From Hydrurus foetidus (Eukaryota), in assembly GCA_900617105.1 (NCBI GenBank), contig UYFQ01000771.1:1-50421 (forward strand): a stretch of 50,421 nucleotides of DNA, written 5' to 3'. Position 1 is the first letter of the stretch, and each line of letters starts with the position of its first letter. Of this stretch, positions 1-50,421 are shown piece after piece. The notes beneath the pieces are model-generated. The model ran no database searches. It saw only the letters and a list, made by a program, of their open reading frames with translations, and was not told the origin of the DNA. The position numbers were made by a program, and so were the translations under genes.

Positions 1-1
1 C

Positions 2-1567
2 GGCGATGACGAGTGCAATCTTGATCGATGACGCATTGACATTACCGCAGTATACTGCGTAGGGGTCGAAGTCGACCCAGGGTATCATGAGATCACCACG
101 ACCTACGAGGCGGGCCTTTTTGGTACCATCAGTTTTGATACTGAAGAGCCACATCATTGGTACGAGGTGCTGGCCGGTGAAAGGGACAGACCGGAAGCAG
201 TTGTTGACTTCAAACTTTGTGCGCTCAGTGTTGATGGCCTGTTCCCACTCTGGGTACTGCATTGCGGTCCAGAAGTCTTTGGGGATGTAGGGATCCTTGA
301 TTTGGACTGCGATGTTGTAGTGCAGGACACGGAAGAGGTGAACAGGGAAGCATGTGGAAGAACTGGTGTAGGTGGACCAGTATATCATGTCATCGTTGAC
401 TGAGTGCTCTGTCTCAGGTACAGGGGTTATATAGTCGGGGTCGATAAGGGGTGCAGGTGAGGGGAGGCCGGGTAGGTCGACTCGCTCAGGCACCACAATA
501 GGGTCATTATCATTATCAGTATAGTAGAGGGACGGGATGAGGGCGAAGGCCTCGTCGGTAGGGAAGTGTGCATCTGAGTCATGCTTGAAGTTGTTGTGCA
601 TGTCGAAGATGACATCCTTACTGACTCGAACAGTACCGTAGGTGTTCTTGGGTAGTATTTCTAATACTAAATATTGTGGTACTAGTATAGATGTAAAACT
701 ATAACCAACGAACCGAGCACGGTAGGCACGAGGTGACCCAACTTTACTTTTCTGATCTTTGGGTGCGTGCTTGACATAGCAGGGTGCCCAGAATGGTCGA
801 AGCATCCTGATGTCCACGTGTTGCCCAGAAGTGAAGTGATACGGAGAAGTACCAATACGCTTGTTAAGGTTAAAGGAATGAGTAACACATGCATAGGACA
901 TTGCAAGGTCCCAGAACTTCATTGGCACATGCGGAACAGGGGTTATCATGGCAACGTTGGTCTTGAGAGCTACAATGCCGACTGCTCGCTCAGCGATGCC
1001 GTTGGCATGTTTGTCACGAGGTGCAGTGTGCTCAAGTCGGTATCGGTATCGGGCGCAAAGCGCAGTAAATTCTTCAGATCGGTAGTTGGCCTCTGGGTCA
1101 TGCCGGATGAAGCGATCAACCCCAGGGGTATTGTGGTTCCATTGGGGGGTTAGGTCGAAGAAGGCTGCAATGCGGGCACAGAGTTCAGAGGCGGACCGGT
1201 CTTTTGTATATACAGGATAGTATTGTCCCGACGCGAGGTCGGTGAGGATGTGAGTGTAACGGTAGTTACGGAATGATGGAGTCGAGTGGGTATAGGCATC
1301 CAAGGAGAACTGCTGGCCGACGAGGGTAGTGGTGTCTCTGTGAATGCGACGATAGTCTGTGGATGCTTGACGCATTGCGCCATGGGCGCATCCAGGACAG
1401 ACCGGACGGGAGGTGTGTGCATCTTTGGTGGTGAAGCGAGCATTGAGGGAATGATCGCGGTGCCATGCCATGCCTGGAAGACCGGGGTGGCCTGTGGCTT
1501 GATGCACGTGGTCGTACAGTGAAGCGGGAGTATAGTGTGTGACCAAAAGACTCTCCCGAGTGGTTGG
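2..1567 (-). CDS. Copia A pol: integrase and N-terminus of reverse transcriptase (open to the window edge; absent from the ORF track)
   Basis: Manual translation in the frame of 1568..3508: LYDHVHQATGHPG...VCPGCAHG...FSLDAY...RHDPEANY...ANGIAERAVG...FWDLAM...ARFVGY...VSKDVIFD...WEQAINTE...WLFSIKTDGTKKARLVGRGD; no stop codon down to position 2. Confidence 0.92.
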
Positions 1568-3658
1568 TCAGTAGGGAGTCTCCACGTAGAGGCCGTCTTG
1601 GACGGTTCCACGGGTGACCTCCTTTCCATGCTGAGCTACCAGTGCAATGTAGGGAAGGGCTGATGCAGTCTCATAGAAGCGGAAGTCTTTATGAGTGAAG
1701 ATGCCGATGAAGTGGTCGTTGGTGACACCGCCAGCGCAGAACTGGGAGACAGAGACAAGGGTGCTGTCGCCTAGTGCAGGGAGAAGGAGGGTGCTAAGCT
1801 CCAACGGTCCGAGGCTGCCTTGGTGTGTTGGTGTCATGGACGGACCGAATGCAGGGGTGACTGTGACGGATGTGCTGACAGGTTCAATGCTGGTAAGACG
1901 TTGGGAGCGGCCGGTGCCAGAGCGTGAAGCACCAGAGTCGAAGATGACCTTGTCGGGGACGTGGAACGAGTTGAGTCTCTCATGTTGGGACTTGACGACG
2001 AATGTGTTGAGCTTGGAGTCGGAGGTACCGCCGGATGGTGCAGGAGGGCGAGCTGATGCAAGCGGAGGGCGAGTACTGTTGAAGGCATGTCGGACATTTG
2101 TCGAGCGTTGAGATCCGACTGGTGGAGTCATTCGGTGGCGCTGGGCACGAGGCATAGTGAAAGGCGAGTCGGATGCAAGTGGTTGCGCGGCTTGCCAACG
2201 TTTGAGTGACCCGGTAAGAGGGTCAGAGGGTGTCGATGGAACAGGTGGTAACGGAGTATTGAACTCCGGAAGCGTAGTGGGAATCGATGCAGAAGGTGAG
2301 GCGGAAGAGGATGCGGACGAGGACGAGGTAGTGTCTTGACGCTTAGTGTCCCCTTGAGCCTGGTCTTTCTGGAATGCGATGCCGCGCTTCCTGGCGTTGT
2401 ACCGCTGAAGTTCCATGGATGCGTCCGGTGGTACCCATGGGGATGCGTCTGATGGAGGGACCATGAGACGTGTGACGGCTCCATGTAGGTAGTTGACATA
2501 AGAGAGGGCGCATCGAGGGCCACTGATGTTATGTGTTGGACAGGACATGTTGTACGGGAGGAAACAGATGGAGTCTTCGACAGAGGATTCCGAATCGCTC
2601 TCATAGTTCCGCAAAGTGTATCTTTGGCGTATGTTCTGTGGGGCTGTAGATGCTGCGAGGTCCCTGGCGAGAGATACTGTGCGGTAGTGTGACTCGGTGG
2701 GTTCAACAGGATCGGGTCCGACGAAGAGGCTGTTGGGTGTAACATGAAATGCATCGGGTAGGACATGCTGGATTACGACTCGAATAGCTTGGATGAATGA
2801 CTCGTTCGATCCAGTTCGTGTCATAAGACCGTCAACGTGCGCATCAACTTCCGTGAGCATGAGTATGCGAAGTGTGGGAATGTTGTGCCAGGAGTTGCCG
2901 GGTGCATTGGCATATCGGGCAAGCTGTGCTGCGACCCAGGAGGCACAGTCGTAGATGAGGACACTTTCAAATATCGCCATGTGGTCTGGACTGATCTGGT
3001 CGTCGAGGTACAGAGCAGTGTGGACGAGGAAGTAAAAGAAAATGTTCCCGACTGTGGACTGATAGGTGGTGATGTCTTCAATCAAGGTTGGATTGAAGGT
3101 GCGGTAGTGCCCTGGGTCATACTCAAGATTGGGTGGAGTCGGCGGCTCAGTGTTGGCGAGCAGCAGGTTGCGAGCAATCTTGTGGATGAGGTTCATATAC
3201 CGAGAGTATCCGTCTCTGACATCAGCGCGGCAGTTGCTGAGGGTGGTTGGGGATACCCAGCCGAAAATAGCGAGGTATATATGAGGCGCCGGTGTAGGGG
3301 ATCCAGGCAAGGCGGGACGGTTCACATAGATGATGAAGTCATTTGCTGAGAGGGGCTGCTGATGAATGCGGTGGTGGACCACAGTGTAGTACTGAAGGAT
3401 GTACGTGGAGCATTGTCGGCAGATACCCTGGAAGACAGTGGAGGAGGTGACTTCGTCATTGGTGAGGAAGGCCCAGGTACGTGTGAAGGCATCGACTTCT
3501 TCTTGCATTGGGGTCCCATATGTTGGCGAGGAGATGTTCTGATGGCGCGGCGTGTCCCATGCTGTAGCATTCTCTGGGGCGACAGGAGTCGGGGGTACCC
3601 AGGAGTACTGGGGTAGATGCTGGTTGAGTATGTTCGGAACGTACGTACGGTCGGAGCA
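1568..3658 (-). CDS. Copia A middle segment: unknown ~550-aa region followed by aspartic protease
   Basis: The 646-aa ORF extends without a stop up to 3658. Protease motif VIFDSGASRS near 1930-1950, then TLVSVSQF and DGLY motifs typical of Copia PR/pre-integrase. Bounded by in-frame TAA (3659-3661) and TGA (1568-1570). Confidence 0.85.
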   Translation of the reverse strand, partial: CSDRTYVPNILNQHLPQYSWVPPTPVAPENATAWDTPRHQNISSPTYGTPMQEEVDAFTRTWAFLTNDEVTSSTVFQGICRQCSTYILQYYTVVHHRIHQQPLSANDFIIYVNRPALPGSPTPAPHIYLAIFGWVSPTTLSNCRADVRDGYSRYMNLIHKIARNLLLANTEPPTPPNLEYDPGHYRTFNPTLIEDITTYQSTVGNIFFYFLVHTALYLDDQISPDHMAIFESVLIYDCASWVAAQLARYANAPGNSWHNIPTLRILMLTEVDAHVDGLMTRTGSNESFIQAIRVVIQHVLPDAFHVTPNSLFVGPDPVEPTESHYRTVSLARDLAASTAPQNIRQRYTLRNYESDSESSVEDSICFLPYNMSCPTHNISGPRCALSYVNYLHGAVTRLMVPPSDASPWVPPDASMELQRYNARKRGIAFQKDQAQGDTKRQDTTSSSSASSSASPSASIPTTLPEFNTPLPPVPSTPSDPLTGSLKRWQAAQPLASDSPFTMPRAQRHRMTPPVGSQRSTNVRHAFNSTRPPLASARPPAPSGGTSDSKLNTFVVKSQHERLNSFHVPDKVIFDSGASRSGTGRSQRLTSIEPVSTSVTVTPAFGPSMTPTHQGSLGPLELSTLLLPALGDSTLVSVSQFCAGGVTNDHFIGIFTHKDFRFYETASALPYIALVAQHGKEVTRGTVQDGLYVETPY

Positions 3659-5233
3659 TTAAGGGAGAGGCGGCATTAGAAGATGGACGAGTTGGAGATC
3701 GCAGTGGTGAGTGTCCTGATGGAGGAGTCCTGGCGGAAGTGCTAACTCGAGAGGAGGATTAGACGGTGTATCCGGAGGAGGTGCTGGGTCAGTGTCGGTG
3801 ACTCGGAACATGTTGAGGGAGAAGCGCACATACCCGGAGGGTTCGGCGTTATCCAAAAGCGTGTTGTTCTGCCATCCGTCCTCAGGGTTGATGTTGGGTC
3901 CGTTGGTAAGAAGCTTCATGGGGATGTTGCTCTTGAGGTAAGGGACGCGACCATCAATACTCGTCACTGGGAAGGTCTGCTTGGGAGGGTACTTGCCCTT
4001 GGCTTTGATCCGGTTCTTGTCCGTGACTGGAGCGGATCCAGGTGGGGCAGGAGGATGTGCTTTGCCAGAGGGAGGTGTCGCTGCCGGTGGCTTAGCAGGA
4101 GCATGATAGTACTTGCACTTGTTACCGAGAAGGCAGGTACCAGCGAGGAACTTGCGGCAGGCTTCAGGGGTAGTGGACAAGGCAGCTATCTTGACCGGCT
4201 TGTCTTGTAGGAGGGCATACTCGGAATAGACAACAGCTCTCTCCAAAGTTTGGTGATAGGTGAGCATGTTGCTATGGCAGGACATAAAGTAGGATTTGGT
4301 GTTGGGGCGGTGGTCGTTCATGAAGGCGTTGTGAAGGAATTGAAGGCGCTCCTGCTCGGTGCTCGGTCTGGCCTGGGCATACTCGAATTCTGTCATTAAC
4401 GTTGTAAACCTCACTAAATCCTCTTGAAAACAAGTAGCCGTGGAGCCCTTGAAGTTTTGTAGAAGCCGCCGAAGTCGGTTGATGTCTGCTTCAGTATGTC
4501 CGTAGTAGTGCTTGTGCATACGTTTATAAATAGCGATCCCATCGCGAGAGGTAAAGGAATCGGCACATAGATAGTGGGTAGACTCGCTGAAAGCGTTCAA
4601 CATGACGTTGTAGAGACGTTTCTTGTCGTGGGCCCATCGTGTAACATCGTCGGCGGGTACATAATTGAAGGTGCCGTCCAAATTCTCCGACGTTGTAGGC
4701 TCCGAGTATCCTGATGGGTTAAGTCTCGTTGGGATTGGCTCGCGACGCGTGCCCATCGCCATTGGGTAGAGTCCAACGACATGGAGCATGTTGTCGAGAG
4801 CTTTGAAGCGCTTGTTAGATCCCACAGTCGTTGTGGTGATCTGGTTTTGCTTGATGCTATCCATTTCTGAAGAGGTCGTCAGAACGAGATCGAGTTTTAG
4901 CCGTTTTAGCTCCAAAACGGATTCCAAAGCGGCATTATATGATAGCCCATGTGCTGAAACTTCTGCCGAAGTTTGGCGCGGTGGCGTGGCTTCCTCTGCA
5001 TGGGAGCCTCGTCGAGGTCGGTTTGGTGTCGAAGGATTTTGACGATTTGCCGTCGAGCTGGTGACCAAATTTTGAGTTTGGGCTCTTATGGCCTCGGCGA
5101 CACGTTGATCGAACTCTGCAAGGGTCATGGAGAGCATGCGCGGCAGCTGGGCGCGGCTGGGAGTCTCTAGCCCAGTTGGGTCATGGTATTCCTCGTTGTT
5201 TTGGTCTGTGTTGTCGGACGATCGTAGCATCAT
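3659..5233 (-). CDS. Copia A gag-like protein with CCCH zinc finger
   Basis: First ATG after the PBS is at 5233. Gag-like core (DGIAIYKRMHKHYYG...RLRRLLQNFK) and C-x7-C-x5-C-x3-H motif CRKFLAGTCLLGNKCKYYH at 4103-4159. Confidence 0.8.
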   Translation of the reverse strand: MMLRSSDNTDQNNEEYHDPTGLETPSRAQLPRMLSMTLAEFDQRVAEAIRAQTQNLVTSSTANRQNPSTPNRPRRGSHAEEATPPRQTSAEVSAHGLSYNAALESVLELKRLKLDLVLTTSSEMDSIKQNQITTTTVGSNKRFKALDNMLHVVGLYPMAMGTRREPIPTRLNPSGYSEPTTSENLDGTFNYVPADDVTRWAHDKKRLYNVMLNAFSESTHYLCADSFTSRDGIAIYKRMHKHYYGHTEADINRLRRLLQNFKGSTATCFQEDLVRFTTLMTEFEYAQARPSTEQERLQFLHNAFMNDHRPNTKSYFMSCHSNMLTYHQTLERAVVYSEYALLQDKPVKIAALSTTPEACRKFLAGTCLLGNKCKYYHAPAKPPAATPPSGKAHPPAPPGSAPVTDKNRIKAKGKYPPKQTFPVTSIDGRVPYLKSNIPMKLLTNGPNINPEDGWQNNTLLDNAEPSGYVRFSLNMFRVTDTDPAPPPDTPSNPPLELALPPGLLHQDTHHCDLQLVHLLMPPLP

Positions 5234-5315
5234 GGCCGACTTGAGATATCTGTTGTGTTGAGATACCGTTGATATATTGATACTATATCGATGATTGCTG
5301 AACTTTCTATGCAAT

Positions 5316-5323
5316 CGCTACCA
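5316..5323 (-). promoter_or_regulatory. Primer-binding site of Copia A (TGGTAGCG, initiator tRNA-Met type)
   Basis: Minus strand reads ...CTCACA|TGGTAGCGA directly after the LTR end; TGGTAGCG matches the start of the Ty1-type iMet PBS. Confidence 0.75.
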
Positions 5324-5831
5324 TGTGAGTCAGACTGTGGAGTGAAGCGAGCTACCTGTTGGCTGCGGAAGCGCAAAGGAAAGACTGGCTGATGGAAGTG
5401 GTCTCGGAAGACGTGTTTACTTACAACGATCAAGTAGTAAAACAACTGGCGATGATATCAGAGAAGACAACCATCAAAGAAGCAAAGCAAAGCATCCATT
5501 GTGCATGAAATGGTGATCGCCGAAGTGGAAACATATTCAGCGAATATTCAAGTTGGCGATTGAGCAATGGGCGGAACCCTCGCTGCTCATGAAATCGGAT
5601 GCTTGGTGGAAACCGGATACCTGGTGGAAATCCGGATGCTTGGTGGTGAAAAACCGGATGCTTGGTGATGGCCCCGAAGGGGGATATCGCTAGAAGAACG
5701 ATGAGCGTATGTACACAACAGTGTATGGCGGTGTTTTGGGTGAGGAAGCGCTACACTACTTGTGACATGTGAATGCTAATCTACAGATGAAACTATGCTA
5801 ACAGATCATGCATGAATATGCTGGACTGACA
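5324..5831 (-). repeat. 5' LTR of Copia A (~508 bp)
   Basis: Termini TGTCAGTC...GACTCACA (7/8 inverted repeat, TG...CA) abutting the PBS. The partner LTR is outside the window, so the outer boundary is inferred. Confidence 0.7.
5597..5670. repeat. Four ~19-22 bp tandem repeats (CCGGATGCTTGGTGGAAA-like) within LTR A
   Basis: GGATGCTTGGTG/GGATACCTGGTG occurs four times in succession. Confidence 0.75.
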
Positions 5832-5832
5832 G

Positions 5833-6587
5833 TATGACAAAATGGCTAATTTGAAGATCAAAGCCTGGAAAACACTATGGCTATCAGATGATGATATTTA
5901 TCGCCCACCAGTTGTTAACAAGATCAAAGGAACAAAAAAAAAGCGGAGGTAGAGGGGGATCCGATCGCGAATGTGGCTGAAAATGACGATACAGAAGATG
6001 GTGAGAAAATAGGTACTCTTCAGGCATTCCATGGTGTTGGTACGAGAGGTCTCTTTTACTTTTTTGCAGAACACAGAGACGGACTTGGGGTACGACTTAG
6101 TGGTTGTCACTGTCCATTTTGTGTGAGATGTTACAGAAAAAACGGGATTGGGTCAATGCCTACAGGGTGCCTGAGTAATGAGCCATATCAGTATATTGTT
6201 TGCAACCGACTCGACGATGAGTGGACAAAACAAACATCATACCTTACAACTAGATTATCAGAGGGCTTAAGGGGTCAGGTGAAACAAGGTGATATAATAG
6301 CAGTGGCGAGTAAATGTCACCTAAAGGGATCAAATAATTGCATTTATGATTCCTTCGATATAGTGGAAGTTTTATTGATTCAAGATTCAACATTTACTGT
6401 CAACGTCTTCACTCGTCAACCGAATACACCAACTTATCATAACAGTGCTCCCGATAAAAGCATTGCTGTTTCTCATGCAAGCATACGTTACTTAGTATCT
6501 GATGCATGCTTAACGGTAGATTTTCGTGTTACATTGGATAGCATCACTCTAGAAAATATTGTAAAATCATATTTCAATGGTGTTTGA
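5833..6587 (+). pseudogene. 3' part of a gene interrupted by Copia A; Cys-rich C-terminal region, possibly of a DNA transposase (Sola2-like)
   Basis: Reading frame begins at the LTR edge (YDKMANLKIKAW...), shifts in the A9 run 5934-5942 into the 204-aa ORF with GTRGLFYF...VRLSGCHCPFC...C. Family assignment is from recollected motif resemblance only. Confidence 0.35.
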
Positions 6588-7066
6588 AGAATGGTAGAAA
6601 ATTGACCTTTGATTTTTGTTTAGAAGTGTTTTCGGCGACTTTTGACCCCTAAAACCCTGGGGTAAATATCCCCATATTTTGTAACGATTATATCTTTCAA
6701 AAAAAAAATTTTTTAATCGCTTCATATGGCTAATAAATAACGTTTAGATGTACCTTGACACAAAACCTGGAGTTGGGAGACTAAAAATTGAGAGAGTTAC
6801 AACGTTTCTAACTTCCCCCATATAACGGACGGGTACGGTGACCGTGGGGTTCGCCCTGAGTGTTCTGTAATGTTACAGCATAATAAAATTGACGATGGTG
6901 CATTGGTACAGGACTGAAAATTGTGCTCTTTTTCATGTCAAATAATTTTTTTTTCATGCAGCTATACGGTTCTAAAAATAAAAACGGTTTTTCTCTAGTT
7001 TCCGTTGTTTCCTCCCTTCCTATACCTAGACTCAAATCTGAGGCCAGCTTTCTAAAAGTCGAAGGC

Positions 7067-7388
7067 TGTTGGATATATCTGAGTTCATGACACGAACACA
7101 TTATGTGTACTTATGCATTCGTACAGCGGCGTACGGATTTATCTGTGTGTGTGTGTGTGTGTGTATTACGAAGATGTACGAGCCTAGAAAGTCACCGTAC
7201 TTCAAGAAGTAGTGTAAGATTTGAATTTGTAATGGCATCGAAATTGACTGGTGCCTTCAGTGGGGATGAAGCACAGTCTAATTAACAAGTGATTATCGAT
7301 ACTCTATATCCCATTTCACGAGTCTTGGCAAGTGAGCTAGTGTTCCGAAGGTCCACGTTCTACCCAGGAATCGAAAGGTTCTCCAACA
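7067..7388 (+). repeat. Copia B 5' LTR
   Basis: TGTTGGA...TCCAACA terminal inverted repeat; direct repeat at offset 5223; contains (TG)10. Confidence 0.96.
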
Positions 7389-7400
7389 TAATTAGACTGT
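7389..7400 (+). promoter_or_regulatory. Non-tRNA primer-binding site of Copia B, complementary to LTR 7273-7284
   Basis: TAATTAGACTGT is the exact reverse complement of ACAGTCTAATTA at 7273-7284; no TGG-starting PBS is present. Confidence 0.75.
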
Positions 7401-7412
7401 CGAGGCATTGGC

Positions 7413-10400
7413 ATGCCACCTAAATGCGCCGTTGAAGCGGTGAAAAGCACAGAGGAATGCATCCTTCAAATCGGCAAATTTAATAACATCATAAAATGGC
7501 GCGAAAGCATGCAAACGATAGTCACAGAACTATACGGCATAGTCGGGATGTTCTTCACTACGGATGTGAGATATGAACTCCCGCGCACCGCAATCAAATA
7601 TCCCGAAGCATCCGCATCGGAAGACTCAACATCAGAATCAGAAGACGAACTCGAAGGCGAGGCCGTCAGACCGATAGTACCGCCCGAAGTACGTGCCGCG
7701 TAGGCAGCGGGAAAAGCAGCGAGAGACGCCGCACGAGAAAGTCGAAACGAGCGACGTCGCCGCAGCAATGACAGATCGAGAGCAAAGTATAAAGAGGAGG
7801 AATACCTCCAGAGGAAACGCGACCTCAAGGCACAGAAGGAGCACGAGCGCACTATCTTCCCCATGATGTGGAAGCGTATGTCGACGGACTCCCAGAGTCG
7901 CGTCAAGGAAGAGGACGGGTATCGCACTGCCTACCTCACACTGGACTGTGTCCTACTATGGACCCTCATAAGAAGAACACACCTCACCCACATGTTCGGC
8001 GACACGGACCCGATGAAGGAAATCAATCAGCACGAACAGGAGAGTAAGTACGGGATGATGAGGCAGGGCGAGAGAGAGTTGATCACGACCTTCAAGGCCA
8101 GATTCGACGAGCAAGTCCTAGCGAACGATGCAGTTGGAGTCGCCAAGATCACCGACACCCTGCGTGCACTCGACTTCATCGGAAAGCTCGACCCAAAGCG
8201 ATACAGACGGATGATGACGGAGATGAGAAACGACGCACTCAGACAGAAACCGGATGCTTACCCCAAATCTCTCGCTGCCGCCTTCAGGATCGCCTCACAG
8301 TGGCGCAGTGACGGCACTCCAGCCACGGTACAATCACCCCTAGGGGCGTCGGCATTCGCCACGGAAGAAGTCCACGTCACCGCATCCAAGGATACCGAGA
8401 AGAGAACCGGGAAGACCGGAGGGGTCAGAAAGAAGTCGCTAGAAGACGTTGACTGCTACGCCTGTGATGGAAAGGGACACTATGCGAGGAATTGCCCGAA
8501 CAAGAAACCGTCATCAGAGAAAGTCCACGTATCGAAGGCTGAACCTGACAGTGACGATGAGAGCGAGAGAGACGATTGGGGAGTTGCACTCGTCACCGCA
8601 ACCGAGAAATGTCTGTTCTCACAGTACGATGTGCTGCTAGACAATGAAGCGTCATTGAACATCTTCAGCAACAAAGACCTCCTTACCGGAATCAGACGGG
8701 CAGAGAGGACGATCAAAGTAAGCGGGATACAATCTGGCGATGGAGTGACTGTGGATCGCGAAGGCGAGTTCGGCGAGTTCGGAACAGTTTTCTACAGTGG
8801 AGAGGCGTCAGCTAACATCCTATCATTTGCGTCACAGGTGGATGCAGGAGCAAATATCAGATATGACTATGTGAAGGACTGCTTTACTCTACGTCCTAAA
8901 GGAAGCATGAATGTATATCGTTTCGGGAGGAAGACAGTTCCCGGGAGCGAGGGCAGATTCTACTCCTGCGATTGGAGGAGTGTAGAAGTCGAGTCAGCGA
9001 TGATCGCCACCGTAGAACAGAACTCGCGAGCCTTCACGAGGCGCGAGATAGAGCGAGCGAGGGCTGCGCGAGAACTCATGGCTCGGATGGGATTTCCCTC
9101 GGTAGCAACAGCGATGTCGATAGTCAACGCGGGGAGCAATTTCGATATATCTGCGAGAGACTTCCAAGTTGCTGAATCGATTTGGGGTAGAGACTTGGCA
9201 TCGATTAAAGGGAAAACAACGAAACGAGCTACCGTAGCTGCTGATGTAACGATCAAGTCTAAAATCGTCCAGAGGGATCAGGTGCTATCAATCGATATTA
9301 TGTTTATTGACAAAATAGCTATACTGATCGGTGTGGCTACTCCTCTAGGACTAACTATGGCCTACAGCCTCAATAACTTGGTGCTAAAGAAGTCCAGCCG
9401 AGCAACAGAGCACGTGCGAAAAGGAATAGCCCATTTCCTAGGAGTGCTGGGATCGCAGGGTTTCAAGACATCAGTAATTATGAGCGATGGAGAAGGCGCA
9501 GTGATGACGCTGGTGGACGAGCTAGGAAAACTTGGAGTGGACGTCGATATCAGTGGAGCTGGTGGACACGTAGCAAGAGTTGAGCGAAAGATCAGAATCA
9601 TCAAGGAGAGAGTTAGGTCCCACGCAGCAGGGCATTTGTCTTTTACTTTATCGAGTGTAGGTATCGTTATGTGCGTACTGTACGTAGTGTCACGGCTGAA
9701 TTATGAACCGTACAGTGAGCGAGAGCACGGACCGAGTCCTAGAGAAGCATTCATTGGGAGGAAACCAGACGGGAAAAGAGATTTTAGATGCTCATTTGGT
9801 GATTATGTGCAGTGTACTGTACCTAAAACAGACTCGACTCTAAAATCTCGCACCGAAGATTGCATTGTTATGCTCCCACTTGGGAACCGAACTGGAACAG
9901 TGAGAATGCTGTCACTAGCGACAGGGAAGCTAGTTAACCGAGACCAATTTATCATATTGCCAATGCCGGAGTCAGTAATCAAGAGGATGAATGCACTTGC
10001 GCTTGCAGACGGTAGGGTGAAAGGCAAGGGTGACATGGAGAAAACTGACAGGCCATTTGAGCAGATTAGCGACATTGTAGACGGCCTACCTGAGACGATG
10101 GAAACAATTGTCAACGAGGGTGTAGACCCTTCAACTGACCTACATGACATGAACCACAGCCCCGAGTTGATATATGAAGAGATAGTCGAACGAGTGGATG
10201 TAGCACATCCGGACGAGCAGTGCGAAGAGGAGACTGTATATGCCGATGACATGATACCGACAGTGATGCCAGCAGAGAGAGTGCGAGTGGAACCGAGGGT
10301 GGTGGACATGGACGACATGATGAACAGCTTCAGAGAGCTAGCAGTAGGAGTACCTCACACTGCACCACTCGATACAGCTGACGAACACGGTGTGCCGGAA

Positions 10401-12221
10401 GACTACGGTGAGAATGGTGCGATTGACATGGGTGCACAGGAACCGAACACACCAGTAGCTACACCGCACACGTACTCAGCGCACGGACACAGGGTGATCC
10501 ATAGATCGGATCTGATGGACATGTTCAGATCAGACAAGCACGGGACAGCACTACTGACACGAAACTACGACTCTGCAGGAGGTGACTGGGGTGAGTTCGT
10601 ACTAAATATATCAGTGAACGAAGCACTGAGGACTAGAGGGAAAGATGCAGAGACTGTCATAAAGAAGGAACTGAGTCAGATGATCGCGAAGAAAGTGTGG
10701 ACGCCTGTAGACATACGCAGACTGTCATACGATGAGAAACGCCGCATCATCAGATCGAGCATGTTTCTGAAGGAGAAGTTCCTCGCCAGTGGGGAGTTCG
10801 AGAAGTTGAAAGCGAGACTAGTAGCGGGTGGAGACCAACAAGACAAGACACTGTATGACGACCTATCCGCACCGACTGTTGGGACCAGTTCAGTGTTCAC
10901 CCTGCTGTGCATCGCAGCGCACGAGGGACGGAAAGTCACAGTGATAGACATCAGCGGGGCATATCTTAATGCCGATATGAATACTGGACTCACTGTGCAT
11001 ATGAGACTAGACAAGAATATGACAGGAATGATGGTGAAGCTCTCACCAGAATATGCGGATTACGTGGATACACGAGGGAGCGTGGTGGTGCGATTAGACA
11101 AGGCTCTCTACGGGTGTGTCGAATCGGCAGCTCTATGGTATGAGAATCTCAAGGAGAGCATGAGAAAACTCGGGTACACACCAAACACCATAGACATATG
11201 CGTGTTCAACAAGCTGAGCGAAACGGGAGTGCAGTGCACAGTCGCAGTGCATGTGGATGACCTAATGATTACTAGCACTGACTCAGGCATGATAGAGTCA
11301 CTAGCAGCAGGGTTGATGGAGAGATACGGTGACATCACCCGAAAAGATGGGCCGATAGTGAACTACCTCGGGATGGTGTTCGATCTAACAGTGAGTGGGA
11401 GTGCTAAGGTGACGATGACTGGATATGTAGACGACATGCTGAGGGAAGTGGGGACGAGCAAGGGTGCACGCACCCCAGCCACCGAGGGGCTGTTCGAAGT
11501 GAGACCGGATGCACTCACAGTGAGTGAGGGACTGAGGGTGATGTTTCACAGGCATGTCGCTAAGATGCTGTATCTAGCGAAGCGTGCGCGACCAGACTGC
11601 CTAACTGCAGTTGCATTCCTAGCAACGAGAGTGACCAAGTGCACAGTGGACGACCTAGCCAAGCTGGATCGGCTCATGAAGTACGTGTGGAGAACGCGAG
11701 AGAGGGGAATAGTACTTGCACCTGGTGTGAAGGGAATAGTGGTGAGTGTGCTGATCGACGCGGCGTTCGGGGTACACGCAGATGGAAGATCGCACACTGG
11801 AAGCTGCATTGTGATTGGAGATAGTGGAGCAGTGCACTGCAAGTCTTCGAAGCAACAGATCGTCACGAAGTCAAGCACTGAAGCGGAGTTGGTTGCGTTG
11901 TCGGACTCAGCGAATCAAGCACTCCACCTGAGGAGCTTCATCATGGCACAGGGACACTCCTGTGGGCCAGTCACTATCCACCAGGACAACATGTCCTGCA
12001 TGGCCCTCATCGACCGAGGACGGTCAGCGGCAGAGCGTACCAGACACATATCGATCAAGTATTTCTGGTTGAAAGAGAGGGTGGACACAGGAGAAGCCAG
12101 GGTGAAGCACCTCGGTACCAAGGACATGTACGCGAACATGTTGACGAAGCCGCTCCAAGGAGCGCAATTCAAGGAAGAAAGAAAGGGAGTTACGGGATGG
12201 CCGGATGAAGACTTAGCTTAG
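7413..12221 (+). CDS. Copia B gag-pol polyprotein with one in-frame TAG at 7701-7703
   Basis: ORFs 7413..7703 and 7863..12221 share a frame with no other stop. CCHC knuckle CYACDGKGHYARNC, PR LLDNEAS, IN SIDIMF/SDGEG/ERKIR, RT KARLVAGG/DISGAYL/KALYG/HVDD, RNase H IDAAF/SSTEAE/QDN. N-terminus aligns with Copia C gag. Confidence 0.93.
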
Positions 12222-12277
12222 ATTATTATTATTTCATAGCGAATGCTTGATAGACAAACTGCGTACAAATGAGTTGT

Positions 12278-12289
12278 GGCAAGAGGGTG
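12278..12289 (+). promoter_or_regulatory. Polypurine tract of Copia B
   Basis: GGCAAGAGGGTG immediately precedes the 3' LTR. Confidence 0.6.
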
Positions 12290-12610
12290 TGTTGGATATA
12301 TCTGAGTTCATGACACGAACACATTATGTGTACTTATGCATTCGTACAGCGGCGTACGGATTTATCTGTGTGTGTGTGTGTGTGTGTATTACGAAGATGT
12401 ACGAGCCTAGAAAGTCACCGTACTTCAAGAAGTAGTGTAAGATTTGAATTTGTAATGGCATCGAAATTGACTGGTGCCTTCAGTGGGGATGAAGCACAGT
12501 CTAATTAACAAGTGATTATCGATACTCTATATCCCATTTCACGAGTCTTGGCAAGTGAGCTAGTGTTCCGAAGGTCCACGTTCTACCCAGGAATCGAAAG
12601 GTTCTCCAAC
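12290..12610 (+). repeat. Copia B 3' LTR (last base displaced to 18218 by Copia C)
   Basis: Identical to 7067-7387 on manual comparison. Confidence 0.96.
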
Positions 12611-12939
12611 TGTTGGAGTATCCGGGAAAAGACACTTCAGTTGTTGTGTGTGCGTGTGTGTGGATCCCGACGGACAGCGGCGTGTACCCTTGGGGTAGTG
12701 GCCGGGACCCCGTTGGTTGCGTGATCTTTACGGACTCTGTCCGTTCAAGATACCCTGATTTGACTGATGCGTGCTTCAATCTTGATGATTGTAAAAGACT
12801 GTGTTGCCGTCGTGACATGGCTGGCAACACAAGTTTAATTATCAAGTGATTAAACAGAGGTCTTATTTCACGAGTCTTGGGTCCGAACTCGACTTACACG
12901 GAGTCACTGAATCCACTCAGATTCACCGAAATCCCAACA
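12611..12939 (+). repeat. Copia C 5' LTR
   Basis: TGTTGG...CCAACA termini; repeated at 17884. Confidence 0.96.
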
Positions 12940-12951
12940 TAATTAAACTTG
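12940..12951 (+). promoter_or_regulatory. Non-tRNA primer-binding site of Copia C, complementary to LTR 12830-12841
   Basis: TAATTAAACTTG is the exact reverse complement of CAAGTTTAATTA at 12830-12841. Confidence 0.75.
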
Positions 12952-12966
12952 AACCAGCGCATCGTG

Positions 12967-15900
12967 ATGCCGCCGAAGAAAGAAGAACTCAAAACTGCAA
13001 GAGAGCCTTGCATGTTGAAGATGGGGCGTCAGAACAACGTGATGCAATGGAAGGAAGAAATGCAAGACGAAGCATGCAGTTTATACGGCATGACCGGCAT
13101 GTTCTTCAGCACCGATGAAAGCCACTTCATACCGTATCCTCGCGAGGAGGATTACATTCCAAGACCTCCACCTCCTGTTAGAGACGAGGAGGAGACTGAC
13201 GACGACGAGTCAGTAGAGGAGGTCGTAGTGGGACCTGCACCTGCACCTGCACCTGTCCCGTTCACAGCTGCATTCCTGGAGAGATTGAGAGCCAATGCGT
13301 TTGAAGGACGCAGGAAGCTAGTCGAAGCGCAAAAGATCGACGAACAAAAGTTGTTCCCACTGATGTTGTCACGGATGTCGACCGCGTCTAAGTCCAAGGT
13401 TCGGGAGGAACCAGGGTACGAGGCTGCGAGGATGAGACTCGACAGTGTCAAACTTTGGGAGTTCATCAAACGCAGTCACCTCACACACGTCTATGGTGAG
13501 GATGATTCGATGCGCGCGGTGAACGTTCACGAGCAGACGATCAGGTACAACTACCTTCGTCAGGGTGATCGTGAGCTCATAGGTGAGTTCAAGACCAGAT
13601 TCGACAACCAACTGGCAGCAAATAGAGGAGTCGGTATGGAGGATGTTGAGGAGTCGATTAGGGCAATCGAGTTCTTAAGCAAACTAGATCCGAAAAGGTA
13701 TACATGTATGCTCACCGTGATGCGTAACAATGCTGTACAAAACTTGCCGAATAGCTACCCTTCTACCTTAGCCGGAGCGTACAGGATAGCTGCGTCCTGG
13801 ACGAACGCGAACGGAGCAGTCCCCCTCGGCGCCGAGCAACATTCCGCGTTTTTGACCGATTTGGCAATGACGACGAAAGAAAAGGGACCCAGAAAGAAAG
13901 TTCATGGGAAAGGTGTTCCGATGAAAAAGAAACCACTTTCATCGGTGATATGTTTCGTCTGTGGCGAAGCCGGGCACTACGCGCGCGACTGCCCGAATCG
14001 AAAAAGCGAAGACCAGGTACTCTATGCTGCCACAGAAGAAGACGTCGATGAGGACGATAGGACCGTCGAGTCGGCTTTCGTTGCCTCGAACGAGGCGGTA
14101 CTCTTCGCCAGGAGCCACGTCCTGCTCGACAACCAGGCGTCCGTCAACGTGTTCTGTAACGCGGACCTGCTTACCGACATTCGTCGCTCCAAGCATGGGA
14201 TCCTGCTCAATGGAGTCCAGGCTGAGACTGAAGCAGTCAGAGTCAATCTGGAAGGAGACTTCGGGGAAGTCGGGCCAGTGTATTACAGTCAGCTCGCCAC
14301 GGCGAACATCCTGTCCTTCGCAGCAATGGTCGACAGTGGAGCTGAGATTCGGTACAGCCAGTCGGATGAAAGGTTCACCCTGAAGCCGAGGGGCAGCCGA
14401 AACATCTACAGCTTTTGTAGGAGACCTGTCAGAGGCTCGGAAGGGAGATTCTACGTCTGTGACGTCGACTCTATGGTGAAGAGAGTGCCGACAAAGCACA
14501 GCGAGGAAACGGTGCTTGTCAACACCGTCAGCGACAACATGACACGGTTCACCAAGCGTGAAATTGCTTCAGCTGCGAAGGCGAGGGAGCTTCTAGCACG
14601 GATGGGATACCCACCCGTAGAGATGGCGATCGCCATGCTGCGCGGGGGGAACAACTTCAAGGTCACCGAGAACGATTTCAGGATAGCTCATTCTATCTGG
14701 GGGAAATGTCTCGCCAGCCTGAAGGGCAAATCTCACAAGATGAAGACGCCCATAGCCGACATCACGCTATGCGCTCCATTAGCACAAAAGCAACAGGTTT
14801 TGGCTGTGGACATTGCCTACATAGACAACACAGCGGTACTTATCGGGGTTGCCACCCCTCTGGACCTCACCCTCTCTAACAGTCTCATACGCTTTGACTC
14901 CACTAAACCCTCTCGATCTGCGCCCGTGGTAAAGGCTGCATTAGAAGAAATGATATCCACTCTCACTTCTAGGAGCTTCTCAGTCAAAGTCATCATGAGC
15001 GACGGCGAAGGTGCCGTCGGCAAAATCACGCCCAATCTCAGGGCGCTGGGGATCGAGGTGGACATCAGTGCAGCGGGTGGCCATGTGGCTAGAATCGAGC
15101 GCCGGATTCAGATGGTCAAAGAACGATGCAGGGCACACATCTGCGGACGACTTCCATTCACTTTAACTGACTTGGGTAACACTATGCTTGTCCTATATTG
15201 CGTCTCACGTATCAACTGTCAGCAATCAGGATCAAGGCCCGGGGGTCTTTCGCCGCGAGAACTTTTTTCCGGACGGCGGGTTGACGGGACCCTGGACTTT
15301 CGCGCCGCCTTTGGGGACTATGCTGTGTGCACCGTGCCCAACACCAATAACACGATGGATTCGCGCACCGAAGACTGCATCGTCATGGGGCCCAATCACA
15401 ACCGCACCGGAAGCTACAAAATGATGTCGCTCGTGTCTGGACGGATCGTATCAAGGGACAACTTCAAGATCCTTCCCATGCCACAGTCCGTCATCCAGAC
15501 GTTGAACTCATGGGCACTACGAGAAGGGAAGAAAATTCCCCGTTCTAAAGTGCATGTATTCGATGAATTGCTGTTTGGAAATCATGACGACAAATCTAAT
15601 ATCCCACAATTCATTACCAACCCCCCCACCCAGGATGGCGTTGTCGACATCCAGATGGGGACTCAGTCGACTGGACCTCAACCTCAACCCGTCATAGCCG
15701 ACCTTCCTCACGCCGACAACGTCATCGAGCTGCCATATTCCGAAGTGGGGGGGGGTACCTGGAGTACTGGACCTTGGGATCATGGCACCTCAAGTGGACG
15801 ATGTCGCCCTACCCATCAAAACTACTGACGCACTCAGTCCACCGCATATCCCCCTGGGGGATCCTTCCCAACCGGTCGATGTACGACATCCACCACCACC

Positions 15901-17761
15901 ACCGATGACAACTGACCTCATCGGAGCTGTACTAAGCGGGTCAGACAGCGCAGCGGCAAGCGGCGCACTACCACCGTCACCTCCTCCTCGAGTCATTGAG
16001 TTCTTTCGCACCGGAGAAGGAGCATTCGTCACGACGAATACGAGCGTACGTACTACAGCCGCTGGATCAGCGACCATCCTACACAGCATCGAGGAAGTGC
16101 TGAAGCGACACGTGCTCGAGACGAGCAGAAACGACACCGCCAACATCAGTGTGAGGGAGGCACTGCGCACTCGGGGTGCAGAGGCAAACAAAGTGATCAC
16201 CCAAGAACTCAAGCAGATGCTTGACAGGAGAGTGTGGGTGCCCATCGAGGGTGCGAAGCTCACCGCGTCGCAGCGATCAGCGGTGATCCGATCATCCATG
16301 TTCCTCAAGCGCAAGAACAATCCCGACGGAACATTCCTCAAGCTCAAGGCGAGGCTCGTAGCTGGGGGGGATCAACAAGACAAGGGTCTGTACGACGACC
16401 TCTCATCGCCCACGGTCTCAACCAGTGCGGTGTTCACACTGCTAGCAGTGGCAGCCCACGAGAACCGACGAGTAGCAGTGGTGGACATCAGCGGAGCATA
16501 CCTCAACGCCTACATGACCAAGGGTGTAGCGGTCCACATGAGACTCGACCGCACGATGACTGGCTTCATTACCAACATCGATCCCAGCTACAAGAAGCAC
16601 GTGGATGCGGGTGGAGGGATCATAGTGCTACTCAAGAAAGCACTCTACGGGTGCGTGGAGAGTGCTGGCCTCTGGTACGACAACCTCAAAGACTCCATGA
16701 GTGCACTAGGGTACACGAGAAACGCGTGCGACCGGTGCGTATTCAACCGGATCGGACCGGATGGAGTCCAATGCACTGCGGCCGTACACGTAGACGACTT
16801 GCTCATCACGAGCAAGAGCAAATCCCTGATGACTCACCTAGTCGAAGGGCTGCGCAATAGGTACGGTGAAATCACACTTACCTACGGTCCCATTGTTAAC
16901 TACCTCGGAATGCGTATAGATCTATCCATACCAGGGCGTGCGGAGATCACCATGCAAGGATACTCGGACGAGGTCGTGTCCACATCAGGGGTGCTCGGGA
17001 CAGCGCGATCACCCGCAACCGACGGGCTATTCGAGACAAGAGAGGGCGCTGAGCTAGCAGGGGAGGCAGCTAGAGTGTGGTTCCACAAAGCTGTCGCCAT
17101 GGTCCTATACCTCGCCAAGCGCACCAAACCCGAGTGCCTCACCGCTGTGTCGTACCTCACCACGCGAGTGACCAAGTGCACGGTGGACGATCTCGACAAG
17201 CTGCAGCGTCTCATTAGATACATCAGAGCAACCCGGGACCATGGACTGGTACTGATGCCGGGTGCAGGGGGGATCACTGTGAAGCTATACGTGGACGCAT
17301 CCTACGGAGTCCACCACGATGTGAAGTCCCACACTGGGAGCTGCATAGTGATCGGAGACATCGGAGCGGTGCACTGTAGGTCGAGCAAGCAGCTCATCGT
17401 CACCAAGTCGAGCACCGAGGCGGAGTTAGTGGGACTCTCCGACTCGGCCAACCAGGGCCTATTCATCCGTACTTTTCTTATCGCACAGGGATACCACATG
17501 CCGGCGATGACGATCCTACAGGACAACCAGTCCTGCATGGCGCTCATAGCGAGGGGGCGATCAGGAGCGGAGCGCACAAGACACATCCAGATACGCTACT
17601 TCTGGGTCAAGGAGCGGGTGGACAAGGGCGAGGCAAAGATCGAGTACTTACGCTCGGAGGACATGTACGCCAACGTACTTACCAAGCCGCTCCAGGGTGC
17701 ACAGTTCGTGCGAGAGAGAGGGTGCCTCACGGGATGGGCACAAGAGACAGCGAGCAATTGA
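12967..17761 (+). CDS. Copia C gag-pol polyprotein, frameshifted at G9 run 15747-15755
   Basis: ATG at 12967 (MPPKK; B starts MPPKC). CFVCGEAGHYARDC, LLDNQAS and IN in the first frame; RT/RH (KARLVAGG, HVDD, YVDASY, SSTEAE) in the +1 frame. Removing one G joins the two frames. Confidence 0.93.
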
Positions 17762-17883
17762 GGGTGCTCAGAGAAAATCCTATTTAGCTTAGACTTACTG
17801 CGTGCAAACCAATTCACCTTGACATCCTATGTTTGAAAATCGAATGCGTGATACAATAACAACTACTGTGTGCCTGTTGGGTG

Positions 17884-18212
17884 TGTTGGAGTATCCGGGA
17901 AAAGACACTTCAGCTGTTGTGTGTGCGTGTGTGTGGATCCCGACGGACAGCGGCGTGTACCCTTGGGGTAGTGGCCGGGACCCCGTTGGTTGCGTGATCT
18001 TTACGGACTCTGTCCGTTCAAGATACCCTGATTTGACTGATGCATGCTTCAATCTTGATGATTGTAAAAGACTGTGTTGCCGTCGTGACATGGCTGGCAA
18101 CACAAGTTTAATTATCAAGTGATTAAACAGAGGTCTTATTTCACGAGTCTTGGGTCCGAACTCGACTTACACGGAGTCACTGAATCCACTCAGATTCACC
18201 GAAATCCCAACA
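17884..18212 (+). repeat. Copia C 3' LTR
   Basis: Near-identical copy of 12611-12939. Confidence 0.96.
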
Positions 18213-18440
18213 CCAACAAAGGCCAGGTTCGCTCTAGCCTACTGTGCACTATCCACCCTCAACTCTCAGAGCACCTTCCTACAGTATTCCCGTCGATAAG
18301 TCATGGGATATCGACGGTGTCAAATCGGTTTGCCAACAGTTTTGACGGAGCGAAGCGAAGTAAACTGTGGCAGAAGAGAGAGCATTCTTCGTATCGTCTC
18401 TGGTCTCGGTGCTGTAAAACTGTCGTTACTTTCGACCAAA

Positions 18441-19532
18441 ATGAAGTTCAACATCATTTACGAGGATTCGTCAGGTGCTTCGGAAAAGTTTGTCGCTTCC
18501 ATAACTGATTACTTAAAAATTGAATATGATCAGTTGCTTCAAGGCCGCAAAATGAGTAATCTCTTTTTAAAAGACACTGACACAAAGATGTGGATTCGCA
18601 TCCCTTCCATTAAAGTACTGCGCTGTCTCTTGTCAGCTGTCAGTGATGAAGTAGCAGCTATATCAATCATATTTTCCGAATTAGATGTGTCGCCAAATCA
18701 ATCTCGTCAATCCAGCCCTGGAAGTGGAGAAAATCCAGATGAAATTGACGACTTTTCTCATCGCGTGTCTAGGATGCGATTGGATTTTAAAGATGAATCA
18801 ACGCTTGGCGGGAGGTCTGCTGCCAACTCGTTGGAATCTTTCACTATGAATAATGTGTCGGACATATTGGCGCAGGAGTTACTGATTCTTCCTGATGACG
18901 ATGATCCTGAAATGACCATAAGAATTCATGCGCCCTCACTTTTGGTGTACATAAGAAGCGAAGTGTTTGACGGCACGCATATATACGACATGACGGTACA
19001 AGCCCAGTCAGAGAGCAAAATGTTGAAAACTACTTTGAAAAAGAATATATGGACTACTTACTTATTAAGAGTGAACGGTCGTTCAGGTATATTTCTGGAT
19101 TTCATGGCTTCTTCATTAGGAAATGTAACTATGCTCGATAGGTCTCTTCTGGAACTACACCAAAAAAGTATCCTATGGAATAAAGTAAAGGTCTTCCATA
19201 ATGATCTCAAGACGTTTGGACAAAGCGCAGAAGCTCAGAAGCGTCTAGATGCAGACCCGATGGCATTTTGTTTCATGTCTTCCATTTATTTTACTGAAAT
19301 TGAGCTGGAATATCTTTATAGTTTTCCTACTTCGTCAGGGTTAACTTGTAAAGAATATCTAAGTGCTTTGATTGAATCCAAAATTGGTTCCGGAATCAAA
19401 AATGCTACATTGTGTACGTCACATGATCTTGCGACCGCCTTTGCCAAAATATACGGGATTCGGAAAGAGTACTCGAAGGATACACAATTCAAGAAATTTT
19501 TAAAAGATTTTGGAAAAGTCCGAAAAGTATAA
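18441..19532 (+). CDS. Hypothetical protein, ~363 aa, no recognised domain
   Basis: Long uninterrupted ORF in AT-rich DNA (track 18303..19532); start at 18441 (AAAATG) is a guess. Confidence 0.55.
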   Translation: MKFNIIYEDSSGASEKFVASITDYLKIEYDQLLQGRKMSNLFLKDTDTKMWIRIPSIKVLRCLLSAVSDEVAAISIIFSELDVSPNQSRQSSPGSGENPDEIDDFSHRVSRMRLDFKDESTLGGRSAANSLESFTMNNVSDILAQELLILPDDDDPEMTIRIHAPSLLVYIRSEVFDGTHIYDMTVQAQSESKMLKTTLKKNIWTTYLLRVNGRSGIFLDFMASSLGNVTMLDRSLLELHQKSILWNKVKVFHNDLKTFGQSAEAQKRLDADPMAFCFMSSIYFTEIELEYLYSFPTSSGLTCKEYLSALIESKIGSGIKNATLCTSHDLATAFAKIYGIRKEYSKDTQFKKFLKDFGKVRKV

Positions 19533-19719
19533 TCTTGATGTCGATACAAATGTTTCTTACATAAATGGAGTCAAATAATTCTGTAAATATCCAAAAAAAT
19601 GACAAATGAATTACTTAAATATCTTATTGTCGATACAAAGATTTCTTACCAGTCAATTTACGAACGAGCTAATACCACCGGAGCGAGCGACCAGTACTCG
19701 TGGAAGCATAATTTCCGTA

Positions 19720-19813
19720 TTGAGTCCAAAAGCAAGCGTTCGAACTCGTAATGTATGAACTCTTCATAAGGTCGCGCAAGCGCAAAGGGCGCCCTTCGGG
19801 CGCCTCTCCTTAA
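19720..19813 (+). repeat. Diverged copy of the 3' end of the array unit (double hairpin)
   Basis: TTGAGTCCAAAAGCAAGC...GCGCAAGCGC...GGGCGCCCTTCGGGCGCCT; stems kept, loop changed, ends in TTAA rather than CTAG. Confidence 0.8.
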
Positions 19814-19967
19814 TTGTCTGAACCATATTCGCATTGTATAACGAATATTTGACACCATATATTCTGCAGATAATTAAAACTGTTTCGTTGGAAACAACAA
19901 TTCAATGTTTCATTGACTGTTTTAATTGTCTAATATCAGTTGAGAAAATAATAATGAAGGAAATCCG

Positions 19968-22900
19968 CAAAAATTGTCACCGACTTCATAATAAATTACT
20001 CACTTTTCTACCAAAATTGTAATTTTTTATTATCGACTTCATAATAAATCACTCACTTTATATCAGCAAAAATTAATGGCATTATCATTTTCAGTAACAA
20101 ATTGATAATAAAAAGTAGGAAAAATGTAGTCAATATTAACCCAATTTTAATAAAAAGTATACTGAATAAAAAGTGTCACTCATTTTTTTTCGATCTCAGA
20201 AAACCCTGAAGTCAGCGATTTTTTTTAATCCAACTCACAATTTTAGATGTAAAAAAACGAAAAAATCTCGGCAAATAAAATCCTAGCTTTTTAATTTTAT
20301 CCACTTTTCTTTTATCCACTTTTCTTTTATCCACTTTTCTTTTTTGTTTTAGTATATTAGGAGTGTAAATATACCTCAGCTATGCTGATGCATTTGAGTC
20401 CAAAAGCAAGCATTCGAACTCGTTATCTATGACTTCTATAATGACGTTGCGCAAGCGCAACGGGCGCCTGAAGGGCGCCTTATCTCTAGTCGAACTATAC
20501 AAAAAATTGTCACCGACTTCATAATAAATGATTCACTTTTCTACCAAAATTGTAATTTTTTATTATCGACTTCATAATAAATCACTCACTTTATATCAGC
20601 AAAAATTAATGGCATTATCATTTTCAGTAACAAATTGATAATAAAAAGTAGGAAAAATGTAGTCAATATTAACCCAATTTTAATAAAAAGTATACTGAAT
20701 AAAAAGTGTCACTCATTTTTTTTCGATCTCAGAAAACCCCGAAGTCAGCTATTTTTTTTAATCCAACTCACAATTTTAGATGTAAAAAAACGAAAAAATC
20801 TCGGCAAATAAAATCCTAGCTTTTTAATTTTATCCACTTTTCTTTTATCCACTTTTCTTTTATCCACTTTTCTTTTTTGTTTTAGTATATTAGGAGTGTA
20901 AATATACCTCAGCTATGCTGATGCATTTGAGTCCAAAAGCAAGCATTCGAACTCGTTATCTATGACTTCTATAATGACGTTGCGCAAGCGCAACGGGCGC
21001 CTGAAGGGCGCCTTATCTCTAGTCGAACTATACAAAAAATTGTCACCGACTTCATAATAAATGATTCACTTTTCTACCAAAATTGTAATTTTTTATTATC
21101 GACTTCATAATAAATGACTCACTTTTTCACGAAATAATCAGCAAAAATTAATGGTATTATCATTTTCAGTAACAAATTGATAATAAAAAGTAGGAAAAAT
21201 GTAGTCAATAATAACACAATTTTCATAAAAAATATACCGAATAAAAAGTGTCACTCATTATTTTACATTCTCAGAAAACCCCGGAATCAGCTATTTTTTT
21301 AATCCAACTCACAATTTTAGATGTAAAAAAACGAAAAAATCTCGGCAAATAAAATCCTAGCTTTTTAATTTTATCCACTTTTCTTTTATCCACTTTTCTT
21401 TTATCCACTTTTCTTTTATCCACTTTTCTTTTTTGTTTTAGTATATTAGGAGTGTAAATATACCTCAGCTATGCTGATGCATTTGAGTCCAAAAGCAAGC
21501 ATTCGAACTCGTTATCTATGACTTCTATAATGACGTTGCGCAAGCGCAACGGGCGCCTGAAGGGCGCCTTATCTCTAGTCGAACTATACAAAAAATTGTC
21601 ACCGACTTCATAATAAATGATTCACTTTTCTACCAAAATTGTAATTTTTTATTATCGACTTCATAATAAATGACTCACTTTTTCACGAAATAATCAGCAA
21701 AAATTAATGGTATTATCATTTTCAGTAACAAATTGATAATAAAAAGTAGTAAAAATGTAGTCAATAATAACACAATTTTCATAAAAAATATACCGAATAA
21801 AAAGTGTCACTCATTATTTTACATTCTCAGAAAACCCCGGAATCAGCTATTTTTTTTAATCCAACTCACAATTTTAGATGTAAAAAAACGAAAAAATCTC
21901 GGCAAATAAAATCCTAGCTTTTTAATTTTATCCACTTTTCTTTTATCCACTTTTCTTTTATCCACTTTTCTTTTATCCACTTTTCTTTTTTGTTTTAGTA
22001 TATTAGGAGTGTAAATATACCTCAGCTATGCTGATGCATTTGAGTCCAAAAGCAAGCATTCGAACTCGTAATCTATGACTTCTATAATGACGTTGCGCAA
22101 GCGCAACGGGCGCCTGAAGGGCGCCTTATCTCTAGTCGAACTATACAAAAAATTGTCACCGACTTCACAATAAATGATTCACTTTTCTACCAAAATTGTA
22201 ATTTTTTATTATCGACTTCATAATAAATGACTCACTTTTTCACGAAATAATCAGCAAAAATTAATGGTATTATCATTTTCAGTAACAAATTGATAATAAA
22301 AAGTAGTAAAAATGTAGTCAATAATAACACAATTTTCATAAAAAATATACCGAATAAAAAGTGTCACTCATTATTTTACATTCTCAGAAAACCCCGGAAT
22401 CAGCTATTTTTTAATCCAACTCACAATTTTAGATGTAAAAAACGAAAAAATCTCGGCAAATAAAATCCTAGCTTTTTAATTTTATCCACTTTTCTTTTAT
22501 CCACTTTTCTTTTATCCACTTTTCTTTTATCCACTTTTCTTTTTTGTTTTAGTATATTAGGAGTGTAAATATACCTCAGCTATGCTGATGCATTTGAGTC
22601 CAAAAGCAAGCATTCGAACTCGTTATCTATGACTTCTATAATGACGTTGCGCAAGCGCAACGGGCGCCTGAAGGGCGCCTTATCTCTAGTCGAACTATAC
22701 AAAAAATTGTCACCGACTTCATAATAAATGATTCACTTTTCTACCAAAATTGTAATTTTTTACTATCGACTTCATAATAAATGACTCACTTTTTCACGAA
22801 ATAATCAGCAAAAATTAATGGTATTATCATTTTCAGTAACAAATTGATAATAAAAAGTAGTAAAAATGTAGTCAATAATAACACAATTTTCATAAAAAAT

Positions 22901-25900
22901 ATACCGAATAAAAAGTGTCACTCATTATTTTACATTCTCAGAAAACCCCGGAATCAGCTATTTTTTTAATCCAACTCACAATTTTAGATGTAAACAAATG
23001 AAAAAATCTCGGCAAATAAAATCCTAGCTTTTTAATTTTATCCACTTTTCTTTTATCCACTTTTCTTTTATCCACTTTTCTTTTATCCACTTTTCTTTTT
23101 TGTTTTAGTATATTAGGAGTGTAAATATACCTCAGCTATGCTGATGCATTTGAGTCCAAAAGCAAGCATTCGAACTCGTTATCTATGACTTCTATAATGA
23201 CGTTGCGCAAGCGCAACGGGCGCCTGAAGGGCGCCTTATCTCTAGTCGAACTATACAAAAAATTGTCACCGACTTCATAATAAATGATTCACTTTTCTAC
23301 CAAAATTGTAATTTTTTATTATCGACTTCATAATAAATGACTCACTTTTTCACGAAATAATCAGCAAAAATTAATGGTATTATCATTTTCAGTAACAAAT
23401 TGATAATAAAAAGTAGTAAAAATGTAGTCAATAATAACACAATTTTCATAAAAAATATACCGAATAAAAAGTGTCACTCATTATTTTACATTCTCAGAAA
23501 ACCCCGGAATCAGCTATTTTTTTTAATCCAACTCACAATTTTAGATGTAAAAAACGAAAAAATCTCGGCAAATAAAATCCTAGCTTTTTAATTTTATCCA
23601 CTTTTCTTTTATCCACTTTTCTTTTATCCACTTTTCTTTTATCCACTTTTCTTTTTTGTTTTAGTATATTAGGAGTGTAAATATACCTCAGCTATGCTGA
23701 TGCATTTGAGTCCAAAAGCAAGCATTCGAACTCGTAATCTATGACTTCTATAATGACGTTGCGCAAGCGCAACGGGCGCCTGAAGGGCGCCTTATCTCTA
23801 GTCGAACTATACAAAAAATTGTCACCGACTTCACAATAAATGATTCACTTTTCTACCAAAATTGTAATTTTTTATTATCGACTTCATAATAAATGACTCA
23901 CTTTTTCACGAAATAATCAGCAAAAATTAATGGTATTATCATTTTCAGTAACAAATTGATAATAAAAAGTAGTAAAAATGTAGTCAATAATAACACAATT
24001 TTCATAAAAAATATACCGAATAAAAAGTGTCACTCATTATTTTACATTCTCAGAAAACCCCGGAATCAGCTATTTTTTAATCCAACTCACAATTTTAGAT
24101 GTAAAAAACGAAAAAATCTCGGCAAATAAAATCCTAGCTTTTTAATTTTATCCACTTTTCTTTTATCCACTTTTCTTTTATCCACTTTTCTTTTATCCAC
24201 TTTTCTTTTTTGTTTTAGTATATTAGGAGTGTAAATATACCTCAGCTATGCTGATGCATTTGAGTCCAAAAGCAAGCATTCGAACTCGTTATCTATGACT
24301 TCTATAATGACGTTGCGCAAGCGCAACGGGCGCCTGAAGGGCGCCTTATCTCTAGTCGAACTATACAAAAAATTGTCACCGACTTCATAATAAATGATTC
24401 ACTTTTCTACCAAAATTGTAATTTTTTATTATCGACTTCATAATAAATGACTCACTTTTTCACGAAATAATCAGCAAAAATTAATGGTATTATCATTTTC
24501 AGTAACAAATTGATAATAAAAAGTAGTAAAAATGTAGTCAATAATAACACAATTTTCATAAAAAATATACCGAATAAAAAGTGTCACTCATTATTTTACA
24601 TTCTCAGAAAACCCCGGAATCAGCTATTTTTTTTAATCCAACTCACAATTTTAGATGTAAACAAATGAAAAAATCTCGGCAAATAAAATCCTAGCTTTTT
24701 AATTTTATCCACTTTTCTTTTATCCACTTTTCTTTTATCCACTTTTCTTTTATCCACTTTTCTTTTTTGTTTTAGTATATTAGGAGTGTAAATATACCTC
24801 AGCTATGCTGATGCATTTGAGTCCAAAAGCAAGCATTCGAACTCGTTATCTATGACTTCTATAATGACGTTGCGCAAGCGCAACGGGCGCCTGAAGGGCG
24901 CCTTATCTCTAGTCGAACTATACAAAAAATTGTCACCGACTTCATAATAAATGATTCACTTTTCTACCAAAATTGTAATTTTTTATTATCGACTTCATAA
25001 TAAATGACTCACTTTTTCACGAAATAATCAGCAAAAATTAATGGTATTATCATTTTCAGTAACAAATTGATAATAAAAAGTAGTAAAAATGTAGTCAATA
25101 ATAACACAATTTTCATAAAAAATATACCGAATAAAAAGTGTCACTCATTATTTTACATTCTCAGAAAACCCCGGAATCAGCTATTTTTTTTAATCCAACT
25201 CACAATTTTAGATGTAAACAAATGAAAAAATCTCGGCAAATAAAATCCTAGCTTTTTAATTTTATCCACTTTTCTTTTATCCACTTTTCTTTTATCCACT
25301 TTTCTTTTATCCACTTTTCTTTTTTGTTTTAGTATATTAGGAGTGTAAATATACCTCAGCTATGCTGATGCATTTGAGTCCAAAAGCAAGCATTCGAACT
25401 CGTAATCTATGACTTCTATAATGACGTTGCGCAAGCGCAACGGGCGCCTGAAGGGCGCCTTATCTCTAGTCGAACTATACAAAAAATTGTCACCGACTTC
25501 ATAATAAATGACTCACTTTTCTACCAAAATTGTAATTTTTTATTATCGACTTCATAATAAATGACTCACTTTTTCACGAAATAATCAGCAAAAATTAATG
25601 GTATTATCATTTTCAGTAACAAATTGATAATAAAAAGTAGGAAAAATGTAGTCAATAATAACACAATTTTCATAAAAAATATACCGAATAAAAAGTGTCA
25701 CTCATTATTTTACATTCTCAGAAAACCCCGGAATCAGCTATTTTTTTAATCCAACTCACAATTTTAGATGTAAACAAACGAAAAAATCTCGGCAAATAAA
25801 ATCCTAGCTTTTTAATTTTATCCACTTTTCTTTTATCCACTTTTCTTTTATCCACTTTTCTTTTATCCACTTTTCTTTTTTGTTTTAGTATATCAGGAGT

Positions 25901-28900
25901 GTAAATATACCTCAGCTATGCTGATGCATTTGAGTCCAAAAGCAAGCATTCGAACTCGTAATCTATGACTTCTATAATGACGTTGCGCAAGCGCAACGGG
26001 CGCCTGAAGGGCGCCTTATCTCTAGTCGAACTATACAAAAAATTGTCACCGACTTCATAATAAATGACTCACTTTTCTACCAAAATTGTAATTTTTTATT
26101 ATCGACTTCATAATAAATGACTCACTTTTTCACGAAATAATCAGCAAAAATTAATGGTATTATCATTTTCAGTAACAAATTGATAATAAAAAGTAGGAAA
26201 AATGTAGTCAATAATAACACAATTTTCATAAAAAATATACCGAATAAAAAGTGTCACTCATTATTTTACATTCTCAGAAAACCCCGGAATCAGCTATTTT
26301 TTTAATCCAACTCACAATTTTAGATGTAAAAAATGAAAAAATCTCGGCAAATAAAATCCTAGCTTTTTAATTTTATCCACTTTTCTTTTATCCACTTTTC
26401 TTTTATCCACTTTTCTTTTATCCACTTTTCTTTTTTGTTTTAGTATATTAGGAGTGTAAATATACCTCAGCTATGCTGATGCATTTGAGTCCAAAAGCAA
26501 GCATTCGAACTCGTTATCTATGACTTCTATAATGACGTTGCGCAAGCGCAACGGGCGCCTGAAGGGCGCCTTATCTCTAGTCGAACTATACAAAAAATTG
26601 TCACCGACTTCATAATAAATGATTCACTTTTCTACCAAAATTGTAATTTTTTATTATCGACTTCATAATAAATGACTCACTTTTTCACGAAATAATCAGC
26701 AAAAATTAATGGTATTATCATTTTCAGTAACAAATTGATAATAAAAAGTAGTAAAAATGTAGTCAATAATAACACAATTTTCATAAAAAATATACCGAAT
26801 AAAAAGTGTCACTCATTATTTTACATTCTCAGAAAACCCCGGAATCAGCTATTTTTTAATCCAACTCACAATTTTAGATGTAAAAAATGAAAAAATCTCG
26901 GCAAATAAAATCCTAGCTTTTTAATTTTATCCACTTTTCTTTTATCCACTTTTCTTTTATCCACTTTTCTTTTATCCACTTTTCTTTTTTGTTTTAGTAT
27001 ATTAGGAGTGTAAATATACCTCAGCTATGCTGATGCATTTGAGTCCAAAAGCAAGCATTCGAACTCGTTATCTATGACTTCTATAATGACGTTGCGCAAG
27101 CGCAACGGGCGCCTGAAGGGCGCCTTATCTCTAGTCGAACTATACAAAAAATTGTCACCGACTTCATAATAAATGATTCACTTTTCTACCAAAATTGTAA
27201 TTTTTTATTATCGACTTCATAATAAATGACTCACTTTTTCACGAAATAATCAGCAAAAATTAATGGTATTATCATTTTCAGTAACAAATTGATAATAAAA
27301 AGTAGTAAAAATGTAGTCAATAATAACACAATTTTCATAAAAAATATACCGAATAAAAAGTGTCACTCATTATTTTACATTCTCAGAAAACCCCGGAATC
27401 AGCTATTTTTTAATCCAACTCACAATTTTAGATGTAAAAAATGAAAAAATCTCGGCAAATAAAATCCTAGCTTTTTAATTTTATCCACTTTTCTTTTATC
27501 CACTTTTCTTTTATCCACTTTTCTTTTATCCACTTTTCTTTTTTGTTTTAGTATATTAGGAGTGTAAATATACCTCAGCTATGCTGATGCATTTGAGTCC
27601 AAAAGCAAGCATTCGAACTCGTTATCTATGACTTCTATAATGACGTTGCGCAAGCGCAACGGGCGCCTGAAGGGCGCCTTATCTCTAGTCGAACTATACA
27701 AAAAATTGTCACCGACTTCATAATAAATGATTCACTTTTCTACCAAAATTGTAATTTTTTATTATCGACTTCATAATAAATGACTCACTTTTTCACGAAA
27801 TAATCAGCAAAAATTAATGGTATTATCATTTTCAGTAACAAATTGATAATAAAAAGTAGTAAAAATGTAGTCAATAATAACACAATTTTCATAAAAAATA
27901 TACCGAATAAAAAGTGTCACTCATTATTTTACATTCTCAGAAAACCCCGGAATCAGCTATTTTTTTAATCCAACTCACAATTTTAGATGTAAAAAAACGA
28001 AAAAATCTCGGCAAATAAAATCCTAGCTTTTTAATTTTATCCACTTTTCTTTTATCCACTTTTCTTTTATCCACTTTTCTTTTTTGTTTTAGTATATTAG
28101 GAGTGTAAATATACCTCAGCTATGCTGATGCATTTGAGTCCAAAAGCAAGCATTCGAACTCGTAATCTATGACTTCTATAATGACGTTGCGCAAGCGCAA
28201 CGGGCGCCTGAAGGGCGCCTTATCTCTAGTCGAACTATACAAAAAATTGTCACCGACTTCATAATAAATGATTCACTTTTCTACCAAAATTGTAATTTTT
28301 TATTATCGACTTCATAATAAATGACTCACTTTTTCACGAAATAATCAGCAAAAATTAATGGTATTATCATTTTCAGTAACAAATTGATAATAAAAAGTAG
28401 TAAAAATGTAGTCAATAATAACACAATTTTCATAAAAAATATACCGAATAAAAAGTGTCACTCATTATTTTACATTCTCAGAAAACCCCGGAATCAGCTA
28501 TTTTTTAATCCAACTCACAATTTTAGATGTAAAAAATGAAAAAATCTCGGCAAATAAAATCCTAGCTTTTTAATTTTATCCACTTTTCTTTTATCCACTT
28601 TTCTTTTATCCACTTTTCTTTTATCCACTTTTCTTTTTTGTTTTAGTATATTAGTAGTGTAAATATACCTCAGCTATGCTGATGCATTTGAGTCCAAAAG
28701 CAAGCATTCGAACTCGTTATCTATGACTTCTATAATGACGTTGCGCAAGCGCAACGGGCGCCTGAAGGGCGCCTTATCTCTAGTCGAACTATACAAAAAA
28801 TTGTCACCGACTTCATAATAAATGATTCACTTTTCTACCAAAATTGTAATTTTTTATTATCGACTTCATAATAAATGACTCACTTTTTCACGAAATAATC

Positions 28901-31900
28901 AGCAAAAATTAATGGTATTATCATTTTCAGTAACAAATTGATAATAAAAAGTAGTAAAAATGTAGTCAATAATAACACAATTTTCATAAAAAATATACCG
29001 AATAAAAAGTGTCACTCATTATTTTACATTCTCAGAAAACCCCGGAATCAGCTATTTTTTTTAATCCAACTCACAATTTTAGATGTAAACAAATGAAAAA
29101 ATCTCGGCAAATAAAATCCTAGCTTTTTAATTTTATCCACTTTTCTTTTATCCACTTTTCTTTTATCCACTTTTCTTTTATCCACTTTTCTTTTTTGTTT
29201 TAGTATATTAGGAGTGTAAATATACCTCAGCTATGCTGATGCATTTGAGTCCAAAAGCAAGCATTCGAACTCGTTATCTATGACTTCTATAATGACGTTG
29301 CGCAAGCGCAACGGGCGCCTGAAGGGCGCCTTATCTCTAGTCGAACTATACAAAAAATTGTCACCGACTTCATAATAAATGATTCACTTTTCTACCAAAA
29401 TTGTAATTTTTTATTATCGACTTCATAATAAATGACTCACTTTTTCACGAAATAATCAGCAAAAATTAATGGTATTATCATTTTCAGTAACAAATTGATA
29501 ATAAAAAGTAGTAAAAATGTAGTCAATAATAACACAATTTTCATAAAAAATATACCGAATAAAAAGTGTCACTCATTATTTTACATTCTCAGAAAACCCC
29601 GGAATCAGCTATTTTTTTAATCCAACTCACAATTTTAGATGTAAACAAATGAAAAAATCTCGGCAAATAAAATCCTAGCTTTTTAATTTTATCCACTTTT
29701 CTTTTATCCACTTTTCTTTTATCCACTTTTCTTTTATCCACTTTTCTTTTTTGTTTTAGTATATTAGGAGTGTAAATATACCTCAGCTATGCTGATGCAT
29801 TTGAGTCCAAAAGCAAGCATTCGAACTCGTAATCTATGACTTCTATAATGACGTTGCGCAAGCGCAACGGGCGCCTGAAGGGCGCCTTATCTCTAGTCGA
29901 ACTATACAAAAAATTGTCACCGACTTCATAATAAATGATTCACTTTTCTACCAAAATTGTAATTTTTTATTATCGACTTCATAATAAATGACTCACTTTT
30001 TCACGAAATAATCAGCAAAAATTAATGGTATTATCATTTTCAGTAACAAATTGATAATAAAAAGTAGTAAAAATGTAGTCAATAATAACACAATTTTCAT
30101 AAAAAATATACCGAATAAAAAGTGTCACTCATTATTTTACATTCTCAGAAAACCCCGGAATCAGCTATTTTTTAATCCAACTCACAATTTTAGATGTAAA
30201 AAATGAAAAAATCTCGGCAAATAAAATCCTAGCTTTTTAATTTTATCCACTTTTCTTTTATCCACTTTTCTTTTATCCACTTTTCTTTTATCCACTTTTC
30301 TTTTTTGTTTTAGTATATTAGGAGTGTAAATATACCTCAGCTATGCTGATGCATTTGAGTCCAAAAGCAAGCATTCGAACTCGTTATCTATGACTTCTAT
30401 AATGACGTTGCGCAAGCGCAACGGGCGCCTGAAGGGCGCCTTATCTCTAGTCGAACTATACAAAAAATTGTCACCGACTTCATAATAAATGATTCACTTT
30501 TCTACCAAAATTGTAATTTTTTATTATCGACTTCATAATAAATGACTCACTTTTTCACGAAATAATCAGCAAAAATTAATGGTATTATCATTTTCAGTAA
30601 CAAATTGATAATAAAAAGTAGTAAAAATGTAGTCAATAATAACACAATTTTCATAAAAAATATACCGAATAAAAAGTGTCACTCATTATTTTACATTCTC
30701 AGAAAACCCCGGAATCAGCTATTTTTTAATCCAACTCACAATTTTAGATGTAAAAAATGAAAAAATCTCGGCAAATAAAATCCTAGCTTTTTAATTTTAT
30801 CCACTTTTCTTTTATCCACTTTTCTTTTATCCACTTTTCTTTTATCCACTTTTCTTTTTTGTTTTAGTATATTAGGAGTGTAAATATACCTCAGCTATGC
30901 TGATGCATTTGAGTCCAAAAGCAAGCATTCGAACTCGTTATCTATGACTTCTATAATGACGTTGCGCAAGCGCAACGGGCGCCTGAAGGGCGCCTTATCT
31001 CTAGTCGAACTATACAAAAAATTGTCACCGACTTCATAATAAATGATTCACTTTTCTACCAAAATTGTAATTTTTTATTATCGACTTCATAATAAATGAC
31101 TCACTTTTTCACGAAATAATCAGCAAAAATTAATGGTATTATCATTTTCAGTAACAAATTGATAATAAAAAGTAGTAAAAATGTAGTCAATAATAACACA
31201 ATTTTCATAAAAAATATACCGAATAAAAAGTGTCACTCATTATTTTACATTCTCAGAAAACCCCGGAATCAGCTATTTTTTTTAATCCAACTCACAATTT
31301 TAGATGTAAAAAAATGAAAAAATCTCGGCAAATAAAATCCTAGCTTTTTAATTTTATCCACTTTTCTTTTATCCACTTTTCTTTTATCCACTTTTCTTTT
31401 ATCCACTTTTCTTTTTTGTTTTAGTATATTAGGAGTGTAAATATACCTCAGCTATGCTGATGCATTTGAGTCCAAAAGCAAGCATTCGAACTCGTTATCT
31501 ATGACTTCTATAATGACGTTGCGCAAGCGCAACGGGCGCCTGAAGGGCGCCTTATCTCTAGTCGAACTATACAAAAAATTGTCACCGACTTCATAATAAA
31601 TGATTCACTTTTCTACCAAAATTGTAATTTTTTATTATCGACTTCATAATAAATGACTCACTTTTTCACGAAATAATCAGCAAAAATTAATGGTATTATC
31701 ATTTTCAGTAACAAATTGATAATAAAAAGTAGTAAAAATGTAGTCAATAATAACACAATTTTCATAAAAAATATACCGAATAAAAAGTGTCACTCATTAT
31801 TTTACATTCTCAGAAAACCCCGGAATCAGCTATTTTTTTTAATCCAACTCACAATTTTAGATGTAAAAAAACGAAAAAATCTCGGCAAATAAAATCCTAG

Positions 31901-34900
31901 CTTTTTAATTTTATCCACTTTTCTTTTATCCACTTTTCTTTTATCCACTTTTCTTTTTTGTTTTAGTATATTAGGAGTGTAAATATACCTCAGCTATGCT
32001 GATGCATTTGAGTCCAAAAGCAAGCATTCGAACTCGTAATCTATGACTTCTATAATGACGTTGCGCAAGCGCAACGGGCGCCTGAAGGGCGCCTTATCTC
32101 TAGTCGAACTATACAAAAAATTGTCACCGACTTCATAATAAATGATTCACTTTTCTACCAAAATTGTAATTTTTTATTATCGACTTCATAATAAATGACT
32201 CACTTTTTCACGAAATAATCAGCAAAAATTAATGGTATTATCATTTTCAGTAACAAATTGATAATAAAAAGTAGTAAAAATGTAGTCAATAATAACACAA
32301 TTTTCATAAAAAATATACCGAATAAAAAGTGTCACTCATTATTTTACATTCTCAGAAAACCCCGGAATCAGCTATTTTTTAATCCAACTCACAATTTTAG
32401 ATGTAAAAAATGAAAAAATCTCGGCAAATAAAATCCTAGCTTTTTAATTTTATCCACTTTTCTTTTATCCACTTTTCTTTTATCCACTTTTCTTTTATCC
32501 ACTTTTCTTTTTTGTTTTAGTATATTAGGAGTGTAAATATACCTCAGCTATGCTGATGCATTTGAGTCCAAAAGCAAGCATTCGAACTCGTTATCTATGA
32601 CTTCTATAATGACGTTGCGCAAGCGCAACGGGCGCCTGAAGGGCGCCTTATCTCTAGTCGAACTATACAAAAAATTGTCACCGACTTCATAATAAATGAT
32701 TCACTTTTCTACCAAAATTGTAATTTTTTATTATCGACTTCATAATAAATGACTCACTTTTTCACGAAATAATCAGCAAAAATTAATGGTATTATCATTT
32801 TCAGTAACAAATTGATAATAAAAAGTAGTAAAAATGTAGTCAATAATAACACAATTTTCATAAAAAATATACCGAATAAAAAGTGTCACTCATTATTTTA
32901 CATTCTCAGAAAACCCCGGAATCAGCTATTTTTTAATCCAACTCACAATTTTAGATGTAAACAAACGAAAAAATCTCGGCAAATAAAATCCTAGCTTTTT
33001 AATTTTATCCACTTTTCTTTTATCCACTTTTCTTTTATCCACTTTTCTTTTATCCACTTTTCTTTTTTGTTTTAGTATATTAGGAGTGTAAATATACCTC
33101 AGCTATGCTGATGCATTTGAGTCCAAAAGCAAGCATTCGAACTCGTAATCTATGACTTCTATAATGACGTTGCGCAAGCGCAACGGGCGCCTGAAGGGCG
33201 CCTTATCTCTAGTCGAACTATACAAAAAATTGTCACCGACTTCATAATAAATGATTCACTTTTCTACCAAAATTGTAATTTTTTATTATCGACTTCATAA
33301 TAAATGACTCACTTTTTCACGAAATAATCAGCAAAAATTAATGGTATTATCATTTTCAGTAACAAATTGATAATAAAAAGTAGGAAAAATGTAGTCAATA
33401 ATAACACAATTTTCATAAAAAATATACCGAATAAAAAGTGTCACTCATTATTTTACATTCTCAGAAAACCCCGGAATCAGCTATTTTTTTTAATCCAACT
33501 CACAATTTTAGATGTAAACAAATGAAAAAATCTCGGCAAATAAAATCCTAGCTTTTTAATTTTATCCACTTTTCTTTTATCCACTTTTCTTTTATCCACT
33601 TTTCTTTTTTGTTTTAGTATATTAGGAGTGTAAATATACCTCAGCTATGCTGATGCATTTGAGTCCAAAAGCAAGCATTCGAACTCGTAATCTATGACTT
33701 CTATAATGACGTTGCGCAAGCGCAACGGGCGCCTGAAGGGCGCCTTATCTCTAGTCGAACTATACAAAAAATTGTCACCGACTTCATAATAAATGATTCA
33801 CTTTTCTACCAAAATTGTAATTTTTTATTATCGACTTCATAATAAATGACTCACTTTTTCACGAAATAATCAGCAAAAATTAATGGTATTATCATTTTCA
33901 GTAACAAATTGATAATAAAAAGTAGTAAAAATGTAGTCAATAATAACACAATTTTCATAAAAAATATACCGAATAAAAAGTGTCACTCATTATTTTACAT
34001 TCTCAGAAAACCCCGGAATCAGCTATTTTTTAATCCAACTCACAATTTTAGATGTAAAAAATGAAAAAATCTCGGCAAATAAAATCCTAGCTTTTTAATT
34101 TTATCCACTTTTCTTTTATCCACTTTTCTTTTATCCACTTTTCTTTTATCCACTTTTCTTTTTTGTTTTAGTATATTAGTAGTGTAAATATACCTCAGCT
34201 ATGCTGATGCATTTGAGTCCAAAAGCAAGCATTCGAACTCGTTATCTATGACTTCTATAATGACGTTGCGCAAGCGCAACGGGCGCCTGAAGGGCGCCTT
34301 ATCTCTAGTCGAACTATACAAAAAATTGTCACCGACTTCATAATAAATGATTCACTTTTCTACCAAAATTGTAATTTTTTATTATCGACTTCATAATAAA
34401 TGACTCACTTTTTCACGAAATAATCAGCAAAAATTAATGGTATTATCATTTTCAGTAACAAATTGATAATAAAAAGTAGTAAAAATGTAGTCAATAATAA
34501 CACAATTTTCATAAAAAATATACCGAATAAAAAGTGTCACTCATTATTTTACATTCTCAGAAAACCCCGGAATCAGCTATTTTTTAATCCAACTCACAAT
34601 TTTAGATGTAAAAAACGAAAAAATCTCGGCAAATAAAATCCTAGCTTTTTAATTTTATCCACTTTTCTTTTATCCACTTTTCTTTTATCCACTTTTCTTT
34701 TATCCACTTTTCTTTTTTGTTTTAGTATATTAGGAGTGTAAATATACCTCAGCTATGCTGATGCATTTGAGTCCAAAAGCAAGCATTCGAACTCGTTATC
34801 TATGACTTCTATAATGACGTTGCGCAAGCGCAACGGGCGCCTGAAGGGCGCCTTATCTCTAGTCGAACTATACAAAAAATTGTCACCGACTTCATAATAA

Positions 34901-37614
34901 ATGATTCACTTTTCTACCAAAATTGTAATTTTTTATTATCGACTTCATAATAAATGACTCACTTTTTCACGAAATAATCAGCAAAAATTAATGGTATTAT
35001 CATTTTCAGTAACAAATTGATAATAAAAAGTAGTAAAAATGTAGTCAATAATAACACAATTTTCATAAAAAATATACCGAATAAAAAGTGTCACTCATTA
35101 TTTTACATTCTCAGAAAACCCCGGAATCAGCTATTTTTTTTAATCCAACTCACAATTTTAGATGTAAACAAATGAAAAAATCTCGGCAAATAAAATCCTA
35201 GCTTTTTAATTTTATCCACTTTTCTTTTATCCACTTTTCTTTTATCCACTTTTCTTTTATCCACTTTTCTTTTTTGTTTTAGTATATTAGGAGTGTAAAT
35301 ATACCTCAGCTATGCTGATGCATTTGAGTCCAAAAGCAAGCATTCGAACTCGTTATCTATGACTTCTATAATGACGTTGCGCAAGCGCAACGGGCGCCTG
35401 AAGGGCGCCTTATCTCTAGTCGAACTATACAAAAAATTGTCACCGACTTCATAATAAATGATTCACTTTTCTACCAAAATTGTAATTTTTTATTATCGAC
35501 TTCATAATAAATGACTCACTTTTTCACGAAATAATCAGCAAAAATTAATGGTATTATCATTTTCAGTAACAAATTGATAATAAAAAGTAGTAAAAATGTA
35601 GTCAATAATAACACAATTTTCATAAAAAATATACCGAATAAAAAGTGTCACTCATTATTTTACATTCTCAGAAAACCCCGGAATCAGCTATTTTTTAATC
35701 CAACTCACAATTTTAGATGTAAAAAATGAAAAAATCTCGGCAAATAAAATCCTAGCTTTTTAATTTTATCCACTTTTCTTTTATCCACTTTTCTTTTATC
35801 CACTTTTCTTTTATCCACTTTTCTTTTTTGTTTTAGTATATTAGGAGTGTAAATATACCTCAGCTATGCTGATGCATTTGAGTCCAAAAGCAAGCATTCG
35901 AACTCGTTATCTATGACTTCTATAATGACGTTGCGCAAGCGCAACGGGCGCCTGAAGGGCGCCTTATCTCTAGTCGAACTATACAAAAAATTGTCACCGA
36001 CTTCATAATAAATGATTCACTTTTCTACCAAAATTGTAATTTTTTATTATCGACTTCATAATAAATGACTCACTTTTTCACGAAATAATCAGCAAAAATT
36101 AATGGTATTATCATTTTCAGTAACAAATTGATAATAAAAAGTAGTAAAAATGTAGTCAATAATAACACAATTTTCATAAAAAATATACCGAATAAAAAGT
36201 GTCACTCATTATTTTACATTCTCAGAAAACCCCGGAATCAGCTATTTTTTTTAATCCAACTCACAATTTTAGATGTAAAAAAACGAAAAAATCTCGGCAA
36301 ATAAAATCCTAGCTTTTTAATTTTATCCACTTTTCTTTTATCCACTTTTCTTTTATCCACTTTTCTTTTTTGTTTTAGTATATTAGGAGTGTAAATATAC
36401 CTCAGCTATGCTGATGCATTTGAGTCCAAAAGCAAGCATTCGAACTCGTAATCTATGACTTCTATAATGACGTTGCGCAAGCGCAACGGGCGCCTGAAGG
36501 GCGCCTTATCTCTAGTCGAACTATACAAAAAATTGTCACCGACTTCATAATAAATGATTCACTTTTCTACCAAAATTGTAATTTTTTATTATCGACTTCA
36601 TAATAAATGACTCACTTTTTCACGAAATAATCAGCAAAAATTAATGGTATTATCATTTTCAGTAACAAATTGATAATAAAAAGTAGTAAAAATGTAGTCA
36701 ATAATAACACAATTTTCATAAAAAATATACCGAATAAAAAGTGTCACTCATTATTTTACATTCTCAGAAAACCCCGGAATCAGCTATTTTTTTTAATCCA
36801 ACTCACAATTTTAGATGTAAAAAAACGAAAAAATCTCGGCAAATAAAATCCTAGCTTTTTAATTTTATCCACTTTTCTTTTATCCACTTTTCTTTTATCC
36901 ACTTTTCTTTTATCCACTTTTCTTTTTTGTTTTAGTATATTAGGAGTGTAAATATACCTCAGCTATGCTGATGCATTTGAGTCCAAAAGCAAGCATTCGA
37001 ACTCGTAATCTATGACTTCTATAATGACGTTGCGCAAGCGCAACGGGCGCCTGAAGGGCGCCTTATCTCTAGTCGAACTATACAAAAAATTGTCACCGAC
37101 TTCATAATAAATGATTCACTTTTCTACCAAAATTGTAATTTTTTATTATCGACTTCATAATAAATGACTCACTTTTTCACGAAATAATCAGCAAAAATTA
37201 ATGGTATTATCATTTTCAGTAACAAATTGATAATAAAAAGTAGTAAAAATGTAGTCAATAATAACACAATTTTCATAAAAAATATACCGAATAAAAAGTG
37301 TCACTCATTATTTTACATTCTCAGAAAACCCCGGAATCAGCTATTTTTTTAATCCAACTCACAATTTTAGATGTAAAAAAACGAAAAAATCTCGGCAAAT
37401 AAAATCCTAGCTTTTTAATTTTATCCACTTTTCTTTTATCCACTTTTCTTTTATCCACTTTTCTTTTATCCACTTTTCTTTTTTGTTTTAGTATATTAGG
37501 AGTGTAAATATACCTCAGCTATGCTGATGCATTTGAGTCCAAAAGCAAGCATTCGAACTCGTAATCTATGACTTCTATAATGACGTTGCGCAAGCACAAC
37601 GGGCGCCTGAAGGG
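19968..37614 (+). repeat. Tandem array of ~32 copies of a 533-557 bp AT-rich unit; probable head-to-tail non-autonomous Helitron
   Basis: Each unit ends GTTGCGCAAGCGCAAC GGGCGCCTGAAGGGCGCCT TATCT CTAG and the next begins TCGAAC (junctions 20489/20490, 21022/21023, 21578/21579); internal 15-bp subrepeat TTTTATCCACTTTTC x3-4. The array is certain; the Helitron origin is inferred. Confidence 0.85.
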
Positions 37615-37883
37615 TGTGGTCTGACGGCGGGGCCTAGGACGGGAGGCGAAGTTGGAGAAGGCGGAGGACGGAAGGCGTGGGCAAACGAAGGCAAAGTCGA
37701 GAGTCGGTGGAATAGACTTGTGTTAGTATCTTACAGTTGAGTATATACAAGTGATGTGTACGCTAAGTGCATTCACGTCATATGTGGAACTAAGACCTAA
37801 AAGTGGAATCTGAGCGTAATATACCTATTGTACCTAGTTAACCTAGACACATTGTCTTCCCTTAGGAATGCAATAAGGCTACA
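37615..37883 (-). repeat. Gypsy 3' LTR
   Basis: Direct repeat of 41870-42138, adjacent to the PPT. Confidence 0.95.
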
Positions 37884-38071
37884 CTACCCCTTCTTCCTTT
37901 TTTGAAGATCTTTGATTTGATATACAGAAAAAAAGAGATATGTAAAACATATATATGAGATATAGATGAAACGATTATGTCAGACTTTTACTGACTAAAC
38001 TCTCCAAAAAAGACCCGTAGGTAAAAAAAATAGGAGAGAATCCTCATGGATAAAGTTTCAAATATATTAAG

Positions 38072-40240
38072 TCATCGATGTTGCTTATTGATTAATTTAG
38101 TCATGTTATTATGACGTAAATAATCATGAAGTTTATCAACATCACGAAGACTTGAATAAGGTTCCCAAGTGTTTTTGTCTGAAGGGTAATTTAACCATTT
38201 GACTAAAAACTCTATGTGGGTACGTTGGTGTTTGCCACGATGATCAAGAATGTCTTCAACAAAGTATTCCATGTGATCACGTCGTGCAACATCCAACGGA
38301 TTTGTGATTGAAGGGTCAAATAGAAAAGGTTTCATTGCAGAAACATGAAACTCTGAAGTTTTCTGAGTGACTAAATCATAAAGTGTGTAACGCGAATTTT
38401 CGCCACTAACGACTTTTAATGGGCCTCTCCAATGCGTGTGAAGACGTGAAGGAGGGATCCATCGCGATAGTGCACTAAGACATAAGAGTCTTTTGGATAA
38501 TCTACATGCTGAAAAACTTGAGACTGACTTTGATGAAGCAAATCTGTGCGAAGAAGTTCTTTAGCAGAAGCTTTAAGAAGACTGTCTTGCGTTTTGAGTA
38601 GATTGCTCATACGCTTTGACAAAGGTTTGTCATCAGTAACATTTCGCTCAGCAGGAGGTAAAAAGATACCTCTATCGAGTTTTAGTACATTTCCGAAAAG
38701 AAGTTGAGAAGATGATATTTTTAAACGATCACTGTGATTAGAATTTAAAATTCGTTGCACAAATGGAAGTGACGTTTTATAATCTTCTAGTGTGACATTA
38801 TCGAATGTTAATGCACGAAGATGTCTATTAACTTCTTTATTCATGCGCTCAACAATAGCATTTTCTTCTTTAGAATATGCTAAAGTAAGACAATGTTGAG
38901 TGCCAATAAGAGTTAGAAACTCTTTGATGACTTCGGAAATGAAGTGTGGCCCATTATCAGAACGGAGTTGGAGAGGTGCGCCGAAACGACCGAAATGTTG
39001 CAAGAGGCATTTAGCTGTTGAAAGTGCTGTAGCATCTTCTGTATGAAACAGTTCAACCCATCTTGTGAACGTATCGATAATTACGAGTACGTACCCGCCG
39101 TCTGGAAACGGTCCTATGAAGTCTATGTTAAGGCATTCCATAGGTGTGTAAGTAGAAGTTGAGAAACCATGAGCATGTATTGGTATCTTTAACATACTCA
39201 TTTTCTGACAACACGAACAGTGATCTATGAACCACCTGACATGCTGACGCATATATTGCCATACTATCTTTTTGTCAATGAGACGCTTTAAAGTGCGCTC
39301 AAGGCCAAAATGCCCAACTTGTGAATTGTGTACTTTACTGATTGTATTGTACTGATCACGTGTTAGTTTGAATTTTTCAATAGTATTAGCAGACATGATT
39401 GCATCAGGAGTATATTCCTGAGGGAAATCAACCATGTTATTGCGACAGAGTCGAGACATCGAATCAGCTATATCATTGTTAGCACCAGGTATATATTCAA
39501 TTTTAAATGAATATTCGGATAAGGCCATAAACCACCGAACAATCATTGGATTTGAATTATCCTTGATGTATAACAAGTTACGATGATCTGTACGCAATGT
39601 GAACGTACGATCACGTAATAGCGATTTTAAATACGTGCACGAATAAAAGATAGCATATGCTTCTTTTTGTATAACAGCCCAACGAAGCTGAGCTTTGTTA
39701 AGTGATTTACTGACAAATGCTATGGGCGTTTCTTGACCGTCAACTAACTGGAAAAGATAGGCACCTACACCATAGTCCGATGCATCAGTGTGCAAGTAAA
39801 TCGGATCGGTGTCACTTAAAAAGTGCATAGTCGTGCATTTTGAAATCTCGATTTGATCAAATTGAATGCTCTGAGAGCTTCTATTGTCCAAGTTATTTTC
39901 TTATACTTATTATAGTTAAGAAGCAACTGATGTAACGGGTATACAACAGTAGAAGCGTTTCTAACAAAGTCGTGAAAATAATTAACCAATCCTAAAAAAC
40001 TTTTGAGTTGTTTAGATAGTACTGGTTTAGGAAAATCTAAGACAGTCCGTATTTTTTCTTGTGACATTCTAAGTCCATCTGCAGATAGAACTTTGCCAAC
40101 ATAATATTTCGGCATAGCCTAGATAACACTTATTCGGTTTAAGGAATATTTTGTGTTTTCTAAAAGATCAAACAAAAGACGGTGTCTAGTATTAAAGTTC
40201 GTCTATGATCTTTTACCGAGCATAATCATCTATGTGCAGC
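38072..40240 (-). pseudogene. Gypsy pol remnant: RT C-terminus, RNase H, integrase, chromodomain (several frameshifts)
   Basis: HIDD remnant near 40225-40236, KQLKSFLGLVNYF, LHTDASDYGVGA, TDHRNL, HNSQVGH...CSCC, IDFIGP/SDNGPHF/NAIVER, and chromodomain YFVEDILDHR...EFLVKW...NTWEP (38072-38335). Confidence 0.92.
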
Positions 40241-40379
40241 AGGTGTGGAAGATATGACAATTGAAAGGAATAGAGTTCTTGGCTATCCATTTTTCAGAAG
40301 AAAGAATGAGATGTTGATGAATTGTATTTGGTTGCGATTGAGATCAAATGAATCGTCACCTTTTGAATGTGTTCTTCGA

Positions 40380-41767
40380 TCAGCTAAGTTTGTCGATGTC
40401 TGCGAGTGATCTGATAGTAGCAGGTATTTGACGAAGAGGAAAAGGATAGAAGAGGAAGACAGATGAAGAAGAGGTCGATGTCTTAGGTAAAGTTGGAATA
40501 AACTTAGCCTTTGAATCGACTTTCAACAACTGCTTATGACCCTCAGAGTTGATATAGGGTGAGTCTGTACTGTTATAGTACGGAGACGTAGTGTAGAAAC
40601 ACGTGGCGACGAAATGGCCGAGTCTCCCACAACCTGTGCACAGAGGTCTTTCGAATTTGTCAGACTTGTCTGATTGCACTGATTGTTCGCTCTCTCGTGG
40701 ACGTTTTTGATTTTGTCCTGAGAGGAACGAGGAGGAGCTTTGATTTGGCGAGAGTGATCACCATACAAAGGAGAGACATCAATGAACCGTAAGGCATCAA
40801 TTGATTCTCGTAGCTTAGCAAGCTGCGCAAGCCATACGAATCGAAAGTCTTCGATTGTAATGAGTCTTGGCGTTGTATTGTTAAGACTACGCTGTAACAC
40901 TGCTCTCCAATTGATAGGTTCGACAGGCAACTTATCGATTAGAATTTTGGTTGCCTGAAGTTGGAGAGCGGGTGTTGCATCAGGGAATCCATCAACAATA
41001 TCAGCTAAAAGCTGATCTGTCTTGTCTTCCACTGATTTATCCTTCAGGTCGAATTGAAGTGCGACCTGAGAGACAGTTTCAATGAAACTCAGCTTGTCAG
41101 TTCGATTGACAGCTGATGTAGGAACTGTGAGATTGAGTTCTCTACAGAACAATTGATTCGACCAATGTTTCCAATTGTTACAGGAGTCGCGACGATCGGG
41201 ATCAGTTGCAAACTTACGCTTGAGAAGCGTTGTAAACGATTGATGGTTGGAAACATGGACTACGTCAACTGGTTTAAATGGAGTTCCATTTGAAAGGAGG
41301 ACCTCCATTACCCGTAGTACTTCCTGACGAGAGGGCACGGCGCTCAACTTAGGAGCTCTCTCACCCGTCTGCACATATTGCTGGGGTGGTGCCATCGTCC
41401 TTGGAATAGGATTCTCAGCAATAGCTGGTGTCGCAGTTGAATCTGGTATCACAGCCGAAGCTGGTATCGCAGCCGAAGCTGGTGTCGCAGCCGGAGCTGG
41501 TTGCAATGACAAAGCAGATAACGCCGAAATGACAGGAATATCAATGACAGACATGACCGCAGGCTCCGAATTCCGCTGAGGAATCGGTGCAGACAGGTCG
41601 CCGGCGGGGTCCTGAGCCGCAGGTGGCCCAGGAGACTCTGCGTCTCCACTACGATTGTGATGGTCGTCATAGCGTTGTCGGAACGCGACGGCTACAGCTC
41701 GAGGTTGCTGCTTTCGCCGAAGGGCGTTGATGGAGGATGTCTTTTTGTCTTGGCGGCGTAGAGCCAT
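40380..41767 (-). pseudogene. Gypsy gag (frameshifted) with CCHC zinc knuckle
   Basis: 414-aa ORF after the 5' LTR; CTGCGRLGHFVATC knuckle lies in the overlapping frame 40380..40679. Confidence 0.75.
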
Positions 41768-41869
41768 AACTTTGACGTGATGGTTTAAGTTGGAGGAGTC
41801 GAAGACAAAAAGTCGGAAAAGAGAAAAACTTTCTCGGAGGAAACTTCGGTGAAGACCGAATATCGATAT

Positions 41870-42138
41870 TGTGGTCTGACGGCGGGGCCTAGGACGGGAG
41901 GCGAAGTTGGAGAAGGCGGAGGACGGAAGGCGTGGGCAAACGAAGGCAAAGTCGAGAGTCGGTGGAATAGACTTGTGTTAGTATCTTACAGTTGAGTATA
42001 TACAAGTGATGTGTACGCTAAGTGCATTCACGTCATATGTGGAACTAAGACCTAAAAGTGGAATCTGAGCGTAATATACCTATTGTACCTAGTTAACCTA
42101 GACACATTGTCTTCCCTTAGGAATGCAATAAGGCTACA
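41870..42138 (-). repeat. Gypsy 5' LTR
   Basis: Direct repeat of 37615-37883. Confidence 0.95.
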
Positions 42139-42889
42139 TCTCGACGTCGCTCTCGATTAGATACCAGTGTTGTTGAGATGATTCTGTTCTGCAAACTCAA
42201 CTATAAGCTGATTCCTAACCTAACTCCAGATATTAGTTCTGCAACTATCAAGAACCACATTCCCATCAGAATCAGCGATCCCAATATGCAAGTGGAGCTG
42301 CAGGCGATGAATGTAGACCCACACGCCAATGACAGCGAGTCTGATGTAGAAGCTGATGTCGTAGATTATGATTAGAATTAAAAAGTATTCTTGTTTATGA
42401 TAGTAATGAGTTCTTCACTATTGACTTAGTTCGTATGCTGAAACAGTGGTTGAATCTATGTTTTCTGTTTTGCGTAATTATTTCTAATTAATAGAAAACC
42501 TTCGAATGATTTTACTGAGTGAAATTAAGTTTGAAGGAAAAAGCATTCGAAGGAAATTCTTGAAAATCGTTTTCAAATGGTCGAGCATTCCAGGGAAATT
42601 ATTGGAAATCATTTGTAAATGCTTCTGGCCCATTTGTGAAGGTAATATCATTCGAAGGTTTGAAAAGAACTTTCCTTCATAAATGGTCTTTTCCTTCACA
42701 AAGGAAATATTTCCGGATAAAAAAAACTTCACGAACCCTTCACCTCCCCTTCGTTCTACCCGGGAAAGTTATCCAGCATCGGAACCCAGCCTCGCGAGCC
42801 AGCATTTTTTTCAAAAACTTCCGATTCGGGATTCGAATCCGGACTAGGTCATAATTAATTAGGTTGCAGAAAACCAAGCAGATAACATC

Positions 42890-46820
<3,931 letters not shown>

Positions 46821-47108
46821 CGGCACATAATTCCATTTTCTAAATTTAACGAACTCTTTTTTGACATGATATCCTTATTCAAAGTGTCATGAGGACTTTC
46901 AAAATGCTCTAAAATTTCAAGATTCGCGGTTTACTCAAATTTGGTTACCAGGTTTGATTTATACGGTTTGCAGCCACCATTTGTCGATTTATACGGTTTA
47001 TGTGTGCGAATTTTATCCGGTAAAAAAATGCTGGCAAAAAAGGCTGGGTCGGCTGGATAACCGGGCCGCGTTCTACCTGTGCCGGTTTTGTGCGAAATTT
47101 TTCGTATA

Positions 47109-49173
47109 CCGTAGTGACCGGATACTTCATAAACGGCTAACTTCATAATCGAGGTCTTTTTATAAGAGCATCCGATTCTCACTGACGGTTTCTCAAAAGT
47201 AGCTTTTTAGGTACAATCAATTACTTTTTTACTTTTATTAAACTATCCTAAAACTTGTCTTAACGGTATTTAATCACTCTCATTGCCGCTTTCCATATCA
47301 GAGGTAACACCCAATTCCTCCGCATCAGATGTGAAACCCAATTCCTCGACGTTCTCTTCATTCTCATGCCCCTCATCAATAGCTTGATCATTGTCATCAA
47401 GCTGATTAGCTTGGAGTTCCATCGCCTGCTGCATTTCATCAGATCTCATTGCAGTGAAGAAACCAGCATTAGCAAACGAGTCTTGGATGCATGCTCTCAT
47501 CTCCGGCGTCTTCAATGCTAGAATCCCCCTCTGGACAAAACCAGTCAAAAAAGGTTTAAGAGCGCCCATGGTGAGCTTGGGAGAAAACAGCGCAACGGGA
47601 GCACCACTCTGTTTGTGAACTTGGAACAAATCATCGATATGATCACGGTATGCTTTACGCACTGCATTCTTGAAAGGCTTATTAATGACAACATCGCATT
47701 CTTGCATCACGTCAGTACAACCGGCTGGAACGAACAGTGGATATATGTTGTGACTCTTCATGAATGCTAACACCGCCTCGTCCTTGTGCGTGTAATGCAG
47801 GTCGTGCTTGAGTATCGTCCCTTGTGTGGGGGGCAGCCGTAGAGCTAGTATCATGTTGTTCTTGTACGGCACGACAACTTTCTCGAGGAGTTCGATGTAG
47901 GTTTGAGGAGACTGCCAATGACTTTTAGTATGCGTCCACAAACAATCATCAGGTTTTCCCCCCTTTGGGGGATGGCACCTTTCAGTCGTTCCCTGAAATA
48001 TCATTTGATATGGCAAAATGTCACCTGCCTCTGTAGCAAATATGGTAGCAGTAATCTGTGCTTTGTCTTCGCCCATGCCTAGAATTCGGACTCGCTTTGA
48101 TCCGACAACATTTCGTGTCACATTTGCTCGGCTGACTAATAGGACAGCTGTTTCATCTCCGTTTATGACCAATTTTGGAGGTACTCTGTATCTGTAGATC
48201 AGCTCGGCTCCAATCTTTAGGTACTTGCTCTTCTTCTCCTCGAAGTTTTGAGGAAGTTCCCGCATTTTGCTTGTGCATACTCGAAGAACAAGATTATGAC
48301 GCCTGTAGAATCTCATTGCCCATGAGTGTCCGTAAGTGCATTTCCCACCGTGCTCCTTCAAGAGTCCTTGCTTGCCTGCAGCAGTCAGGTGCACAACCAA
48401 ATATCGCCGTAGGTTCTCATCATCTACTGACAGTCCAGCACTTCTCGCATTATGAAAATCTGCCAGTAGAAGGTTGTCAATTTCGCTTCCATAATCTGGC
48501 AATCTCGGATTTAAAACTACTTTCTTTTTTTTGCCAAGGTCTTTCTTCCATGTGTTCAACCTTTGGTAAGCCGCAGTCGATGTTACTCCTTCGAAATCAC
48601 TGGCGAAATTCTTAATTGCTGAATCGTTGGAAGACGTCAGTGCGTCGTAGGCAATATCTTCCCAGTTTTCAGGACGCGATTGCCAAAGTTTCGTTTTCTT
48701 TTGTGCGGGACGAAGATCAGGAATTTCTTCTGCCAGTCCATCTATTTCGTCCTGCACTCTCTCCTCATCCGTTCGCTTGTCTTCAGCAATTTCTGCATTC
48801 CTTGCATCATCTCTTCTTTTTCTCGCAGCCAATCTGTCTGCCTCCCTCTGCTCTTCAATTTGTGCGCGTCGCATGTCTTTCTTGACTGCCTCTGCTGCTT
48901 CTCTCTCTTCGTCTCTGAAATTCTGGACGCTTAAATTTGCCAAGTGATGCTTTTTCTTCACAGAACTGAAGAAGTTTCTGAGATCCATTTTGCGCCGAGC
49001 ACTTATCATACTGAGGATGTTGACTGAGCTTTCTGAATATGAGTGTGACCGCCTGCTTCATAATCGCTTACCTTCATAATTTTGAAAAAAGAATTATAAA
49101 TGCATCCGGTTTACACTTATGGTCCAACAGCAGAATTATGGTCCGACGATTATGAAGTATCCAGTCACTACGG
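47109..49173 (-). mobile_element. pogo-type (Tc1/mariner-related) DNA transposon
   Basis: 24-bp TIRs CCGTAGTGAC(C/T)GGATACTTCATAA with one mismatch; TA at both flanks (47107-47108, 49174-49175). Confidence 0.94.
47270..49009 (-). CDS. pogo-like DD35D transposase (CENP-B-type HTH plus DDE_1 domain)
   Basis: Intact 579-aa ORF; HSWAMRFYRRHNL, NGDETA, KHDLHYTH, VPAGCTDVMQECD with 35 residues between the second and third Asp. Confidence 0.92.
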   Translation of the reverse strand: MISARRKMDLRNFFSSVKKKHHLANLSVQNFRDEEREAAEAVKKDMRRAQIEEQREADRLAARKRRDDARNAEIAEDKRTDEERVQDEIDGLAEEIPDLRPAQKKTKLWQSRPENWEDIAYDALTSSNDSAIKNFASDFEGVTSTAAYQRLNTWKKDLGKKKKVVLNPRLPDYGSEIDNLLLADFHNARSAGLSVDDENLRRYLVVHLTAAGKQGLLKEHGGKCTYGHSWAMRFYRRHNLVLRVCTSKMRELPQNFEEKKSKYLKIGAELIYRYRVPPKLVINGDETAVLLVSRANVTRNVVGSKRVRILGMGEDKAQITATIFATEAGDILPYQMIFQGTTERCHPPKGGKPDDCLWTHTKSHWQSPQTYIELLEKVVVPYKNNMILALRLPPTQGTILKHDLHYTHKDEAVLAFMKSHNIYPLFVPAGCTDVMQECDVVINKPFKNAVRKAYRDHIDDLFQVHKQSGAPVALFSPKLTMGALKPFLTGFVQRGILALKTPEMRACIQDSFANAGFFTAMRSDEMQQAMELQANQLDDNDQAIDEGHENEENVEELGFTSDAEELGVTSDMESGNESD

Positions 49174-49214
49174 TAGGTTCGCTGTTAGGAACACTGAACA
49201 AAGGAACACTGAAC

Positions 49215-49659
49215 TAGGGTCTGACACAACCGCCCTTCCCGTCTTTGGGGCGGTTTACACTCACCTAAAAAATCAGTCCGTCTTTTCCCGTCTTTCTTAC
49301 TTTTTGTCATGAAGAAAAAGTTATTCTAAAAAAGTAAATGTGCCATCCTCCGGCTCTGCTAATTTCCTATCCAAAACCGTCTTAAAAATTGTTCATAACT
49401 TCCCTTGTACCGTTCATACCAATACGTGGGGTGTTTCGAACCTGGGGTGAGGAGCCTAAAAATTATTTTTTGTCGAATTATTTATTTCGCGTTTTGGATG
49501 AATTAGAGCTGTGTTTGAGTAGGACCTAAGTAGAGGAACAAGAATCTGCATTAAAAAGTTGAAAATTCGTCATGGTCGTGGAGATATAGCTGAGGCGGTT
49601 TTCAGGGGCGGAAAAAAAGCCGGATTGAGGATTTCTAGGGGCGGTTGTGTCAGACCCTA
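49215..49659. mobile_element. Non-autonomous hAT-type MITE (445 bp)
   Basis: Perfect 21-bp TIR TAGGGTCTGACACAACCGCCC; 8-bp TSD CACTGAAC at 49207-49214 and 49660-49667. Confidence 0.92.
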
Positions 49660-49748
49660 CACTGAACACAGAACACGGAACACGGTTAACATCGCCTATA
49701 GAAAGTAATGCACAAATGCTCTACACTGTACCCTTCACAAAACTATTT

Positions 49749-50128
49749 ATGATTGGGATTGTACGAGAGCTGTACAAGCGGCTGCTCTTCGCAGGCAGGA
49801 GCTATCCCCAAGGTCTTGGATACGTCCGTGAGAAAGTGAAAGCAGGTATTGCGATATCTCCGCAAATTGACATGCTTGGACCTGTACAATCAAGTGTCAC
49901 TCCGGCAACGCATCTATGCGGTTCATTGTCTTCAGTACTCCTATCTCTTACTAATTCGTTGTTGATGTCTGATTCTGATAATAAACTGAAGGTTTCGAAA
50001 AGAATCGTGATTTAATTGATGATACCGCGATAAAGAAGGCGATCTCGTTTGGGCGATATCAGGCCAGAGAAATTAGGGCTATCTCTCAACTACACAAGTA
50101 CAGGTCTATGCGCCAACGTTACAGTTAA
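49749..50128 (+). CDS. LYRM5: LYR-motif protein, LYRM5/ETFRF1-like, 77 aa, exons 49749-49845 and 49992-50128
   Basis: Spliced product MIGIVRELYKRLLFAGRSYPQGLGYVREKVKAGFEKNRDLIDDTAIKKAISFGRYQAREIRAISQLHKYRSMRQRYS shows the LYK..L..GR.YP.G and KYR.M.QRY motifs of LYRM5; GT-AG intron 49846-49991. Confidence 0.88.
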
Positions 50129-50421
50129 ATTTTTCCTTGACGCAGTGACTCCTTGGAAATTTCTCATAAGTAAAGAAGATTCCGTGATATCTACTGGAAG
50201 GCAGAAGGTTAGACAATCTATGCACAGGGAGAGAAAATGGTGTTCTGGATAACACTTCAGCAGATGAAGCTCTTCGATATATTTCGTCCAGCTAATATCG
50301 AATTTTTAAAGATAATCTCCAACAATCATTCGCACGAAGAGGAGTACTCCTCAGTAAAGGTCTTTGATAAGATAGTCGAACATATTTTGGACAGAATGCG
50401 GCGGAAGACGTTTGGATTTAC

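Follow-up and report, generated by a model that had tools for sequence, protein, structure and literature searches.

Two Copia retrotransposons, B and C, found in the window (the whole 50,421-nt stretch of DNA that was analysed) probably use the 5' terminus of their own transcript as primer for minus-strand DNA synthesis, in place of a host tRNA, as judged by comparison of their sequences with those of relatives.

B and C belong to Ty1/copia and were inserted recently, both on the forward strand, the insertion point of C being 1 nt before the end of the 3' LTR of B. Both have TG...CA LTRs, 5-bp target-site duplications and a purine tract before the 3' LTR, that of C being weak. B is flanked on the left by the target-site duplication AAGGC (7062–7066; right copy at 18219–18223). 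Its 5' LTR (7067–7388, 322 bp, TGTTGG...CCAACA) is 100% identical over 321 nt to its 3' LTR (12290–12610), the final A of which lies at 18218, displaced when C inserted. The purine-rich tract at 12278–12289 is, as read from the sequence, the likely plus-strand primer. A Gag-PR-IN-RT-RNase H polyprotein frame extends from 7413 to 12221 (RVT_2, E = 7e-25); it contains one in-frame stop (7701–7703) and is 91% identical to P0001 over the 1603 aa of the latter. C is bounded on the left by CCAAC (12606–12610). The segment 18213–18223 comprises its right CCAAC copy (18213–18217), the last A of the B 3' LTR and the right AAGGC of B. The 5' LTR of C (12611–12939, 329 bp) has two differences from its 3' LTR (17884–18212), and the polyprotein region (12967–17761) occupies two frames, with a shift near 15749–15756, a zf-CCHC match and an RVT_2 match (E = 2e-21). 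Because of the stop in B and the frameshift in C, neither copy is established as autonomous.

The domain order of B and C is Copia-like, with a zinc knuckle near the N-terminus and RVT_2 near the C-terminus, the RVT_2 scores of these Copia proteins being only 61–88 bits. Between the two, no Pfam rve match was obtained for the integrase, and a D..D(31)E-like motif was picked out by visual inspection only. Domain searches gave no chromodomain in the B and C proteins and no match of these proteins to plant Copia gag families.

The primer-binding site (PBS) of B, TAATTAGACTGT (7389–7400), adjoins the terminal CA of the LTR and is the exact reverse complement of ACAGTCTAATTA (7273–7284) in its own LTR. 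That of C, TAATTAAACTTG (12940–12951), directly follows the 5' LTR and is the exact reverse complement of CAAGTTTAATTA (12830–12841). The two LTR segments, or partners, are the predicted self-primers, with mean predicted helix probabilities of 0.98 (B) and 0.99 (C). They end 104 and 98 nt before the LTR end, and their 3' base pairs with the first base after the CA. The perfect pairing of the four 12-mers, these distances and this register had been pointed out in a first-pass annotation of the window; all were confirmed, the register with LTR ends that were set without use of the pairing, from the LTR pairs and the target-site duplications. Dinucleotide shuffles reached 12 nt in 0 of 2000 trials with the LTR of B and in 0 of 2000 with that of C, the mean match under this null being 4.3 and 3.6 nt, respectively. 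The helix of C can be extended by one pair inward, onto the final A of the LTR. As had also been noticed, the two PBSs differ at three of 12 positions (7, 11 and 12), each difference being compensated in the partner; since the outermost pairs of the helix account for two of these three, this comparison is thin evidence alone, and the argument rests on relatives. ARAGORN and Rfam gave no matches within the window. Another Copia element of the window, A, has a TGG-type site, unlike B and C.

The first-pass annotation had proposed that LTR/PBS complementarity be checked in relatives. All 18 testable distinct relatives, those whose contig contains both LTR and PBS, with RT-RNase H identities to B of 36–56% where measured, show perfect PBS-LTR pairing of 9–16 bp that starts at the first base after the CA. 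Together with B and C, the pairing length is at least 10 bp in 18 of 20 elements and 9 bp in L024 and L028. Across the lineage, the loop varies from 53 to 205 nt and the primer from 9 to 16 nt. Shuffles equalled the observed pairing in at most 6 of 1000 cases in any of the 20 elements. The mean match of a PBS to its own LTR is 12.45 nt, versus 4.65 nt to foreign LTRs (380 PBS × LTR pairs, seven of which reach 9 nt). The 20 elements have 19 distinct PBS sequences, and at least two base-pair types are found at every helix position from 1 to 15. The claim that B and C lack TGG-type and half-tRNA sites held by signature in the whole set: TGG is absent from the first 6 nt of all PBSs (0/20), and none fits the anticodon-arm (half-tRNA) rule (0/20). 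The idea that the partners are tRNA halves carrying CUA or UUA anticodons was rejected, because position 32 and the stem do not conform.

The LTR ends of the relatives were chosen following an inverted-repeat scan. With terminal repeats as the only criterion, 10 of 20 elements give that end and no other, four give it in a tie, and six do not give it; in one of these six (L033), the LTR end is fixed by the 3' LTR flank. The pairing count covers neither three truncated loci of the 14 metagenome relatives (L077, L096, L097), nor L068, nor the 19 of 27 genome-collection loci without a recognisable LTR-PBS junction. On the contig of L068, 98 nt of LTR are present and the match within them is limited to 6 nt; this element is either truncated or an exception to the pairing. 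L029, with an ambiguous LTR end, has a 12-nt inverted match 40 nt apart and was excluded from the count. Several relatives are collapsed or permuted contigs, and several PBSs are AT-rich.

In the close family of B, about 30 positions of the loop between the helix arms are variable. Among the common substitutions listed, only 7279 T>G and 7394 A>C lie inside the helix, and these two positions pair together, the T-A pair being changed to G-C. The change is present in 4/4 runs from three studies; the two variants are unphased at contig level and unequal in share (45% and 86% in X1).

The partner begins at an Initiator-like CA, which makes its first base a likely RNA 5' end. A CA with its A at the first base of the partner or one before is found in 16 of 20 elements (2.0 expected), and YCA at the same boundary in 13 of 20 (1.0 expected), the CA statistic being optimistic as the offsets were picked after inspection and the elements are related. 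In stramenopiles, the commonest Initiator form is TCATTCT (PMC3599244). The start would be the A of 7273 or 7275 in B, and the A of 12829 or 12831 in C. None of the 20 LTRs has a TATA box 15–40 nt upstream of the partner, and none has AATAAA. In a comparison of the LTRs, a GAGTCT motif (7320–7325 in B, 12872–12877 in C) occurs in seven of 20, +33 to +53 relative to the start of the partner. Three RNA runs (X18–X20) are represented by contigs only, which cover the stretch in fragments and in small shares.

In the proposed mechanism, transcription would begin at the Initiator-like A, the first base of the partner, and the first 10–12 nt of the RNA (9–16 in relatives) would fold onto the PBS, with a loop of about 100 nt. 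By analogy with Tf1, the RNase H of the element itself would cleave the RNA just past ...UAAUUA, leaving a 3'-OH opposite the first base following the CA. Extension of this primer by the RT would give minus-strand strong-stop DNA. The primer, once copied into plus-strand DNA, could rewrite the PBS every cycle, which would explain the perfect match despite drifting letters. The proposal that the elements supply their own primer, already made in the first-pass annotation, is well supported by comparison (pairing in 18/18 relatives, sequence turnover, Initiator-like start) and stands as a prediction.

In Tf1 of Schizosaccharomyces pombe, the RNA's 11 leading bases pair with the PBS, and the RNase H cut falls after base 11 (PMC7175516), and self-priming was shown experimentally (PMC7175516; bioRxiv 10.1101/2022.12.06.519325). 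B and C resemble Tf1 in having no tRNA site, a PBS that adjoins the terminal CA, and a perfect complement within the LTR at the start of the transcript, this start being predicted in B and C; the primer is 11 nt in Tf1 and 10–12 nt in B and C. However, Tf1/Tf2 and the Tf1/sushi group, including plant Tcn1, are Ty3/gypsy chromoviruses with the order RT-RH-IN, whereas B and C are Copia elements (IN before RT, RVT_2) and lie outside this class. The central duplex of the Tf1 'pretzel' is present. For each of the two accessory duplexes, a coarse 15-nt test showed no excess over shuffles, with p < 0.05 in one of 20 elements and combined p values of 0.20 and 0.17 over the 20 elements.

The same LTR sequence might also prime as an RNA 3' end, without a Tf1-type RNase H cut, the RNA being either a transcript that ends with ...UAAUUA in the 3' LTR or a short RNA from the LTR, abortive or processed, acting in cis or in trans. 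The register is equally compatible with this primer, the sequence occurs in both LTRs, the accessory duplexes of Tf1 were not seen, and the palindromic TAATTA core would permit RNA-RNA pairing between two molecules. A polyadenylated 3' end is not extendable unless trimmed, which counts against such a transcript, and a 3'-end primer does not need the Initiator-like CA that marks the 5' boundary of the partner in 16/20 elements. Priming from a 3' end is considered unlikely; the Initiator-like sequence context favours the RNA 5' end as the primer.

The helix might instead be a structural stem involved in packaging, dimer formation or translation control, on the model of the retroviral U5 stem or the GalEa hairpin, with a protein or an unrecognised host RNA as primer. 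Self-priming of the present lineage rests on sequence comparison, and GalEa, a fungal Copia lineage also devoid of a tRNA site, has at that position a conserved hairpin of non-tRNA type. In its Conserved Hairpin Site, a 9-bp palindromic CHSeq1 pairs with CHSeq2 located 12–41 nt downstream, and one form, CTAATTAGT, has a palindromic TAATTA core directly after the LTR, as here (Donnart et al. 2017, PMC5445492). The GalEa partner is, however, downstream and outside the LTR, and its authors saw no complement in U5 (PMC5445492). Here, the complement is upstream, in the LTR and in primer register, and many relatives have no palindrome. The helix starts exactly at the first base after the CA in 20/20 elements, a position that sets the cDNA end, and no tRNA-type site adjoins it. 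A purely structural role is regarded as very improbable.

Half-tRNA priming is common in Copia elements (Osser, Bryco, Bianca; FunCo1), and one could imagine that a fragment of a host tRNA, or some other small RNA, is the primer, the match in the LTR being a by-product. This would require many different RNAs for the 19 PBSs, each also copied into the LTR, but no PBS fits a 3'-CCA or anticodon-arm pattern, and within the family the 7394 variant has its counterpart at 7279; priming by a host RNA is given hardly any credence. Chance or an assembly artefact, which the AT-rich PBSs and the collapsed or permuted contigs could suggest, has a negligible probability, being already refuted by the shuffles (0/2000 for B and C) and the foreign-LTR control (mean 4.65 nt), with pairing in 20/20 elements from separate records.

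Self-complementary elements are spread across the whole RT-RNase H tree (46 rows), a quick midpoint-rooted tree without true outgroup that shows spread and not a single origin. The tree omits five loci that lack an RT or align over fewer than 200 residues (L043, L046, L047, L076, L079). The best 120 homologues all come from metagenome or run assemblies, and the only named relatives are proteins of the diatom Fragilaria. Those of Fragilaria crotonensis (KAI2499082.1, KAI2500335.1 and KAI2505823.1) share 38% identity with B in the RT-RNase H region. The Fragilaria proteins form one branch (99% support) with L034 and L040, both self-complementary; B and C form a subclade separate from this branch. 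Protein scans of the viral collection found no relative, with two unrelated zinc-knuckle matches, and a PDB search with the B RT-RNase H gave 0 matches. A scan of the viral collection for the LTR motif returned 21 loci, taken as chance.

The statement in the first-pass annotation that Copia elements are primed by tRNA or tRNA halves is wrong as it stands, given the TAR lineage of plant Ty1/copia, in which 89% of 203 elements were predicted to be self-primed; the same article mentions that such a proposal had been made before for Houba and Osr-1 (TAR) (Neumann et al. 2019, PMC6317226). Like TAR, B and C are Ty1/copia elements with a 5-bp target-site duplication, and their 5' LTR is followed by a site complementary to the LTR. 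Complementarity of at least 10 bp starting 0–5 bp after the LTR, as applied to TAR (PMC6317226), is found in B, in C and in 18/20 elements overall. TAR was defined in plant genomes, and the present relatives are from freshwater metagenomes and a diatom. Compared with TAR by description, the present lineage may have arisen separately. The available text of Maumus et al. 2009 (CoDi groups, PMC2806351) has no passage on priming, tRNA or primer-binding site.

The observation is real, and is that of a further self-priming lineage by a mechanism not new in kind. Tf1, a Gypsy element, is to our knowledge the only case in which self-priming has been shown experimentally, and one plant Copia lineage is predicted to use it. 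No publication was found on self-priming in this protist Copia lineage; the supplements of Neumann et al. and Maumus et al. may list relevant PBSs. The chances appear evenly balanced that a large, old protist Copia clade (more than 1000 protein clusters, diatoms included) dropped tRNA priming independently of Tf1/sushi and TAR. As part of the same evenly weighted reading, this clade would use a stripped-down self-primer consisting of the first 9–16 nt of the RNA, unconstrained in both length and sequence and lacking the accessory duplexes of Tf1, with a PBS rewritten each cycle.

Annotation tools that demand a tRNA site would miss or misjudge such elements. The predicted primer position also yields the predicted transcript start of each element, and, given the natural variety of the sequences, diatom models allow a direct test of the mechanism. 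Such elements would presumably evade control by tRNA-derived small RNAs. Hairpin priming has been proposed to be older than tRNA priming (PMC3601003), a proposal on which the protist Copia signature bears. If the reading is true, the question arises of whether the Tf1-type cut in an RNA duplex is within the ability of a Copia RNase H, and self-priming would be a repeated solution, found in both superfamilies.

The primer-binding sites (PBSs) of the two Copia elements B and C, which directly follow the 5' LTR (7389-7400 in B, 12940-12951 in C), are complementary to a partner site within the same LTR (7273-7284 and 12830-12841, respectively). The exact pairing of these four 12-mers, reported in the first-pass annotation, was confirmed at the sequence level, together with its register. 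A 12-nt match was reached by none of 2000 shuffles of either LTR. Folding of the segment that starts at the partner and ends shortly after the PBS predicts the helix with a mean probability of 0.98 for B and 0.99 for C. Apart from the surroundings of the partner and of a ATTTCACGAGTCTTGG motif, the alignment between the two LTRs is poor. Directly 3' of the predicted primer, A/TCAAGT is present in many elements (7285-7291 in B), and GAGTCT lies at +33 to +53 in seven of 20 LTRs (7320-7325 in B); the relatives concerned include L075, L082, L086, L087 and L094. These motifs could be a mark of the cut site, a signal for packaging or a downstream promoter element.

B and C are nested in the window, both on the forward strand. 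B starts at 7067 and its LTRs (7067-7388 and 12290-12610) share 321 identical nucleotides; those of C (12611-12939 and 17884-18212) differ twice. C lies in the 3' LTR of B, a single base short of its end, with duplication of CCAAC, and the last A of B followed by its own duplication AAGGC is found at 18218-18223. The resulting LTR-to-LTR junction mimics a tandem (12606-12611, 18213-18223). LTR ends of relatives are possibly preferred as targets, judging from this single case. RVT_2 is located near the C-terminus of each polyprotein, which is interrupted by a single in-frame stop in B (7701-7703) and by a frameshift near 15750 in C. The sequence of B is present in runs from freshwater, sediment, biofilm and air metagenomes.

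Relatives were collected from two sources. With the RT-RNase H region of B, 1198 of 7996 scored candidates were homologues at an E-value of 1e-3. A scan of metagenomes for the gag motif yielded 26 loci. Of these, 14 match B by tblastn: three are truncated, and 11 span the PBS as well as the partner region of the LTR (10 distinct, L095 repeating L082). A scan of a prokaryote genome collection yielded 27 loci, with the LTR-PBS junction in eight (seven distinct, L032 repeating L033), and one additional element, L069, came from the same bins. These 27 contigs (L022-L048) carry eukaryotic Copia elements inside prokaryotic genome bins, with 12 gag-region matches in one bin, and are evidently eukaryotic contamination. 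In three of them (L026, L028 and L029), the protease is preceded by an additional N-terminal region that looks SET-like by eye. Over RT-RNase H, C shares 62% identity with B, and the 17 relatives for which part of the RT is available share 36-56%.

All 18 distinct relatives with an LTR-PBS junction possess a perfect LTR complement of 9-16 nt to the PBS, starting at the first base after the CA. The partner ends 53-205 nt before the LTR end. In any element, the observed match length was reached by at most 6 of 1000 shuffles. The match averages 12.45 nt with the element's own LTR versus 4.65 nt with foreign LTRs (380 pairs, seven of at least 9 nt), and 19 different PBSs occur among the 20 elements, for example GCTTAGAAGATTAA, CTTAATCAACTATTGT, CAAAAGAATAAAGAA and TTACCGAACAGAAGT. 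Regarding priming by tRNA, neither a TGG within the first six PBS bases nor an anticodon-arm pattern was found in any of the 20. One further element, L068, was kept apart; its contig includes 98 nt of LTR, in which the match reaches 6 nt only. Allowing a one-base bulge lengthens the L069 helix (reverse strand, ~270-375) from 10 to 14 bp, again with its start at the A of TCA. The L032 contig contains two partner copies (118-133 and 5655-5670 region) with a single A/G difference, giving a G-U pair in one.

The LTR ends of the relatives were set after an inverted-repeat scan, which carries a risk of circularity. Of the 20 elements, 10 had this end selected uniquely by terminal-repeat matching alone, and four had it as a tie. 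The ends of B and C are fixed by target-site duplications (TSDs) and that of L033 by its 3' flank; in the independently fixed cases the pairing pattern is present too. Self-complementary elements are distributed over the whole RT-RNase H tree, including the branch with Fragilaria crotonensis proteins. The PBS-LTR complementarity is real and lineage-wide.

Variation within the family of B was examined by aligning contigs of four runs (three studies) to positions 7245-7425. The loop has about 30 variable positions. At the 24 helix positions, the only common variants are T>G at 7279 and A>C at 7394, two positions that pair with each other; 7279 is also affected by a one-base deletion, seen in a single contig of each run, and one low-depth contig has 7391 A>G, forming a G-U pair. 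The 7279 and 7394 changes appear compensatory, which is supported but not proven since the variants are unphased and their shares differ.

The partner begins at a recurrent motif: a CA with its A at the first base or one before is found in 16 of 20 elements (2.0 expected), and YCA at that position in 13 (1.0 expected). TCATTCT is the commonest form of the Initiator in Phytophthora, and the Initiator is apparently found in a diatom as well (PMC3599244). In Tf1, the self-priming Gypsy element of fission yeast, bases 1-11 of the RNA form the duplex with the PBS, and RNase H cleaves behind base 11 (PMC7175516). We infer that the partner would likewise be the 5' end of the transcript. Tf1 requires two further duplexes (bioRxiv 10.1101/2022.12.06.519325), for which a coarse test gave no signal in the present elements. 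Although B and C are Copia elements and not Tf1/sushi members, elements of their type most likely work like Tf1. Given the general cycle of LTR elements, plus-strand synthesis may copy the primer sequence back into the PBS.

Unlike B and C, a third Copia element in the window, A (minus strand, 1-5323 and upstream, cut by the window start), has a TGG-type tRNA site: ...TCACA is followed from 5323 downward by TGGTAGCGATTGC. No complement of this PBS was found in its LTR, the start of which is not fixed. Its ORF has long extra stretches. A Gypsy-type element (37615-42138, minus strand) has identical 269-bp LTRs, little remaining RT and no matching TSD. Its 5' LTR is followed by a perfect palindrome, ATATCGATAT (41869-41860), which reaches 12 bp with the last A of the LTR and the next T; this site contains no TGG, has no LTR complement over 4 nt, and resembles that of the fungal Copia element GalEa. 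At 19969-37614, a 555-bp unit is repeated 32 times in tandem with 98% identity, and this array ends at the Gypsy LTR. Other features are a 410-residue frame without Pfam hit adjoining the right flank of B (18300-19532, forward strand), a TTTC microsatellite (44411-44893) and a DDE_1 transposase frame (47270-49057, minus strand).

The first-pass annotation held that Copia elements use tRNAs or tRNA halves, a view already superseded by Neumann et al. 2019, who predicted self-priming for 89% of 203 elements of the plant Copia lineage TAR from the same kind of sequence test as applied here, and who cite an older proposal for Houba and Osr-1 (PMC6317226). Fungal GalEa has another kind of non-tRNA site (Donnart et al. 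2017, PMC5445492), and hairpin priming has been discussed as possibly ancestral (Benachenhou et al. 2013, PMC3601003). No passage on priming was found in the accessible text of two papers on the diatom CoDi elements (Maumus et al. 2009, PMC2806351; Llorens et al. 2009, PMC2774666). Full-text literature searches on Copia, TAR, CoDi and diatom elements, with a coverage that excludes most subscription journals and Repbase reports, returned no report of self-priming in protist Copia. The idea of self-priming in Copia is already in the literature and not unheard-of. The elements described here would form a further self-priming lineage, and the subclade of B and C adds a branch only 38% identical to the Fragilaria crotonensis proteins.

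Follow-up and report, generated by a model that had tools for sequence, protein, structure and literature searches.

The closest described relatives in mechanism of the elements reported here are Tf1 and Tf2 of Schizosaccharomyces pombe and, more broadly, the Tf1/sushi group, in which the primer-binding site (PBS) shows complementarity to the 5′ end of the element's own RNA (PMC7175516, PMC4600332, bioRxiv 10.1101/2022.12.06.519325). In Tf1, the PBS pairs with bases 1 to 11, cleavage by RNase H falls between bases 11 and 12 (PMC7175516), and the priming structure has been described as a three-duplex pretzel (bioRxiv 10.1101/2022.12.06.519325). Among Ty1/copia elements, the plant TAR lineage (Houba, Osr-1) has been predicted to self-prime by complementarity between the LTR and the PBS (PMC6317226), and the accessible part of PMC2806351 makes no mention of self-priming. 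A literature search, mainly of openly readable texts, found no self-priming copia element in diatoms or other stramenopiles, nor a junction of the kind described below. To our knowledge, the gypsy element Tf1 is the only one for which self-priming has been elucidated; the copia case consists of sequence complementarity alone.

The window analyzed here is a stretch of 50,421 nucleotides from Hydrurus foetidus (contig UYFQ01000771.1) that contains two copia elements, B and C. The 12 nucleotides immediately 3′ of each of their 5′ LTRs are complementary to a stretch of the LTR about 100 nt upstream, and at this site lies a real, constrained RNA element that belongs to the predicted self-priming region of a copia subclade.

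Two young copia elements in the window

Both elements are encoded on the forward strand. Element B begins with a 5′ LTR of 322 bp (positions 7067 to 7388, TGTTGG...CCAACA) that shows 0 differences from the 3′ LTR (12290 to 12610), which holds a second copy of the motif and whose last base was moved to 18218 by the insertion of C. Its Gag-Pol frame (7413 to 12221) encodes a zinc knuckle, RVT_2, and RNase H, with one in-frame stop in gag (7701 to 7703). Element C consists of a 5′ LTR of 329 bp (12611 to 12939), a Gag-Pol region (12967 to 17761) carried by two overlapping frames (12943 to 15828 and 15698 to 17761), and a 3′ LTR (17884 to 18212) that differs from the 5′ LTR at 2 of 329 positions. 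The target duplications are intact and 5 bp long in both cases: AAGGC for B (7062 to 7066 and 18219 to 18223) and CCAAC for C (12606 to 12610 and 18213 to 18217). With TG...CA direct repeats, 5-bp target duplications, a zinc knuckle in each, and copia-type reverse transcriptase (RT) (Pfam RVT_2; E values of 7e-25 in B and 2e-21 in C), B and C are complete, very young Ty1/copia elements. They are not members of the Ty3/gypsy chromoviruses (the Tf1/sushi group), as their RT is of the copia type. A Pfam profile search of B and C returned no integrase match; a D-D-E pattern precedes the RT, as judged by eye only, and the frame ends with RNase H.

Relatives of B and C comprise 47 proteins with 44 to 91% identity, the close ones coming only from environmental data, and named plant and fungal copia proteins reach 22 to 29% identity over part of the polyprotein only. 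Runs with matching DNA derive from freshwater, sediment, biofilm, and air metagenomes and from one coded organism (20 rows, 12 studies). The host is probably a microbial eukaryote of aquatic habitats; the Atlas label "Bacillariophyta," given by one labeled member per cluster, is no more than a lead. Viral contigs contained no protein relatives, and none of their 15 pattern matches was in an LTR context. The 24 contigs L079 to L102, which were binned in prokaryotic MAGs, encode such eukaryotic retroelements, which points to binning contamination. Element C integrated between the final C and A of the 3′ LTR of B (12606 to 12611 and 18213 to 18223). A head-to-tail array appearance was seen in related loci, where L042 carries two different LTRs of related families and L050 and L052 repeat whole units. 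The insertion of C in B and these array-like loci hint that LTR ends are possibly targeted.

Elsewhere in the window, positions 1 to 5317 carry, on the reverse strand, another copia-like element, the third and different from B and C, which has a zinc finger of the CCCH type (weak Pfam match), and no perfect self-complementary PBS of at least 8 bp was found for it in 5301 to 6700. Positions 20290 to 37500 hold 32 near-identical units of about 555 nt and 30% GC, each with a GC-rich hairpin followed by CTAG, an arrangement that we take to resemble a Helitron 3′ end. A gypsy-type remnant with RNase H followed by integrase (38416 to 41977, reverse strand), transposase-like fragments (43705 to 46820, forward strand), and a DDE_1 transposase (47270 to 49057, reverse strand) were also identified.

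Motifs shared by the two LTRs

A sequence-only reading of this DNA had reported short words shared by the otherwise dissimilar LTRs of B and C, and the positions it gave are exact: CAAGTGATTA at 7286 to 7295 and 12843 to 12852, and ATTTCACGAGTCTTGG at 7313 to 7328 and 12865 to 12880. The 16-mer ATTTCACGAGTCTTGG is the longest word common to the two LTRs, and 0 of 2,000 Markov-shuffled LTRs reach 16; the 10-mer CAAGTGATTA alone is not significant (253 of 2,000 reach 10). Neither is a second shared 10-mer in U3 (7123 and 12674), which had been missed; it occupies a similar place in both LTRs, near a TG repeat, and is possibly a promoter motif. Third-codon identity between B and C is 0.42 to 0.51 in the RT-RNase H blocks, and because synonymous sites are near saturation, 16 identical nucleotides are not expected from neutral shared descent. 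A shared word that exceeds chance at this divergence reflects constraint. The pentamer CGAAA, reported as a further shared word near the LTR end, is indeed present (7372 to 7376 and 12927 to 12931) but is not a conserved part: it starts at −16 relative to the LTR end in B and at −12 in C, and it is polymorphic, with G>A at 7373 in about half of the contig depth (6,926 of 13,619, summed over the B-like copies of run X1). The motif region is provisionally labeled R/U5.

Predicted self-priming across the clade

The predicted self-primer of B is a 12-nt arm at 7273 to 7284, which forms the 5′ arm of the primer/PBS helix (P1) and the predicted transcript start; it is complementary to the PBS at 7389 to 7400, which does not begin with TGG. 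The PBS of C (12940 to 12951) is likewise complementary to the primer arm at 12830 to 12841. A total of 106 related loci were fetched, of which the 40 with a locatable gag start were used for an unselected duplex test. The best WACA-anchored duplex beats all 30 shuffles in 12 of these 40 loci, with about 1.3 expected, and many duplexes of 9 to 10 bp are singly not significant. A second set of 47 LTRs (45 metagenomic loci plus B and C) was chosen for a visible LTR-PBS duplex, leaving out L055 (uncertain LTR end), L029 (near-duplicate of L025), the duplicates L070 and L104, and loci in which no LTR-PBS region could be seen. Within this duplex-selected set, no PBS begins with TGG, the tRNA 3′-end type (0/47), PBS 9-mers are distinct in 42 of the 47, perfect P1 pairing from the LTR end extends over 9 to 17 bp in 44, and three or four pair types occur at most positions of the duplex. 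Variation in P1 is also seen within the family: most B-like contigs carry C at PBS base 7394, and a 1-base deletion at 7279 is common. The primer and PBS of L103 are both one base shorter, matching each other.

An initiator-like CA marks the start of the primer arm in 31 of the 47 LTRs (7.3 expected), and TCA does so in 18 (2.9 expected), an excess suggesting that the 5′ arm of P1 is the 5′ end of the transcript. An initiator with its start at A has been described for stramenopiles (PMC3599244). In the RNA runs, four X18 contigs cover 7313 to 7389 and then pass into unrelated sequence, and X19 yielded none; such contigs cannot show ends or strand. On these sequence patterns, we consider it very likely that B, C, and their relatives prime reverse transcription from their own RNA in the manner of Tf1.

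Layout and covariation of the proposed junction

The sequence-only reading had proposed that P1 meets two further helices, GTGA/TCAC (P2) and TTGG/CCAA (P3), in a three-way junction. In B, the predicted cut site (7284/7285, after TAATTA) is followed by ACAA (7285 to 7288), the 5′ strand of P2 (GTGA, 7289 to 7292), a loop of variable sequence and length (7293 to 7315), the 3′ strand of P2 (TCAC, 7316 to 7319), the segment GAGTC (7320 to 7324), and the 5′ strand of P3 (TTGG, 7325 to 7328). The 3′ strand of P3, CCAA, together with an unpaired terminal CA, lies at 7383 to 7388 and is also the presumed integrase attachment end; all four strands of P2 and P3 are assigned by covariation. The corresponding parts of C, downstream of its primer arm, are TCAA (12842 to 12845), P2 (12846 to 12849 with 12868 to 12871), GAGTC (12872 to 12876), and P3 (12877 to 12881 with 12933 to 12937).

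WCAA and GAGTC had been regarded as conserved linkers. They are probably not free but paired with each other, extending P2 to the 3′ end of the primer through a C-G pair and tandem purine mismatches. In constrained folding of B, L103, and L002, the first two letters of WCAA and the GT of GAGTC pair and enclose a 2x2 purine loop (AA/GA, or GA/GA in L002); for B, the energy model alone predicts ACAA as the partner of GAGT, through A-U, C-G, and tandem A.A/A.G. No covariation is seen in this extension, and its pairing is disrupted in L044. The GAGTC segment is itself variable, occurring as GAGTC, GAGCC, AAGCC, AAGCA, and, in L044, CACTT, and it follows RAGYM in 6 of 7 subclade LTRs.

The RT-RNase H tree groups B and C with L001, L002, L008, L042, L044, L081, L082, L083, and L085 (support, 0.967), and L103 was placed by its Gag identity (65%). 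Seven LTR+PBS regions of this subclade are readable besides those of B and C. The strict 4/5/2 geometry of the junction recurs in L002 (53% RT identity), the second L042 LTR (49%), and L044 (52%), and it recurs with one mismatch in L103 and the first L042 LTR; the near relatives L001 and L083 have no junction. Across the five positive LTRs (L103, L002, two in L042, and L044; about 49 to 65% protein identity), 18 of 20 P2 pairs and 19 of 20 P3 pairs are preserved, compared with 4 to 11 of 20 after sliding by 1 to 3 nt, and every one of the four P2 positions, along with positions 3 and 4 of P3, shows double changes. L103, L002, and the second L042 LTR were anchored by the GAGTC sequence alone, whereas knowledge of the structure guided the anchoring of L044 and the first L042 LTR; the three GAGTC-anchored LTRs by themselves give 11 of 12 pairs in P2 and 11 of 12 in P3. 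Counting B and C, the argument for the junction comprises seven related sequences only, in all of which the geometry is constant, with 4 nt to the primer 3′ end and 2 nt to the PBS, while the loops measure 9 to 31 nt and the distance from the primer end to GAGTC ranges from 21 to 43 nt.

Among closer copies, most of the variation lies in the two loops. In run X1, 76 contigs of B-like copies gave 24 substitution rows, the P2 loop accounting for 10 and the interior of P3 for 12, with 1 in 7312 to 7327 and 1 at 7328; all 12 listed indels fall in loops, nine of them in the P2 loop, and the ends of the stretch are under-reported. The proposed three-way junction is supported by compensatory changes in relatives that were not among the sequences of the original proposal, within the nearest subclade only, and we judge it likely that it forms as RNA.

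Thermodynamic prediction and the wider clade set limits on this conclusion. In the energy model, the predicted probability of P3 is 0.00 to 0.03 in B and C, and the junction lies above the minimum fold by 4.4 (B), 3.8 (C), and 2.2 (L044) kcal/mol; it is the minimum-energy fold in L103 and L002 only and is not predicted in either L042 LTR. Folding of the junction may need protein. The RNAalifold check that had been suggested with the original proposal returned 0 pairs from a MAFFT alignment of four LTRs, in which the 3′ ends were misaligned. The strict 4/5/2 junction is present in 1 of 39 distant LTRs and in 5 of 47 overall (1.7 expected), and its pattern had no match in five MAG genomes. Clade-wide, P2 is not enriched (21 of 47 LTRs), and pairing of the U5 end exceeds that of controls in 32 of 47 (p = 0.005), a modest enrichment. 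Since P2 is not enriched and the strict junction is rare in distant LTRs, the junction is not needed for self-priming generally. As read from these sequences, predicted self-priming is clade-wide, while the putative junction is a subclade elaboration and confined to that subclade.

Two other pairings were considered and rejected. Both L103 and L002 disrupt the alternative CAAG/CTTG and have compensatory changes in TTGG/CCAA, and a pretzel-type leader duplex in B is not enriched and is disrupted by the commonest family variant at 7411. Across the 47 LTRs, there was no sign of the third duplex of Tf1, in which the leader after the PBS pairs with the LTR (mean z, −0.09).

Proposed mechanism and alternative explanations

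In the mechanism that we propose, transcription would start at the 5′ end of the primer arm, and the first ~12 nt would fold back onto the PBS to form P1. P2, extended by the C-G pair and the tandem purine mismatches, would stack on P1, and this stacking would put the bond after TAATTA inside a continuous helix; P3 would close U5 beside the PBS, like the U5 stem of Tf1. P2 and P3 would thereby frame the cut site for RT/RNase H. RNase H would cut at or near the bond after TAATTA and leave a 3′-OH, which the RT would extend, copying U5-R. Conservation covers the RT aspartates as well as the first three carboxylates of RNase H. At the fourth RNase H carboxylate (about 12100 to 12200 in B), Asn occurs in both B and C, in 31 of 33 near proteins, and in 27 of 86 loci, including every junction-bearing lineage examined, and Asp in 52 of 86 loci and in outgroups. 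This position tolerates Asn in other RNases H. The reading as a whole, that a three-helix junction presents the 5′ end of the element to its own RT/RNase H for primer cutting, seems to us moderately probable. A recognition structure for RT/RNase H, one of two functions offered by the sequence-only reading, appears to be the best interpretation, and positioning of RT/RNase H as the job of the junction is somewhat probable when considered by itself.

The junction could form and serve another RNA step, such as Gag packaging or dimerization, strand transfer, or translation control with the AUG hairpin, with P1 alone releasing the primer. Most self-complementary relatives lack a strict junction, a predicted hairpin holds the gag start codon in each of B, C, L103, and L042, and the invariant RAG letters resemble a protein contact, all as this explanation would have it. 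The spacing, however, is locked to the primer 3′ end and to the PBS despite loops of such different lengths, which ties the structure to the priming site and leaves the explanation unlikely. The hairpin in question, a short predicted one that includes the gag ATG (7413), spans 7404 to 7417 in B and about 12959 to 12971 in C; similar ones occur in L103 and L042, and its loop is variable. The motifs might instead act as DNA, as a downstream promoter element, a 3′-end signal, or an integrase end, or be leftovers of common descent with incidental 4-bp stems. The predicted start site does lie just upstream of them, CCAACA forms the end of the LTR and is under constraint as DNA in any case, and P3 is not favored by the energy model in B or C. 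Yet the inner P3 strand covaries with the LTR end (TTAC/GTAA and TGAC/GTCA), P2 shows double changes, and the distance between the primer end and GAGTC is far from fixed. AATAAA is absent from both LTRs, inspection by eye found no fit to the oomycete DPEP or FPR patterns as given in the accessible part of PMC3599244, and the near-saturated synonymous sites argue against common descent. We regard this DNA-level account as improbable.

The other function that had been offered, an uncharacterized catalytic RNA, gained no positive support, with no Rfam or core match, a variable linker, and an RNase H that retains its first three carboxylates. A few letters (C, A, and A.G) are fixed down to about 49% RT identity, and the fourth RNase H carboxylate is Asn in all junction-bearing lineages examined; but the Asp-to-Asn change also occurs in many junction-less loci, and the linker degenerates to CACTT in L044. 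An Rfam scan of positions 1 to 20500 of the window gave nothing but weak matches of TG repeats to SCARNA7, away from the motif, a scan of five related loci gave 0 matches, and the hammerhead core (CTGA.GA) and the hairpin-ribozyme loop-B are absent from both strands of LTRs B and C. HDV-like, pistol, and twister-sister folds were rejected on strand order, by eye against consensus features; TTCACG and CGAA resemble HDV-like segments, with their partner strands in the wrong order. An RT cannot extend a 2′,3′-cyclic phosphate without repair, and such an end is the wrong chemistry for priming. It is the end that small self-cleaving ribozymes leave (PMC8782182). That the junction frees the primer unaided, as an undescribed catalytic RNA, is therefore barely credible. 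The wider proposal, in which a subclade that has lost the fourth RNase H carboxylate frees its self-primer by means of a new RNA with a catalytic or co-catalytic role, is very improbable; if true, it would be the first ribozyme making an LTR retrotransposon's own primer. The present evidence does not point to new chemistry, and presentation of the cut site to RT/RNase H remains the preferred reading.

Comparison with known systems

Several retroelements share single features with B and C. Plant TAR elements are also copia elements with predicted self-priming, but they probably form a separate lineage with a separate host range, as judged from the named plant and fungal copia proteins compared, and a conserved junction is not described in the accessible part of PMC6317226. 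Fungal GalEa copia elements, with their Conserved Hairpin Site, similarly have no tRNA PBS and are AT-rich after the LTR (PMC5445492); their authors found no complementary LTR sequence, whereas the partner in B and C lies inside the LTR. The U5-IR stem of RSV (PMC3601003, PMC5445492) is likewise short and closes immediately ahead of the PBS. Retroviruses, unlike B and C, use a tRNA primer, and no cleavage is needed to make it. LTR retrozymes with hammerhead ribozymes also carry a structured RNA inside the LTR; in contrast, B and C have no hammerhead core, are autonomous, and have their structure at the priming site.

The comparison with Tf1 is the most informative. Both systems have a second helix between the U5 end and the inner LTR, which here is supported by covariation in the subclade and is not energy-favored in B and C, and P3 corresponds to one flanking duplex of the pretzel. 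RNase H cutting at the primer end has been shown for Tf1 and is predicted from sequence for B and C. Where Tf1 has a leader-LTR duplex, the subclade has a local hairpin, P2, right after the primer in a closed three-way junction, and perfect primer pairing in the B/C clade varies, from 9 to 17 bp, in contrast to Tf1. Tf1 and sushi belong to Ty3/gypsy, whereas B and C belong to Ty1/copia (RVT_2). The subclade provides an RNA that is compact (about 130 nt) and whose fold, supported by covariation, is unlike the Tf1 pretzel; this allows a direct test of how a copia RT/RNase H recognizes and cuts an RNA-RNA duplex. By analogy, we infer that the junction works like the Tf1 priming structure in elements that are not members of the Tf1 group, a likeness that bears on whether the copia and gypsy superfamilies reached the same priming solution independently.
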